64,000 nt of DNA from Bacilli bacterium. Lineage in GTDB: Bacteria > Bacillota_I > Bacilli_A > RF39 > UBA660. A program made the translations under genes and the position numbers. A model generated the notes under the pieces. The model did no database searches, was not told where the DNA came from, and worked only from the letters and a program-made list of their open reading frames with translations. The DNA is taken from NCBI GenBank assembly GCA_017536505.1, contig JAFXHG010000027.1, forward strand, positions 1,409 to 65,408, written 5' to 3'. Shown in pieces: positions 1-64,000 of the stretch. How positions within the stretch are numbered: the first letter of the stretch is position 1; each line of letters opens with the position of its first letter.

Positions 1-293
1 TTCCTATGATAGATGCAAGACGTAATAATGTATTTGCTGGTATTTATGATGATGAATTAAACTGCATAAAAGAAGATAAATTAATTTCAATAGAAGAAAT
101 TAATAAATTAAATAGCGATTATGAATTTGTTTCTTATGATAACATTAATATAGAAGAAGTTATTAAACCTAATATTGATATACTAAAAATAATAAATAAA
201 CATATAAATGACAATGGAACAAATCCACATAATTTAAATCCTAATTATTTAAAGTTAACTGAAGCAGAGGAAAATAAGTTAAAAAATGATTAG
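1..293 (+). CDS. tsaB: TsaB (YeaZ) t6A synthesis protein, C-terminal part; 5' end outside window
   Basis: The frame is open from the window edge. It sits in the canonical tsaB-rimI-tsaD order and overlaps rimI by 8 nt. The assignment rests on context plus a weak sequence impression. Confidence 0.55.
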   Translation, partial: PMIDARRNNVFAGIYDDELNCIKEDKLISIEEINKLNSDYEFVSYDNINIEEVIKPNIDILKIINKHINDNGTNPHNLNPNYLKLTEAEENKLKND

Positions 294-693
294 AGAAATA
301 GAAGAAAAAGATTTTATATTTGTAAATAACTTACTAAATACATTTAATTATAAAATAGATAAAGAATCATTTAATAATGATTTTTTAAAAGTATTAGTAT
401 ATGAAGAAGATTTAATAAAGGGAATATTAGTTTATCAATATCTTTATGATAGAATAGAAATAGATTATATTGTTATTGATAATGAATATAGACAATTAGG
501 TATTGCGACTAAATTGTTAAATTTTATTGAAAATAAATATAAAAATATAAAAAATATAACTTTAGAAGTAAGAGAAAGTAATAAAAAAGCAATAAACTTT
601 TATTTAAAAAATGGATTTAAAGAAGTTACAAAAAGAAAAAATTATTATAAAGATGAAGATGGAATATTAATGATTAAGAATTTAGGTGAGTAG
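286..693 (+). CDS. rimI: GNAT acetyltransferase, ribosomal-protein-alanine N-acetyltransferase RimI-like
   Basis: 135 aa with the GNAT acetyl-CoA motif RQLGIATKLL. It lies between tsaB and tsaD. Confidence 0.7.
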   Translation: MIREIEEKDFIFVNNLLNTFNYKIDKESFNNDFLKVLVYEEDLIKGILVYQYLYDRIEIDYIVIDNEYRQLGIATKLLNFIENKYKNIKNITLEVRESNKKAINFYLKNGFKEVTKRKNYYKDEDGILMIKNLGE

Positions 694-694
694 T

Positions 695-1699
695 ATGAAA
701 GATACTTATATATTAGGTATAGAAAGTAGTTGTGATGAAACTAGTGTTTCAATAGTTAAAAATGGTTGTGAAGAAATAGCTACTGTTATTCTTTCACAAA
801 TGGATACACATTCATCATATGGTGGTGTTGTTCCTGAAATAGCTAGTCGTATGCATGTAGAAAATATAACAATAGTTATTGAAGAATGTTTAAATAAAGC
901 AAAAATGACTATGGATGATATTGATGCGATAGCTGTAACATATGGTCCAGGATTAATTGGTTGTTTACTTATAGGAGTAGGTGCAGCAACCACACTTTCA
1001 TATATATATAATAAACCACTTGTTCCAGTTCATCATATAGCAGGACATATATATGCGAATAATTTAGTAAGTAAAATGGAATTTCCATTAATCGCACTTG
1101 TTGTATCAGGTGGACATACTGATTTAATATATATGGAAGATGATTATAAATTTAAAAAAATTGGTGGAACTTTGGATGATGCAGTTGGTGAATGCTATGA
1201 CAAAGTAGCGCGTGTAATCAATGTACCTTATCCGGGGGGACCACTCGTAGATAAATTATCTTATGAGGGAGAGGATACTTATCCGCTACCTTTACCACTT
1301 GATGATAATTCATATAATTTTAGTTTTAGTGGGATAAAGAGTGCGGTTATAAATTTAGTACACAATGAAACTCAAAGAGGTAATGCTATAAGAAAAGAAG
1401 ATATCGCTTGTTCATTCCAAAATAGAGTAGTAGAAATACTTTCTAAAAAGACTATGAAAGCTTTAAAAGAATATAATGTTAAAAATCTTATAATTGCTGG
1501 TGGTGTATCTGCTAATAGTGGTATTAGAAATAAATTTAAAGAACTATGTGAAAAAGAAGGAATAAACTTAACAATACCGAATATAAGATATTGTACAGAT
1601 AATGCTGCAATGATAGCAGCTGCAGGATATTTTGCTTATAAAAAAGGTATTAGAGCAGACATCGATCTAAAAGCAACCGCAACTACTAGTTTGTTTTAG
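695..1699 (+). CDS. tsaD: tRNA N6-adenosine threonylcarbamoyltransferase TsaD (Kae1/Gcp)
   Basis: GIESSCDETS and HIAGH motifs, about 335 aa. ATG 695 lies 7 nt after AGGTGA. The track ORF starts at GTG 686. Confidence 0.9.
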   Translation: MKDTYILGIESSCDETSVSIVKNGCEEIATVILSQMDTHSSYGGVVPEIASRMHVENITIVIEECLNKAKMTMDDIDAIAVTYGPGLIGCLLIGVGAATTLSYIYNKPLVPVHHIAGHIYANNLVSKMEFPLIALVVSGGHTDLIYMEDDYKFKKIGGTLDDAVGECYDKVARVINVPYPGGPLVDKLSYEGEDTYPLPLPLDDNSYNFSFSGIKSAVINLVHNETQRGNAIRKEDIACSFQNRVVEILSKKTMKALKEYNVKNLIIAGGVSANSGIRNKFKELCEKEGINLTIPNIRYCTDNAAMIAAAGYFAYKKGIRADIDLKATATTSLF

Positions 1700-1708
1700 G
1701 AGAAATAT

Positions 1709-2074
1709 ATGGAAATAAATAGAAATGAAATAGATTTATTAGAACTAATAAAAAAATTAGAACCATCAGAAATAGATAAATTAAATATATTTTTAAGTAA
1801 ACTAAATACAATAGATGATGATAGTAAATTAGAAATATTAAAAAATATTATCTCTTATTCTTTGGTAAAAATTAATAATATGCAAAAAAGTGATGAAGAA
1901 ATAATTTGTGAAATTGATGGACATTCTTTTACGGAATGGGAATCTACGTATTTAAAAAAATATCCAAATGAAAAAGAAGAAGTAATATATTGGAGAAGAA
2001 AATGTACAAGATGCAAGCTTGTAGATGTCTCTAGTATAGATCCAACAGTACAAACACATAATAAAAGCAAATAA
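1709..2074 (+). CDS. hypothetical protein (121 aa, C-terminal CxxC)
   Basis: ORF starts right after a GGAG. No recognisable family. Confidence 0.4.
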   Translation: MEINRNEIDLLELIKKLEPSEIDKLNIFLSKLNTIDDDSKLEILKNIISYSLVKINNMQKSDEEIICEIDGHSFTEWESTYLKKYPNEKEEVIYWRRKCTRCKLVDVSSIDPTVQTHNKSK

Positions 2075-2088
2075 ATATCATAAAAGTA

Positions 2089-2117
2089 TTGACAAATAAA
2101 GGATTTAAAGGTATAAT
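2089..2117 (+). promoter_or_regulatory. sigma-A type promoter of the infC operon
   Basis: TTGACA (2089-2094), a 17-nt spacer, then TATAAT (2112-2117). This is a perfect consensus. Confidence 0.7.
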
Positions 2118-2240
2118 CAATACATATGAAAAAGGAAAGCGATGTATCCACATCCACCCGATTGCTAAAGTGATGGGTAAATGCCGAAGAATGTTTATTT
2201 AGAGGTTTAAGTGGATACTATCAGTATGCACTTTTTTCAT
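2118..2240 (+). promoter_or_regulatory. infC-rpmI-rplT leader with terminator/antiterminator (L20-leader-like attenuator)
   Basis: Hairpin GTGGATAC (2211-2218) / GTATGCAC (2224-2231) followed by T6. The upstream GTATCCAC (2144-2151) is the exact complement of the 5' arm. Confidence 0.5.
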
Positions 2241-2269
2241 GGTATAAGATATTATAGGAGGTGTTTGTT

Positions 2270-2800
2270 ATCGCAAACAAAGAAAAAGATTTGTTTATAA
2301 ATGAACAAATTAGAGCTAAAGAAGTTATGGTTATAGGTCCAAATGGGGAACAATTAGGTATTAAATCCATCAATGATGCTATCACTTTGTCTACCTATGC
2401 AGGTTTTGATCTTGTAATGATCAATCCAAATGGTAATCCACCAGTGTGTAAGGTAATGGATTACAACAAATTTAAATATCAAAATAAGAAAAAACAAAAA
2501 GAAAATATTAAAAAACAAAGAGAAGCAAATTTAGAGATGAAAGAATATCGTTTATCAGTTTCAATTGATATACACGATTTTAATACGAGAGTAAATAACT
2601 CTAGTAAGTACTTACAAAAAGGACATAGAGTTAAAGCATCTATTCGTTTTAAAGGTCGTGAAATGGCTCATACTGAATTAGGTCGTGATGTATTAATAAG
2701 ATTTGCAGAAGCGCTTAATGAAGTTGCTGATATTGAACAAAAACCAGTTTTGGAAGGTAGAAACATGACAATGATACTTATGCCAAAGAAAGAAAAATAG
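2270..2800 (+). CDS. infC: translation initiation factor IF-3; probable non-AUG (AUC) start
   Basis: INEQIRAKEV...GPNGEQLG and the C-terminal domain are typical of IF-3. The track start GTG 2261 directly abuts GGAGG (2256-2260). AUC 2270 has 9-nt spacing. Confidence 0.85.
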   Translation: MANKEKDLFINEQIRAKEVMVIGPNGEQLGIKSINDAITLSTYAGFDLVMINPNGNPPVCKVMDYNKFKYQNKKKQKENIKKQREANLEMKEYRLSVSIDIHDFNTRVNNSSKYLQKGHRVKASIRFKGREMAHTELGRDVLIRFAEALNEVADIEQKPVLEGRNMTMILMPKKEK

Positions 2801-2810
2801 GAGGAATATT

Positions 2811-2999
2811 ATGCCAAAAATTAAAACACATAAAGGAACTGCAAAAGTTTTAAACAAAAGAAAAAATGACGTTAAAATAGGTCATCCAGGAACAAGACAT
2901 AATACTGGAAAGAAAAACGCTGCTTCAAATAGAAGTGGAAGATGTGCATCAAGTTTAAGTAAAGCAGATGCAAACAGATTTAAAAAAGTACAATTTTAA
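2811..2999 (+). CDS. rpmI: 50S ribosomal protein L35
   Basis: MPKIKTHKGTAK N-terminus, 62 aa, located between infC and rplT. Confidence 0.9.
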   Translation: MPKIKTHKGTAKVLNKRKNDVKIGHPGTRHNTGKKNAASNRSGRCASSLSKADANRFKKVQF

Positions 3000-3018
3000 T
3001 TAAGAAGGAGGAAACAAA

Positions 3019-3567
3019 ATGGCAAGAGTTAAAGGAAGTAACATACATAAAAATAGAAGAAAAAAAATATTAAAATTAGCTAGAGGTTATTTTGGAAGTA
3101 AACATAAACTTTATAAAACAGCTAAAGAACAAGTTATGCATTCATTAAAATATGCATATAGAGATAGAAAACAAAACAAAAGAGAAATGAGAAAATTATG
3201 GATAACAAGAATTAATGCTGCATGTCGTATGAACGATATTAGTTATTCTAAATTCATTTCTGGATTAAATAAAGCAGAAGTTGCTATCAATAGAAAAATG
3301 TTAAGTGAAATAGCTATCGATGATGCAGCTGCATTTACTAACTTAGTTAACATAGCTAAAGCTGCTTTAGAAGGAAAAACTATTAAACAAGAAGTTAAAG
3401 CTCCAAAAGCAGAAAAAACTGTAGCTAAAAAAGAAACTGCTAAAAAAGAAGTTAAAGAAGATTTATCTAAATTAACAGTAGCTGAATTAAAAGCTTTAGC
3501 TAAAGAAAAAAATGTAGAAGGATATTCTACAATGAAAAAAGCTGAATTATTAGAAGCTTTAAAATAA
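3019..3567 (+). CDS. rplT: 50S ribosomal protein L20 with about 64-aa C-terminal extension (Lys/Ala/Glu linker plus Rho_N/SAP-like helix pair)
   Basis: [29 protein letters not shown]...WITRINAA is canonical L20. The extra tail is ...[34 protein letters not shown]. Confidence 0.9.
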
Positions 3568-3592
3568 AAAACAAGCCTTATGGCTTTTTTTG
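3566..3592 (+). terminator. intrinsic terminator after rplT
   Basis: AAGCC-TTAT-GGCTT stem-loop followed by a T-run. Confidence 0.6.
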
Positions 3593-3598
3593 TTGAAT

Positions 3599-3626
3599 TT
3601 GACTTTTTACAAAAAAGTGATATACT
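3599..3626 (+). promoter_or_regulatory. promoter of the Fic-like gene
   Basis: TTGACT (3599-3604), a 16-nt spacer ending in TGA, then TATACT (3621-3626). This is extended -10-like. Confidence 0.45.
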
Positions 3627-3649
3627 ATTTCCCAATAAGAGGGGATATT

Positions 3650-4486
3650 ATGGATAAATTAGTAGGAAATATTAGAAATATAAAGATTTATGATAATAGT
3701 ATGTTCCATATTGAAGATGTATTAAAAAAATATGAAGAATATTTAAAAACATTAATACAATTGGAACCAAATAAATTAAAAAACTTTATAAAACATTTAA
3801 AAAATAGAGAAATTATAAATAATCAAGAAACTGAAATGGAAGAAAGTTTTATGCTTGAACTTTTTAAGTTGTCACAAAGAAAAGATTCAATCGATATAAC
3901 AATGAAAGCATTTGAAGATGACTCTATAACTATAGATGAAATAAAAAAAATTCATAGAGTAGTAATAAAAGGAAGTTCAGATGACTTAGAATCAAACTAT
4001 GACTTAAGAAGTGATAATAAAAAATGGGTTGGACATTATGGGACTAATGGTGTACAAAGAATAGATTATATTCCACCAGATTTTAATGAGATAGAAGAAT
4101 TATTATCAGAAGTATTATCTTATTTAAATGAACAAGATAATACTAACTTTATAAATATATTTATAAAGCCTTTAATAGCTCATGCTGCAATTGCATATAT
4201 ACAACCTTTTGGTAATGGTAATACAAGATTAGCACGTGTTTTACAACACTGTAAGATATGTAATAGTACAAATAAAATGTTTAATACAGATTTTACTCAT
4301 CCTACTATATATTTATCAAGAAACTATTTGTTGTCGAGAGGTCAATATAGGGGATTTATAACAAATATTGCAATAAATAAAGATGATAATGCTTGGAATA
4401 AGTGGTTTGAGTATAATTTAAATATGCTTGATGAACAATTATATTTCTTAGATACTCAGTTAAAAAATTATAGAAATTATAAATAA
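3650..4486 (+). CDS. Fic/DOC family protein with degenerate active-site motif
   Basis: The Fic core region reads AAIAYIQPFGNGNTRLARV, versus consensus HPFx[DE]GNGRxxR. ATG 3650 follows AGAGGGG. The track start 3590 lies inside the rplT terminator. Confidence 0.7.
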   Translation: MDKLVGNIRNIKIYDNSMFHIEDVLKKYEEYLKTLIQLEPNKLKNFIKHLKNREIINNQETEMEESFMLELFKLSQRKDSIDITMKAFEDDSITIDEIKKIHRVVIKGSSDDLESNYDLRSDNKKWVGHYGTNGVQRIDYIPPDFNEIEELLSEVLSYLNEQDNTNFINIFIKPLIAHAAIAYIQPFGNGNTRLARVLQHCKICNSTNKMFNTDFTHPTIYLSRNYLLSRGQYRGFITNIAINKDDNAWNKWFEYNLNMLDEQLYFLDTQLKNYRNYK

Positions 4487-4574
4487 AAGATTATTAAATT
4501 TTAATAATCTTTTATTTTATTTGAAAAAAAATAATAATCATGTTATACTTATTAAGTATGATAGAGGTGGTAAT

Positions 4575-4883
4575 ATGTATATAGATGCAATAGTAGTAGT
4601 TGCTTTAATTATAGTTGCTTTTTGTTGGTTTAGAAGAATTTCTAAAACTGTTTATGCTGTAGCTATAATAGATATATTTTTAAGACTTTTAAATTATATA
4701 TCAGCAAACATAGGAATAAAAGGTTTTCATAAATGGGTAAGTGCTGTATTTCCTGCATCACTTCCAGATTTACTTGATAACTATATGAGTGGAGTTGTAT
4801 TAACTGTATTTGTTTGGATATATGTAGGTTTAATGGTAATTTTCTTATTCTATATAGTAAGAGCATTCCTAAGAAAAAAATAG
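4575..4883 (+). CDS. small membrane protein (3 predicted TM segments)
   Basis: ATG 4575 follows AGAGGTGG. The sequence is hydrophobic with no recognisable family. Confidence 0.45.
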   Translation: MYIDAIVVVALIIVAFCWFRRISKTVYAVAIIDIFLRLLNYISANIGIKGFHKWVSAVFPASLPDLLDNYMSGVVLTVFVWIYVGLMVIFLFYIVRAFLRKK

Positions 4884-4933
4884 TTGACAAAATAAAATTA
4901 TAATATTAAAATTAAATTGTAAATAAAAATTTA

Positions 4934-5029
4934 CCTTATTAAGAGTGATGGAGGGAAAGGCCCTGTGAAGTCCGGCAACCTATTTAAGTTAGGTGCTAAA
5001 TCCTGCGATGTTTATATCGAAAAATAAGG
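4934..5029 (+). promoter_or_regulatory. SAM-I (S-box) riboswitch aptamer upstream of metK
   Basis: P1 pairs CCTTATT (4934-4940) with AATAAGG (5023-5029). Conserved core: AAGAGTGATGGAGGGAAAGGCCCTGTGAAGTCCGGCAACC...GGTGCTAAATCCTGC. Confidence 0.9.
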
Positions 5030-5035
5030 ATAATC

Positions 5036-5070
5036 AGTACATAGATTATTCTATGTACTTTTCTTTTTAA
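5036..5070 (+). terminator. riboswitch expression-platform terminator
   Basis: AGTACATAG-ATTATT-CTATGTACT stem-loop followed by TTTTCTTTTT. Confidence 0.75.
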
Positions 5071-5091
5071 GGTAATAAAAGGAGGAGTATT

Positions 5092-6237
5092 ATGAAAAAA
5101 TTATTTACATCTGAATCAGTCACACCAGGACATCCTGATAAATTATGTGATCAAATATCTGATAATATATTAGATGCATATTTGAGTGGTGATCCAAATT
5201 CTAGAGTAGCATGTGAAGTATGTGCTCATAAAAATGGAGTAGTTGTAATGGGAGAAATTACAAGTAATGCTAATGTTGATATAGAAAAAATTGTTAGAGA
5301 TACTATAATTAATATTGGATATGATAATGATGAATTAGGATTTAATGGAAATAATGTTAATATTGATATAAATATTAATAAACAGTCTAGTGATATTGCT
5401 ATGGGAGTAGATAATTCAATAGATTCTAATGATATAGGAGCAGGAGATCAAGGTATGATGTTTGGGTATGCGACTAATGAAACAGATGAGTTTATGCCTT
5501 ATCCAATACATATGGCTAATTTACTATCTAAACGCCTTACACAAGTTTTTAAAGATAAAACAATCAAATGCTTAAGACCTGATGGAAAAACTCAAGTAAC
5601 AGTGTTTTATGAGGAAAATAAGCCTAAATACATAGATACTATAGTTATATCCGCACAACATGATGAAATAGATTTAAATATATTAAAGAATGATATAAAA
5701 AAATATGTTATTGATGAAGTAATACCAAAAAATATGATAAATAAAAATACAAAAATATATATAAATCCTACAGGAAGATTTGTAATAGGGGGTCCTGTTG
5801 GAGATAGTGGTCTTACTGGTAGGAAGATAATAGTAGATACATATGGAGGTACTTGTAGTCATGGTGGAGGAGCATTCTCAGGAAAAGATCCATCTAAAGT
5901 AGATAGAAGTGGCGCTTATTATGCTAGATATGTTGCTAAAAACATAGTTGCTGCTAACCTTTGTGAAAGAATAGAAATACAAGTATCATATGCAATAGGA
6001 GTATCTAAACCAGTATCTTTATATATAAACACATTTAATACAAATAAAATATCAGAAGAAAAAATATTAGAAATAATAAATAAAGTATTTAATTTTGAAC
6101 CTTCTAATATAATTAAAGAATTAAATTTAAAAAGTCCAATATATCATTTAACCACTTGTTTCGGGCATTTTGGTAAAAAAGAATTACCATGGGAAAAATT
6201 AGATAAGGTAAATGAAATAAAATCATTAAAAGACTAG
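5092..6237 (+). CDS. metK: S-adenosylmethionine synthetase
   Basis: [18 protein letters not shown] and [10 protein letters not shown] motifs, 381 aa, strong AGGAGG RBS. Confidence 0.95.
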
Positions 6238-6255
6238 AAATACTAGTCTTTTTTA
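6231..6255 (+). terminator. intrinsic terminator after metK
   Basis: AGACTAG-AAATA-CTAGTCT stem-loop followed by T6. Confidence 0.7.
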
Positions 6256-6280
6256 TGTTAAAATGTATGTAGGTGGTAAT

Positions 6281-7309
6281 ATGAATTATATAGGATCAAA
6301 ATTTTCAATATTAAGTTATATAGATGAAGTAGTAGAAGATTTTACTGAACCTAAAAAAAATATAACATTTTGTGATATATTTTCAGGAACAGGAGTAGTT
6401 TCTAAATATTTTAAAGAAAAAGGATATAATATAATTTCAAATGATATTCAATATTTTAGTTATGCTACTTTAAAAGGATTAGTTGAAAATAGTGAAGAAT
6501 TAAAGTTTGAAAAATTAACTAAAAAAAGAATAGATCCTTTTGTATGTTTGAATGGACTTAATGGTAAAAAAGGATTTATTTATAAAAACTATTCATTAGG
6601 TGGTACTAAAAGATGTGAATTTAAAAGGCAATATTTTAGTGATGAAAATGCAAAAAAAATAGATGCTGTTAGAATTAAAATAGAAAAATGGAAGAATAAG
6701 AAATTAATTACTGATAATGAATATTTCTATTTACTTGCTTGTTTAATAGAAGCAGCTGATAAAGTAGCAAACACAGCTTCTGTTTATGAAGCATTCTTAA
6801 AAGATTTAAAGAAAAGTGCACAAAAACCTATTGTTATAAATCCATTAGAATTAATATTTAAAAACAAAAAATATGAAGTTTATAATAAGGATTCAAAAGA
6901 TTTAATTAAAGAAATAAAAGGAGATATACTATATTTAGATCCTCCATACAATACAAGAAAATATGACACTAATTATCATATCTTAGAAACAATAGCGCTA
7001 TATGATAACCCTAAAATAAAAGGGAAAACAGGTGTTAGAGTAGAAGAAACTAAAAAATCTAATTATTGTGTTAAAAATAAGGCTGCTATAGAACTAGAAG
7101 AATTAATAAAGAATGCTAAATTTAAATATATATTACTTAGTTATAATGATGAAGGAATAATACCAATAGAAGAAATAGAAACTATAATGAAAAAATATGG
7201 TAATTATAAAAGATATGAAAAAAGACACAAAAGATTTAAATCTGATAATGATAGAGAATATAAAAAGAACTATACTATTGAATATATTCACTGTTTAGAA
7301 AAGATTTAA
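6281..7309 (+). CDS. N6-adenine DNA methyltransferase, Dam/D12-class (alpha order), no adjacent endonuclease
   Basis: YIGSKFS N-terminus, motif I FCDIFSGTGVVS (FxGxG) and motif IV LYLDPPYNT (DPPY). ATG 6281 follows AGGTGG. Confidence 0.75.
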   Translation: MNYIGSKFSILSYIDEVVEDFTEPKKNITFCDIFSGTGVVSKYFKEKGYNIISNDIQYFSYATLKGLVENSEELKFEKLTKKRIDPFVCLNGLNGKKGFIYKNYSLGGTKRCEFKRQYFSDENAKKIDAVRIKIEKWKNKKLITDNEYFYLLACLIEAADKVANTASVYEAFLKDLKKSAQKPIVINPLELIFKNKKYEVYNKDSKDLIKEIKGDILYLDPPYNTRKYDTNYHILETIALYDNPKIKGKTGVRVEETKKSNYCVKNKAAIELEELIKNAKFKYILLSYNDEGIIPIEEIETIMKKYGNYKRYEKRHKRFKSDNDREYKKNYTIEYIHCLEKI

Positions 7310-7364
7310 ATCTTTTTATCTTGTAATTTTATTACTTTTATGTTATATTTAAAGTGGTGATGGT

Positions 7365-7691
7365 ATGAGTAGAAAACAAGATGCAGTAGATTTAATGAAA
7401 AAAGTTATGTCTGGGGAAAGTTACATGACATATAAAGAGATCGCACAAATTACTGGATATCATGAAAAATATTTACTTAAATTAAAAAAAGATTTAGAAC
7501 AAGGTAATATTAGTTTTGTACATGGTAATACTAATAGAAAACCAGTTAATACGATAACAGAAGAGGAAAAACAATATATTATAAATTTATATAAAAGAAG
7601 TAATACTACAATAAGAAAATTTTGTAAGTTTTATGCTAAAAGAAGTTATTCTTGTATCTGGCATGTTTTAAAAGAAGCAGGGTTAATATAA
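7365..7691 (+). CDS. helix-turn-helix protein resembling the N-terminal DNA-binding part of a transposase (no catalytic domain)
   Basis: 108 aa. The ...YKEIAQITGYHEKYLLKLKK...HGNTNRKPVN pattern resembles transposase HTH leaders. No DDE region follows. Confidence 0.35.
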   Translation: MSRKQDAVDLMKKVMSGESYMTYKEIAQITGYHEKYLLKLKKDLEQGNISFVHGNTNRKPVNTITEEEKQYIINLYKRSNTTIRKFCKFYAKRSYSCIWHVLKEAGLI

Positions 7692-7736
7692 TAACCTGTT
7701 TTTTTTATTTTCATATAATAATCTAGAGGTGTATCT

Positions 7737-7967
7737 ATGTATTTAAATAATATTAAAAACAATGGATATTATACTGTAGATAAAATTAAATTAGATGAAA
7801 AAAATAAAAGAAGGTTATATGATATAGGACTAGTTAAAGATACTAAAATAAAATTATTATTTAGTAGTCCTTCAAAAAAAATAAAAGCTTATTTAATTAG
7901 AGATTCTATAATAGCTATAAGAAATAATGATGCATCTAAAATAGAGGTGAAAAAACTTAATGATTAA
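7737..7967 (+). CDS. feoA: ferrous iron transport protein A
   Basis: 76-aa small protein that overlaps feoB by 8 nt. RRLYDIGLVKDTKI is FeoA-like. Confidence 0.75.
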   Translation: MYLNNIKNNGYYTVDKIKLDEKNKRRLYDIGLVKDTKIKLLFSSPSKKIKAYLIRDSIIAIRNNDASKIEVKKLND

Positions 7968-9930
7968 AATAGCTTTAATAGGTAATCCTAATGTAGGAAA
8001 AAGTACTTTATTTAATGAACTTACAGGTATGCATCAACACACAGGTAATTGGACTGGTAAAACGGTAGGAAGTCAAGTAGGGTATAAAAAATATAAAAAT
8101 GAGACTATTGAATTTTATGATTTACCTGGAACATATTCATTAATACCTCATTCAGAAGAAGAAAAAGTAACAAGTGATTTTGTATTAAATGAAGATTATG
8201 ATATCGCACTTGTAGTATGTGATCCTTTATGTTTAGAAAGGAATCTTAATTTAGTTATACAGACTTTAGAAGTAACTAAAAATGTAATAGTGTGTATAAA
8301 TCTTTTAGATGAAGCTAAAAAAAGGAAAGTAGATATAGATTTAAATAAGTTATCCACATACTTAGGAGTCAAAGTAGTAGGTATAAGTGCGAGAAAAAAA
8401 GAAGGAATAGATGATTTATTAGATGCTATACTAAGTTATCCACAATCATCTTTTAATTTTGAATATGAAGAAAAAGTAGAAGAGTGTATAAATATAATTT
8501 ATGAACATACACAAAATAAATTTAAATCTATTAAAATTATTATAGAAGGGGTATCAGATAACCCTATAATACAAGAAAAACTTAATCAAATAAGACAGTA
8601 TTTAAAGGAATCTAATATTAATTTTAATGATTCGGTAATGAAAGAAGTAATGAATGAATGTGAAAAAATAAATAAAAATAGTATTAAAAGAAATACAATT
8701 AGAAATAAAATTAATTTAGATAAAATACTTACAAATAATCTTACAGGTATTCCAATAATGATAGTAATGCTTATGTGTTTATTCTGGATATCTATAGTAG
8801 GTGCTAATTATCCATCAGACTTTCTTTTTGATGCATTTACTAAATTTGGTAATTTCTTAAAAAATTTCTGTATAGATATTAATATTCCAAAGGTTATTTA
8901 TTTACCTCTTTTAGATGGTGTTTATAAAGTTCTGACTTGGGTAGTTGCAGTAATGCTTCCTCCTATGGCAATATTTTTTCCTTTATTCACATTATTAGAA
9001 GACTTTGGAATATTACCTAGAATTGCTTTTAATTTAGATGGATATTTTGAAAAAAATGGTACTTGCGGTAAACAAGCACTTACTATGTGTATGGGAATAG
9101 GTTGTAATGCTGTAGGAGTAACAGGAGCTAGAATAATAGATTCTAAAAGAGAAAGATTAATCGCAATACTTACCAATTCTTTTATACCTTGTAATGGTAG
9201 ATTTCCAACTCTTATTGTAATGTTTACTATGTTTTTTAGTATAACAAGTAATAGTATTCTTAATACAACTATAAATGTACTTTTATTAACTTTAATTATT
9301 TTATTTGTAATATTTATAACATTTATTGTATCAAGAATACTTTCAAAAACAATTCTTAAAGGGGATAACTCATTCTTTATACTAGAATTACCTCCTTATA
9401 GAAAACCACAAATACTAAAAGTACTTGTTAGATCACTTATAGATAGAACTTTAAAAATACTTGGTAGGGCAGTAGTAATAGCAGCTCCAACAGGTCTTAT
9501 TATTTGGTTACTTACAAACATAGTAATAAATAATAATAGTATAATAAATATAATATCCAACTTTTTAAACCCATTAGGTCTATTAATAGGTTTAGATGGT
9601 GTTATACTTACTGCATTTATTCTAGGTTTTCCAGCTAATGAAATAGTACTTCCAATAATTATAATGACATATCTATCATCAAATACTATGATTGATATAA
9701 ATGATATATCTTTAATAAAAAATTTATTTATATCGAATGGATGGACTATAATAACAGCTATATGTATGATTATATTTATAATATTTCATTATCCTTGCTC
9801 AACAACGCTTATAACTATTTATAAGGAAACAAAAAGTATTAAATGGACATTACTATCATTTGCTCTTCCTTTATTAATAGGTATAGTACTTTGTACGTTA
9901 ATTAATTTTATCTTTAATATAATAATTTAG
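7960..9930 (+). CDS. feoB: ferrous iron transporter FeoB
   Basis: N-terminal G-domain GNPNVGKSTLFN and DLPGTYSL, followed by a polytopic membrane domain. Confidence 0.92.
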   Translation: MIKIALIGNPNVGKSTLFNELTGMHQHTGNWTGKTVGSQVGYKKYKNETIEFYDLPGTYSLIPHSEEEKVTSDFVLNEDYDIALVVCDPLCLERNLNLVIQTLEVTKNVIVCINLLDEAKKRKVDIDLNKLSTYLGVKVVGISARKKEGIDDLLDAILSYPQSSFNFEYEEKVEECINIIYEHTQNKFKSIKIIIEGVSDNPIIQEKLNQIRQYLKESNINFNDSVMKEVMNECEKINKNSIKRNTIRNKINLDKILTNNLTGIPIMIVMLMCLFWISIVGANYPSDFLFDAFTKFGNFLKNFCIDINIPKVIYLPLLDGVYKVLTWVVAVMLPPMAIFFPLFTLLEDFGILPRIAFNLDGYFEKNGTCGKQALTMCMGIGCNAVGVTGARIIDSKRERLIAILTNSFIPCNGRFPTLIVMFTMFFSITSNSILNTTINVLLLTLIILFVIFITFIVSRILSKTILKGDNSFFILELPPYRKPQILKVLVRSLIDRTLKILGRAVVIAAPTGLIIWLLTNIVINNNSIINIISNFLNPLGLLIGLDGVILTAFILGFPANEIVLPIIIMTYLSSNTMIDINDISLIKNLFISNGWTIITAICMIIFIIFHYPCSTTLITIYKETKSIKWTLLSFALPLLIGIVLCTLINFIFNIII

Positions 9931-10015
9931 ATACTAAAAATTAGTATCTTTTTATTTACACCTAAAAAGAGATATGATAAAATTAAATTAGAATATATTT
10001 ATATAGGAGGTAATT

Positions 10016-11149
10016 ATGAAAAAAATATTTATAGCCCTTTTTAGCTTATTAGTTTTACCATTTGTAGTAAGTGCAGAAGAAAAAGTATTTGGTGATATAA
10101 AATACACTATTGAAGAAATAAACCTTAAAGAATACGTATGTGAGGAAATTAAAGATCATGACCTGGAAATATTGCCATTTTCTGACAAGGAATTTTATGT
10201 TAATGATATAACTGATTCTAAAGTTTATATGGTTGATATAACTAACCCTGGTATTTGTATAGATTATAACACTATACAAACTCATCCTTATATGAGATTT
10301 ATTATTTGGGGAGATAATAATGAAATATATGAAAAACAATATGATCAACAATTTGTAGCTGGAATATACTATGTTCCTGATTTAGAATATAGAGAAGTAT
10401 TTACACGTGCTGAAGAACAATATGATGCATCAGCACCATATTATGAATTAGTAAATGAAGAAGCAATTAAAGTAACAAATCCAAATGAAACAGACTTTAA
10501 TAATGGCAATTATTTACTTCTTTTAGAACCAAATGAAGCAACTCTATTAGGAGAAATAGACCCAAGTTCTTTAGTTGCTCCAAAAGAAAAAACTGGATTA
10601 ACAAGTGATTTAACATTCGAAAAAGATAATTTAATTGGTGTTTTAACTTTTAATAATAAAAAATATTATGCATTCTATAATGAAACAGTAATTCAATATG
10701 CATTTATATTTGATGAGACTGGTAATTATGAAACATTTGGAAAAGATAAATTGTTAGTAGAAAATTTCTCTGCTTCAAGAAATGGAGAATATATACTTCT
10801 TACAAGTGAACAAGATGAAAAAATAGTATTAGAGGTATTTGATACAGCATATAATCTAATTTTCTCAAAAGAAGTAGACCATCATTCTATTCATTTTACT
10901 GGAATAAAAGATAATACTAATTATATTTATGTTGGTGATAATAATTATAAAGAATCAAAACTAATATCAATTACTAAAACAAAAATGGAACTAGAAATAG
11001 AAAAAGAACCAGAAATAGAAAAAGAACCAGAAATAGAAAAAGTACCAGAAACTTATGATGGAATAACAAATTCAATAGTTATTGGATTTATATCTTTGAT
11101 ATGCTTACTTGCAACAACATTAATATATAGAAGAAAAAAAGCTAACTAA
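10016..11149 (+). CDS. secreted surface protein with signal peptide, EIEKEP repeats and sorting-signal-like C-terminus
   Basis: Signal peptide MKKIFIALFSLLVLPFVVSA|EE. The C-terminus has VPETYDG, a hydrophobic stretch, then RRKKAN. Confidence 0.6.
   Translation: MKKIFIALFSLLVLPFVVSAEEKVFGDIKYTIEEINLKEYVCEEIKDHDLEILPFSDKEFYVNDITDSKVYMVDITNPGICIDYNTIQTHPYMRFIIWGDNNEIYEKQYDQQFVAGIYYVPDLEYREVFTRAEEQYDASAPYYELVNEEAIKVTNPNETDFNNGNYLLLLEPNEATLLGEIDPSSLVAPKEKTGLTSDLTFEKDNLIGVLTFNNKKYYAFYNETVIQYAFIFDETGNYETFGKDKLLVENFSASRNGEYILLTSEQDEKIVLEVFDTAYNLIFSKEVDHHSIHFTGIKDNTNYIYVGDNNYKESKLISITKTKMELEIEKEPEIEKEPEIEKVPETYDGITNSIVIGFISLICLLATTLIYRRKKAN
10988..11053 (+). repeat. 18-bp tandem repeat (3.7 copies) encoding (E/L)EIEKEP
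   Basis: GAACTAGAAATAGAAAAA / GAACCAGAAATAGAAAAA x2 / GTACCAGAAACT, read directly from the sequence. Confidence 0.9.
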
Positions 11150-11227
11150 GAAGACTGATTAATAATCAGTTTTTTTATTGCATTTATTTTTGTATTTGTT
11201 ATAATAATTATTACTTGAGGTGATAGT

Positions 11228-12175
11228 ATGGATAAAAGATTTATTTTATTACTAAGGAATGCAATAAATTTAGCAAACGATAAACTTATGAATTGTCATG
11301 AGGTATCTGAAGAATGCGGAAAATTTTTTTGGATATACCCATTCACAAATGAAAATATAAATGGATATATTGATTTATTTAACTTAAAAGATAGATCTTT
11401 ACTTACTACAGGTTCATCATCAGATCAAGCAATAAATGCAATTTTAAAAGGTTGTAGTGATATAACAGTAGTGGATATTAATCCATTTACTAAGTATTAT
11501 TTTAATCTAAAAAAAGCAGCAATTTTAACCTTAAGTTATGAAGAATTTTTTAAATTTTTTTGTTACGTAGATTATCCTAAAGTATTTAAATATAATTATG
11601 ATGCATTTAATTATGGAAGTTATGTTAAATTAAAAAATATATTAAAAGAATTAGATGAAAAATCATTTCTATTTTGGGATACACTATTTGATGTGTGTAA
11701 ACCAAATGACGTAAGAAGAAAATTATTTTCAAATGATGAAGAAAGATTAAGTGTAATAAAGGGAATTAATCCTTATTTAAAAGATGAAAACATGTACAAA
11801 AAAACAAAAATAAAAATTGAAAATATAAATCTAAAATTTATAGAAGGAGATATATTTAAAATAAAGTTAGAGAAAACATATGACAATATATTTTTATCTA
11901 ATATAGGGACATATTATTCATTAGAAGAGAATAAGACATTAATTGATAAATTAGAAAATAATTTAAATGATAACGGTAAGATGTTAATGTGTTATTTATA
12001 TCAAACTGTAAGAGATACAAAATATAGAGAAGAATGGAATCCAATATATAATTTAGATAAAACTTTTGAAATATTAGAAGATTATGTAACTTATTTTGAA
12101 AGTTTTCAAGGTATTCGAGGATTAATGTTTGAAGACAAAAATATAAAAGATAGTGTGATGATTTATAAAAAATAA
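11228..12175 (+). CDS. DUF3419 / BtaA-like SAM-dependent transferase family protein
   Basis: LLTTGSSSDQAINAILKGCSDITVVDINPFTKYYFNLKKAAI matches my memory of the DUF3419 N-terminal signature. Confidence 0.45.
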   Translation: MDKRFILLLRNAINLANDKLMNCHEVSEECGKFFWIYPFTNENINGYIDLFNLKDRSLLTTGSSSDQAINAILKGCSDITVVDINPFTKYYFNLKKAAILTLSYEEFFKFFCYVDYPKVFKYNYDAFNYGSYVKLKNILKELDEKSFLFWDTLFDVCKPNDVRRKLFSNDEERLSVIKGINPYLKDENMYKKTKIKIENINLKFIEGDIFKIKLEKTYDNIFLSNIGTYYSLEENKTLIDKLENNLNDNGKMLMCYLYQTVRDTKYREEWNPIYNLDKTFEILEDYVTYFESFQGIRGLMFEDKNIKDSVMIYKK

Positions 12176-12289
12176 ATCGAATTGTGTGAAATATTATTGT
12201 AAAATAATTGTAAATATTTTATGTTAATTTGTTTTTTTTCTTTACCTGAAGAAAATAAGTATGGTATAATGCTATTAGGAGGTATAGAT

Positions 12290-12796
12290 ATGGGGCATTG
12301 GGAACATGAATGGGAAGATTATAACCCATCAACAGACAGATATACTTATGGACCTAGAAAATATGTTTTAGACGAAAAAGATAGAGAAGAAACATATGAA
12401 AAAAGACGAAAAGAAAGTGAAAGTAAAACTATTAGTGCTTATATAAGAGATATAAAATCAAGTAGTGATTATGAGCAAATAAGAGAAGCAGAACAAGCAA
12501 TAGATAAATCAGAATACTTATCTTCTAGTGAAAAAGTTTCTTGGAGAAGAGAATTAGCTCAGCACATTAGAAGTTTAAGAAGATATGAAGATATGAAAGT
12601 TCAATCAGAAATAGATAGATCTAAAAGAAATAGAGAATCTAGAAAAGAAAAATATTCTGCTTTTGAAGAAGCTACAAAAAGATATAAATCAAGAAGTATA
12701 TTCTGGAGACTTACTCATCAAAATCAAAGACCAAGTAAAATTGATTATGATACGATGACAGTAGATCAAATAAATGGTCTATATAAAAAAAGATAA
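12290..12796 (+). CDS. hypothetical highly charged protein
   Basis: ATG 12290 follows AGGAGG, with TATAAT at 12265-12270. No recognisable family. Confidence 0.4.
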   Translation: MGHWEHEWEDYNPSTDRYTYGPRKYVLDEKDREETYEKRRKESESKTISAYIRDIKSSSDYEQIREAEQAIDKSEYLSSSEKVSWRRELAQHIRSLRRYEDMKVQSEIDRSKRNRESRKEKYSAFEEATKRYKSRSIFWRLTHQNQRPSKIDYDTMTVDQINGLYKKR

Positions 12797-12797
12797 C

Positions 12798-12827
12798 AAA
12801 AAAGATGTATTAATTTACATCTTTTTT
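12798..12827. terminator. bidirectional terminator between convergent genes
   Basis: AAAAGATGTA-TTAATT-TACATCTTTT perfect 10-bp stem, flanked by A and T runs. Confidence 0.65.
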
Positions 12828-13606
12828 CTTACTTTTTTTTCTATAAAACTAACAAGATAATACATTAAAGCAGCAACAATACAAAGTATAAATATACCAC
12901 TTATAACTAAACTTAAGTTAAATACTTGTGATCCATATAGAATTAAATAACCTATACCTTGTTTTGATACTAAAAATTCCCCCATAATAACACCTATCAA
13001 ACTCATACTAACGTTTATTTTTAATGCACTTATAATAGTATTTATACTATTAGGAAGTATTAGTTTAAAAAATATTTGATACTTTTTCGCACCTAATGTT
13101 TTCATTAATTTAATCTTGTTTTGATTAGTACTATTAAATCCTTCATATACATTTATAATAGTTATAATTAGAGATATTAAAAGAGCCATAACTATGATAG
13201 ATTTAATACCAGCCCCAAACCAAATAATAATTATTGGTCCCAAAGCTACTTTAGGTAAACTATTTAAAATAGTAAGATAAGGTTCAATAACTTTTTGTAT
13301 TCTTTTATTCCACCAAAGTATACTAGCAATCACTGTACCAAGTATTGTAGCTATACTAAAACTTAAAAAAGTTTCATAAACAGTTACCCAAATATGACTA
13401 AATAAATCTTTAGTATTATATAAATTTATAATAGTATCTAATACTTTTTTAGGACTAGAAAATATAAATGTATTTATAATATTAAAATCAGCTAATATTT
13501 GCCAAATGACAATAAAAATAATAAGTATTAATATTTGAAAAAGAGAAATAATAATTTTTTCTTTTTTTAATTTCTTTAAAAAATTTAAATGTTCTTTACT
13601 ATACAT
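12815..13606 (-). CDS. ABC transporter permease (NitT/TauT/SsuC-type)
   Basis: Six TM segments with a binding-protein-dependent transport signature region (...LMKTLGAKKYQIFFKLILP...). The start ATG overlaps the ATPase stop (ATGTATAG). The track start 13693 is an upstream extension. Confidence 0.8.
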   Translation of the reverse strand: MYSKEHLNFLKKLKKEKIIISLFQILILIIFIVIWQILADFNIINTFIFSSPKKVLDTIINLYNTKDLFSHIWVTVYETFLSFSIATILGTVIASILWWNKRIQKVIEPYLTILNSLPKVALGPIIIIWFGAGIKSIIVMALLISLIITIINVYEGFNSTNQNKIKLMKTLGAKKYQIFFKLILPNSINTIISALKINVSMSLIGVIMGEFLVSKQGIGYLILYGSQVFNLSLVISGIFILCIVAALMYYLVSFIEKKVRKKM

Positions 13607-13934
13607 GGAAATCAATATCCTTCCATATCTTATCATAATAATAAGAAAATTTATTATCTTTTCTATTATTGATAGGTGTACTTCTATTTTCAAGTTCTAT
13701 ATCATAAATACTTTTTATAACTGCAGGTCTACTTGATAGAACTATTACTTTAGAGCAAACACTAATTGCTTCTGCGATATCATGGGTAATCATAATCATA
13801 GTCTTTTTTTCTTTTTTTAAAATATTATAAATATCATCAGAAATAGCTAATCGACTTTGATAATCCAAAGCAGAAAAAGGTTCATCCATCAAAAGCAAGT
13901 CAGGATTAGTTGCGAGTGTCCTAATTAGGGCAAC
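13599..13934 (-). pseudogene. ABC transporter ATPase, C-terminal fragment (Walker B, D-loop, H-loop)
   Basis: The open frame extends beyond the track ORF to read (Y-I-R-R-V)ALIRTLATNPDLLLMDEPFSALD...ITHD. Walker A and the signature motif are absent here and are found at 26767-27179. Confidence 0.9.
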
Positions 13935-13956
13935 TCTACGAATATAATGTAGACAC
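13935..13956. repeat. left terminal inverted repeat / att half-site
   Basis: TCTACGAATATAATGTAGACAC. The first 10 nt are the exact reverse complement of the last 10 nt of 26745-26766, and 17 of 22 match overall. Confidence 0.85.
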
Positions 13957-14067
13957 TAATACCTTATCAAAGCCTTGAAAAATAAGGCTTTTAAAATTTC
14001 GTTTTTTTATGTTTAACTTGTATTTTTAAGATTTTTATTACTTTCCGACAAATTGTCGGGAACAGAG

Positions 14068-14925
14068 TTATTTATTTTCTATTTGTTTTTTATCATCTAT
14101 ATATTGATAATTTAAAGCATTTTGATTTGATATAGCCGATTTTTTAATTGCTTTCTCATAAGATTTTCTAGCATCATTAGCAACTTGTCCACCTTTACGA
14201 GCTACTTTCATATTTTCTTTAAATCCTTGTGGATGTTCAGATTCTGCTATATCACGAGTAGCGATTTCGCCTAAATCAGTAAGTAGAACTTCTATATCAG
14301 TCATATTATCTCGTAAAGATTCTTTTCTAATTCCTTTAAATTGTTTGTATTCATTTGCTTTCATACCTGACCAACTTTTATATATTTCATTAGTAAGCAT
14401 TGCATATTCGCGAGTTTTTTCAACGCCTCCATCTTTCCAAACATCAGTTAATCTTTTTCTTTCTTGAATGCCTTTAATTCTTTTAGAAATCCATGCCTCA
14501 TCATAACCTTTAGCACGATATGTATCTATTGCTCTTTGCATTGTTAATGATGGGTCAAACACTTCATCAATTCTTTCTTTACCTAAATGAGCTAACCATT
14601 GTTTTATAGGTTCAGCATTTTTACTAGGTACAGATTCAATTATTCTAAACATACCTTCAATATCACAAACATCAGTCATACGATATTTACCGTCAGTAGC
14701 TTTCAATTTCAACTGTCTAGTAATACTAGACGTTTCAAAATTTTCTTCTTTTAATAACTTATTTTTTAACCAATTCCAATATTTTCTAGGTTCTTTACTA
14801 TCAGCTAAAACACCAACAATATCAACGATACTAATATAATATTTTTCTTCATCCTTATCCCAAATAGTTCTAATTGTTTCATTGTTAAATATTTTATTAA
14901 TTAAATGCATATTATCTTGTTTCAT
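14068..14925 (-). CDS. Bro-N domain protein (DinD / phage antirepressor-like)
   Basis: The N-terminus ...FNNETIRTIWDKDEEKYYISIVDIVGVLADSKEPRKYWNWLK is Bro-N-like. The 285-aa DinD-type architecture fits. Confidence 0.6.
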   Translation of the reverse strand: MKQDNMHLINKIFNNETIRTIWDKDEEKYYISIVDIVGVLADSKEPRKYWNWLKNKLLKEENFETSSITRQLKLKATDGKYRMTDVCDIEGMFRIIESVPSKNAEPIKQWLAHLGKERIDEVFDPSLTMQRAIDTYRAKGYDEAWISKRIKGIQERKRLTDVWKDGGVEKTREYAMLTNEIYKSWSGMKANEYKQFKGIRKESLRDNMTDIEVLLTDLGEIATRDIAESEHPQGFKENMKVARKGGQVANDARKSYEKAIKKSAISNQNALNYQYIDDKKQIENK

Positions 14926-15058
14926 TTATTCACCATCCTTTACTATATATTTTTAATATGTATTAAAATATGTATTAAGCAAAAGGTTATAGAAGTGTAT
15001 AACCTCTCACTTATATTATTCTACAAAAGTTTTGAATTTCCTTTTTTATTTTTGAATT

Positions 15059-16672
15059 TTATTCAAAATTCCATTTAATTTCAATATCTCTTGTATTTGT
15101 TTCTTCATTGATTTTGCCGATATAGATTTTATCTACAAATTCATCTACTATAACTCTGTTTAATTTTTCTAATTGTTGATATTTATTAAATAATTCTTTT
15201 GTATTTTTATTTGAAGATTCTTTTAGTGTATAATAGTTAATCTCATTTTCAATAGATTTTAATTGGTCTTTTAACTTTTCATCATCATTATTATAATTAG
15301 TAATTAATTCTTTAAATTGTTCTGCATTAATTATTCCATTAACTTTATCTTCATAAAGATTTTTTAAATAATTTTTAGTCTTTGCCATTTGATTAACTAT
15401 GGTCTCTTTTTGTTTTGTTAATAAATTAATTCTTTTAGTGAACTTATTATTTTCTTTTTTCAAAGATTCTGTTTCTAAAATATTTAAATCATAAAACTTT
15501 TTAACTTTTTTGTTAATGTGACTTAATACTAATTCCTCTAAAGCATCATACCTAATCGCTGCTTTATTTATACAATCATTGTAACCATCTCTGTTATTAG
15601 AACATACAAGATATTCATGTTTAGAAGAATTCTTTTTTCTCATATAGCGACCACATTCTTTACAAAATACTTTGCCAGAGAAGTTATGAACAATTCCTGT
15701 TGATTTCATAGGTTTTGTTCTTTCTTTCAAAGCAATTTGAACTTTTGCAAATGTTTCCTCATCAATTATAGCTTCGTGCATATTTTCTCTACGAATCCAT
15801 TTATCTTCAGGTTTATTAATTACTTTATGATTTTTATAACTAACGGTAGTTCTTTTTCCTTGAATTAAATGTCCTAAATATAATTCATTTTTTAATATTG
15901 TTTTAATAGCATTTGTATTCCATTTAATTTCCTCTCTAGGTCTATTACTAATTACATTTAATTTAATACCTTTTCTATATTTATAAAGAGAGGGGCAAGG
16001 AATATTTTTATCATTTAAGTAATGAGATATTCCAGTAAATCCCATACCTTTTAAATATAAATCGTATATTTCTTTAACAACTTCACTAGCAACAGGATCA
16101 ACAACTAACTTGTTATTATCTTCTTTAGATACTTCATAACCAAATGAGGCGAAAGGAGAAATGAATTCTCCTTGCTTCATTTTTGAATTAAAAGCACTTC
16201 TAATATTATCTGAAACATCTTCTAAATACCATTCATTAACTAATCCATTTATTTGTCTTGATTTTTTATTACCGCTATTGTCAGTATCAGCATTATCAGA
16301 TAAACCGATAAATCTTATATTCCATTCTTTGAATTTATTGTTAATATACTTTTCAACGATTTCCATATCTCTTGAAAATCTAGATTGGCTTTTACATAAA
16401 ACTACATCAATTTTCCCATTTTCACAATCTCTAATTAATCTTTCAAATTCAGGTCTATAAGTACCAGCCCCCGATAAATCTTCATCACAATATTCATCAA
16501 CCAACATAAATTGTGGATTTTTATCGATATAATCTAGCAACATATTTCTTTGATTTTTAATAGATTCACTATCATCATCTTTATTAATTTTATCTCTATC
16601 TTCATTTGATAATCTTAAATAAATAACAACTCTTAATAATATCTTCTCTCTAACACTCTCCATTTCATTCAT
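15059..16672 (-). CDS. large serine recombinase (resolvase domain, recombinase domain, zinc ribbon, coiled coil)
   Basis: N-terminal VVIYLRLSNEDRD with the catalytic Ser. Cys cluster CKECGRYM...CSNN...C. Long C-terminal coiled coil. 537 aa. Confidence 0.9.
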   Translation of the reverse strand: MNEMESVREKILLRVVIYLRLSNEDRDKINKDDDSESIKNQRNMLLDYIDKNPQFMLVDEYCDEDLSGAGTYRPEFERLIRDCENGKIDVVLCKSQSRFSRDMEIVEKYINNKFKEWNIRFIGLSDNADTDNSGNKKSRQINGLVNEWYLEDVSDNIRSAFNSKMKQGEFISPFASFGYEVSKEDNNKLVVDPVASEVVKEIYDLYLKGMGFTGISHYLNDKNIPCPSLYKYRKGIKLNVISNRPREEIKWNTNAIKTILKNELYLGHLIQGKRTTVSYKNHKVINKPEDKWIRRENMHEAIIDEETFAKVQIALKERTKPMKSTGIVHNFSGKVFCKECGRYMRKKNSSKHEYLVCSNNRDGYNDCINKAAIRYDALEELVLSHINKKVKKFYDLNILETESLKKENNKFTKRINLLTKQKETIVNQMAKTKNYLKNLYEDKVNGIINAEQFKELITNYNNDDEKLKDQLKSIENEINYYTLKESSNKNTKELFNKYQQLEKLNRVIVDEFVDKIYIGKINEETNTRDIEIKWNFE

Positions 16673-17112
16673 AACTATTACCTCCTAACTTAAGGCAATA
16701 ATTACTTATCAAGTTAAACTTATAACCAATACAATTATACCATTTAATTACACTCATTTGTGCAAGTTTCCATAAATAATATAATATTTAACAACTTTTT
16801 ATTTATAATCTCTTTTAAATCGTTATCGGTTATAGTTTTATTTACTACTTCTTTAACATTATAGACTATATTTATAAAGCTCACCTCTAATTTAAATATA
16901 TTATTTAAAGTGTGATTTTAAACTAATATAGCAGTAATGTTTATTATTTTTGTACTTTGTTTTATTCATAATATCAATCCTCACTTTCGTTTTTACTTCT
17001 TTATACTTAGGGATAAAATTTTGGTACATTTTTCAATTTTTTTAAAATTTATAATATTTATATTTTATATATAGTTATTGCTACTTATAGTTTAAGAGAG
17101 AGAATTTATTAA

Positions 17113-18552
17113 TTACATTCCAATTTCAAAATCATCAGATTTATCTTTTTCTTTATCGTATTTTCTATTGATGTCATATGCATAACTTTCCATTTCATAG
17201 TAATTAATATCATCATCTTTATCATAATGAAGTCCAATCTTATGAGCCAATGCTCTGCAAATTTTATTGCAGAAGTTATACATTTTTTCTTTGAATTTAT
17301 CAAATTTTGCTTGTAAATTTTCTATTTGATTATTCAATATATCAATAACATCATTTAATCTATTTATTTCCTGTTTTTGTTCCTTAATAGTAGATTTTTG
17401 TTCTTTAATAAGCTCATTTCTTTTTATGAGTTCCTTATTGTTTCTAAAAGTATTATTTTCTTTTAATAATTTGTTTATTTCAATATCTTTATTTTTATTA
17501 TCTGTGTTTAAAACAACAACTTGTTTTTTTAAGTCTTTGGTATAATCAATAATCTTATTTACATCTTCTTCTTTATATCCTCCAAGTTTTCTTTTAGTGG
17601 GATTTAGTAGAGTATCTTTATCATTAGATTTATTAGCTGTTTCAAGCCCATTTTTAGAGTTTTCTATTACTCTTAATACATTTTCTTTTTCTTGCTTTAA
17701 TTCTTCTAATTCGGCATTTAATTCTTTAATTTGCCACTCAGTTTTAGTTTGATTTTCTACTTTACTTCCAATATCTCCACGATATAAATTAAAACCTCGT
17801 TTTGTTATAAAATCATTAAACTCATCTTGTAATTTACCAAAAGAATATTGACCACCTCGTTGTTTCCAAAACTCATCACAATTTAGAAATTTTTCTTTAA
17901 CTTCTGAATATATAATTTTACCATTTTCATCTCGAAGTAGTTTAGGTGTATAATTTATATTTCCATTAGCATTTACATGTTTTTCTTTAACAACATTACC
18001 ATCTTTGTCTTTTACATATTGTTTTCTTTTTACAGTATCAACAATAGGTAGAAAATATACTTGAAGATGAGGTGTATCTTCATCATAATGAATTTGTGCT
18101 AAAAGGATATTTTCTTCACCAACATAATCTTTTAGAAAGTCCATACAAGAATCAAAATAATATGATACAGTTTTAGGTATATCTTCTTTAGATTTGATCT
18201 CTGGTATTTTTACAATTTGACCTTTCTTTTTACCTTCATGATAAGTTCTACCACTATCTACAAATTTCATTCCAAGTGTTTCAAAAAATTCAGGTCCACT
18301 TGAGAATGTTATTCCATTAAACATATTGGTAGAGGGTTTATCATTAAATTCAATATTCCTATTTTTTAGCGTTTGTTTTATTTCTTGATATAAATTTTTT
18401 TCATTAAGTGAAACATATTCAACATTAAATTGTGTTCTTTCTTTATCATAATTTCCTGTTCCTTTTCTTTCACTCATTTCAACTCCAATATTATAAGCAT
18501 CATGTTTTTTATATTTACTTACTACTCGAACAACTTGATTTCCGTCATACAT
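17113..18552 (-). CDS. MobV (Mob/Pre) family relaxase
   Basis: IHYDEDTPHLQVYFLPIV matches the HxDExxPHxH-type motif III. The C-terminal coiled coil is typical of Pre/Mob proteins. Confidence 0.8.
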   Translation of the reverse strand: MYDGNQVVRVVSKYKKHDAYNIGVEMSERKGTGNYDKERTQFNVEYVSLNEKNLYQEIKQTLKNRNIEFNDKPSTNMFNGITFSSGPEFFETLGMKFVDSGRTYHEGKKKGQIVKIPEIKSKEDIPKTVSYYFDSCMDFLKDYVGEENILLAQIHYDEDTPHLQVYFLPIVDTVKRKQYVKDKDGNVVKEKHVNANGNINYTPKLLRDENGKIIYSEVKEKFLNCDEFWKQRGGQYSFGKLQDEFNDFITKRGFNLYRGDIGSKVENQTKTEWQIKELNAELEELKQEKENVLRVIENSKNGLETANKSNDKDTLLNPTKRKLGGYKEEDVNKIIDYTKDLKKQVVVLNTDNKNKDIEINKLLKENNTFRNNKELIKRNELIKEQKSTIKEQKQEINRLNDVIDILNNQIENLQAKFDKFKEKMYNFCNKICRALAHKIGLHYDKDDDINYYEMESYAYDINRKYDKEKDKSDDFEIGM

Positions 18553-18900
18553 TTTTTGCCTCCTTTCGTTATTGCATCTTTGTAAAAGAGGTCTTTTAGA
18601 CCTATCTCACTAGGGCATAGCCCAATCGTGAGTTTAGGTGATTCCCCTAAAGACCCCTTATGCTTGTTCTTCACAAATGCCTAAACTAATCGTAAAGGCA
18701 AATGCTACAAACAAGATCAAATAATAACTATCTACTAGATACTTATTATTTAATTAATTATTAAAAGTAGATAAACTACATTTAATAATTGTAAAAATAT
18801 TCGTTATCGCCACTTTCATTGCTAAAGCAACAAAACGTGCCACACTCATTTTTTACTTATATAACTTTTTGAAAAAAGTTAACAAAAACTTTTATGAAAA
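18553..18900 (-). promoter_or_regulatory. candidate oriT / structured leader upstream of the relaxase gene
   Basis: Locally G+C-richer stretch with several inverted repeats: AGGTC-TTTTA-GACCT, CTCAC..GGGC-ATA-GCCC..GTGAG and TTTAGG-N7-CCTAAA. It lies where MobV oriT sites normally sit. Confidence 0.35.
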
Positions 18901-19854
18901 TTATTCATTTTCAAATATTGGTTCTTCATACAATGCATGTTTTCTTCTTTTATCAGATTTTCTAGCATCAGTAATATAAAGTCCTTCTTTTTCAAGTACA
19001 TCTAAATTACTATACAATAATTTACCGAATACTGATGGTTTTATCATTAAACCTAGAGCACTTACAACTTCACTTGAAGTAAAGTCAAACTCTTTTTTTC
19101 TAATTGAGTAATTTAAAAATAACTTTAATTCTGATGGTAAATCTTCTTTTTCTAGTTCTGATATTTCATAAATTAAATTATCATTTCTTTTTAAAACTAA
19201 TTCCATCTCTGGATAATCTCTGCTGTCGTATTTTAAGAACAATTTATTTGGATAATTATTATCTTTTTTTAGAGTAATTATTCCATCAACAGCACCATCT
19301 ATAGCAGTACTTCCTAATGAAGTATTATTCTTATTTAAATGATGAATTAATAATATTGTAAATCCATATTTCTGACATAACTCTCTATATTTAGGAAATA
19401 CATATTGATTTATATCTTGATAATTATTTAAATCATATCCATTATTAACATCAACACCTGTAAACATATCAACTATAATAAACTTACCATTATGGTTAAG
19501 AGCAAAGTCTTGAAAAACTAATTGTAAGTCCATGTGATTAAGTTTTCTATCTTTTGATGCTTGATCTTCTATGAAAAAATTATCATCAGTAAAGTTTAAA
19601 TTCATCTTTTCAATTCGCTCACATATTTGCATTGAACTCATTTCTGTGCTAATATATAAGACAGGAGATGGATTTGTTTTAAATCCTAGAAATATTGTTC
19701 CGTTTGCGATTGAGTGAGCAAGTTGTAGTCCGAATAATGACTTGCCGACTTTAGGTCTTGCAACTAAACAATATATCCCACTAGATTTCATAAAGCTATC
19801 AACTATGAAATCTTTTTTTGTGTAATTTTTTTTAACTTCACTTATCGTTAGCAT
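18901..19854 (-). CDS. RecA-fold AAA ATPase (AAA_25 / RepA-DnaB-like; TnpY-analogue)
   Basis: Walker A ARPKVGKS and Walker B-like FIIVDMF. ATG 19854 follows AGGAGG. The track start 19875 is less likely. Confidence 0.65.
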   Translation of the reverse strand: MLTISEVKKNYTKKDFIVDSFMKSSGIYCLVARPKVGKSLFGLQLAHSIANGTIFLGFKTNPSPVLYISTEMSSMQICERIEKMNLNFTDDNFFIEDQASKDRKLNHMDLQLVFQDFALNHNGKFIIVDMFTGVDVNNGYDLNNYQDINQYVFPKYRELCQKYGFTILLIHHLNKNNTSLGSTAIDGAVDGIITLKKDNNYPNKLFLKYDSRDYPEMELVLKRNDNLIYEISELEKEDLPSELKLFLNYSIRKKEFDFTSSEVVSALGLMIKPSVFGKLLYSNLDVLEKEGLYITDARKSDKRRKHALYEEPIFENE

Positions 19855-19855
19855 T

Positions 19856-20086
19856 TTATTCCTCCTTTCTATCAAGTTTTTTTAAATAATCTATATCAAT
19901 ATTTAGATATTTAACAACTTCATTCATAGGAAGTAATTTATTAGGAATAGAGTTATTATTTAAGTTATTTTTAATATCTCGTTTTAATTTTAATAAATTA
20001 TTTTTTCCTAAACCTGTTAATTTTTTTAAATCTTCAAGAGAACACCATTGTTTTGAAATTACTTTTAATATTTCGTTTGGATTCAT
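19856..20086 (-). CDS. small HTH DNA-binding protein (possible excision factor or regulator)
   Basis: 76 aa. WCSLEDLKKLTGLGKNNLLKLK is HTH-like. It lies immediately upstream of the ATPase gene. Confidence 0.35.
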   Translation of the reverse strand: MNPNEILKVISKQWCSLEDLKKLTGLGKNNLLKLKRDIKNNLNNNSIPNKLLPMNEVVKYLNIDIDYLKKLDRKEE

Positions 20087-20357
20087 TTATTACCTCGCTT
20101 TCTTAATAGATATTTATAGATACTTGTTAAGCAATCTATCTATGGATGGTTTTAGTAATACCAACAACTCTCGTGCCAATAGAGATATCTAGCCTTGCAT
20201 TTTTTTACTTTATGGCATATCGGCGATTTCCACAAAGACTAAATTTTCAAAGAACAATTTTTCGTTGCACTTGTTTTTATCTCTGGTGCAACTTAACACC
20301 ATTATAGCATATCAAAAATGTATGTCAAGCATTTTAGCACCAATTTCTTTAAAAATG

Positions 20358-20386
20358 TTGCAATTTTGCTCCATTAGTGTTATAAT
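20358..20386 (+). promoter_or_regulatory. promoter of the XRE regulator gene
   Basis: TTGCAA (20358-20363), a 17-nt spacer ending in TGT, then TATAAT (20381-20386). Confidence 0.55.
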
Positions 20387-20409
20387 CGTTTGTGAAAGGA
20401 GTAATTCGT

Positions 20410-20925
20410 ATGACAACAAAGGTTGGAGAACTAATAAAAAAAGGTCGTGAAGAAAAAAATCTTTCTATGAGACAATTAGCTGAACTTGCAAAAGTAAGTC
20501 ATTCAGATATATCAAGAATTGAATCAGGAGAAAGAGAGGTTCCTAATCCTAAAATATTAAGAAAAATAAGTCAACATATAGGAATAAATTATAATGATTT
20601 AATGTATGCTGCAGGTTTAGGTTTTCAAGTCACAGATTTAAATCCATTTTTAAAAAGTTATTATAAAAGTCTTAAAGGAGAAGAATTAGAAGATGCTCTT
20701 GCTAATACTTCGGGAAGTATTATTACTTGGAAAAAATTAGTAGAATCATTTACTGAAAAACTTAAAGATGAAAGTTTATCTCCACAAGAAAGAGAAATAA
20801 TGGAGCAAACAATAGAAGATACAGAATATCAAATTAAAACAGCAGAAGAAATTGAAAGGTTATTAGTAAATATGAATTCTAAAGATTATAGAGAAAGGAA
20901 GAAAAACAAGAATGAAGAAGATTAG
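20410..20925 (+). CDS. XRE-family HTH regulator with C-terminal helical domain
   Basis: LSMRQLAELAKVSHSDISRIESGER is a classic HTH_3 motif. ATG 20410 follows AAAGGAG. Confidence 0.8.
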   Translation: MTTKVGELIKKGREEKNLSMRQLAELAKVSHSDISRIESGEREVPNPKILRKISQHIGINYNDLMYAAGLGFQVTDLNPFLKSYYKSLKGEELEDALANTSGSIITWKKLVESFTEKLKDESLSPQEREIMEQTIEDTEYQIKTAEEIERLLVNMNSKDYRERKKNKNEED

Positions 20926-21400
20926 AGATAGCATAATATACAAAATTATTCATGCAGATGATGAAAAAATTAATGCAATAACAATAGTTGTAGATGTTTT
21001 AATGGTAATTATATTTGCTTTAACATTAATTTTAAGAACAAATTTTATGTTTGGATTATATTGGATATCTATAATATTATTCTTAATAGTTGACTTAGTA
21101 TCAATTATACATTGGGATGTAGATGGATTAAAATCTGAAAAAAGTGAAAGTGATAAAATCATAAGAGGATTTAGAGATGCAACTGCAGTAACAATCATAT
21201 TAAGTGCTCTTGGATTTCTAGCTGTTATTTTTTTAAGAGAAATAAATGAAAATATAACTCAAAATCTTTATGTAATTATTGCATTATTCTGTTTATTAGC
21301 AATTACACAATTATTTAATAGATTAATGATACATTCTAATATTAAAAGTTCCGCAAAACATGCAAAAGAATTTTATATAAAAAATAACAAAGAAAAATAA
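20912..21400 (+). CDS. membrane protein (4 TM), overlaps the XRE gene by 14 nt
   Basis: Hydrophobic segments. No recognisable family. Confidence 0.45.
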   Translation: MKKIRDSIIYKIIHADDEKINAITIVVDVLMVIIFALTLILRTNFMFGLYWISIILFLIVDLVSIIHWDVDGLKSEKSESDKIIRGFRDATAVTIILSALGFLAVIFLREINENITQNLYVIIALFCLLAITQLFNRLMIHSNIKSSAKHAKEFYIKNNKEK

Positions 21401-21462
21401 AAAATGACAGAATGACAGATAAAAGTGGGTACCCACAAACTCCTGTCATTCCGTCATAAGAA

Positions 21463-21497
21463 AATAGTATGATCTAAATTTTCATACTATTTTTTTG
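21463..21497. terminator. bidirectional terminator
   Basis: AATAGTATGA-N9-TCATACTATT perfect 10-bp stem, with an A-run before and a T-run after. Confidence 0.6.
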
Positions 21498-21936
21498 TTT
21501 TACCACATAATTCATTTATAGAGATTTTAAATTCTTTAGCAAATTCATATAAGTTTTCAGTAGATATATAAACTCTGTCTTTCTCATATTTAACTATACA
21601 ACTTTGAGTTACTTTAAGAATATCTGCTATATTCTCTTGTGAAAGATTATTTTTCTTTCTAATTTCTTTCATATTGTTTGCTAGTATTTGTAAGTCCAAT
21701 CCTTTAATTAAATTCTTGCTATTTCTGTTATTTGTTAAGCCTAAAGCATAATCTAAAGTAATATTAAAATAATCTGCAAAATCACATAAAGGTTTTAAAG
21801 GAATAACACTTATACCTAGTTCCCACATTGAATAAGTAGAACGTGGAACACCTAATATTTTAGACATTGTTTCTTGATTTATATCATTATCTTCTCTAAT
21901 ATCTTTTAATCTTTGAAAATCTATCATAGCTACCAC
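21487..21936 (-). CDS. tandem-HTH XRE-family regulator
   Basis: Two HTH_3 units: QETMSKILGVPRSTYSMWELG and QENIADILKVTQSCIVKYEKD. Confidence 0.8.
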   Translation of the reverse strand: MVAMIDFQRLKDIREDNDINQETMSKILGVPRSTYSMWELGISVIPLKPLCDFADYFNITLDYALGLTNNRNSKNLIKGLDLQILANNMKEIRKKNNLSQENIADILKVTQSCIVKYEKDRVYISTENLYEFAKEFKISINELCGKTKK

Positions 21937-22058
21937 CTATAATAATTTTCCCATTTAAAATAAAAATATTGATATTCCGCTTATTTCAAGACTATTTTTT
22001 GCTGATTTGGTTATAATTTAATTGTAGTAAAAATAAAACTATTGAAAGGAAAATTTAA

Positions 22059-22460
22059 ATGCAAAGAGATTACTTGAAGAAAGACACAATACAAATAAGC
22101 CGAATGAAGAAACACTCGCTATTGTGGATTTATAGTTGCAGTGGTGAAATATATAAATTATTAAGTTTAGAAGTATTACATAAACTTGTTAAAAAAATAA
22201 AAAAAGGTACTATAAAATTAAATTCTAAATTACTTTATGAAAAAAATGAAATTACTTTAGAAGAAAATTTTGTATCTATATTAGATAAGTATATTGGTTA
22301 TGTTAGGGAGACTTATACAATAAATCACAATGAGCTTCTAATTATATTAGAACAAACTTTAAAAAATAACTATAATAAAGTACTATTTGTTGTTACTGAT
22401 TTTCATGAATGTCCAGAAATATTTTTAAATGGTTTTAAGAAAATGTTTTTAGCAAATTAA
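22059..22460 (+). CDS. hypothetical protein; frame stays open for 99 more codons after a single in-frame TAA
   Basis: The TAA at 22458-22460 is followed by an uninterrupted same-frame reading to the TAA at 22758-22760. Confidence 0.4.
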   Translation: MQRDYLKKDTIQISRMKKHSLLWIYSCSGEIYKLLSLEVLHKLVKKIKKGTIKLNSKLLYEKNEITLEENFVSILDKYIGYVRETYTINHNELLIILEQTLKNNYNKVLFVVTDFHECPEIFLNGFKKMFLAN

Positions 22461-22802
22461 GTTTATAATACTCGCTATTATGCTAAACAAGACACAAATA
22501 ATATTCATTATTCATTACAAAAAGCAAATTTATTTTTAGAATCAAAAAGTTTAAGCAATTCTAAAGATATTATAGAAATAGAAAAATTTTATATTAAGGT
22601 AATAAGTAATCGCAAAAGTAATTTATATAATATATTTTTGCCTCATAGTGAAATTGAAAAAAAACAGTTGTCTTTTTATTTTCATCAAGTAGATTGGATC
22701 TATGCTGATTATTATAAAAAAAATGATTCTATTTTTAAAGGTAGAAATAGTTATTTATAAAAATATATGATAAAATATTATTGTGCAGATTTATTGGTGG
22801 TG

Positions 22803-23240
22803 ATGTATGTGAAAGAATTATATCAAAAATATAAGGAAATTATTAATTATTTAATCTTTGGGGGGTTAACTACATTAATTAGTTTAATTGTTTATTATAT
22901 GTTGAGTTTGACTATATTAAATCCTAATGTTAGTGTAGAGTTACAGATAGCAAATCTTTTTTCATGGATAGCTGGAGTTTTATTTGCGTATTTTACAAAT
23001 AGAGCATTTGTATTTAATAGTAAAAATGAAAATAAATTTAAAGAATTTATTACTTTTACTGGTGCAAGAGTATCAACACTTTTACTTGATATGGTAATAA
23101 TGTTTTTGTTTGTAACTATGTTAAAAGGTAATGATAAAATATTTAAACTGGTAAGTCAGATATTAGTAATTGTAGGAAACTATTTATTAAGTAAATTAAT
23201 AGTTTTTAAGAAGGATAGTTATGAAAAATCTAGTAAATAA
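22803..23240 (+). CDS. GtrA-family membrane protein (lipid-linked sugar flippase candidate)
   Basis: YLIFGGLTTLISLIVYY...FSWIAGVLFAYFTNRAFVF is the GtrA signature. It has 4 TM segments. ATG 22803 is preferred over the track start. Confidence 0.75.
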   Translation: MYVKELYQKYKEIINYLIFGGLTTLISLIVYYMLSLTILNPNVSVELQIANLFSWIAGVLFAYFTNRAFVFNSKNENKFKEFITFTGARVSTLLLDMVIMFLFVTMLKGNDKIFKLVSQILVIVGNYLLSKLIVFKKDSYEKSSK

Positions 23241-25290
23241 AATGTTTAATTTTGTTAATAAATTCTTGTTAATTTTTACCATAATATGTTTTTCTATTTC
23301 TTTAATAGGAGCGATATTTTTCTATACTAATCGTAGTTATGATTATTTAAATCCATTAGTATTAATTGTTGGTTCAATTGTATATTTATTTTTATTAATT
23401 AAATTATATAAGGTTATTATCAAACTTGATGATAAGAAAAAGAAAATAATAGTAGGTATTTTATTAGGATTGCAATTTATCTTATTACTTATAAGTACTT
23501 TTGTAATTAGTAGTATTCCTCAAGTTGATTTAATACATATTTTAACCGAAATAAATAGTTTAAATGATACAGGTTCGATATTAAATAATGTTTACTATTC
23601 TGTTTATCCTAATAATAGATTTTTATTAATTATTTTATATGGGTTACAAAAGATTATTCCTATTAGCAATCAAATTTTATTTTCTTTACTAAGTACAATA
23701 TGTATTTCTGTTATGTCAATATTTACTTATAAAACTGTTAATAAAGTTTGGGATCTCAATAAAGGCTTATTAAGTTTATTTATATGTGTATTATCTCCAA
23801 TCTTTTATTTATATGTATCATATTACTATACAGATGTATTAATGTTACCATTTGCCAGTATTTTAATTTATTTAATAGTTAAAACAAAAGACGAAAAAAA
23901 TTTAAAATCTAACGTTCTATATGGCTTATTGACCGGTATCATTGCAATAATTGGTTATAAGATAAGGGCTGTTGCAATATTTATACTAGTAGCGTATTTT
24001 GTATATTTAATATTTACTAAAAAGATATTAATAGTGTTAAAGAAGTTTGCACCAATAATAATTGGGGCAATATTAACAATAACTTGTATTGGCACTATTG
24101 ATAATAATTTTTTCACAAATGTTAATGTTGATAAAGAATTTCCAATGACACATTGGATTATGATGGGAGTTAATGAAAAAAGTTATGGATATTATTCCCA
24201 AGATGATTATAACCTAAGTAGTAGTGCCTTAAACGTTTCAGAAAGAACAGATTTAAATATTAAAGAAATAAAAAACAGATTGAGTGATTTAGGTCCATTT
24301 GGAACAGTGAAATTATTAGTAGTTAAATTAGTTTCTGTTTGGGGTAAAGGAGATTATAGTTATCAAAAATATTTAGAATTAGTTAATGACTTTAATCCGT
24401 CTTATTCTTATTTATTAGAAGATAAAAATATTGTTATAAATTATTTATTACAGTTCTCTAAAATAGTAGTTATGTTTATGGCAATAATATCTCTTATTAA
24501 TATTTATAAAAGTGGTAAGAAATCAATTATAGCAATTAGCTTGTTTGGAGCAGTATTTTTCTATCTTGTTTGGGAAGTATGTCCACGATATGGTTTATCA
24601 TTCTTACCGTGGTTAATACTAATAGGTACATGTTCTTATGATACTTTATATACCAATTATGATAAATTCAAATTTTATAAATATTTTAAATGTATTATAC
24701 TAGTCTTAACTTTAGCATTATTTGCTTTTAGTTTTAATAAATATACAGGTATTAGTTATAAAGAAAATATAGTAGCAAAAGACAGTGTAACCAAGGTTAA
24801 GTATACTTCTTTAAATAAAGAAACGGTTATCACCCAAACATTAGATTTATATGATATTTTTAATAAAATAAGATTAAAATTTAAAGTTAATGAAATAGAG
24901 GATGCAACTTATAAGTTGGAGTTAATAACTAAAAATGAAGTTGTGTATGAAAAAGACTTTAAAAAAAATGATTTGAAAGATAAAAAATATACAGATTTTT
25001 ATTTAGATAAAACTTATGAAGGTGGTAGTTATACTGTAAGATTAAGTTCGGATAGTGCAAGTGATTTAGAAGTTTATATCGCATATAAAGAAAAATTTGA
25101 TTATTATCCGAATGGTATTTTAGAAGTGAATGGAAAAGAAGAAGCTGGCGATTTGATGTTTGAAGTAGTAAATAATGAAGAAAGAGGAATTTATACTTAT
25201 CTAGAATATATGACAATAATGATATTAACATTAGGCATAGAAGTTATAGTGTTATTTAGAAAGAAGGAAGAAGTAAATGAAGAAAAATAA
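23221..25290 (+). CDS. polytopic membrane protein, putative GT-C fold glycosyltransferase (GtrC / YfhO / GT39 analogue) with about 190-aa extracytoplasmic C-terminal domain
   Basis: At least 11 hydrophobic segments followed by a soluble tail and one last TM. It sits between the GtrA and GtrB genes and overlaps both. Confidence 0.5.
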   Translation: MKNLVNKMFNFVNKFLLIFTIICFSISLIGAIFFYTNRSYDYLNPLVLIVGSIVYLFLLIKLYKVIIKLDDKKKKIIVGILLGLQFILLLISTFVISSIPQVDLIHILTEINSLNDTGSILNNVYYSVYPNNRFLLIILYGLQKIIPISNQILFSLLSTICISVMSIFTYKTVNKVWDLNKGLLSLFICVLSPIFYLYVSYYYTDVLMLPFASILIYLIVKTKDEKNLKSNVLYGLLTGIIAIIGYKIRAVAIFILVAYFVYLIFTKKILIVLKKFAPIIIGAILTITCIGTIDNNFFTNVNVDKEFPMTHWIMMGVNEKSYGYYSQDDYNLSSSALNVSERTDLNIKEIKNRLSDLGPFGTVKLLVVKLVSVWGKGDYSYQKYLELVNDFNPSYSYLLEDKNIVINYLLQFSKIVVMFMAIISLINIYKSGKKSIIAISLFGAVFFYLVWEVCPRYGLSFLPWLILIGTCSYDTLYTNYDKFKFYKYFKCIILVLTLALFAFSFNKYTGISYKENIVAKDSVTKVKYTSLNKETVITQTLDLYDIFNKIRLKFKVNEIEDATYKLELITKNEVVYEKDFKKNDLKDKKYTDFYLDKTYEGGSYTVRLSSDSASDLEVYIAYKEKFDYYPNGILEVNGKEEAGDLMFEVVNNEERGIYTYLEYMTIMILTLGIEVIVLFRKKEEVNEEK

Positions 25291-26230
25291 TTTAGTATTA
25301 AATTTAGTTATACCTTGTTATAACGAAGAAGAAGCACTACCACTAACAAAAAAAGAACTTGATAAAAAAATGAGTAGTTTAATGGAAGAAGGTTTAATTA
25401 GTAAAAACAGTAAAGTGGTTTTAGTTAATGACGGTTCTAAGGATAAAACGTGGGAAATTATAACTAAGGTACATAAAGAAAATGATATGTACGTAGGAAT
25501 TAATTTAACTAGAAACAGAGGTCATCAAAATGCCTTGCTTGCAGGTTTAATGTATGCAAAAAATCACGCAGATATCTGTATTAGTATGGATGCTGATTTA
25601 CAAGATGATATTAATGTAATGGATGATATGATAAAAAAGTATAATGCCGGTGCTGATGTTGTTTATGGTGTTCGAAGTTCAAGAAAAAAAGATACATTCT
25701 TTAAAAAGTTTACTGCAGAATTTTTTTATAAATTAATGAATGTTATGGGTGTAGAAGTTGTATTTAATCATGCAGACTGTCGTTTAATGAGTAAAAGAGC
25801 TTTAGAAGGCTTAAGTGAGTTTAAAGAAGTTAATTTATTCTTAAGAGGTATAGTTCCTCAAATTGGATATAAAACTGATATTGCTTATTATGAAAGAAAC
25901 GAAAGAGTAGCGGGAGATTCTAAATATCCATTAAAGAAAATGTTAGCGTTTGCTATTGATGGAATAACTTCATTTAGTATAAAACCTTTAAGAATAATTA
26001 CTTCAATTGGATTTATTATTTTACTACTTAGTTTTGTAGTTTTGGTTTATTCTGTTATTATGAAATTAATTGGTAATACTGTATCTGGTTGGTCGTTTAT
26101 TGTTTGTTCAATTTGGTTAATAGGTGGTATTCAAACTCTATGTCTTGGTGTGATAGGAGAATATATTGGTAAAATATATAAGGAAACTAAAGCGAGACCT
26201 AGATATATCATTGAGTGTGTACTTGATTAA
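25277..26230 (+). CDS. GT2 polyprenyl-phosphate glycosyltransferase (GtrB / CsbB-like)
   Basis: VIPCYNEEEAL, VNDGSKDKT and DADLQDD motifs, plus two C-terminal TM helices. Confidence 0.85.
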   Translation: MKKNNLVLNLVIPCYNEEEALPLTKKELDKKMSSLMEEGLISKNSKVVLVNDGSKDKTWEIITKVHKENDMYVGINLTRNRGHQNALLAGLMYAKNHADICISMDADLQDDINVMDDMIKKYNAGADVVYGVRSSRKKDTFFKKFTAEFFYKLMNVMGVEVVFNHADCRLMSKRALEGLSEFKEVNLFLRGIVPQIGYKTDIAYYERNERVAGDSKYPLKKMLAFAIDGITSFSIKPLRIITSIGFIILLLSFVVLVYSVIMKLIGNTVSGWSFIVCSIWLIGGIQTLCLGVIGEYIGKIYKETKARPRYIIECVLD

Positions 26231-26251
26231 TGAGTATATAGGTTTAATTCA

Positions 26252-26290
26252 AAAACAAATCCCTAATAATACCTATTAGGGATTTGTTTT
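26252..26290. terminator. bidirectional terminator
   Basis: AAAACAAATCCCTAATA-ATACC-TATTAGGGATTTGTTTT, a perfect 17-bp stem. Confidence 0.75.
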
Positions 26291-26687
26291 ACTCATTATT
26301 CAGCAGAGAATAACAATAATCATATACTAACAAATGATTATTTATTTCATCGTTAATAACTTTATCTTTAAAATCATTTTCATATATATTAAATATCATT
26401 TCAATAGAGAAATGTTTTTTTTCTTTTTCAGTAAGTTCTAAATACTTGACTAAAAAGAATAATAAATGTTTATATTTACTAAAATTAGTTATTACTTTAG
26501 TATAATTTGGATCTAATATACTTAAAACTTGTTTTAATAAAATAATCATATCTCTTACATTAAAATCTACATTGAAATTTTTATTTTCTAACAAATAAAT
26601 TGCTAATCTAATTTTATCAATATCACTTAAATTATCATATTTTTGAATTAAGTCTATAACTTTTTGTGAATTTTTATCTAATAACAT
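26289..26687 (-). CDS. hypothetical protein (132 aa), last gene before the right element end
   Basis: ORF only. No recognisable family. Confidence 0.35.
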   Translation of the reverse strand: MLLDKNSQKVIDLIQKYDNLSDIDKIRLAIYLLENKNFNVDFNVRDMIILLKQVLSILDPNYTKVITNFSKYKHLLFFLVKYLELTEKEKKHFSIEMIFNIYENDFKDKVINDEINNHLLVYDYCYSLLNNE

Positions 26688-26738
26688 AATATACCTCTTT
26701 TCCTTTATTTATAAGGGTTATAAGCTGCTTGTAAGTAA

Positions 26739-27179
26739 TTATTTGTGTGTATACAGTATTCGTAGAACCCTTTGTCTCATACCTCCTGATAAATTATCAG
26801 GATAACTATATATAAAATCTTTAAGACCATATGTATTTAATAAATTAATTACATGTTCTTTAGTTTCTTTATTTAGATTTTTGTTTATTTCAAGTCCAAG
26901 TAAGCAATTATCTAATATATTTCTCCATTCAAATAGTGAATCTTGTTGGAGCATATATCCAATTTTAGAACCTTTTTTTAATTTTATATCTCCACCAGAT
27001 TTTTCTTCTAATCCACAAAGAACAGAAAGAATAGTACTTTTACCACATCCACTAGGTCCAACAATAGCTACAAAATCACCTTCTTTTAAATTGAAAGTAA
27101 AATCCTCTACTGCTAAAGTTTCACCTTCTTTGGTATGATAAATTTTTTTTAAGTTTTTAATTTCTAAGACATTATCCAT
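26739..27179 (-). pseudogene. ABC transporter ATPase, N-terminal fragment (Walker A, Q-loop, signature), runs into element DNA and stops
   Basis: MDNVLEIKNLKKIY...GPSGCGKST...LSGGMRQRV, then the element-derived tail LRILYTHK and a stop. Confidence 0.9.
26745..26766. repeat. right terminal inverted repeat / att half-site
   Basis: GTGTGTATACAGTATTCGTAGA, the inverted partner of 13935-13956. Confidence 0.85.
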
Positions 27180-27318
27180 GAGAATGCCTCCCAACTATTT
27201 TATAGTATGAAAAATAGGGGATTTTGTTAATGATAAAGGTTGAACTTTTTTCATAAAAAAATATTATAAAAATAATATTGATGTGATATAATAAATATAG
27301 AATAAAGGAGTGATTGAA

Positions 27319-28008
27319 GTGAAAAAAATAATTTATTTAAGTTTAATACTGTTATTTATGTTTATTTATATACCTCAAATAAATGCGATGCCAATATATA
27401 TAAAAACATTAACTGGAACTAATATAACTTTAGAAGTTGAATCAAGTGATACAATAGAAGCTGTTAAATATAAAATACAAGAAAAGGAAGGTATACCAGT
27501 AAATCAACAAAGGTTAATTTTTGCAGGCAAAGAAATGGAAGAAGGAAGGTCTTTAGCTGATTATGGGGTTCAAAAAGAAAGTACAGTCCATTTGCTTTTA
27601 AGGTTAACTCAAAATTCTTTTAAAGTAGTATTTGATGCCAATGGTGGAATATTTAAAGAAAACAAAAACATTTATACTATTGAAGAATGGAAAAATGAAT
27701 ACGAAGGAACACTTGAAAAACCAACAAGAGAAGGATATACATTTAAAGGTTTTTATACTGAGAAGAGTGGTGGAACAAAATTTGAACTAATTTTAGCTGA
27801 ATCAGGTATAGATAGTGATATGACTTTCTATGCACAATGGGAAGAAAATCCAACTACTCAAAAACCAGAAGAAAATTCATCAATCCAAAATAAAGTAGAA
27901 AATCCTAATACATTAGATAATATTGAAAAAACAGTAGTAACTTTAATGCTTTCATTTATGATGTTACTAAGCTCTATTATATATTTTAAAAATAAAATAA
28001 GAAACTAA
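27319..28008 (+). CDS. secreted, membrane-anchored ubiquitin-domain protein (signal peptide, ubiquitin-like domain, Flg_new/Listeria-Bacteroides repeat, C-terminal anchor)
   Basis: GTG 27319 lies 8 nt after AAGGAG. Signal peptide [22 protein letters not shown]|M. Residues [73 protein letters not shown] align without gaps to ubiquitin 1-73. FDANGG...[11 protein letters not shown]...FYAQW is the Flg_new repeat. Confidence 0.85.
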
Positions 28009-28011
28009 TAT

Positions 28012-28045
28012 AAATACCCAATAAGAATATTTCTATTGGGTATTT
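28012..28045 (+). terminator. intrinsic terminator after the ubiquitin-like gene
   Basis: AAATACCCAATA-N10-TATTGGGTATTT, a perfect 12-bp stem. Confidence 0.6.
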
Positions 28046-28113
28046 ATATTTTAAAACAATATTGATAAAAAAATATATTTTTATTATAATGTAGATAGTA
28101 AGTAGGTGATAAA

Positions 28114-28623
28114 ATGAATACATTATATTTAATAACTGGTCCAGCAGGTGTTGGCAAAAGTACTATATCAAAAGAGCTGGCACGCAGAAAAGAAAAATCA
28201 GTTTTAATTGAGGGAGATGATATTTATCATCAAGTAATAGGTGGATATATATCTGCTTGGAAAGAAGGAAATCATCTTAATATTTTTTGGAAAGTGTGTA
28301 TTGAAACAATAAAAATATATTTAAATGCTGGTTATGACGTTATATTTAATTACATAATTGACGAGAATGGTTTAGATAATTTAAAAACAGAATTTAGTAA
28401 TTATCATATTAAATTTGTTTGTTTATTAACTAGTGAAACAGATTTAATAAAAAGAGATAAGGAAAGAACTATAGATTGTCAAATGGGTGATAGATGTTTA
28501 GTTTTATTGAATGCTTTTAAAAATAAAAAATTTAATAGTAATAATTTTTTAAATACACATGATTTAAGTGTATTAGAAGTAGTAGAAGAAATAGAAAAAG
28601 AAGAAAAATACATTTTAAAATAA
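28114..28623 (+). CDS. P-loop kinase-like protein (AAA_33 / small-molecule kinase family)
   Basis: Walker A GPAGVGKST at the N-terminus. 169 aa. Confidence 0.45.
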   Translation: MNTLYLITGPAGVGKSTISKELARRKEKSVLIEGDDIYHQVIGGYISAWKEGNHLNIFWKVCIETIKIYLNAGYDVIFNYIIDENGLDNLKTEFSNYHIKFVCLLTSETDLIKRDKERTIDCQMGDRCLVLLNAFKNKKFNSNNFLNTHDLSVLEVVEEIEKEEKYILK

Positions 28624-28649
28624 TTAAAGAGTAGTAGGAGTGTAGTTGT

Positions 28650-29459
28650 ATGAATTTATTTGAAAAATTTCTTTATATGTTACAAGCAGAAATGGAAACA
28701 CCTAAAACACTAGGTTGGTTTCATATTTTTTGGATATTATTTGTTGTAGTATCTATAATAGGTTTATTTATAATAAGAAAAAGACATAGTGAAAAACAAT
28801 TAAAATTAATATTAGGAATATATGGTGTAATAGCATTCATATTAGAACTTTTAAAACAACTGATATGGGCATTTAATTATGATTCTATAACTAATATAGT
28901 TACTTGGGATTATGAATGGTATTCTGCACCTTTTCAATTATGCACAACACCAATATTCATATCAATAATATGTTTATTTTTAAAAAATAATAAACTTAGA
29001 AAGTCCTTGTTATCATATATGTCTTTTATTACAATATTAGGCAGTTTAGTAACTTTGATATTACCTGATAGTTGTTTTACAAGTGATATACTTATAAATA
29101 TTCATACAATGTGGCTACACTGTGGTAGTTTAGTAGTTTCTATTTATTTATTAATGAGTAAAGAAGTAGAAATAAATAAAAAGAATTTTATAAATTCATT
29201 TATAGTATTTCTAGTATTTGTAGTACTTGCTGAAGTTTTAAATGTAGTAATTTATAATTCAGGTATTTTAAATGGAGAAACATTTAACATGTTTTATATA
29301 AGTCCTTACTTTACAACTCATCTTCCAGTATTTAATATAATACAAGAAAATGTACCATTTATTATTTATTTACTTAGTTATATTTTGATTATATTAATTG
29401 GAGGTTTAATAGTTTATTTTGTATCCTATGCATTTAGTTTAATAAAAGAAAAGGAGTAA
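28650..29459 (+). CDS. polytopic membrane protein (possibly YwaF/TIGR02206-like)
   Basis: About 7 hydrophobic segments. The family call is a weak impression. Confidence 0.3.
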   Translation: MNLFEKFLYMLQAEMETPKTLGWFHIFWILFVVVSIIGLFIIRKRHSEKQLKLILGIYGVIAFILELLKQLIWAFNYDSITNIVTWDYEWYSAPFQLCTTPIFISIICLFLKNNKLRKSLLSYMSFITILGSLVTLILPDSCFTSDILINIHTMWLHCGSLVVSIYLLMSKEVEINKKNFINSFIVFLVFVVLAEVLNVVIYNSGILNGETFNMFYISPYFTTHLPVFNIIQENVPFIIYLLSYILIILIGGLIVYFVSYAFSLIKEKE

Positions 29460-29460
29460 T

Positions 29461-29622
29461 ATGAAAAAGAGTTTGTTGCCTATAATAGGAATTATTATGT
29501 ATATTATTTTATCAATAGTAGATAAAATAATAATAAAAGTACCAGATTATATTTATATAACTGTAGGTATAAGTTCGATAATAATTATTATAATTGGTAT
29601 AGTGAAAGATAGAAAGAAATAA
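29461..29622 (+). CDS. small membrane protein (53 aa), absent from the ORF track
   Basis: The ATG directly follows the upstream stop (GGAGTAATATG). Two hydrophobic segments. Followed by the hairpin AAGAAATAAG-N7-CTTATTTCTT. Confidence 0.4.
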   Translation: MKKSLLPIIGIIMYIILSIVDKIIIKVPDYIYITVGISSIIIIIIGIVKDRKK

Positions 29623-29661
29623 GAGTAAGTCTTATTTCTTTTATATCTCATAAAATTTAAT

Positions 29662-30045
29662 ATGGATTATGATGCTCTTGAAGATAAATTAAAACAATTA
29701 AAAATAGAAGATTTTATATGGCTTATATATATTTTTATAATATTTTTGAGCTGGTATTCTAATAATTTAGAAAGAAAATACTATATATATAATGATTTAG
29801 AAAGTAAAGATAAATATAGAAAGATAATCATATTTATATTTTCTATTTTAATTATTGTTTATCTTTACTTTTTGAAAGATTCATATGATGATTTACAAAA
29901 TTTAAATAAATGTGATACAAATAAAAAGAAAAACTTAATATTTCTTTCTTTTGTAGCATCTTTACTAATTGTTATAAGTGGTTTTATATTTCTTTATATA
30001 GCAGTTAAAGATGAAGATTTAAATGTGGAATTAGCATTTAGTTAA
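29662..30045 (+). CDS. membrane protein, hypothetical
   Basis: ORF with 3 hydrophobic segments. Confidence 0.35.
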   Translation: MDYDALEDKLKQLKIEDFIWLIYIFIIFLSWYSNNLERKYYIYNDLESKDKYRKIIIFIFSILIIVYLYFLKDSYDDLQNLNKCDTNKKKNLIFLSFVASLLIVISGFIFLYIAVKDEDLNVELAFS

Positions 30046-30154
30046 TAATTAAATTATAAAGAATCAAAATTTAGTTTTGATTTTTTGTTTGTATATAATT
30101 TTCAAAATATATTATTTAAAATAAAATATAGTATAAAAAGAAAGAGGTGATGAA

Positions 30155-31036
30155 ATGGAAAAGGCAGTATTAATGTTAGATAATTTAAATGTAAGTCAAA
30201 AGGCTAATAGCGATTTCACTCATAAAGGAGATAAAGCCTTAGATTTGTCAGGAAAAGATACAGGTATAGAATCCTTAAAAGCACCATTTACAGGTATAAT
30301 AAAAAGAATATATACGAATACAAATTCAGTATGGTTAGAAAGTATAGATAAAGTAAAGTATGCTGATGGAACTATTGACTATATGACAGTTATGACAATG
30401 CATGATAATGATGTTTCAAATTTAAAAGTAGGAGATATTATAAAACAAGGAACTGTTTATTATGAGGAAGGGAGAAAAGGTTACACAACTGGAAACCATA
30501 TACATTTAGCAGTTGGAAAAGGCAAATTTACTGGTAATAGATGGTATTTAAATGATGATGGATCCTGGGTTATAAACAATCAATATGATGTATATAAAGC
30601 ATTATATTTATTTGATAGTGTTAATGTATTAAATAGTGGTGGTTATAATTGGATAAAAACAGATACATTAGTTGAAGATGAAGTTATAGATAATCAAAAT
30701 ACATATGAAGTAAAAAAAGGAGATAATTTAACAAATATAGCAAAAACTTATAATACTACAGTAACAGAATTAGTAAGATTAAATAATATAGCAAATAAAA
30801 ATTTAATATATGTAGGACAAATATTAAAGTTACCTACTTCAAATACTTATTTTAATAAATATAATGGAAATAGTGTATCTATAGTAGATGCTTTAAAAAG
30901 TATAAATGCAAATTACAGTTATGAATATAGAAGTAAAATTGCAAGTGCAAATAATATTAAAAATTATGCAGGTACAAGTGTTCAAAATAATCAATTATTA
31001 AATTTATTAAAAACAGGTAAATTAATTAAACCATAA
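30155..31036 (+). CDS. peptidoglycan hydrolase-like protein: M23/LytM-like N-terminal domain plus LysM domain
   Basis: The HKGD...GNHIHLAV pattern is HxH-type. [44 protein letters not shown] is LysM. Confidence 0.5.
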
Positions 31037-31062
31037 ATAAAAAGATCTGATTTCAGATCTTT

Positions 31063-32157
31063 TTAACTTAATCTTTTTTCTATAATTTTTTTGTTTTCTA
31101 ATAATCTTTTTTCATTCTCTTTATCAGTATTCATGTTTATAGCTATATCAACATACTTTAATGATTCTTCTATATTATTTTCATAAAAATAAGCTATAGA
31201 AAGTAAATCATAAACAGTATGATCCCAACTGAATACTTCATTTATATAGGTTTTGGGGTGTTCTTTAATTTCAAGTGCTTTTAAACAATATTTTTTTACT
31301 TCTTTAAAATTATTTTCTCTATATTCTAAGAGTGCTCTTTCAACAAAAGGATCTCTTAAATGTGGAGCTTCTAACATTGCTTTATCAAGCCACATTCTAG
31401 CTTCATCAAATCTATTTAATCTTTGATAGCACCTAGCAATAAATCTCATAGATGCACATCTTTCATCTTTCCAGGCAGCAGTAGGTAATTTTAAATGTTT
31501 TATCAAGGTATCTATAGCTTCATTCCATTTGCCATAATACATATATTCTCTTCCTAAATAATGTACATTTCTATCATCTTCAGGTTTTTCTTTTACAGAA
31601 AGTTCAAGCAAAGGTAAATAAGAGCCTCTAGATTTAGTAGTATCAGGATAATGATTAACTGTTATTTCATTAGTATATTTTTTAATTTCTTGATTACTTC
31701 CTACATAAGTTAAAACTTCATGTACAGGATGAGTCCATTTATAACCTTTCCTACTATGTATTTTTTCTATATAAAAATTTACTTTAGGATTATCATTTTC
31801 ATCAAGTAACCAATTATAATTATAAGCAAGCCTAGTAGTATCTTTATCCCAGATGCTTTCTAATTTTTTTCTCCAACCTTTCATAAATACCTCATCAAGA
31901 TCAGTACAAACGCAAATATCAATATCATTTGGAACTAATTCTAAAGATTTATTTCTAGCTACATCAAATCTCCAAGGTATTATTTTTTCAATACTTACAT
32001 TAACCCCTAATTCTTTCAATTCTTGAACTGTATCATCTGTTGAACCAGTATCTAATACATAAATATCATCTGCCTCTTTCATGGAATTAACCCATCTTTC
32101 AACAAATTTTTCTTCATTTTTGCATATTGCATACACACAAACTTTGTATTTGCTCAT
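31063..32157 (-). CDS. GT2-like glycosyltransferase with C-terminal TPR repeats
   Basis: VYAICKNEEKFVERWVNSMKEADDIYVLDTGSTDDT is a GT-A N-terminus. TPR-like helices follow (GKWNEAI..., RCYQRLNRFDEARMW...). Confidence 0.6.
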   Translation of the reverse strand: MSKYKVCVYAICKNEEKFVERWVNSMKEADDIYVLDTGSTDDTVQELKELGVNVSIEKIIPWRFDVARNKSLELVPNDIDICVCTDLDEVFMKGWRKKLESIWDKDTTRLAYNYNWLLDENDNPKVNFYIEKIHSRKGYKWTHPVHEVLTYVGSNQEIKKYTNEITVNHYPDTTKSRGSYLPLLELSVKEKPEDDRNVHYLGREYMYYGKWNEAIDTLIKHLKLPTAAWKDERCASMRFIARCYQRLNRFDEARMWLDKAMLEAPHLRDPFVERALLEYRENNFKEVKKYCLKALEIKEHPKTYINEVFSWDHTVYDLLSIAYFYENNIEESLKYVDIAINMNTDKENEKRLLENKKIIEKRLS

Positions 32158-32201
32158 AAAATCTCCTTTTAATATTAATAAAATATATAAAATAATATAT
32201 T

Positions 32202-32238
32202 AAAATGAGCTGAACCATTTTAAAGAACAGCTCATTTT
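32202..32238 (-). terminator. terminator between the collagen-like gene and the glycosyltransferase gene
   Basis: AAAATGAGCTG-N15-CAGCTCATTTT, a perfect 11-bp stem. Confidence 0.6.
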
Positions 32239-32277
32239 AAATATAAATTATATTGTAATATATTAGGTTTCTAAGTA

Positions 32278-32898
<621 letters not shown>

Positions 32899-33054
32899 AA
32901 ATTTCTCCTTTCTAATTTATTATATGAACTGGTTATTTCAGCAACAATAATTAAAGCCCTTTAAAAAATTAAAATAAAATTATATAAGAATAATATATAT
33001 AAATATATTTTTGTGCTATAATTAGAGTGTAGTAGTAAGAAAGTAGTGGAGTAA

Positions 33055-35277
33055 ATGAAATGTAGTAAGAAGTATTATAAGGATTTAGATTTAATTAGAG
33101 TAGTATTATGTATAGGGATTTTGTTATATCATTTAAATATACTTAAAGGTGGATATTTAGCTGTATGTTCTTTCTTTGTATTAAGTGGATATTTATCTTG
33201 TAAATCTTTATTTAGAAAAGAAAAAATATCTTTAAAAGATTATTATTTGAATAGAATTTTAAAAATATATTTACCACTTTTGTTAGTTGTATTTATATCT
33301 ATATCAGTTATATCATTTATACCTAGTATTAATTGGTTTAATTTAAAACCAGAAACGACTTCAGTTTTATTTGGATATAATAATTTTTGGCAATTAAGTG
33401 CTAATTTAGATTATTTTGCTAGACATGTTAATTCTCCTTTTATACATCTTTGGTATATCGCAATCTTATTACAATTTGATTTAATATTTCCTTTTATATT
33501 TATAGGATTAAAAAAATTAGGAGAAAAAATAAATAAACATGTACCTGTATTAGTTATTTCAATCTTAACTATATTATTTACTTTGATATTTTATAAATTT
33601 AGTTTAGAAGATAATATAATGGTTACATATTATAGTTCTTATACTAGAGTTTTTTCACTGTTATTTGGGGTGACTTTAGGATTTCTTCATAATTATTATG
33701 GAAAACTTATTCCTAAGTTTATTAAAAATGATAAATTAAATAAGTTAATATTTTATTTGTATTTATTAATTACTATAGTTTTATTTATATTTATAGATTC
33801 TAAGTCAATATTATTTCCATATGCGATGATAGTAGTTACTGTTATTTCTTGTAGATTAATAGATTATGGAATATTAGATAATAAAAAGAAATTATCATTT
33901 TTTGACAAATGTATTAAAAGATTATCGAATATAAGTTATGAAATATATCTAGTACAGTATCCATTAATATTTTTATTGCAAAATACTAATATAAATTGGT
34001 ATTTAAAGATAATTATTATAATATTAAGTACAATTTTATTATCTTTGGTATTAAATTTTTCAATAAAACTAAAAGAAAATAAATTTAAAGTATTAAGATA
34101 TATATTGAGTTCAATTATATTAATAATTTCTTTATATGGTTGTTTTAGATATATAATTACAGAAGATCATACGAAAGAAATGAAACAATTAGAACAACAA
34201 TTAGCGCAAAATCAAGAAATGATACAAAATAAACAAGAAGAATATAAAAAACAATTACAAGAGGAAGAAAATAATTATTTAGAATCTTTAACTAATTTAG
34301 AGAACATTGAAAAAGATTTAAAAGATGTAGTAACTAATATGACAGTTGTAGGAGTAGGAGATTCTGTAATGCTTGGAGCAGTAGAAAATCTTTATACTCA
34401 ATTTCCAAATGGATACTTTGATGCTCAAATATCTCGTACCGCTTGGGTTGCTCATGGGATCTTAAATGATTTAAAAAACAATAATATGTTAGGGGATCCA
34501 ATAGTTATAAACTTAGGTGCGAATGGAGATTGTTCATTAGATTGTAAGAAAGAAATTGTAGATCTTTGTGAGGATAGAGAAATATTTTGGTTGACTGTCA
34601 CTAATGATAGAGATGTAAATGTTAATGGTGAGTTAAAAGAACTTTCTAATATTTATAATAATGTACATATTATAGATTGGGATATAATTTCTAAGGGTCA
34701 TAATGAGTATTTTATTGCTGATGGAATACATTTAACACCTAAAGGAAGAGAAGTATATACTAAAACAATTTATGATTCAATTTATAATCATTATTTAGAA
34801 AAGTATACTAAGCAAAAAGAACAGTTAATTAATGAATATGAAGAAAAACAAAAAAATAAAATAACTTTTTTGGGTAATGATATATTATTAAATGTTTTTG
34901 AAAATATACAAAGTGATTATAAAGATGATAAATTTATAATTGATAAGAATTTTAATTATGAATTAATAAAATCTAAAATTTTAGAAGAAACTAATAATAA
35001 TATAGTGTTTGCTTTTGATAGCCTTTCATATTTAAATTCAAATGATTATATTAATTTGATAAATATGTGCGAAAATAAACATATATATATTTTAGTAATG
35101 GATAAACAAATATTGGAAGCTTTACAAGAATATAAAAATGAAAATGTAATAATTATAGATTTTTATAATGAAATAATTGAACATAGTGATTATTTAATGG
35201 CAGATAGGATTCATTTATCTGATGAAGGTAATAAAGCATTAAGCCAACTTTTAAAAGAAAGCATAAATAAAAAGTGA
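33055..35277 (+). CDS. OatA-like O-acetyltransferase: acyltransferase_3 membrane domain, coiled coil, SGNH domain, second degenerate SGNH-like domain
   Basis: About 10 TM segments at the N-terminus. VGVGDSVMLGA (block I), LGANGD and ADGIHLT (block V). A second unit has FLGNDILL and ADRIHLS. Confidence 0.75.
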   Translation: MKCSKKYYKDLDLIRVVLCIGILLYHLNILKGGYLAVCSFFVLSGYLSCKSLFRKEKISLKDYYLNRILKIYLPLLLVVFISISVISFIPSINWFNLKPETTSVLFGYNNFWQLSANLDYFARHVNSPFIHLWYIAILLQFDLIFPFIFIGLKKLGEKINKHVPVLVISILTILFTLIFYKFSLEDNIMVTYYSSYTRVFSLLFGVTLGFLHNYYGKLIPKFIKNDKLNKLIFYLYLLITIVLFIFIDSKSILFPYAMIVVTVISCRLIDYGILDNKKKLSFFDKCIKRLSNISYEIYLVQYPLIFLLQNTNINWYLKIIIIILSTILLSLVLNFSIKLKENKFKVLRYILSSIILIISLYGCFRYIITEDHTKEMKQLEQQLAQNQEMIQNKQEEYKKQLQEEENNYLESLTNLENIEKDLKDVVTNMTVVGVGDSVMLGAVENLYTQFPNGYFDAQISRTAWVAHGILNDLKNNNMLGDPIVINLGANGDCSLDCKKEIVDLCEDREIFWLTVTNDRDVNVNGELKELSNIYNNVHIIDWDIISKGHNEYFIADGIHLTPKGREVYTKTIYDSIYNHYLEKYTKQKEQLINEYEEKQKNKITFLGNDILLNVFENIQSDYKDDKFIIDKNFNYELIKSKILEETNNNIVFAFDSLSYLNSNDYINLINMCENKHIYILVMDKQILEALQEYKNENVIIIDFYNEIIEHSDYLMADRIHLSDEGNKALSQLLKESINKK

Positions 35278-35283
35278 TGAAAA

Positions 35284-36276
35284 TCACTTTTTATTATATT
35301 CATTATTAACTAATTTATCATAAGGTGCTTTTTTATCAAGTTTATCTGAATTATCCATAATATCTTGAACTCTATCAAAACCTTCTTTTGTTATATAAGT
35401 AGTTCTATACCAAGAATCAGCGTCTCTATATCTCTTAATAACTTCAGTTAAATCATTCATAGAAGTATCAGGGAAGTAACTGGTAATAACTTCAGCTACT
35501 TCTTTATCAGTATGATTAAATACATAATCAAGACCTTTTTGTATGGCTTTAGTAAAACCTTCTATTATATCTTTGTTATCTTCAAGATAACTTTTTTTAG
35601 TCATGTAAGTAGTATAAGGTACTTCACCACCTAATTCACCAAGTGAAGCAACAACATATCCAAAACCTTGTTTTTCTAACTGAAGAGCAGTAGGCTCAAA
35701 AAGTGCAACATAATCACCTGTACCACCTATAAATGCTCCTGACATAGAGGCAAATGCTATAGAAGTATCAAAATTAAGTTCATCTAATTCAATACTACTT
35801 TCATGTAATGTATAAGCAAGTGTCATAGCAGGCATACCACCCTCACGACCAGCAATAACATGGCTACCTTTTAAATCTTTTATATTGAATTCTTTATTTT
35901 CTCTAGCAACAATAAAACTTCCATCTCTTTTAGTTAATCCTGCAAAATTAACTAAATAATCTTTTTCCCCACCATTGTAAATATATATTGATTGTTCACT
36001 ACCACAGAATCCAATTTGTGCATCTCCACTCATAACACTAGCTGCTACAGCATCTGCTCCACTTGTAAGAATTATATCAGCATCTATACCAACTTCTTCA
36101 AAGTATCCTAAACTATCAGCTGCATACATAGGCGCATAAAATATACTATGAGCAACCTCTGCTACAGTTATTTTGGTTAAATCATTAGAATTGTCTTTTC
36201 CTTTGCCCATAAAAACACCTATAGCTATTAAAACAATAAGTAATAGACAAATCAAGCTACCAATAATCTTTTTCAA
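35284..36276 (-). CDS. ABC transporter substrate-binding protein, NMT1/THI5 (NitT/TauT) family; TTG start
   Basis: VAHSIFYAPMYAADSLGYFEEVGIDADII is typical of the family. It has an N-terminal TM/signal anchor. The TTG start follows AGGAGG. Confidence 0.7.
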   Translation of the reverse strand: MKKIIGSLICLLLIVLIAIGVFMGKGKDNSNDLTKITVAEVAHSIFYAPMYAADSLGYFEEVGIDADIILTSGADAVAASVMSGDAQIGFCGSEQSIYIYNGGEKDYLVNFAGLTKRDGSFIVARENKEFNIKDLKGSHVIAGREGGMPAMTLAYTLHESSIELDELNFDTSIAFASMSGAFIGGTGDYVALFEPTALQLEKQGFGYVVASLGELGGEVPYTTYMTKKSYLEDNKDIIEGFTKAIQKGLDYVFNHTDKEVAEVITSYFPDTSMNDLTEVIKRYRDADSWYRTTYITKEGFDRVQDIMDNSDKLDKKAPYDKLVNNEYNKK

Positions 36277-36346
36277 AAAATTTCCTCCTTATTTCATAGG
36301 TATTTTATTCTTTAACATAAAAAAGAGTTACAAAAAAAAGCAAGTT

Positions 36347-37024
36347 TTACTTGCTTTTTGACCATTTAATAAATCCATATATATTATTAATAATTAATAA
36401 TATTGAATCAAATAACATAGGGAGTAATTCATATTGACCGTTAAACATTGGAATACCCCATAACATTAATAGCGTTATCGCACTAACAGTATAAAATATA
36501 AAACTATATTTACTTCTTTTAAGTGCTAGATAGGCTGCATCTAATTTTATTAACATTGATAATGTGGATATTAATAATTGATTAGTATTAAATATTTTTA
36601 ATATAAAATATAATAAGAAAAATAAACAAAAATTTATAATAAACAATAATAGTGTTGTTTTTTTTGATATATTGTTCTGTAATACTTCGTTTGTTTTTTT
36701 ATTTTTGTATTTTAGCCATGTGTATACACTAGAAACATATATAGGCAGCATTATAAATAAATATATAATAACTTCACCATAATATTTATTTTGAAAAGCC
36801 ATTATTGAATATAATATTGATAAAATTATTCCTGTTATTTGACTTAATACTTTACCTTTTGCTCTATTTAAAGAACTAAAAACTCCTAAGAATGCTACAG
36901 ATATAGCCAATAAATTAGATTTAACAATAAATCCAAGTATAATTATAAAATATATACTAGATAATAATAAAAATATTTCAAAATTAGACCAGGAAATTAA
37001 ATACTTCTTTTGTTTAATACTCAT
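36347..37024 (-). CDS. pnuC: PnuC-family nicotinamide riboside (or related vitamin) transporter
   Basis: 7 TM segments, 225 aa. The ...NRAKGKVLSQITGIILSILYSIMAF... and C-terminal NIYGFIKW patterns fit the family. Confidence 0.6.
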   Translation of the reverse strand: MSIKQKKYLISWSNFEIFLLLSSIYFIIILGFIVKSNLLAISVAFLGVFSSLNRAKGKVLSQITGIILSILYSIMAFQNKYYGEVIIYLFIMLPIYVSSVYTWLKYKNKKTNEVLQNNISKKTTLLLFIINFCLFFLLYFILKIFNTNQLLISTLSMLIKLDAAYLALKRSKYSFIFYTVSAITLLMLWGIPMFNGQYELLPMLFDSILLIINNIYGFIKWSKSK

Positions 37025-37158
37025 TTACTCACCTTATTCTTTATTAATTATAGCACCTTTAATTACTGTTGTAAAATGAAAAAATTTTAATTTTAAAAAA
37101 ACTATTGAACAACAAACTTATGTTTGATATAATTAGTAATAGTGAATAGAGGTGAGTT

Positions 37159-39264
37159 ATGAATATAGAAAGTTTAAACGAAAAACAAAAAGAAGCTGTT
37201 ATAAATACTGAAGGACCCATGTTAATTCTAGCAGGAGCAGGTAGTGGTAAAACAAAAGTACTTACTACAAAAATAGCTTATTTAATAGAAGAAAAAAGTG
37301 TAGATCCATATAATATACTTGCCATAACCTTTACAAATAAAGCTGCAAATGAAATGAAAAGTAGAGTAGAAAATATGTTAGGTGTAAGTTCTAATATGAT
37401 TCAAATATCTACATTCCATTCGTTTGGACTTTCAATAATTAAAAGGCATTATGAAAAATTAGGTTTTAAGTCTAACTTTACAATAATAGATTCAGATGAT
37501 TCACTTTCTACTGTAAAAAGAATATTAAAAGATATGAATTTAGATCCTAAATTCTTTAATCCAAAAACAATAAGAAATAAAATTAGTAGTGCGAAAAATG
37601 AATTAATGTCACCAGAAGAGCTTGATAAATTTACTAATAATGAAATAGATGAAGTAACTGTTAAAGTGTATACTGAATATCAAAAGAAATTAAAAGTAAA
37701 TAATAGTTTAGATTTTGATGATTTATTAATGCTTCCTATAATTTTATTTAATGAAAATAAAGAAGTATTAGAGTATTATCAAGAAAGATTTAAATATATA
37801 CTTATAGATGAGTATCAAGATACCAATAGGGTACAATATATATTAACTAAAATGTTAAGTGCGAAATATAAAAATATATGTGTAGTAGGTGATCCAGATC
37901 AAAGTATATATGGATTTAGAGGATCTAATTATAAAAATATATTAAATTTTGAAAAAGATTATAAGGATACTAAAGTAATTCTTTTAGAACAAAATTATCG
38001 TTCTACAAAAAACATATTAAATGCAGCTAACGATATAATTAAGAATAATAAAAATAGAAAAGAAAAAGAACTTTGGACTGATAATAATACTGGAGATAAG
38101 ATTAAATATAAAAGATGTGATGATGAAAAAGATGAAGCTAACTATGTAGTAAGTAATGTAAAAAAATTAATGAATGATGGAATAGATTTAGAAGATATAG
38201 CTGTTTTATATAGAACCAATGCTCAATCAAGAAATATAGAAGAAGCATTCCTAAGAGAAAATATTCCATATAAAGTAGTTGGTAGTTTTTATTTCTATAA
38301 TAGAAAAGAAATTAAAGATTTAATTAGTTATTTAAAACTTATTTATAATCCTAGTGATGATATAAGTTTAACTAGAATAATAAATGTACCTAAAAGAGGT
38401 ATAGGTCTTAAGACTATGGAAAATTTAACTACTAAATCTAATATTTTAAATGAAAGTATATTTAATACAATTGATAGTGGTAAAGAATTAGAATTTAAAA
38501 AAATAATACTAGAATTACAACAATTAAGTGAAGAGTTATCTTTAACGGAGTTAGTAGATTTAGTATTAGATAAAACAGGTATAAGAAAAGAACTAGAATT
38601 AGAAGATACTATAGAATCTCAAGGAAGATTAGAAAACTTAGAAGAATTTAAATCTATAACAAAGAGTTACGAGGATAAGTACGGAGTAGTCTCTTTAGCT
38701 GAATTTTTAGATGAAATAAGTTTAGTATCTGATGTAGAAGAACATAAAAATCGTACTGATGTAGTTACACTTATGACAGTTCATTCTGCTAAAGGATTAG
38801 AATTTAACCATGTATTTATAATAGGTCTTGAAGAAGGGGTATTCCCTCATAGTATGTGTATATATAGTAATGATGAGATAGAAGAAGAAAGAAGACTTTG
38901 CTATGTAGCAGTAACACGTGCTAAAGAAAAATTAACTATATTAAATACTAAGAAAAGACTTTTGTATGGGACTGATAGTTATAATCCTCCAAGTAGATTT
39001 ATTGGTGAAATAAATGATGAATATCTAGATAAAGAAGAGATAAAAATAAATCATACTAGTAAACTTAATAAGATATTTAAGAGTTCTAATATTAATAAGT
39101 ATGAAGAATATACACCTGGAGAAAAAGTAATGCATGATAAGTATGGTGAAGGAGTTATTATAAGTGTTGATACTTCAATACTTACAATTGCATTTGCACA
39201 TCCTCATGGCATTGTAAAGATTATGAAAGGGCATAAGAGTTTAAAAAAATTAGATGAAGAATAG
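37159..39264 (+). CDS. pcrA: ATP-dependent DNA helicase PcrA (UvrD family)
   Basis: LNEKQKEAV...AGAGSGKTKVLT, DEYQDTN, QNYRST and VMTVHSAKGLEF motifs. Confidence 0.92.
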   Translation: MNIESLNEKQKEAVINTEGPMLILAGAGSGKTKVLTTKIAYLIEEKSVDPYNILAITFTNKAANEMKSRVENMLGVSSNMIQISTFHSFGLSIIKRHYEKLGFKSNFTIIDSDDSLSTVKRILKDMNLDPKFFNPKTIRNKISSAKNELMSPEELDKFTNNEIDEVTVKVYTEYQKKLKVNNSLDFDDLLMLPIILFNENKEVLEYYQERFKYILIDEYQDTNRVQYILTKMLSAKYKNICVVGDPDQSIYGFRGSNYKNILNFEKDYKDTKVILLEQNYRSTKNILNAANDIIKNNKNRKEKELWTDNNTGDKIKYKRCDDEKDEANYVVSNVKKLMNDGIDLEDIAVLYRTNAQSRNIEEAFLRENIPYKVVGSFYFYNRKEIKDLISYLKLIYNPSDDISLTRIINVPKRGIGLKTMENLTTKSNILNESIFNTIDSGKELEFKKIILELQQLSEELSLTELVDLVLDKTGIRKELELEDTIESQGRLENLEEFKSITKSYEDKYGVVSLAEFLDEISLVSDVEEHKNRTDVVTLMTVHSAKGLEFNHVFIIGLEEGVFPHSMCIYSNDEIEEERRLCYVAVTRAKEKLTILNTKKRLLYGTDSYNPPSRFIGEINDEYLDKEEIKINHTSKLNKIFKSSNINKYEEYTPGEKVMHDKYGEGVIISVDTSILTIAFAHPHGIVKIMKGHKSLKKLDEE

Positions 39265-39316
39265 ATTGACTAACTTCATCTTTTTTTATATAATTAATAA
39301 GAGTAGGAGGATGTAT

Positions 39317-39682
39317 ATGATAATAGGTATTGATAAAAAAGAATTACAAAAACAAAGAGAACAAAAATATAATGAATATGCAATACTTTTAAATAGTACT
39401 AATCCTTCTAAAGATGATTTAAATGCTTTAAAATCAGAAATAAAATATTTAGATGATCAAATAAATAAGATTATAGGTTCAAATGAAAAGAAAAGAATAG
39501 AGCAAGTAAAAAATAAAAAACTTGGTATAGAAGAAAAAAATAAAGAAAGTTATTATTCATTTAAGGAAAAGTATAAAAAGATAAGTAATATGAAATTAGC
39601 TACTACTCGTATGATAAGTATTATAGGACAACTACAAAAACAAGAATATATAGAAGAAAGAGTTAAGGTGAAGGTAGCATAA
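39317..39682 (+). CDS. hypothetical coiled-coil protein
   Basis: ATG 39317 lies 6 nt after AGGAGG. No recognisable family. Confidence 0.4.
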   Translation: MIIGIDKKELQKQREQKYNEYAILLNSTNPSKDDLNALKSEIKYLDDQINKIIGSNEKKRIEQVKNKKLGIEEKNKESYYSFKEKYKKISNMKLATTRMISIIGQLQKQEYIEERVKVKVA

Positions 39683-39981
39683 TGGAAGTACAAAAAGAAG
39701 CCTTTAGTGGTTTAATGGAATATTACAAACTTTTACCAAAAGAAACAAAAAGAAAAGAAATAATAGATGAATTAGAAGAACTTATTTCTAATTACTCTAA
39801 AATATGTACACAATTTGGTGTAATGCCTAATATGATGCTTAATAAAGAAATGTTAAACATAAATAGAAAAAATATAACAGAAGATGAATTTCTACATGCT
39901 TTATTTGCTTATTTAAATACACTTCAAGATATAAGCGCACAATTTATAAATAAAATGTGTGATACATTGGAAAAAAAATAA
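39682..39981 (+). CDS. hypothetical protein (99 aa)
   Basis: Stop-start overlap (TAATG) with the upstream ORF. Confidence 0.4.
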   Translation: MEVQKEAFSGLMEYYKLLPKETKRKEIIDELEELISNYSKICTQFGVMPNMMLNKEMLNINRKNITEDEFLHALFAYLNTLQDISAQFINKMCDTLEKK

Positions 39982-40033
39982 AAACATATTTAAAATAATA
40001 TGTTTTTTTGTTATAATTTAGATGGTGATAATA

Positions 40034-40906
40034 ATGGATTTAATAATAGGTTCACATGTATCTTTTAAAAAGGATACTCAGTTATTAGGTAGTGTAGAAG
40101 AAACATTAGGGTATAATGCTAATACATTTATGTTTTATACAGGTGCTCCTCAAAATACAGCTAGAGTACCAATAGATAATGATTTAACTTTAAAGGGTTT
40201 AAAATTAATGGAAGAAAACAACATAGATATAAAAAATGTAGTAGTGCATGCTCCATATATAATAAATTTAGCTAATTCTAATAATTTTGATTTTAATGTA
40301 AGATTTCTTAAAGAAGAAATAGATAGAGTAGAAAGTTTAGGAGTAGATAAACTTGTTCTTCATCCTGGAAGTCATGTGGGATTTGGAGTAGATGTTGGAA
40401 TACAAAATATAATAGATTCACTAAATACAGCACTTTCCCCTGATACAAAAGTAACTATATGTTTAGAAACTATGGCTGGTAAAGGTAGTGAATTAGGTAA
40501 AACTTTTGAAGAAATAAAAACTATAATAGATGGAGTAAAATATAAAGATAAAATAGGTGTATGTATGGATACATGTCATTTGAATGATGCAGGATATGAT
40601 TTAAGTGATTTTGATCTTATATTAGATGAATTTGATGAGTTAGTAGGCTTAGATTACTTAAAAGTAATACATATAAATGATTCTAAAAATATAATGGGAG
40701 CGCATAAAGATAGACATGATAATGTAGGAATAGGAAATATTGGTTTTGATAACTTGATAAAAATAATATATCATGACAAATTAAAAGGAATTCCTAAAAT
40801 ATTAGAAACTCCTTATGTAGAACAAAATCCTCCATATAAAGAGGAAATAGAAATGATAAGAAATAAAACTTTTAATGAGAAATTAATAGAAAATATTTTA
40901 AAATAA
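40034..40906 (+). CDS. nfo: endonuclease IV
   Basis: IGSHVS..., HAPYIINLA, LHPGSH, CLETMAG, CMDTCH and HINDS metal-ligand blocks. Confidence 0.9.
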   Translation: MDLIIGSHVSFKKDTQLLGSVEETLGYNANTFMFYTGAPQNTARVPIDNDLTLKGLKLMEENNIDIKNVVVHAPYIINLANSNNFDFNVRFLKEEIDRVESLGVDKLVLHPGSHVGFGVDVGIQNIIDSLNTALSPDTKVTICLETMAGKGSELGKTFEEIKTIIDGVKYKDKIGVCMDTCHLNDAGYDLSDFDLILDEFDELVGLDYLKVIHINDSKNIMGAHKDRHDNVGIGNIGFDNLIKIIYHDKLKGIPKILETPYVEQNPPYKEEIEMIRNKTFNEKLIENILK

Positions 40907-41158
40907 ATATCCTTTATATCTGTTTTTATAGTATAAAAATAATTCTTTTACTTTAATGAATGCTACATTATTGATATTTTTTTCAACAAGGTTTAAATAC
41001 TTATCTTCATTAACCAAGATATCTTCAAAGTTATTTTGGACTAAGTTAAGTAGATATTCTAGTTCATCATTTGTTAGATCAATATCATTCTTTAAAGCAA
41101 ACTCATTTAATTTAATAATGTCTAATTTATCAATATAATTTTTTATTAAACTTTTCAT
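40898..41158 (-). CDS. small helical protein (DUF2624-like)
   Basis: 86 aa. The family call is a weak impression. Confidence 0.3.
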   Translation of the reverse strand: MKSLIKNYIDKLDIIKLNEFALKNDIDLTNDELEYLLNLVQNNFEDILVNEDKYLNLVEKNINNVAFIKVKELFLYYKNRYKGYLF

Positions 41159-41267
41159 ATATTCACCATTATAATATATGATTAAATAAAATAATAATGA
41201 ATAAAATAATAGTAGGTGATTTTAATGATAATAATAAATAAAGTCTTTTTTCAATACAAAATAATAA

Positions 41268-43340
41268 ATGAAGAAAAAAATAAACAAGTATAAGTATCAT
41301 AAAAAAAGAATAAATATAGAAGAAATAATTGAAAAAAGATACAAAATATTAGTAATTGTAATAATTATAATAATGGCTTTATTATTATCAACACTATTCT
41401 ACGTTCAAATAATAAGAAATAAACATTATAGTAATAAATTAACATCTCTTACTGTAAATATAATAGAAGGAGATTCAACTCCTAGAGGAAGAATATATGA
41501 TAGAAATGGAAATATAATAGTAGATAATCAATCAATAAAAACAATTTACTATAAAAAGCCAAATAAAATTACTACTAAAAAGGAAATAGAAACTGCTTAT
41601 AAAGTAGCTGAATATATAAATGTTAATTATGATAAGTTAACAAAGAAGATGTTAAAGAAATTTTGGATACTAAATAACTCAGAAGAAGCAAAAAAAAGAA
41701 TAACGGATAAGGAATGGAAAGACTATGAAAATAGAAAATTATCTCTTGAAGATATAGAAGATTTAAAATTAGAAAGAGTAACTGATGAAGATATAGATTT
41801 ATATGAAGATTTGGATAAGGAAGCTTGTTACATATATAACCTTATGAATAAAGGATATTACTATACAGAAAAAACAATAAAGAATAAAGATGTAACTGAT
41901 GAAGAATATGCTAAAATAGCTGAGAATATAAATACTTTATCAGGTATTAATGTAAAACTAGATTGGGAAAGATATTATCCATATGGTAATACATTTAAAA
42001 CAATTTTAGGTAGTGTATCTTCTAGTAGTAGTGGTATTCCATATAATTTGAAAGAATATTATCTAGATTTAGGTTATGCTTTAACAGATAGGGTTGGTAC
42101 AAGCTATATTGAGTATCAATATGAAGATTATTTAAAAGGAACTAAAGCTACTTATCAGGTAAATGAAGATGGTAGTTATACAGAACTTACTAAAGGAAAA
42201 AGAGGTAATGATATAGTTCTTACAATTGATATAAAATTACAAAAGGAAGTAGAAAAAATACTTGAAGAAGAATTAATAACAGCTAAAAAAGAAAGATATA
42301 CACAATATTTTGATAAATCTTATGTAATTATAAATGATCCAAATACAGGAGAAATACTTGCTATGGCTGGAAAACAAATAGTAGTTAATGATGATGGAAG
42401 TTATTCTATATATGATTATACTCCAGGTGTAATAACTGCTTCTGTAACACCAGGATCTATAGTAAAAGGCGCTTCACATATAGTGGGATATAATACAGGA
42501 GCTTTAGAAATAGGAGAAGTTAGAAAAGATGAATGTATAAAAATAGCTGCTACACCTATAAAATGTTCATTTAGAAATTATGGTTATATAGATGATGTAG
42601 CTGCTTTAAAGTATTCTTCAAATGTTTATCAATTTTATACAGCAATAAAAGTTGGGGAAGGTAATTATGGTTATAATAAACCACTTGTGATAAATGAAAA
42701 AGCTTTTGATATATATAGAGAAACATTTGCTGAGTTTGGATTAGGTATAAAAACAGGAATAGATTTGCCTAATGAGTCTTTAGGATACAAAGGAGAAAAT
42801 AGATTATCAGGTTTACTTTTAGACTTTTCGATAGGACAATATGATACTTATACTCCAATTCAATTATCACAATATATGTCTACGATTGCTAATGATGGAG
42901 TAAGAATGCAACCATATTTATTAAAAGCTGTATTTAATTCTAGCGAAGAGAATTTAACAAGTATAGTTTATGAAACAAAACCTAAGGAACTAAATAAAAT
43001 AAATACAAAAGATAAATATTTAGATAGAGTAAAAGAAGGATTTAAACAAGTAACTGCCCCTGGAGGTACAGGATCTGGTTATGTAGATTATAGCTATAAA
43101 CCTGCAGGGAAAACTGGAACTGCTCAAAGTTTTTTAGATACAGATGGAGATGGAATAATAGATACAGCAACTACTACAGCTACATTTGCAGCATATGCTC
43201 CATACGATAATCCAGAAGTAGTATTTACTGTAATTTCACCTGATGTAGCTCCAGAAGAAGTTACTTATTCTCAAATGAGTCGTGTAAATACAAGAATAAG
43301 TCAAAAAGTTAGCAAAAAATACTTTGAAATTTATGGATAA
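41268..43340 (+). CDS. class B penicillin-binding protein (PBP2-type transpeptidase)
   Basis: N-terminal TM anchor. SIVK (SxxK), SSN (SxN) and KTGTA motifs appear in the correct order. Confidence 0.88.
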   Translation: MKKKINKYKYHKKRINIEEIIEKRYKILVIVIIIIMALLLSTLFYVQIIRNKHYSNKLTSLTVNIIEGDSTPRGRIYDRNGNIIVDNQSIKTIYYKKPNKITTKKEIETAYKVAEYINVNYDKLTKKMLKKFWILNNSEEAKKRITDKEWKDYENRKLSLEDIEDLKLERVTDEDIDLYEDLDKEACYIYNLMNKGYYYTEKTIKNKDVTDEEYAKIAENINTLSGINVKLDWERYYPYGNTFKTILGSVSSSSSGIPYNLKEYYLDLGYALTDRVGTSYIEYQYEDYLKGTKATYQVNEDGSYTELTKGKRGNDIVLTIDIKLQKEVEKILEEELITAKKERYTQYFDKSYVIINDPNTGEILAMAGKQIVVNDDGSYSIYDYTPGVITASVTPGSIVKGASHIVGYNTGALEIGEVRKDECIKIAATPIKCSFRNYGYIDDVAALKYSSNVYQFYTAIKVGEGNYGYNKPLVINEKAFDIYRETFAEFGLGIKTGIDLPNESLGYKGENRLSGLLLDFSIGQYDTYTPIQLSQYMSTIANDGVRMQPYLLKAVFNSSEENLTSIVYETKPKELNKINTKDKYLDRVKEGFKQVTAPGGTGSGYVDYSYKPAGKTGTAQSFLDTDGDGIIDTATTTATFAAYAPYDNPEVVFTVISPDVAPEEVTYSQMSRVNTRISQKVSKKYFEIYG

Positions 43341-43384
43341 TTTGCTATAATATATTGGAACATTAAAAAAAAGGAGGAGAAACT

Positions 43385-43552
43385 ATGGCAAAAAAAGGAG
43401 AAGCTAGACAAAGAATAACTCTAAAATGTACTGAATGTAAAGAAGAAAATTATCGTACTGAAAAAAATAAAAAGAATACTACAGATCGTTTAGAATTAAA
43501 TAAATTCTGTCCAAAATGTAAAAAGAATACTCTTCATAAAGAAGCTAAATAG
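43385..43552 (+). CDS. rpmG: 50S ribosomal protein L33 (55 aa; absent from the ORF track)
   Basis: [55 protein letters not shown], with the CxxC...CxxC pattern. AGGAGGAG RBS. Confidence 0.9.
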
Positions 43553-43585
43553 TATTAAAACTTTATTAAGGGGAGGAGGAGTAAA

Positions 43586-44143
43586 ATGTTTAACGTAAAT
43601 GATATTAAAAATGGAATGACAATCCTTTTTGAAGATAATATATATACAGTACTTGAATTCTCTCATGTTAAACCTGGAAAAGGTGCAGCATTTGTTCAAG
43701 CAAAATTAAAAAATCTTCGCACAGGATCTATAGTTGAAAAAAGATTTAATTCAGGTGTTAAGTTAGAAAAAGCTATGGTTGAAAAACAAGGAATGCAATT
43801 TTTATATGCAAATGGCGATTCTTATAACTTCATGAATATGGAAACATATGAACAAATAGATTTAACTAAAGAACAATTAGGAGATAATGTTAATTATTTA
43901 AAAGAAGGATTAGATGTTTTAATTTCTTTCTATGAAGGAGAATTATTAGGTATAATACTACCAGCTCAAGTAGATTTAAAAGTTGTTAAAACTGAACCAG
44001 CAGTAAAAGGAAATACTACTAATAATGCTACAAAAGATGCAGAATTAGAAACAGGATTAATTGTTAGAGTTCCTTTATTTATTGAAAATGATGAAGTTAT
44101 ATCTGTATATACTGCAGATGGAAAATATGCTTCAAGAGCTTAA
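43586..44143 (+). CDS. efp: elongation factor P
   Basis: ...EFSHVKPGKGAAFVQAKLKNL... 185 aa. Confidence 0.93.
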   Translation: MFNVNDIKNGMTILFEDNIYTVLEFSHVKPGKGAAFVQAKLKNLRTGSIVEKRFNSGVKLEKAMVEKQGMQFLYANGDSYNFMNMETYEQIDLTKEQLGDNVNYLKEGLDVLISFYEGELLGIILPAQVDLKVVKTEPAVKGNTTNNATKDAELETGLIVRVPLFIENDEVISVYTADGKYASRA

Positions 44144-44212
44144 AAATATTTTAAGCTTTTTTTATTGTATAAAAATGCATTTTATGGTATCATTTATATG
44201 ATAGGTGATTAT

Positions 44213-45298
44213 ATGAATAATAAGGGATTTACACTCATTGAGTTAACTGCAATTATAGTAGTTTTAGCAGCTATATTCTTAGTATGCTTTCCAAATCTTT
44301 TAAATATATCAAGAGAAGATGAAGAAAAAAAATATGATAATATGGTTGATAATTTATGTTTAGCAGGTGAATCTTATATATATTCCAATATAGATTCATT
44401 TCCAGAACTTTCAACACCTAACTCATTAATAAAATTAAATATATCAACTTTAATTGAATATGGTAATGTTAAAAAAAATACAACTAATCCAAATACAAAC
44501 AAAATAGTAGATAATAATTTTTTAGAGTATACAGTTTTATCTGATAACTCATTATCTTGTGAATATGTTGATACTGCTTGTTTAATGACAAAAGATGATA
44601 ATAATAATGGATTATTAAATATAGGAGATATAGTAACATGTGGAACTGAAAGTTTTTATGTAGTTCCAGACCATGAAAAAGCGAGTGAAAATACAGTATC
44701 TTTATTAGCAAAACACAATTTAAATATAGGGGATCATAAGTATCCAAACGAGTCAACATATGGTATACAGGAAGAAAAAGCAGTAGGATGGTTAGATCAT
44801 GGATATCAAAAATATGGAGACATTATGTATGCAAGCGAAAATTATTGGTTAGAGGAGTCCGCTTTAAAAAGTGAATATGGAACATCTTTTCCAGTTTGGG
44901 TATACGATAATAATTCGTTAATATATGAACATATAGAAAATTATAAAAATTATTTAATAAGTAGTGGTGTTGATAATTTATTAGCGTTCCCTCCTTCATA
45001 CAAACAGGTAAAAAAATTAGGTTGCGAAGAAGTAAAAGCAAATAGCTGTGTATCAGGCGGTGCTAAAACTTGGGTGTATTCAAGTTGTTATTGGCTTGGT
45101 ACAGCTCTTTTTGAAGAAGATAATGAATTTCAAAAATTTAGATTATATGCTATAGGATCATATGAACTTCATGAAGTAGGTACTTTAGATAGTATAGGAA
45201 TAGTAGGCGTTGAAGAACTTGGATATGGAGTAAGACCGGTAATAATATTACCTGTTAATGACTATTTAAAAAGAGGTAGTGATTTACAATTAGAATAG
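44213..45298 (+). CDS. prepilin-type N-terminal cleavage/methylation domain protein with large Cys-containing C-terminal domain
   Basis: MNNKG|FTLIELTAIIVVLAAIFLV is a class III signal. ATG 44213 follows GGTGA. The C-terminal tail ...CYWLGTA...GYGVRPVIILP resembles DUF6273-type domains. Confidence 0.65.
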   Translation: MNNKGFTLIELTAIIVVLAAIFLVCFPNLLNISREDEEKKYDNMVDNLCLAGESYIYSNIDSFPELSTPNSLIKLNISTLIEYGNVKKNTTNPNTNKIVDNNFLEYTVLSDNSLSCEYVDTACLMTKDDNNNGLLNIGDIVTCGTESFYVVPDHEKASENTVSLLAKHNLNIGDHKYPNESTYGIQEEKAVGWLDHGYQKYGDIMYASENYWLEESALKSEYGTSFPVWVYDNNSLIYEHIENYKNYLISSGVDNLLAFPPSYKQVKKLGCEEVKANSCVSGGAKTWVYSSCYWLGTALFEEDNEFQKFRLYAIGSYELHEVGTLDSIGIVGVEELGYGVRPVIILPVNDYLKRGSDLQLE

Positions 45299-45307
45299 AG
45301 GTGTAAT

Positions 45308-45541
45308 ATGTTAGAAGTAGGAGAAATAGTAAAATTAGATGATAGTAAAGAGTATATAGTAGTTAATTCTATTTATCTTCATAACGTTCGTTATGTTTTT
45401 CTAATAAGTAACTTTAAACCTCTTAACATTGTTATAGCTACAGAAAAAATAAAGGAAGAAGATATAGTTCTAGAAGAAGTTAAAGATAATGCAGAACTTG
45501 ATTATATATTAAGTCAATTTGCTCTAATGAAGGATGCTTAA
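45308..45541 (+). CDS. small hypothetical protein (possibly DUF1292-like)
   Basis: 77 aa. RBS AGAGGTG. Confidence 0.3.
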   Translation: MLEVGEIVKLDDSKEYIVVNSIYLHNVRYVFLISNFKPLNIVIATEKIKEEDIVLEEVKDNAELDYILSQFALMKDA

Positions 45542-45555
45542 TATAGGAGGTTGCA

Positions 45556-46644
45556 ATGAAAAATATTTTTGATAAATTAAATGAAATAATGGAACCTTAT
45601 TTTAAAAAGAAGGAATATTTAGAAAACTTAAATATAGATATAAATACCCTTAAACTTAGATTAGAAAAATTAATTGCAAATAGAAATCGAGAAATAGAAA
45701 ACTATATAAAAGAATCTATAAGTTCAAATCCAAGATTTTATTCTGGTTATGGATCAATGATAAGAAAAGATTTACAACAAGCTTACAAAGAAAAAGAGAA
45801 TGAATTAAAGAAGAACTTAGCTTTTTTAGAACATCTAAATCTGGCTGAAAAAGAAAAATTAAACGAATTAATTATTGATTTACAAAAACAATTAATTTCT
45901 GAACAAGATGTAATAAAAAATAAATTAAATGACGAGCAAATTCATTATAATTCTATAATGACTAAGTTATCTGATTTTCAGTATGAATATAATGAACAAA
46001 GTCAAGTTATTAATGGAAATGATTGGAGAAATTTATATCAAACAAGCATTGAAATAAACGACAATATAAATACTTTACAACAAGCATTAGAAAAGTCTAA
46101 AGAATATTTAGGTATGTTTGAATCGACTGAAATAAAAGAAGAAGTTGTTGAAACAGAAATAATATCTGACGATAAAATTGATTTATTAAATACTGTTTAT
46201 AATGAAATAATTAAAGAAATAGAAAAGTTAAAATCTAATGAACAATGTTTAAGTTTACCTTGTGGGGAAGAAGTAATACCTAATGATATAAATAAAGCTA
46301 TAGAAATTTTATATTCTAAAGATAAAGGAAAAACATATATAGTTAAAGAAAATTTAAATCAACAAGGGATTTCAAAAGATATAATAGATGCAATTAATCA
46401 ACAATTAAAAAAATATAGTACTCAGTTATTGTTTAAAGATAGTAAAATATCTCAAGCAGATTTATTTAGAGTGTTTGGAAAAGAAGAATCTAAAAGAATT
46501 ATTGAAGAAACAAAAGCAAATGTTTCAACTAATGAAGATGGTTATATATTAAAAACGGATATATTAGAAATATTAAATAAAGTATTTGAAGCAAAAGAGG
46601 AAACATTAAGTACTCAATATGAAATGAGTGTTAAACAAAAATAA
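45556..46644 (+). CDS. hypothetical coiled-coil protein
   Basis: 362 aa. RBS AGGAGG. No recognisable family. Confidence 0.4.
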   Translation: MKNIFDKLNEIMEPYFKKKEYLENLNIDINTLKLRLEKLIANRNREIENYIKESISSNPRFYSGYGSMIRKDLQQAYKEKENELKKNLAFLEHLNLAEKEKLNELIIDLQKQLISEQDVIKNKLNDEQIHYNSIMTKLSDFQYEYNEQSQVINGNDWRNLYQTSIEINDNINTLQQALEKSKEYLGMFESTEIKEEVVETEIISDDKIDLLNTVYNEIIKEIEKLKSNEQCLSLPCGEEVIPNDINKAIEILYSKDKGKTYIVKENLNQQGISKDIIDAINQQLKKYSTQLLFKDSKISQADLFRVFGKEESKRIIEETKANVSTNEDGYILKTDILEILNKVFEAKEETLSTQYEMSVKQK

Positions 46645-46723
46645 TCAATTAAACTTTGATTATTTTTTTGTTTTTTCTTTAAAATGATATTTATTTTTGA
46701 TATACTATATATTAGGTGGTAGT

Positions 46724-49700
46724 ATGGACTCTAAAATTAATACATTAATAAAAAAATTAAATTTATCAGAAGAGTGTATAGAATATTTAAAAGATGCTAA
46801 ATTAGATAAAATAATAGCTAATAAAGAGAAAACTAATTATTGTTTTTATATTGATATAAATGATACTTTAGAAATATCTTTATATGAAGAATTTATAAAT
46901 AAATTAAAAAAATCTTTTAAAGATGTAAAAAGTGTAAATGTAGTATTTAATGTAAAAAATAAAAACAACAATTTATTAAAAGAATATTTAAAAAACATAA
47001 TACAGTTTTATAGTAAAGAAAGTTCTATGTTAAGTATGTTTATAGATAATAAAATAGAACAAAAAGAATCTAAAATAGTTATATATGTTGATAATGTAGC
47101 TGAGTTAAAGAAACTTGAAGAATATAAATTAAAAATTGAAGAATATCTAAATAGAGTAGGATATGATGCAGTATTAGATATTTTAGTAGATGAAGAAGAG
47201 TCTTTAAAAATACAGGAAGAAATAGAAAATTCTAAAGTAGATGGAAGTAATGTAGATTTATCTATATTAAAAGAACAACCGATTATTGAAGAAAAGCCAG
47301 CATGGAAGAAAAATTACACACCTAAAAGAATTGAAACTGTAGATGACCCAAATGTAATACTTGGTAGAGTTATAGATGATGAAATAGTTAGAATGGATAC
47401 AATAGTAGGTAAGACTCCATTAATTACTGTAGAAAGTGAAATATTTGGTATTGATGTAAGAGAAACAAAAACAGACTTAAGAATATTTACTTTAAAAATT
47501 ACTGATAGAACAGATAGTATATATGCAAAGATATTTATAAATGGTGATGAAGAAAGTAAAAGATTATCTAAAGCTTTAAAAGTAGGTAAGTGGTTTAAGT
47601 TTAGAGGATCTATTAAAGAAGACAAATATTCTAATGAAGATGTACTTAGTATTATGGATATTAATATAAGCAATCATGAAGATGTAAAAATAATAGATGA
47701 TGCACCTGTAAGAAGAGTAGAGTTGCACGCTCATACTATGATGAGCCAAATGGATGGAGTAACTAAACTTGATTTAGGTAAACATACTTGTGAACTTATA
47801 AGCAGATGTATTGATATGGGATATAGAGGAGTAGCTATAACAGATCATAATGGTTGTCAAGCTTTTCCTGTTGTATATGATATGATAAGATCTCATAATA
47901 AAAAAATAGAAGATCCAAAAGAAAAATTTAAAGGATTATATGGTGTAGAGCTTACTTTAGTTGATGATACAGTAAATATAGTAGTAAGACCTACTGATTT
48001 AGCTTTAAAAGGAACTACCTATGTAGTATTCGATACAGAAACAACAGGGTTTAATGCAGCTGGTGGAGATCAAATGATTGAAATTGGTGCGGTTAAAATA
48101 TGTGATGGAAATATTATAGATAGATTTGATGAATTAATAGATCCTAAAAGACCAATACCAGAGAAAATCACTGAGCTTACTTGTATAACTGATGATATGG
48201 TTAAAGGTAAGGATGATGAAGAAACAGTTACGAAACGTTTCTTAGAATGGGCAGAAGATCTTCCTATGGTAGCGCATAATGCTAAATTCGATATTTCATT
48301 TATTGAAATGGCTATGAGAAAGTATAACTTAGGTGAATTTAAAAATACTGTAATAGATACATTAGAATTATCAAGAACACTAGATCAAGGATTTGCTAGA
48401 CATGGACTATCAGCTTTAGTAAAAAGATATAATGTACCTTGGGAAGAAGATGCTCACCATAGAGCTGATTACGATGCTGAAGGAACAGCTTTAGTATTTA
48501 GTAAGATGTTACAAAAGTTAACATCTCAAAATTTTAAAGTTATATCTGATTTAGATAAACTTATTTCTAAAGATGAGATACATAAATTTGGTAGAACATA
48601 TCATTTTAATGCTATCGCATTAAATAAAGTAGGTTTAAAAAATTTATTTAAAATAATCTCACTTGCTAATACAGTATATCTATATAAGACTCCTAGAATA
48701 CTTAGAAGTAAATTAGAAGAACTTAGAGAAGGATTACTTATTGGTAGCGGTTGTTATGAATCTGAAGTATTTAGAGAATCAAGAAGTAAGGAAGGTCAAG
48801 AATTAACTAATATAATTAATTTTTATGATTATGTGGAAGTTCAACCTCCTGAATGTTATAATCATTTAATACAAACTAGTGATTTTAAAGATGAAATAGA
48901 ATTACAAAATCATATAAGAAAAGTAGTAGAAGCAACTAAAGAAGCTGGAAAGATAATAGTTGCTACTGGAGATGTACATCATTTTACACGTGAAGATAAA
49001 ATATATCGTGAAATAATTGTAAATCAAAAAGTACCTGGTGGAGGAAGACATCCACTTGCTAAAAGTAGTATAACTAAAATACCTTCAATGCACTATCGTA
49101 CTACAAGAGAAATGTTAGAAGATTTTGAATTTTTAGGTGATGATTTATCATATGAAATAGTTGTAGAAAATACTAACAAAGTACTTGATATGGTAGAAGA
49201 GATAGAAGTAATTATAGATACTGGTGGAATACCTTTTTCTCCAAGAATAAAGAGTGATGATGGATCTAGTTACTTAGATTGTCCAAGTGTAGTTACTGAT
49301 TTAGTTTATACAAAAGCAAGTGATTGGTATGGAAATCCACTTCCATTTAATATAGAAGGAAGAATTGCTACTGAACTTTATGGAGATATTGTTTACAAAT
49401 GTTGTCTTAATAATGTAAAGAAAGCAAACCCTAATATAACTGAAGAAGATTTAGAAAAACAAGTTTATTCTAAAGTCCATGAAAGTATTTTAAAAGGATT
49501 CGATAGTGTTAAAGAAATGCTAAAAGAATATATAAAAGAAAACTGGGATGAAAAAGATGGAGAACTAGATGATAAATCTTTAGAAAAAAAATTAAATAAG
49601 AGTTTAGGAGGAATTATAGGTGGGGGATTCGATCCAATATATTTGATTTCTCAAAAACTTGTTAAACATTCAAATGATGATGGATATCTAGTAGGTTCAC

Positions 49701-51397
49701 GTGGATCTGTTGGATCAAGTTTTGTTGCTACTATGATGGGAATAACAGAAGTAAATCCATTACCTGCTCATTATAGATGTTTAAAATGTAAACATAGTAT
49801 ATTTAAAGATGAAAAAGGTAATGAATTAGGTGCTACATATTCAAGTGGATTTGACTTACCTGATAAGAAATGTCCAAAATGTGGAGAAGCTATGTACAAA
49901 GATGGGCAGGATATGCCATTTGCTACTTTCCTTGGATTTAATGCAGATAAGGTACCAGATATAGACCTTAACTTCTCTGATTTAAATCAAGCTTCTGCTC
50001 ATGAATATACAAAGGTATTATTTGGTGTTGATAATGTTTATAGAGCTGGAACTATTGGTACTGTAGCTGATAAAACTGCATTTGGATTTGTAAAAGGATA
50101 CTGTGAAGATAAAAATATAGTAATGAGGACTGCTGAAATAGAACGTTTAGCGCAAGGTTGTACAGGAGTTAAAAGAACAACAGGTCAACACCCAGGAGGT
50201 ATAGTAGTTGTTCCTGATTATATGGAAGTATCAGATTTTACTCCATTCCAATTTCCTGCTGATGATCCTAATAGTGCTTGGAGAACAACTCATTTTGATT
50301 ATCATGCTATCGATCAAGATTTACTTAAATTGGATATTTTAGGGCATTCAGATCCAACACAACTTCGTATGATACAAGATTTAACTGGAACTGATATACT
50401 TAAGGTACCACTTGATGATAAAGAAACTATGAGTATATTTACATCTACTAAAGCACTTGGTGTAACTAATGAACAAATAATGTGTACAACAGGAACACTT
50501 GGGATTCCAGAATTTGGGACACCATTTACAATAGGAATGGTTGCTGAAACTAAACCAACAACTTTTGCAGAACTTATTAAAATATCAGGACTTTCTCATG
50601 GTACTGACGTTTGGCTTGGTAATGCTCAAGAATTAATAAAAAATAATATAGTTCCATTTAAAGAAGTTATAGGATGTCGTGATGACATAATGGTTTATCT
50701 TATGTATAAAGGTGTAGAACCAATAAAAGCGTTTAAGATAATGGAATTTGTACGTAAGGGAAGAGCTTCAAAAGATCCTGAAACTTGGGCTAGTCATAAA
50801 AAAACAATGGAAGAAGCTGGAATAGAGAAGTGGTTTATAGATTCTTGTGGAAAGATTAAATACATGTTCCCTAAAGCCCATGCAGCAGCATACGTTATAA
50901 GCGCATTTAGAATAGCTTGGTATAAAGTTCATATGCCTGTATATTTCTATGCATCTTGGCTTACTTCAAAAGCTACTGATGTAGATGTAGAAGTAATGAT
51001 AAAAGGGTACGATGCTATAAAAAATAAAATACTAGAAATACAAAATAAAGGATATGAAGCAACAAATAAAGAAATGGGACAACTTGAAAGTTTAAAGGTT
51101 TGCTTAGAAGCAACTGCTCGTGGTATTAAGTTTTTGCCAGTAGATTTAGATAAAAGTAATGCTACTGTTTGGGGTGTTAAAGATGATAAGAGTATTTATC
51201 CACCTTTCTCAAGTATAGATGGGCTTGGAGATACAGTTGCTAAAAATATAGTGGAAGAAAGAGAAAAAAGATCTTTCTTAAGTATTGAAGAAGTTCAATA
51301 TAGAGCTAAAGTATCAGGTACTCTTATAGAAAAAATGAAATCTATGGGTATATTTAATGGTATGAGTGAATCTAACCAATTAAGTTTATTTGATTAA
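46724..51397 (+). CDS. polC: DNA polymerase III PolC-type
   Basis: PHP domain (VELHAHTMMSQMDG), exonuclease domain (YVVFDTETTGF...MVAHNAKFDISF), zinc module (CLKCKH...CPKCG) and polymerase core (GSRGSVGSSFVA, PDIDLNF). Confidence 0.95.
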   Translation: MDSKINTLIKKLNLSEECIEYLKDAKLDKIIANKEKTNYCFYIDINDTLEISLYEEFINKLKKSFKDVKSVNVVFNVKNKNNNLLKEYLKNIIQFYSKESSMLSMFIDNKIEQKESKIVIYVDNVAELKKLEEYKLKIEEYLNRVGYDAVLDILVDEEESLKIQEEIENSKVDGSNVDLSILKEQPIIEEKPAWKKNYTPKRIETVDDPNVILGRVIDDEIVRMDTIVGKTPLITVESEIFGIDVRETKTDLRIFTLKITDRTDSIYAKIFINGDEESKRLSKALKVGKWFKFRGSIKEDKYSNEDVLSIMDINISNHEDVKIIDDAPVRRVELHAHTMMSQMDGVTKLDLGKHTCELISRCIDMGYRGVAITDHNGCQAFPVVYDMIRSHNKKIEDPKEKFKGLYGVELTLVDDTVNIVVRPTDLALKGTTYVVFDTETTGFNAAGGDQMIEIGAVKICDGNIIDRFDELIDPKRPIPEKITELTCITDDMVKGKDDEETVTKRFLEWAEDLPMVAHNAKFDISFIEMAMRKYNLGEFKNTVIDTLELSRTLDQGFARHGLSALVKRYNVPWEEDAHHRADYDAEGTALVFSKMLQKLTSQNFKVISDLDKLISKDEIHKFGRTYHFNAIALNKVGLKNLFKIISLANTVYLYKTPRILRSKLEELREGLLIGSGCYESEVFRESRSKEGQELTNIINFYDYVEVQPPECYNHLIQTSDFKDEIELQNHIRKVVEATKEAGKIIVATGDVHHFTREDKIYREIIVNQKVPGGGRHPLAKSSITKIPSMHYRTTREMLEDFEFLGDDLSYEIVVENTNKVLDMVEEIEVIIDTGGIPFSPRIKSDDGSSYLDCPSVVTDLVYTKASDWYGNPLPFNIEGRIATELYGDIVYKCCLNNVKKANPNITEEDLEKQVYSKVHESILKGFDSVKEMLKEYIKENWDEKDGELDDKSLEKKLNKSLGGIIGGGFDPIYLISQKLVKHSNDDGYLVGSRGSVGSSFVATMMGITEVNPLPAHYRCLKCKHSIFKDEKGNELGATYSSGFDLPDKKCPKCGEAMYKDGQDMPFATFLGFNADKVPDIDLNFSDLNQASAHEYTKVLFGVDNVYRAGTIGTVADKTAFGFVKGYCEDKNIVMRTAEIERLAQGCTGVKRTTGQHPGGIVVVPDYMEVSDFTPFQFPADDPNSAWRTTHFDYHAIDQDLLKLDILGHSDPTQLRMIQDLTGTDILKVPLDDKETMSIFTSTKALGVTNEQIMCTTGTLGIPEFGTPFTIGMVAETKPTTFAELIKISGLSHGTDVWLGNAQELIKNNIVPFKEVIGCRDDIMVYLMYKGVEPIKAFKIMEFVRKGRASKDPETWASHKKTMEEAGIEKWFIDSCGKIKYMFPKAHAAAYVISAFRIAWYKVHMPVYFYASWLTSKATDVDVEVMIKGYDAIKNKILEIQNKGYEATNKEMGQLESLKVCLEATARGIKFLPVDLDKSNATVWGVKDDKSIYPPFSSIDGLGDTVAKNIVEEREKRSFLSIEEVQYRAKVSGTLIEKMKSMGIFNGMSESNQLSLFD

Positions 51398-51404
51398 AAA
51401 ATAT

Positions 51405-51432
51405 AAAACTACAGAATATCTGTAGTTTTTTT
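51405..51432. terminator. bidirectional terminator between polC and clpP
   Basis: AAAACTACAG-AATAT-CTGTAGTTTT followed by TTT. Confidence 0.75.
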
Positions 51433-51449
51433 ATAAAATCATAATGTTT

Positions 51450-52031
51450 CTATCTTTTCTTGTTTTTAATTATTTCATCAATAATACCATATTCTAAAGC
51501 AGTATTAGCATCCATAAAATTATCTCTATCTGTATCTTTTTCTATAATATCTAAATCTTTTCCTGTATTGAGAGAAAGTATTTTGTTTAACTTTTCTTTA
51601 GTTTTTAAAATATGTTCAGCAGCTATCTTAATTTCAGTAGCTTGACCTTTTACTCCTCCTAAAGGTTGATGAATCATGACTTCACTATTTGGTAATACAT
51701 ATCTTTTTCCTTTTTTACCGCTACTAAGTAAAAAAGCAGCCATGGAAGCACATATTCCCATACCAATTGTTGAAACATCACTATTTATATAATTCATAGT
51801 GTCATAAATAGCCATTCCATCAGTAACACTACCTCCTGGGGAATTAATATAAATATTTATATCTTCATTGTTAATAGAATCTAAATAGAGTAGTTGAGCA
51901 ACAACACTATTAGCTAAGTTATTATCTATTTCACCATTAATAATTATAATCCTATCTTTAAGTAATCTAGAATAAATATCATAAACTCTTTCACTATTAT
52001 TAACCTTATCAATAACTGTTGGTATTATCAT
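51450..52031 (-). CDS. clpP: ATP-dependent Clp protease proteolytic subunit
   Basis: Catalytic Ser in [11 protein letters not shown], His in MIHQP and Asp in DRDNFM. ATG 52031 follows AGGAGA. Confidence 0.93.
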
Positions 52032-52141
52032 AAAATCATCTCCTATCAATATAATAGTAATAAAATAAGTTATTTATGCATAAAATAAGTCGACAAAGTA
52101 TTTTTTTTTTGATAAAATGATTATATAAGGTAGATGATAAA

Positions 52142-53806
52142 ATGAATAAAAAGTTTAAAGTAACGTTTAGGGGTAATGAAGTAGTAGAGTTTGATGAAGG
52201 AACAACTTATAAAAGTATTTCAGAACATTTTAAACATAACTATAATTATGATATTTTAGTTGCAAAAGTAAATAATAATTTAGTAGATTTAAGTGATACT
52301 TTAAATAAAAAATGTAATATTGATTTTTTTGATAGAAGTTCAGAAACAGGAAATAATGTATATATTAGAAGTGCTAGATTTATACTTGTTCTTGCTGTTA
52401 GAAATGTTTTAGGAGAAGAAGCAGAATTAATAACAGAACACTCAATAGATAGAGGAGTATTCTGTACTATTAGAAATGCTAAAATAAATAAGGATATAGT
52501 AAACAAAATATATAAAGAGATGAAATTTATAGTAGAAGAAGACTATAAATTTACAAAACTTAATGTATCTAGATTAGATGCTATAAAATATTTTAAAAAG
52601 ATTAACAAATTAGATAAAGTTAATGTATTAAAATATATATCTAATACTTATATTAACTTATATAGAATAAACGATTTATATGATTATTTTTATGGAAAGA
52701 TGGCATATAGTACAAGTCAAATACCTGAATTTAAATTAACTTATACAGGTGAAGATGGATTTGTTATGTCTTTGCCAGATACAGAAAATCCTGAATGCGT
52801 TTTAGATTATGTTCATCATGAAAAAGTATTTGATAAATTTTTAGAATATACAAAATGGGGTAGAATATTAGAGATAGAGAATGCTGCTGATTTAAATAAA
52901 ATAGTTTCTCAAGCAAAAATAGGAGAACTTATTAATCTAGCAGAAGCTCATTATGATGGTCAATTAGCTAAAATAGCTGATGAAATATATAGTAGTAAGA
53001 AAAATATAAAACTAGTTTTACTTGCTGGGCCATCATCAAGTGGAAAAACTACAACATCTAAAAAATTAGATATATATTTAAGAAGTAAAGGTTTTGTAAC
53101 TCATCCAATTGCTTTAGATGATTATTTTACAGATATGGATAAAAGACCTGTAGATGCTAATGGTAAACCTGATTTTGAATCAGTAAGAGCCTTAGATATT
53201 GATTTATTTAATAAGCAGTTAGTAGAACTTTTAGATGGGAAAAAAGTTAGTTTACCGACTTACAATTTTGTAACAGGAAAAAGAGAATATAAAGGTAATT
53301 ATTTACAATTAGGTGAAAAAGATATAATAATTGTCGAAGGATTACATGCATTAAATGATGAGTTAACCATGGCTATAAATAAAGATCAAAAATACAAAAT
53401 TTATATATCACCTTTAACTCAAATGAATATAGATCATCATAGTTATATTCATACAAGTAATATCCGAAAATTAAGAAGAATTGTAAGAGATAGTAAAACA
53501 AGAGGTTTTGGTGCCCGTGATACTATTAAAATGTGGCCTGAGATAAAAAAAGGAGAAAGGGAAAATATATATAAGTTTCAAGATGATGTAGATGTAGTTG
53601 TTAATTCATCTTTAATATATGAAGTTGGGGTTCTTAAAACTTATGTAGAACCATTGCTTTTCAATGTAAATGAAGATGATCCAGAATATCCAGAAGCATT
53701 AAGACTTATAAATTTCTTAAGGAATTTTTTGCCAATACCAAGTGATGATGTGCCACCTGATTCGGTTTTAAGAGAATTTATAGGGGGAAGTTGTTTTAAA
53801 AATTAG
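52142..53806 (+). CDS. uridine kinase / PRK-family P-loop protein with N-terminal TGS-like domain
   Basis: LLAGPSSSGKTTTSKKL P-loop with a downstream IVEGLHAL block. 554 aa. Confidence 0.55.
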   Translation: MNKKFKVTFRGNEVVEFDEGTTYKSISEHFKHNYNYDILVAKVNNNLVDLSDTLNKKCNIDFFDRSSETGNNVYIRSARFILVLAVRNVLGEEAELITEHSIDRGVFCTIRNAKINKDIVNKIYKEMKFIVEEDYKFTKLNVSRLDAIKYFKKINKLDKVNVLKYISNTYINLYRINDLYDYFYGKMAYSTSQIPEFKLTYTGEDGFVMSLPDTENPECVLDYVHHEKVFDKFLEYTKWGRILEIENAADLNKIVSQAKIGELINLAEAHYDGQLAKIADEIYSSKKNIKLVLLAGPSSSGKTTTSKKLDIYLRSKGFVTHPIALDDYFTDMDKRPVDANGKPDFESVRALDIDLFNKQLVELLDGKKVSLPTYNFVTGKREYKGNYLQLGEKDIIIVEGLHALNDELTMAINKDQKYKIYISPLTQMNIDHHSYIHTSNIRKLRRIVRDSKTRGFGARDTIKMWPEIKKGERENIYKFQDDVDVVVNSSLIYEVGVLKTYVEPLLFNVNEDDPEYPEALRLINFLRNFLPIPSDDVPPDSVLREFIGGSCFKN

Positions 53807-53821
53807 AAAGAAGGAATAAAT

Positions 53822-54826
53822 ATGATAAGAGTCGCAATAAATGGATTTGGAAGAATAGGAAGATTAGTATTTAGAATAATGGAGGAAGATCCTAATTTTG
53901 AGGTTGTCGCAATAAATGATTTAACAGATGCAGAACAACTATCATATTTACTTAAATATGATACAAATCATGGAAATTATAGAGTAAATGAAATTAGTTT
54001 TGAAGATAATTATATAATTGTTGGAGAAAGAAAAATTAGAGTATATGCTGAAACAGATCCAGTTAATTTACCATGGAGAGAATTAAATATTGATGAAGTA
54101 TTCGAATGTACAGGTAGATTTACTGATAAAGAAAAAGCAAGTGCTCATATAACTGCTGGTGCAAAAAAGGTTATAATTAGTGCTCCAGCTAAAGGAGATT
54201 TAAAAACAATAGTATATAATGTTAATGAAGAAACTTTAGATGGTACTGAACAAGTAATAAGTGCTGCTTCTTGTACAACTAACTGCTTAGCACCTGTACT
54301 TAATATAATTGAAAAAAATATAGGAATAAAAAAAGGATTTATGACTACAGTTCATGCTTATACGAATGATCAAGCAACTCTTGATATAGCTCATAAAAAA
54401 GGTATAAATGCTAGACGTGGTAGAGCATGTGCTGCTAATATAGTTCCTTCTTCAACAGGGGCTGCAAGTGCTATAGGATTAGTTATTCCATCTTTAAAAG
54501 GTAAACTTGATGGAGGAGCACTTAGAGTTCCAGTTTCTACAGGTTCAGTAATAGATCTTACTTTAGAACTTGAAAGAAATACAACAGTAGAAGAAATAAA
54601 TAATTTATTTAAACAAAACGCTAATGAAACAGTAGGATTTACTATGGATCCAATTGTATCAAGCGATATAAAAGGTTCTTACCTTGGTGGACTTATTGAT
54701 GGTCAACTTACTAAAGTAATAGAAGTAGATGGAAAACAATTAGTTAAAGTTATTGCTTGGTATGATAATGAAATGAGTTATTCAGCTCAAATGGTAAGAA
54801 CTGCAAAATATTTTGGAAATAAATAA
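53822..54826 (+). CDS. gap: type I glyceraldehyde-3-phosphate dehydrogenase
   Basis: INGFGRIGR and SCTTNCLAP active-site motifs, WYDNE near the C-terminus. Confidence 0.95.
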   Translation: MIRVAINGFGRIGRLVFRIMEEDPNFEVVAINDLTDAEQLSYLLKYDTNHGNYRVNEISFEDNYIIVGERKIRVYAETDPVNLPWRELNIDEVFECTGRFTDKEKASAHITAGAKKVIISAPAKGDLKTIVYNVNEETLDGTEQVISAASCTTNCLAPVLNIIEKNIGIKKGFMTTVHAYTNDQATLDIAHKKGINARRGRACAANIVPSSTGAASAIGLVIPSLKGKLDGGALRVPVSTGSVIDLTLELERNTTVEEINNLFKQNANETVGFTMDPIVSSDIKGSYLGGLIDGQLTKVIEVDGKQLVKVIAWYDNEMSYSAQMVRTAKYFGNK

Positions 54827-54827
54827 T

Positions 54828-55310
54828 ATGTTTTACATACAGTTAATAGGACTACTTGGATTCTGTATATTAGTTTTATCCTTTTATAAAAAAGAAAATG
54901 CAACTATATTAACTTATCAAATTACATCTAACTTTGCTTATACAGTTCATTATTTCTTACTTGGAGGATTATCAGGAGCTTTTTGCAGTTTAATAGGGAT
55001 TTTTAGAAATATAGTATTGATAAAATCAAATAATAGAAAAATTATTATCCCAGTATTTATTTTCTTATATCTTATAGTAACAATAATTTTTTATGAAAAT
55101 ATATATTCTGTATTTCCTTTTGTAGCAAACTCCCTATATCTAATATTAATTACATTTAAAACAAAGAAGATTTTGCTTATAGGTGCTATATCTAGTTCAA
55201 TATTTTGGGTATTATATTCTATATTTGTAAGTTCTTATGTAAGTATAATAACAGAATCAATACTTATAGTATCTAATGTTATACAATTAATTAAATTAAA
55301 AAATAAATAA
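54828..55310 (+). CDS. YgjV-family membrane protein
   Basis: 5 TM segments, about 160 aa. ...HYFLLGGLSGAFCSLIGIFRN... resembles YgjV. Confidence 0.45.
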   Translation: MFYIQLIGLLGFCILVLSFYKKENATILTYQITSNFAYTVHYFLLGGLSGAFCSLIGIFRNIVLIKSNNRKIIIPVFIFLYLIVTIIFYENIYSVFPFVANSLYLILITFKTKKILLIGAISSSIFWVLYSIFVSSYVSIITESILIVSNVIQLIKLKNK

Positions 55311-55377
55311 AGATAGAAATTTCTATCTTTTTCTTGTCTTAAACATTTGTTTGTGTTATACTTATAGTGGTGATAGT

Positions 55378-55932
55378 ATGTATGAATATATAAAAGGAAA
55401 AATAGTTAATCAAGAGAGCAATTATATTGTTGTAGATAATAATGCTATAGGATATTTAATATATGTCCCGAATCCATATTCTTTTGAATTAGATAAAGAA
55501 TATACAGTATATGTATATCATCAAGTTAGAGAAGATGAACAAAGTTTATATGGATTTAAAACTAAAGAAGAAAAAGATTTGTTCTTAAAGTTAATAGATG
55601 TAAAAGGATTAGGTTGTAAAATGGCTCTACCTATGCTTGCTACAGGGTCTATTAATGGAATTATGGATGCTATTGAAAGAGAAAATGTGCTATATTTAAA
55701 AAAATTTCCAAAAATAGGAGATAAGGTTGCTAAACAAATAATACTTGATTTAAAAGGAAAACTAAATACTAGTGCAGTTAATACTTCATCTAAGGACTAT
55801 GATGAATTAATAGAGGTATTGAAAGGATTAGGTTATAAACAAGCTGATATAAATAAAGTTATTCCTTCTATCAAATCAGATTTAAATATAGAAGAACAAA
55901 TAAAGGAAGCATTAAAATTGATGCTGAAATAG
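55378..55932 (+). CDS. ruvA: Holliday junction branch migration complex subunit RuvA
   Basis: MYEYIKGKIV...GYLIYV...LYGF..KEEKDLFLKLIDVKGLG. Confidence 0.9.
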   Translation: MYEYIKGKIVNQESNYIVVDNNAIGYLIYVPNPYSFELDKEYTVYVYHQVREDEQSLYGFKTKEEKDLFLKLIDVKGLGCKMALPMLATGSINGIMDAIERENVLYLKKFPKIGDKVAKQIILDLKGKLNTSAVNTSSKDYDELIEVLKGLGYKQADINKVIPSIKSDLNIEEQIKEALKLMLK

Positions 55933-55933
55933 T

Positions 55934-56449
55934 ATGATAATAGGAATAGACATAGATGATACTTTAGTAAATTCTAGTGATTCTTTTGATAAAGTAATAA
56001 AAAAATATAATGTAGACTTTAAAAAGAGTTTTAGAGATACTTGGACAGAAGAGGAAAAAAACTTTATTTTTGCTAATTATTTAGATGAAACATTAAAGAA
56101 TGCTGTAATAATGGAAGATGCTAAAGAAGTTATTAATTATTTAAATAGTATTGGACATAAACCTGTAATAATAACTGCTAGAAATAATGGACATTGTAAA
56201 AATATTGAGGAGTTTACTAGAGGATTTATAGAAAAAGAAGGAATTAAAATATCAGGATATTATTTTGGTGAATTTGAGAAATCTGATATAGCCAAAAAAA
56301 TAAATTTAGATTTAATGATAGATGATAATATACGAGTTTATAATAATATGAAAAAAGAAAATATAGATTGTATATTATATGGAGATAAAATTAAAAATTG
56401 GAAAGAAGTATTAGAATATATAAAAAGAAAGGAGAGATCAAATGGATAG
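55934..56449 (+). CDS. HAD-superfamily hydrolase (5'(3')-nucleotidase-like)
   Basis: IGIDIDDTL (DxDxT) motif I, ITAR motif II and a late DD. It lies between ruvA and ruvB. Confidence 0.45.
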
Positions 56450-57437
56450 ATTAATAAGTGAAGAAGAATTAGTAGAAGATAATTTTGAAAAAAACATAAG
56501 ACCTGAAAGTTTAGAGGAATACGTTGGTCAAAGTGAAGTTAAAGAAAATTTAAATATATTTATAAAAGCAGCAAAATTAAGGGAAGAACCTTTAGATCAT
56601 GTTCTTTTATATGGGCCTCCTGGACTTGGTAAAACAACGTTAGCTTTTATAATTGCAAATGAACTTGGAAGTAACATTAAAACAGCTAGTGGACCATCTA
56701 TTGAAAAAAGTGGGGATTTAGCAGCTGTTTTATCTAATTTGGAACCTGGTGATGTATTATTTATAGATGAAATACATAGAATACCTAGATTCGTTGAAGA
56801 AATACTATATTCTGCTATGGAAGATTTTACTTTAGACATAGTAATAGGTACTGAAAATTCAAGCAGAAATATAAAGATAGATTTACCTCCGTTTACTTTA
56901 GTAGGAGCAACTACACGTGCAGGGGATTTGACTAGTCCATTAAGAGACAGATTTGGTATAATTAATAAACTAAACTATTATACTGAGGAAGAATTAAAAA
57001 AGATTGCTATAAGAACTAGTAAAGTTTTAGGATGTGAAATAGATGAAGATGCTGCATTAGAACTAGCTAGAAGAAGTAGAGGAACTCCACGTATTTGTAA
57101 TAGATTATTTAAACGAGTAAGAGATTTTGCTATGGTTATGGGCAATGGTATTATAGATTTAAGTATTACTAAATTAGCTTTAGATAAGTTAAAAGTAGAT
57201 GAACTTGGGTTAGATGAAACAGATTATAATTTACTTAAATCAATTATAGAAAGATTTAATGGAGGCCCAGTAGGAATAGAAGCAATTGCCTCTTCAATTG
57301 GTGAAGAGCAAACTACAATTGAAGATGTATATGAACCTTATTTACTTCAAACAGGACTTTTAAAAAGAACTACAAGAGGTAGAATGGTAACTGAAAAAGC
57401 TTATAATCATTTAGGGATTCCTTATAAAGAAAAATAA
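56442..57437 (+). CDS. ruvB: Holliday junction DNA helicase RuvB
   Basis: [36 protein letters not shown] and RGTPRI motifs. Confidence 0.95.
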
Positions 57438-57480
57438 TAAAAATTATATAATTGTAAAGAATAATAGTGGTGAAGAGTGT

Positions 57481-58557
57481 ATGAAAAGAGTTTTAGTGTT
57501 GTTTGCTTTAATATTAGTTTTAGTAGGTTGTAAAGAACAAGAAAAAACTAATGCTGAAATTAAAGAACAAGCAGATAAAAAAGATGAAATAAAAGAAGAA
57601 GTTAAAGAATTAACTATAGAAGATTATCAAAATAATAATGTAGATGAATTAGGTGAAGTGCCTATTATGATGTATCATGGAATACATCATAAAAAAAATA
57701 GTGAAACTGAATATACAGGTGGTAATGTAGATAAAAATGGATACCAAAGAACTACAGAAGCTTTTATAAATGATTTAGAATTTTATTATAATGAAGGATA
57801 TAGAATGATAAGACTTACTGACTATGTAGATGGAAACATAGATGTAGAGTTAGGGAAAAGTCCTATTATTCTTACTTTTGATGATGGACTTTCTAATAAT
57901 ATAAAAGTAACAGGATTAGATGAAAATGGGAATATAATAATTGATCCAAATTCTGCAGTAGGAATACTTGAAAGTTTTAAAGAAAAATATCCTGATTATA
58001 ATGTAACTGCTACTTTCTTTGTTAATGGTGGTTTGTTTCAACAAAAAGAATATAATCAAAAAATATTAAAATGGTTAATAGAAAATGGGTATGATATTGG
58101 TAACCATACGTATAGTCATGTTGACTTTACTACTGTAAATAGTAAAAAGACTAGTGAAGAAGTAGGTAAGGTATACGAACTTTTAGATAGTTTTATTCCT
58201 GGAAAGTATGTTAATATAATTGCTTTACCTTTTGGATCGCCATATGGTTTAGAGCACGATAATATGAATTATATTTTTAATTCTAATTATAATAATAATA
58301 CTTATGAAACAAAATCTGCGTTAAGAGTAGGATGGAAAGCTGAAAGTTCACCATTTTCTTCAGAATTTAATCCAAAATTTTTAAAGAGAATTAGGGCATA
58401 TGATAATAATGGTGAGGAATTTGATATAGAAATGAATTTTAAGTTATTAGAAAAAAGTAGATATATATCAGATGGAAATATAAATAATGTTGTAATACCT
58501 GAATATAAGGAAAGTATATTAAATGTAAATTTACAAAGAAAACTTATAATTTATTAA
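57481..58557 (+). CDS. polysaccharide deacetylase (NodB domain) lipoprotein
   Basis: Lipobox LVLVGC. TFDDG and HTYSH motifs. Confidence 0.75.
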   Translation: MKRVLVLFALILVLVGCKEQEKTNAEIKEQADKKDEIKEEVKELTIEDYQNNNVDELGEVPIMMYHGIHHKKNSETEYTGGNVDKNGYQRTTEAFINDLEFYYNEGYRMIRLTDYVDGNIDVELGKSPIILTFDDGLSNNIKVTGLDENGNIIIDPNSAVGILESFKEKYPDYNVTATFFVNGGLFQQKEYNQKILKWLIENGYDIGNHTYSHVDFTTVNSKKTSEEVGKVYELLDSFIPGKYVNIIALPFGSPYGLEHDNMNYIFNSNYNNNTYETKSALRVGWKAESSPFSSEFNPKFLKRIRAYDNNGEEFDIEMNFKLLEKSRYISDGNINNVVIPEYKESILNVNLQRKLIIY

Positions 58558-58629
58558 GCTCTTTTTTGGTTTAATTTGCAAAAATATCAATTTGTGATAT
58601 AATAAACTTAGTTAGCGAGGAAAAGTATT

Positions 58630-59349
58630 ATGAAAAATTATGCAAATTTATTTGGAGGATTTAAAAAACCATTTAAACCTTCATTAAAACCCAGAAAAAG
58701 AATAGAAGATAGTTTTCGTAGACGAAAAATATCTTTAAAAGAAGATGAAAGTAAAAGTTTTAAAACTATAGTGCAAAAAAAATTAGATAACGTATATGAT
58801 AATTATTATCGAGAAATATATATAGCAAAGTATCAAAATAAAATAAAATTTTTAGAAAAACAAATAGAATTATTACAAAGCCAAAAATCGCATGATACAT
58901 TTTCATATAGGATGAGTTTATCAAATATAGTCGCACAAATGGAAAAAGCCCAAGAAGAAATAAGTAAATGGGAGATGGGTAAAAAAGAAACTTTTGATAC
59001 TAAAAAAGTTAAAATTGCAGGAATTGAAATAAAAATTCCAATTAAAGGAAAAGGTAATGAATATACATTAATATCAGATACTTTAGCTGGATCAATAGAA
59101 AGAATAGAAGAATTAGAAAATGAACTTAAACGAAAAGATATATCGAATATTAGTAAGATAGGCTTAAGTATAAAAACTGGATTCTGGAAATATATTAGAG
59201 CTGTTTCAAAAGGAACTATTAAGTTCCATGCAACAACTTGGTCAAAAATACAAGATATTGTTATTCATAAACCAAATCTAATTACAAGTTTAAAAGAATC
59301 CGAAAATGATTTAGAAGAAAGATTAGAAAGAGTAAGAACAGTTAGATAA
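58630..59349 (+). CDS. hypothetical protein (239 aa, basic N-terminus, coiled coil)
   Basis: ORF followed by the terminator AACAGTT-N9-AACTGTT and a T-run. Confidence 0.4.
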   Translation: MKNYANLFGGFKKPFKPSLKPRKRIEDSFRRRKISLKEDESKSFKTIVQKKLDNVYDNYYREIYIAKYQNKIKFLEKQIELLQSQKSHDTFSYRMSLSNIVAQMEKAQEEISKWEMGKKETFDTKKVKIAGIEIKIPIKGKGNEYTLISDTLAGSIERIEELENELKRKDISNISKIGLSIKTGFWKYIRAVSKGTIKFHATTWSKIQDIVIHKPNLITSLKESENDLEERLERVRTVR

Positions 59350-59425
59350 TTTAACTGTTTTTTTTATAAAATAGTATAAAAAAATATAAATTTGTGTTAA
59401 AATATATATGATAGGAGGAATTAAA

Positions 59426-59905
59426 ATGGCATTAGATAATAATTTTTATCAAGAAATATATATAAATGAACAAAAATGGATAGGATTAATAGAAAGTAAT
59501 TTATTAAATATATATTATTTTAATGTTGAGTTAGTTCCTTTTTATAAAAAGAAGTTAGAAGAATTGATTTATGAATATAATTTAACAGAAAATAAAATAA
59601 TTGAACAAATAATTGAAGAAGTAAAATGTATAATACAAAAATTAGAAGAATTTGATGCTGCATACAGAATGGGAAATTTAATTAGTACGAAATCATTAAT
59701 TCCTTTATTTTTAGTAAGTAAATTTAATAATAATGGTCAAAAAGCAGAGGTTCCAGAATTGGATAGATTAGAAATAAGAAAACAAGTATTAACCGCAATA
59801 AGAGACCACTATACTGAAAAAAAGAGAGAAAAATTAGAGTATAATTACTCTAAAAAAGAAAATGAACAAGATGATTATCTTTATGAAGATTTTCCTGTAA
59901 GATAA
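59426..59905 (+). CDS. hypothetical protein
   Basis: ATG 59426 lies 7 nt after AGGAGG. Confidence 0.4.
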   Translation: MALDNNFYQEIYINEQKWIGLIESNLLNIYYFNVELVPFYKKKLEELIYEYNLTENKIIEQIIEEVKCIIQKLEEFDAAYRMGNLISTKSLIPLFLVSKFNNNGQKAEVPELDRLEIRKQVLTAIRDHYTEKKREKLEYNYSKKENEQDDYLYEDFPVR

Positions 59906-59910
59906 AATAA

Positions 59911-59935
59911 AAAAAGAAGCATACGCTTCTTTTTA
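59911..59935. terminator. bidirectional terminator
   Basis: AAAAAGAAGC-ATAC-GCTTCTTTTT. Confidence 0.65.
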
Positions 59936-60106
59936 TTTTTCAGATTTACTTAAAGTTCTTTTTTCTCTAGCGCTCATTCTTACTTTAGTACCATCTGCTA
60001 AAGTTACTAATTGTAAGTTAACTTTTTGCATATGTTTAGTAGCTCTACAAGAGTGAGATCTTCTATTTCCAGATAATGGTTTTTTGCTTGTTGCTTTAAC
60101 TGCCAT
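59933..60106 (-). CDS. rpmB: 50S ribosomal protein L28 (57 aa; absent from the ORF track)
   Basis: The reverse-strand translation is MAVKATSKKPLSGNRRSHSCRATKHMQKVNLQLVTLADGTKVRMSAREKRTLSKSEK. The SGN(N)RSH..T KR..PNLQ pattern is L28-like. GGAGGAATAAT RBS. Confidence 0.8.
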   Translation of the reverse strand: MAVKATSKKPLSGNRRSHSCRATKHMQKVNLQLVTLADGTKVRMSAREKRTLSKSEK

Positions 60107-60240
60107 ATTATTCCTCCATTCAAAGTTTTTTTCCCTATGCCAATAAAGTTTATCATATTTTTAAAAATAAGTCAAATATTTTGCACAATTTTGTTTAAAA
60201 TAAAAGTGATTTATAGTAAAATATATGTAGGAGGGATAAT

Positions 60241-63168
60241 ATGTATACACCACTTTATATAAAAACAGATAATAGCTTACAAACATCTTTAATTAAAGTT
60301 AAAGATTTAATAGAGTATGCAAAAGATAATAACATACAATCCCTTACTATAACTGATAATAATATGTATGGAGTTATGGATTTTTATAAATTGTGCATAA
60401 CTAACAATATCAAACCTATTATAGGGTTAGAAGTAGAATATAATGATAAAAAAATTGTTCTTTATGCAGAAAATTATGATGGATATAAAAATTTAATAAA
60501 GTTATGCACACTACAAAGTGAAAAAAATTTAGAATTAAAAGAATTAGAAAAACATTCTAAACATTTAGTGTGTATAACTCCTTATGAAAGCTTAAGTATT
60601 TATAATGATATAAAAAGTTTTTATAAACACATGTTTATTGGTTATAAAAATATAGATGAATTAAATAATATAGATGGAAATAATACTGTTTATATGAATG
60701 AAACTTTGTATTTAACTAAAGAAGATAGTAAATATATAAAATATATAGATGCAGTAAGAACTGGTGTTACAATAGATTTAGTATCTAGTAATCATTTAAA
60801 TAACTACGTATTAATAGAAGAAGAATTTAATAATAAATTTAAAGAAAGTATAGATAATAATCATTTAATAACAGATCTTTGTAACTTAGAAATCCCTTTT
60901 AATCAAAAATTAATGCCTAAATTTACTAATGAAGAAGGAATTGATAGCTACACATATTTAAAGAAAAAATGTATAGAAGGATTAAGATATCATTTCGGTA
61001 ATACAGTAAAACAAATATATAAAGATAGACTTAAATATGAATTAGAAGTAATAAATAAAATGGGATTTTGTGATTATTTCTTAATAGTATCTGATTATGT
61101 TAAGTATGCTAAAGAAAATAATATAATAGTAGGTACCGGAAGAGGAAGTGCAGTAGGTTCACTTGTATCATATTGCCTTATGATTACAGATGTGGATCCT
61201 ATTAAATATAATTTACTATTTGAAAGATTTTTAAATCCAGAACGTATTAGTATGCCAGATATAGATATAGACTTTGAACATGAAAAACGTGAAGAAGTAA
61301 TTAATTATTGTATACAAAAATATGGTATGAAAAAAGTTGTTCCAATTATTACTTTTGGTACTTTAGGTGCTAAACAAGCTATAAGAGATGTTGGTAAGAC
61401 TTTAGATATAGAATTAGGGCTAATAGATAATTTATGTAAATTAATAGATTCAAGAAAAACACTTAAAGAAAATTACAATGATAATTCAAAAATAAAAGAT
61501 TTATTAGACAGAAAAGAAGATTTAAAAGATTGTTATAAGATTGCTATTAAATTTGAAGGTTTAAAAAGACATACTTCTATACATGCAGCAGGTGTTATTA
61601 TGTCTAATGTAGATTTGGATGAAATAATTCCTTTAGATAAAAGTCATGATTTTTATGTAAGTGGATATGATATGACATATCTAGAAGAAATTGGTCTTTT
61701 GAAAATGGATTTTCTTGCTATTAAGTATTTAACTACAATACATAATATTATAGATAGTATAAATAAAGATTATAATTTAAATATTAAATTTGATAAAATA
61801 CCTTTAAATGATACTAAAGCTTTAAATGTTTTTAATAAAGCAGATACAATAGGTATATTTCAGTTTGAATCAGATGGTATGATTAATTTCTTAAGAAAAC
61901 TTAAAGTAACTAGTATGGATGATATATTTGCTGCTATAGCATTATTTAGACCAGGACCTATGCAAAATATACCAACATATATTAATAGAAAAAATGGTAA
62001 AGAAAAAATAGATTATATAGATCCTAGTTTAGAGAATATTTTAAAACCTACTTATGGTATTATGATATATCAAGAACAAATTATGCAAATAGCTAGAAGT
62101 ATGGCAGATTATACATTAGGTGAAGCTGATATACTTAGAAAAGCTATGAGTAAAAAGAAAAAAGATATATTACTTAAAGAAAAAGAAAAATTTACAATAA
62201 GAGCTTTAAATAAAGGTTATGATGCTAAATTAGTTGATAGAGTATATGAACTTATGCTTAAGTTTGCTGAATATGGTTTTAATAAATCTCATTCAATAGG
62301 ATACTCAATAGTAGCATATAAAATGGCTTATCTAAAAGCACATTTCCCTAAAAATTTTATTACATACTTACTTTCTATGGAAATAAATGATGATAAAAAA
62401 ACAAAACAATATATTTATGAAGCTAAAAAAAATAACATAGATATACTTAAACCAGATATAAATTTAAGTGAAAGAAAATATAAAATAGAAGATAAAGGTA
62501 TAAGATATCCACTATCTAATATAAGAAATGTAGGTACAATGGGTTCAGAACTTATAATAAAAGAAAGAGAAAATGGAAATTATATCGATATATTTGATTT
62601 TATTAAAAGATGCTATGGAAAAAGTGTAACAATAAAAACATTGGAATCACTTATATATGCAGGTGTATTTGATAGTTTTGGATATAATAAAAATACTCTT
62701 ATAAATAATTTAGATGCTATTATAAATTATGGGGAATTAATTAAAGATTTAGATAGAGATTTTGCTTTGCCACCAGAGATAACTGTGTATGAAGAATATA
62801 CTAATAAAGAATTAATGGAACAAGAATTAAATGTATTTGGACTTTATCTTACAAATAATCCTATAACAGAATTAAAATTAAAATATTCTAATATAGTTAA
62901 TTTAAATGAAATAGAATTATTTTTTGATAAAGTAATAAACATAATAGTTTATGTAGATAAAATAAAAGAAGTTAATACTTCAAAAGGAGATAAGATGGCA
63001 TTTATAAGTGGTAGTGATGAATTATCAAATGTAGATATAGTATTATTTCCTAAAATTTATGAAAAATTTAATGAAATAAATAATGGAGATATCATCCTTG
63101 TAAAAGGTAAAGTAGAGAAAAGATTTGATAAACATCAAGTAGTAGTTAATAATATAGAAAAGTTATAA
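60241..63168 (+). CDS. dnaE: DNA polymerase III alpha subunit DnaE
   Basis: PHP N-terminus, GRGSAVGSLVSYCL, MPDIDIDF, HAAGVIM, FRPGPM and FNKSHS motifs. Confidence 0.93.
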   Translation: MYTPLYIKTDNSLQTSLIKVKDLIEYAKDNNIQSLTITDNNMYGVMDFYKLCITNNIKPIIGLEVEYNDKKIVLYAENYDGYKNLIKLCTLQSEKNLELKELEKHSKHLVCITPYESLSIYNDIKSFYKHMFIGYKNIDELNNIDGNNTVYMNETLYLTKEDSKYIKYIDAVRTGVTIDLVSSNHLNNYVLIEEEFNNKFKESIDNNHLITDLCNLEIPFNQKLMPKFTNEEGIDSYTYLKKKCIEGLRYHFGNTVKQIYKDRLKYELEVINKMGFCDYFLIVSDYVKYAKENNIIVGTGRGSAVGSLVSYCLMITDVDPIKYNLLFERFLNPERISMPDIDIDFEHEKREEVINYCIQKYGMKKVVPIITFGTLGAKQAIRDVGKTLDIELGLIDNLCKLIDSRKTLKENYNDNSKIKDLLDRKEDLKDCYKIAIKFEGLKRHTSIHAAGVIMSNVDLDEIIPLDKSHDFYVSGYDMTYLEEIGLLKMDFLAIKYLTTIHNIIDSINKDYNLNIKFDKIPLNDTKALNVFNKADTIGIFQFESDGMINFLRKLKVTSMDDIFAAIALFRPGPMQNIPTYINRKNGKEKIDYIDPSLENILKPTYGIMIYQEQIMQIARSMADYTLGEADILRKAMSKKKKDILLKEKEKFTIRALNKGYDAKLVDRVYELMLKFAEYGFNKSHSIGYSIVAYKMAYLKAHFPKNFITYLLSMEINDDKKTKQYIYEAKKNNIDILKPDINLSERKYKIEDKGIRYPLSNIRNVGTMGSELIIKERENGNYIDIFDFIKRCYGKSVTIKTLESLIYAGVFDSFGYNKNTLINNLDAIINYGELIKDLDRDFALPPEITVYEEYTNKELMEQELNVFGLYLTNNPITELKLKYSNIVNLNEIELFFDKVINIIVYVDKIKEVNTSKGDKMAFISGSDELSNVDIVLFPKIYEKFNEINNGDIILVKGKVEKRFDKHQVVVNNIEKL

Positions 63169-63186
63169 GTAATATAAAAATACAAA

Positions 63187-63219
63187 AAAAGATAATAAAA
63201 AACAATTATTATCTTTTTT
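63187..63219 (+). terminator. intrinsic terminator after dnaE
   Basis: AAAGATAAT-N11-ATTATCTTT followed by a T-run. Confidence 0.6.
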
Positions 63220-63318
63220 ATTAAATACTTTGTCAAAAAAAATAGATAAAATATGTTTCATTTTTATTAGAAATGTGTTAAAATGTTTATAGTAGACGTT
63301 AGAATTGGAGGAATAATC

Positions 63319-63720
63319 ATGGGTTTTATTAAAAACTTATTTGATAAAGATGAAGAAAAAATAGGAAATGGTAATGAATATTATGATATAAGTACTGAAG
63401 AAGCTATGACTGAAGAAGGTGGAGCTAAAATGATTCTACTTGAACCAAGAGCTTATTCAGAAGCACAACAAATAGCTGATCACTTAAAGAAAAGAAATAC
63501 CGTAGTAGTAAATCTTAAAAGAGTTACTAGTGATCAAGCTAAAAGAATCATGGACTTTTTGAGTGGGACTATATATGCAATTAAAGGAAACATTCAAAAA
63601 ATAGGAAGTGGTATTTTCTTATGTACACCAAATAATATTAATGTACAAGGTAAAATAACAGATGAAACTGAAAAAGATAGTAAAGATAAAGACGAAGATA
63701 ATATAAATTACGAATGGTAA
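63319..63720 (+). CDS. sepF: cell division protein SepF
   Basis: [31 protein letters not shown]...[26 protein letters not shown] 63319 follows GGAGGA. Confidence 0.85.
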
Positions 63721-63784
63721 AAAAATACTTGAAAAAGAATAATATTTGTGCTAATATATAAAGCACAACGTTTGAGGGATGCTT

Positions 63785-64000
63785 ATGGATAATAAAACGT
63801 TTAGAAATTATACTCCAGAGCAAGTAGATCAATTTTTAGATCAAGTTATCAAACAAGTTGAAAGAATGATTGAAGATAATAAGGCTAAAAATAGAGAAAT
63901 TGCTTTGAAGGATAAAAAAATTGAAGAATTAAGTAAGTTAGTAGCTAGTACTTCTCGTATGCAAGAAAAACTTGCTCAATATGAGAGAATGGAAGGTACA
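63785..64000 (+). CDS. divIVA: DivIVA-domain protein, N-terminal part (runs off the window)
   Basis: ...FRNYTPEQVDQFLDQV... is the DivIVA N-terminal signature, followed by a coiled coil. Confidence 0.7.
   Translation, partial: MDNKTFRNYTPEQVDQFLDQVIKQVERMIEDNKAKNREIALKDKKIEELSKLVASTSRMQEKLAQYERMEGT

Follow-up and report, generated by a model that had tools for sequence, protein, structure and literature searches.

Ubiquitin is regarded as a hallmark of eukaryotes. The locus considered here – positions 27319 to 28008 of the window, by which we mean the whole 64,000-nucleotide stretch of DNA analysed – raises the question of how a domain closely resembling eukaryotic ubiquitin comes to stand at the head of a bacterial protein that carries a predicted signal peptide, whether the gene truly belongs to the genome in which it is found, and what the domain might do there. 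The features on which our argument draws are as follows.

27284 to 27292, forward strand: extended -10 promoter element TGaTATAAT, putative, from reading of the sequence.
27304 to 27310, forward strand: Shine-Dalgarno motif AAAGGAG, 8 nt before GTG 27319.
27319 to 28008, forward strand: coding sequence of 229 amino acids plus stop, comprising signal peptide, ubiquitin, Flg_new, linker and candidate sorting signal.
27319 to 27387, forward strand: signal peptide, residues 1-23 (MKK, hydrophobic core, PQINA), from hydropathy; predicted cleavage between A23 and M24.
27388 to 27606, forward strand: ubiquitin domain, residues 24-96, equivalent to ubiquitin 1-73 (PF00240, 53/73 identities, structural model).
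27607 to 27615, forward strand: TQN in place of ubiquitin R74-G75-G76, from the residue alignment.
27619 to 27837, forward strand: Flg_new domain (Listeria-Bacteroides repeat / InlB B-repeat type), residues 101-173 (PF09479, TIGR02543).
27856 to 27909, forward strand: low-confidence linker, residues 180-197 (pLDDT <50), of variable length in the family alignment.
27901 to 27918, forward strand: NPNTLD, residues 195-200, candidate sortase-B-type motif NPxTxD, from family conservation.
27931 to 27987, forward strand: hydrophobic segment, residues 205-223 (Kyte-Doolittle mean 2.04).
27988 to 28005, forward strand: basic tail KNKIRN, residues 224-229, a basic cluster conserved in the family.
28007 to 28050, forward strand: hairpin followed by a U-run, resembling an intrinsic terminator (fold energy -19.8 kcal/mol, z = -6.3).

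The reading frame is open on the forward strand from either 27310 or 27319 to 28008. Because AAAGGAG lies 8 nt upstream of it, GTG 27319 is the likely start; the alternative, GTG 27310, overlaps the motif itself. The putative promoter element is absent from the output of a consensus promoter scan, which requires a -35 hexamer. Downstream, the inverted repeat is the sole terminator-like match of the region and is listed for the opposite strand. A hairpin and U-run 3′ of the gene point to a single-gene transcription unit, and the next gene has a strong promoter-like site of its own at 28062-28090. Possession of what appear to be its own Shine-Dalgarno motif, promoter element and terminator counts in favour of a functional gene.

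Evidence that the N-terminal domain is ubiquitin came from both profile and structure. A Pfam search matched residues 26-96 to PF00240 (E=1.2e-26, 92.7 bits against a cutoff of 25.4), and residues 24-97 align without gaps to residues 1-74 of solved ubiquitin chains (E about 1e-30). In the AlphaFold2 model the domain (pLDDT 84-93) is predicted to follow the order beta-beta-alpha-beta-beta-3_10-beta, and Foldseek places the model on mono-ubiquitin with an rmsd of 0.6-0.8 Å over 73-75 residues and a TM-score, normalised by target length, of 0.93-0.98. Together, these E-values and the superposition exclude chance resemblance, and the beta-grasp fold that had been anticipated is borne out. A preliminary description made from the sequence had counted by hand 53 identities over the 76 ubiquitin positions; a fresh comparison with human ubiquitin returned exactly that number (53/73 over the gapless stretch). 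It also upheld the retention of L8, I44, K48, K63 and H68, to which K6, K27, K29, K33, R42, R72 and L73 can be added. The changes include K11 to T, V70 to L and R74-G75-G76 to T-Q-N. With only 40/76 identities to BfUbb, the secreted ubiquitin of Bacteroides fragilis, against 53/76 to the human protein, the domain is not derived from BfUbb.

The replacement of RGG by TQN removes the GG tail, and the earlier reading that the domain cannot be conjugated like ubiquitin stands. Neither the neighbourhood within the window nor about 12 related genomic contexts holds an E1, E2, JAB or deubiquitinase gene. The missing tail and the lack of such partners argue that this is a displayed ubiquitin and not a protein modifier.

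Display presupposes export. The 229-residue protein has two hydrophobic segments, at residues 1-28 and 204-224, the first of which comprises the predicted signal peptide. Cleavage is predicted between A23 and M24, and the junction is kept across the family of related proteins described below: position -1 is A or G, position -3 is I or V, and alanine directly precedes ubiquitin Met1 in at least 90% of sequences. The proposal that the protein is exported, with ubiquitin Met1 at the predicted mature N-terminus, thus gains the support of family-wide conservation.

In the 130 residues that lie beyond the 76 ubiquitin-aligned positions, a single Flg_new domain is followed by a linker and then by an anchor at the C-terminus, an architecture that agrees with the preliminary description. 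Residues 101-173 match PF09479 (E=1.4e-11, 44.8 bits against a cutoff of 27) and TIGR02543 (28.8 bits against 20.95), the profile spanning 27619-27837. The B repeat / Flg_new unit has a beta-grasp-like fold (PMC8900821), and the full predicted model aligns in Foldseek with linear di-ubiquitin over about 165 columns.

The nature of the anchor is of particular interest. An anchor had been proposed and one is indeed present, but it appears to be more than a membrane helix. The model predicts a helix at residues 199-228. The C-terminal signal of the family is tripartite and invariant: NPxTxD, about 19 hydrophobic residues and a basic tail. Within the motif P196, T198 and D200 are invariant among 44 family sequences, and N195 is present in at least 90%. 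Taken as a whole this C-terminus resembles a sortase-B sorting signal. It weakly matches EF0750_LPXTG (E=0.003) and the C-terminus of IsdC (E=0.006-0.06), which bears an NPQTN signal. Two relatives have a sortase next door: at L090 the divergent neighbour encodes a sortase of class B (TIGR03064, 168.3 bits; cutoff 153.75), and L007 shows the same arrangement with a sortase that is 78% identical. No sortase lies within the 64-kb window or at the syntenic locus L006, and the NCBIfam srtB_target sorting-domain model gave no score for the window protein. NCBIfam models of short sortase-type signals mostly give no score, so the assignment leans on motif conservation and gene neighbourhood. The motif itself is no described sortase motif, its fifth position being L, F or G, versus N or G in sortase B motifs. 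The invariant tripartite signal and the class B sortase beside two relatives nevertheless suggest that covalent anchoring to the cell wall is at least as likely as anchoring in the membrane.

Is the gene a genuine resident of this genome? The identical protein occurs, with the same neighbours, on four independent contigs or assemblies, and a 99% variant (P0029) on a fifth contig. A syntenic ortholog of 76% amino acid identity is found in the goat-colon Bacilli MAG RGIG2062 (L006), where the flanking orthologs are 71-95% identical and housekeeping neighbours 88-94%. That the gene is flanked by ordinary bacterial genes and is no product of a chimeric contig, as had been argued from the window, is therefore confirmed. 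PolC is encoded in the window, and together with the goat-colon Bacilli ortholog it is the basis on which the host is assigned. The GC3 of the ubiquitin gene is 13% in a genome of about 25% GC, in line with the host-like codon usage noted earlier. Estimates of dN/dS – 0.205 for the whole gene, 0.161 for the ubiquitin part and 0.162 for the Flg_new part – show that the gene is under purifying selection. Codon usage, synteny and selection together support the view that the acquisition is old, and the best explanation is that the gene is authentic and has long resided in an uncultured low-GC member of the Bacillota from the ruminant hindgut.

We also considered whether the gene sits inside an 8-kb insertion that splits an ABC transporter operon; comparison with L006, in which the gene is syntenic, ruled this out. 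The insertion is instead a distinct mobile element, about 13 kb long, that lies upstream of the gene (14.0-26.7 kb). A scan of a viral contig collection with the family alignment recovered no family member, so phages of that collection do not carry the gene. In none of about 12 genomic contexts is there a conserved partner gene.

The protein is not a singleton. At least 65 sequence clusters make up its family, nearly all of them combining PF00240 with PF09479 in 195-232 amino acids, and it is also part of a prokaryote-wide class to which we return below. The family was defined by searching with the C-terminal 133 amino acids, a full-length query having drawn mostly eukaryotic polyubiquitin, with P0029 as its one useful match; an exhaustive representative search with the C-terminal part was dominated by giant multi-repeat Flg_new proteins (787 matches at E<1e-30) and yielded nothing more on the family. 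Domain mosaics are seen in P0154 and P0194.

Within the family, Flg_new is conserved better than any other part, the ubiquitin domain included, which suggests that the functional centre may lie outside the ubiquitin domain. The ubiquitin recognition surface is retained unevenly (L8 in 55% of sequences, I44 in 70%, H68 in 50%, V70 in 25% and K48 in 52%), identity to ubiquitin falls as low as 34/73 (47%), and glycine occupies positions 75/76 in 0-2% of sequences. With the classical recognition surface so eroded and identity so low, the family as a whole cannot have mimicry directed at eukaryotic ubiquitin-binding domains as its conserved function. Most of the residues that are kept belong to the core or cap it (I3, V17, I23, K27, I30, L43, L56, Y59 and L69), and among exposed positions E16, E18 and K29 do not vary across the family. 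In a neighbour-joining tree of the ubiquitin domains (72 residues), only 11 of 50 bootstraps separate the eukaryotic references from the family clade, support too low at the base of the tree to indicate the donor or the number of acquisitions. The nearest outsiders, weakly placed, are signal-peptide-plus-ubiquitin proteins of gut Bacillota (L007, L012, L025 and L026).

Beyond the family lies a wider class of exported ubiquitins. Of the 80 best loci, bacterial and archaeal, that emerged from scanning species-representative genomes, 55 show a signal-peptide-like stretch immediately before ubiquitin Met1. Members occur in Bacillota, Pseudomonadota, Bacteroidota, Verrucomicrobiota, Actinomycetota, Synergistota, the candidate phylum KSB1 and at least one methanogen. 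At the median they share 68/73 residues (about 93%) with eukaryotic ubiquitin, and their GC3, from 12% to 95%, tracks that of hosts whose GC content ranges from 25 to 72%. Anchors are diverse, including SLH domains, autotransporters, sortase-type signals, IPTL-CTERM and a T9SS tail, and free forms consisting of a signal peptide and ubiquitin are found in Dyella and Pedobacter. We note separately that eukaryotic polyubiquitin is present as a contaminant on many contigs of <1.3 kb in bacterial assemblies. The belief that BfUbb is the only bacterial precedent holds for the literature we searched (mostly without subscription journals), provided that BoUbb is set beside it, and that literature was silent on eukaryote-like ubiquitins that are surface-anchored or come from outside Bacteroides; for genomes, given the prokaryote-wide class, the belief does not hold. 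The window protein is best explained as the ruminant-gut Bacilli version of a ubiquitin-tipped design for surface proteins that extends across the prokaryotes.

How might such a protein work? Our data lead us to favour, as the probable though by no means certain reading, a small surface-displayed protein that carries ubiquitin at an exposed tip, is anchored by its C-terminus and engages a partner on another cell. The Sec pathway would export the precursor, whereupon signal peptidase I would cut after Ala23 and leave Met1 of the eukaryote-derived ubiquitin as the free N-terminus. Ubiquitin would then be seated on the single beta-grasp-like Flg_new domain and the flexible linker, with NPNTLD, the hydrophobic stretch and the basic tail retaining the protein at the surface – most likely through linkage to the cell wall by a class B sortase, otherwise as a membrane anchor. 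The tip could serve as a displayed ligand or mimic, for which rumen eukaryotes, the host and other bacteria are candidate partners.

Other explanations differ widely in their merit. The polyubiquitin contamination of short contigs noted above speaks for an artefact, whether eukaryotic contamination, chimeric assembly at 27.2-28.1 kb or a pseudogene in decay. The recurrence of the same context in four independent assemblies, the syntenic ortholog in another species, the GC3 of 13%, a dN/dS of 0.16, the in-frame fusion to bacterial domains and the 65-cluster family jointly refute any such artefact, whose probability is vanishingly small. Hardly more can be said for a role in a ubiquitin-like conjugation or defence system of the Bil, Bub or CBASS-Cap2 type: the beta-grasp ubiquitin fold speaks for it, but a signal peptide for export, a C-terminus that lacks glycine and the absence of E1, E2 and JAB genes from the window and every related locus effectively refute this reading as well.

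Two further explanations are less readily set aside, although we think both unlikely. By analogy with BfUbb, the protein might be a weapon whose ubiquitin domain would bind an essential envelope protein of competitors (a peptidyl-prolyl isomerase, for example), on contact or after release from the anchor. Both of the characterised bacterial ubiquitins, BfUbb and BoUbb, carry a signal peptide and act as toxins (PMC5705921, PMC11467351), and free forms made of nothing but signal peptide and ubiquitin are found in Dyella and Pedobacter. Protein identity of 76% to the L006 ortholog, against 88-94% for housekeeping neighbours, is a surface-protein-like divergence typical of conflict genes, as are the domain mosaics. 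But a conserved adjacent immunity-like gene was found in none of the contexts examined (about 12), diversifying selection is not apparent from a dN/dS of 0.16, and the window protein is predicted to be tethered, is without DVDC and shares only 40/76 residues with BfUbb. It is likewise improbable that ubiquitin is an inert cap or spacer, recruited for stability, for fast folding after Sec export or for protection of the N-terminus, with no specific ligand and with Flg_new as the functional part. Such a role would fit the superior conservation of Flg_new and the preservation of core and capping residues while the I44 patch drifts; moreover, the beta-grasp-like fold of Flg_new (PMC8900821) and the alignment of the predicted model to linear di-ubiquitin suggest that ubiquitin may simply stand in for a repeat unit. 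Against this, the wider class remains about 93% identical to ubiquitin despite codon usage adapted to hosts of 25-72% GC – a constraint far above the needs of the fold, given that the window's own family tolerates 47% – and an inert cap does not account for the invariance of the exposed E16, E18 and K29.

Beyond the surface-displayed ligand as the preferred reading, a broader and more tentative conjecture concerns the class as a whole, one we regard as possible but hold with less than even confidence. A near-unchanged ubiquitin at the tip of surface-anchored proteins may be a widespread prokaryotic strategy, each lineage supplying its own anchor, with strong purifying selection exerted through the ubiquitin-recognising machinery of eukaryotes (grazers, hosts and fungi); the window gene would then represent a ruminant-gut Bacilli branch that is diverging toward a new ligand. 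Dozens of resident genes in many phyla share the same junction between signal peptide and Met1, combined with almost every known surface anchor, and the maintenance of about 93% identity despite host-adapted codon usage implies an extracellular partner that reads the ubiquitin surface. The identity of that partner would open a directly testable question about interactions between microbes and eukaryotes or among microbes, and would have a bearing on the anti-ubiquitin cross-reactivity that has been claimed (antigenic mimicry, PMC6194340). Where BfUbb and BoUbb are free toxins, ubiquitin as the exposed tip of a Gram-positive protein, probably anchored to the cell wall by sortase, would be a different use of it.

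Comparison with known systems helps to place the protein. It shares with eukaryotic ubiquitin 73% identity, the fold, all lysines but K11 and the L8/I44/H68 patch, but is fused and, by prediction, extracellular and anchored, has TQN for RGG and lacks conjugation machinery, and within its family the patches drift. Bil/Bub and CBASS Cap2 likewise involve a beta-grasp protein in a bacterium (a likeness that does not extend to Pup); however, these systems and Pup are cytoplasmic, distant in sequence, end in glycine and are encoded with E1/E2/JAB, none of which is true of the window protein. With sortase-B substrates such as IsdC (NPQTN / NPKTG) it has in common NPxTx, a hydrophobic stretch, a basic tail and, for two relatives, an adjoining sortase B, whereas its candidate motif NPxTxD has an invariant Asp at position 6 and the protein has no sortase in the window and no NEAT domain. 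The Listeria internalins also carry Flg_new (PF09479 / TIGR02543) in a Gram-positive surface protein, and there are weak matches to the B repeats of InlA and InlH; yet the window protein has no leucine-rich-repeat domain, a single Flg_new and ubiquitin as its N-terminal module.

The closest parallels are BfUbb and BoUbb of B. fragilis and B. ovatus, the only characterised bacterial ubiquitins, which have a signal-peptidase-I signal peptide, Met1 first, no GG and no conjugation (PMC3352274, PMC5705921, PMC11467351), and which are toxins targeting a periplasmic peptidyl-prolyl isomerase (PMC5705921, PMC11467351). Like the window protein, they are eukaryote-like ubiquitins of gut bacteria in which the signal peptide directly precedes Met1 and the GG tail is missing. 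BfUbb, however, is a free, diffusible 76-amino-acid toxin of a Gram-negative bacterium, imported by the SusCD-type ButCD and ending in DVDC, whereas the window protein, from the Bacillota and without DVDC, is by all appearances tethered, and joins ubiquitin to Flg_new and a candidate sorting signal in a single multidomain chain.

The ubiquitin-Flg_new gene is real and bacterial. Its exact product is found on four independent assemblies (two from ENA and two from Logan, all of the sample series XIEF21-1 / SAMN158300xx) with identical neighbours throughout, one of them a 188.5-kb scaffold; a fifth contig encodes a 99% variant. The window is ~25% GC, GC3 falls to 13% in the ubiquitin part, and the other genes include a PolC-type DNA polymerase III, FeoB and ABC transporters, along with a SAM riboswitch. 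The top match among species-representative genomes, 'MAG: Bacilli bacterium isolate RGIG2062, Goat_Colon' (locus L006), carries a syntenic ortholog at the equivalent place, with an ABC-transporter ATPase gene on one side and shared downstream genes on the other; the ubiquitin protein is 76% identical and the flanking orthologs 71-95%. The case against contamination made in the preliminary description is thus upheld, and the search of related genomes that it proposed recovered the locus. Comparison with the L006 ortholog (Nei-Gojobori) gave a dN/dS of 0.161 in the ubiquitin part, 0.162 in Flg_new, 0.13 in the signal peptide and 0.34 over linker plus anchor: the gene is under purifying selection in all parts.

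We place the start at GTG 27319, giving 229 aa, because the Shine-Dalgarno element AAAGGAG (27304-27310) stands 8 nt upstream of it and overlaps the alternative GTG at 27310. Most relatives in the family alignment have MKK at the position equivalent to 27319. The gene and its signals are:

27284-27292, upstream of the ORF: extended -10 element TGaTATAAT, read from the sequence
27310/27319-28008, + strand: ubiquitin-Flg_new ORF, both candidate starts GTG
28007-28050, after the stop codon: strong hairpin (-19.8 kcal/mol, z = -6.3)
28062-28090: near-consensus promoter-like site for the next gene

With a -10 element of its own, a hairpin after its stop and a separate promoter-like site downstream, the gene looks like a transcription unit of one gene.

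Relative to L006 the window carries an extra ~13 kb (14.0-26.7 kb; 14068-26687), a predicted integrative mobilisable element within which lie:

15059-16672: serine recombinase
17113-18552: Mob_Pre relaxase
18901-19875: AAA_25/DnaB-like gene

Further cargo comprises a Bro-N gene, helix-turn-helix genes and the glycosylation genes GtrA, PMT_2 and GT2. The ABC ATPase gene (26739-27194) is truncated by the element, its product falling from 248 aa to 151 aa; the ubiquitin gene adjoins the element and, by comparison with L006, lies outside its bounds. Elsewhere in the window, a SAM riboswitch (RF00162, 81.3 bits, 4933-5030, +) precedes a 381-aa ORF at 5092-6237, and a 42-50% GC island within the ~25% GC genome (32278-32898, -) encodes a 206-aa protein with collagen triple-helix repeats (PF01391, E=1.8e-16) whose L006 ortholog is only 47% identical. 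Two proteins are absent from the otherwise collinear L006: a 293-aa LysM-domain protein (30155-31036, +) and a 377-aa protein without Pfam match (10016-11149, +).

Every checkable detail of the sequence observation that opened this work was confirmed. Pfam places ubiquitin (PF00240, E=1.2e-26) at residues 26-96 and Flg_new (PF09479, E=1.4e-11) at residues 101-173, and a search of solved structures aligns residues 24-97 with ubiquitin 1-74 (E ~1e-30), as gaplessly as had been claimed. Direct counting reproduces the reported 53/76 identities to human ubiquitin (53/73 over the gapless part), and gives 54/73 to plant-type ubiquitin and only 40/76 to BfUbb, the secreted ubiquitin of Bacteroides fragilis, in a sequence that matches PDB chain 8hm3_A full length (166.7 bits). 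The same count finds L8, I44, K48, K63 and H68 in place, as described, together with K6, K27, K29, K33, R42, R72 and L73; K11 is replaced by T, V70 by L and, again as described, RGG by TQN. Modelled with AlphaFold2 from an alignment of 44 family sequences, the protein has the order beta-beta-alpha-beta-beta-3_10-beta in the ubiquitin part (pLDDT 84-93), a confident Flg_new domain, disorder over residues 180-197 and a terminal helix spanning 199-228. In the superposition that the preliminary description had proposed, run with Foldseek, the ubiquitin part fits mono-ubiquitin with an rmsd of 0.6-0.8 Å (TM-score 0.93-0.98). The top-ranked matches are linear di-ubiquitins with ~165 aligned columns, so the modelled Flg_new domain likewise reads as beta-grasp-like, consistent with the InlB B-repeat structure (PMC8900821). 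By sequence and fold, then, the protein belongs among ubiquitins; it belongs neither with conjugatable modifiers nor with BfUbb-type free toxins.

Queried whole, the protein retrieves eukaryotic polyubiquitin; queried with its C-terminal 133 residues, it retrieves 65 clusters (90% identity level; ENA, Logan, JGI and NCBI), 48-98% identical to that part, or 48-76% without the near-identical 99% variant; no cluster carries a name. Nearly all combine PF00240 and PF09479 in 195-232 aa, and their alignment shows a single fixed architecture. MKK and a hydrophobic core end in [I/V]-x-[A/G], directly followed by ubiquitin Met1 (A23 and M24 each at least 90% conserved); the best-conserved part is the Flg_new stretch [26 protein letters not shown]; a linker that differs in length between members leads to N-P-x-T-x-D (P196, T198 and D200 invariant, N195 at least 90%), ~19 hydrophobic residues and a basic cluster. 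The ubiquitin domains range from 58/73 to 34/73 identities to human ubiquitin. Invariant or nearly so are M1, I3, E16, V17, E18, S20, D21, T22, I23, E24, K27, K29, I30, Q41, L43, F45, G53, R54, T55, L56, D58, Y59, T66 and L69. The classical recognition patch drifts (L8 55%, I44 70%, H68 50%, V70 25%), as do K48 (52%), K11 (11%), R42 (30%) and R72 (20%), and positions 75/76 almost never hold Gly. N12, S19 and A25 of the window's ubiquitin domain ([16 protein letters not shown]) recur in gut-Bacillota members of the wider class described below (L007, L012, L025, L026), and the domain groups beside them in a neighbour-joining tree whose base is poorly supported, so that the tree does not decide its origin. 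Two family members, P0154 (with the ubiquitin domain of another gut-Clostridia type) and P0194 (with a mosaic one), suggest that ubiquitin modules may be swapped between surface proteins.

Stated origins of family records are herbivore guts (goat colon, water-deer rectum, the XIEF21 series), and some hosts have spore-coat genes (CotJB, Mn-catalase-type). Genomic context is shared by close relatives and not by more distant members. An operon of GntR regulator, ABC ATPase (AAA_21) and 263-aa protein lies just 3′ of the gene at L086-L088, L091 and L096-L097, in three diverged subgroups, which could reflect lineage synteny or a functional link. Near family member P0155, L089 12809-16666 encodes a 583-aa ADP-ribosylating exotoxin-domain protein, Mob_Pre relaxase, TnpV and serine recombinase, a predicted mobile element with a toxin gene, within a few kb of the ubiquitin gene.

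The C-terminus of the protein is tripartite, as sortase sorting signals are, and its NPxTx follows the pattern of class B substrates (NPQTN, NPKTG). Weak matches link the isolated tail to the IsdC C-terminus (E=0.006) and the C-terminus to a sortase-dependent surface-protein family (E=0.003). The alternative is that the C-terminus simply anchors the protein in the membrane: neither the 64-kb window nor the L006 locus contains a sortase, the fifth residue and invariant Asp of the motif are non-canonical, and the srtB_target model gives the protein no score. Against this, a class B sortase (TIGR03064, 168.3 bits; curated cutoff 153.75) is the divergent neighbour of the family gene at L090 (the P0179 contig, GCA_052841605.1), and the water-deer Bacilli MAG (L007) has the equivalent divergent pair: a sortase (78% identical) beside a 330-aa protein in which signal peptide, ubiquitin and Flg_new are followed by NPKTFD as the signal. 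We rank covalent wall anchoring via sortase B above plain membrane anchoring, and judge it reasonably probable.

Scanning a single genome from each species of bacteria and archaea with ubiquitin-derived patterns turned up at least 364 loci at which a relative is encoded. Of the best 80 (L006-L085), 17 are contamination in the form of tiny contigs with eukaryotic polyubiquitin, a few have no signal peptide, and 55 have a signal-peptide-like segment directly abutting MQIF... (-1 is A in 47, G in 7 and S in 2; -3 is A in 30 and V in 16). Among the 55 are loci of Cohnella sp. WGS1546 and Paenibacillus sp. FA6, which lie on complete chromosomes, and others on megabase contigs (Dyella humi). Their ubiquitin domains have a median of 68/73 identities (~93%) to eukaryotic ubiquitin, and GC3 of the ubiquitin part, from 12% to 95%, tracks the GC content of the host locus; the genes are therefore resident, and the constraint on their protein sequence is very strong. 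Hosts are spread over many phyla and number dozens of species, bacterial and archaeal, and the module after ubiquitin, a surface-anchoring or surface-repeat device, differs between lineages (examples L011, L052, L042, L033, L083, L008, L036, L015):

Cohnella, Paenibacillus, other Bacillota: fn3 or Ig-like domains plus SLH
Methylotenera: autotransporter beta-domain (similar C-termini elsewhere)
Synergistaceae MAG: three Flg_new plus leucine-rich repeats, Cys-rich C-terminal signal
Methanothrix MAG: SdrD_B, Cna_B and DUF11 repeats
Clostridia: xPxTG or NPKTFD plus hydrophobic stretch
Burkholderiaceae MAG: IPTL-CTERM (TIGR04174, 43.9 bits, cutoff 20.5)
KSB1 MAG: T9SS tail (TIGR04183, 43 bits, cutoff 23)
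Further members: dockerin-like repeats
Dyella, Pedobacter: nothing

Several members retain LRLRGG ahead of the fused part. An Oscillospiraceae MAG (L040 7949-9750) has two tandem signal peptide-ubiquitin genes, the second much diverged, and a Burkholderiaceae MAG (L027 7979-8611) a protein with two tandem ubiquitin domains and no recognisable signal peptide. Contigs with polyubiquitin of plant or fungal type, all below 1.3 kb (L047, L048, L051, L055, L057-L059, L067, L068, L070-L073, L076, L078-L080, L082, L084), come from assemblies of cultured bacteria and one haloarchaeon; such contamination would swell naive counts of 'bacterial ubiquitin' in public genomes.

The window protein thus has the architecture of an exported protein. 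Its predicted mature chain opens directly with the ubiquitin fold, continues through a spacer of beta-grasp-like fold and a flexible linker, and closes with a conserved signal for retention. It lacks the conjugation tail, and at the loci examined family genes are not accompanied by genes for E1, E2 or a deubiquitinase, nor by an obvious immunity gene. We envisage that the signal peptide is cut at A23|M24, that sortase B would process the C-terminus, and that the ubiquitin tip may act as ligand or mimic toward another cell. The wider class argues that surface exposure of ubiquitin itself is the selected trait. One rival is that the domain is purely a structural cap; fold stability alone leaves the near-perfect conservation in the wider class unexplained. 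In the family, constraint is relaxed and shifted relative to the wider class – E16, E18, K29 and the R54-D58 region fixed, the I44 patch drifting – so a classical ubiquitin-binding domain may have ceased to be the family's partner, although the window copy still has L8, I44, H68, K48 and K63. The other rivals are an antibacterial role like that of BfUbb and the plain membrane anchoring discussed above.

In the searched literature, which covered few subscription journals, the eukaryote-like bacterial ubiquitins are BfUbb and, since 2024, BoUbb of B. ovatus, toxins that Bacteroides secretes in free form (PMC3352274, PMC5705921, PMC11467351). Neither fusions that anchor ubiquitin at the surface nor a Bacillota ubiquitin was described there. 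The preliminary description, which reported a real finding and described it well, named BfUbb as the only known precedent; this stands for the searched literature and fails for genomes, where 55 further loci occur among the best 80 of at least 364. The finding is more general than had been supposed, and display of ubiquitin on the cell surface may be a general prokaryotic strategy. Dyella and Pedobacter proteins resemble BfUbb in being free secreted ubiquitins. The window protein is, like BfUbb and BoUbb, bacterial, exported and eukaryote-like, and we file it as a variant of that class; unlike BfUbb it is not of the free-toxin type, and it shares 40/76 identities with BfUbb as against 53/76 with human ubiquitin.
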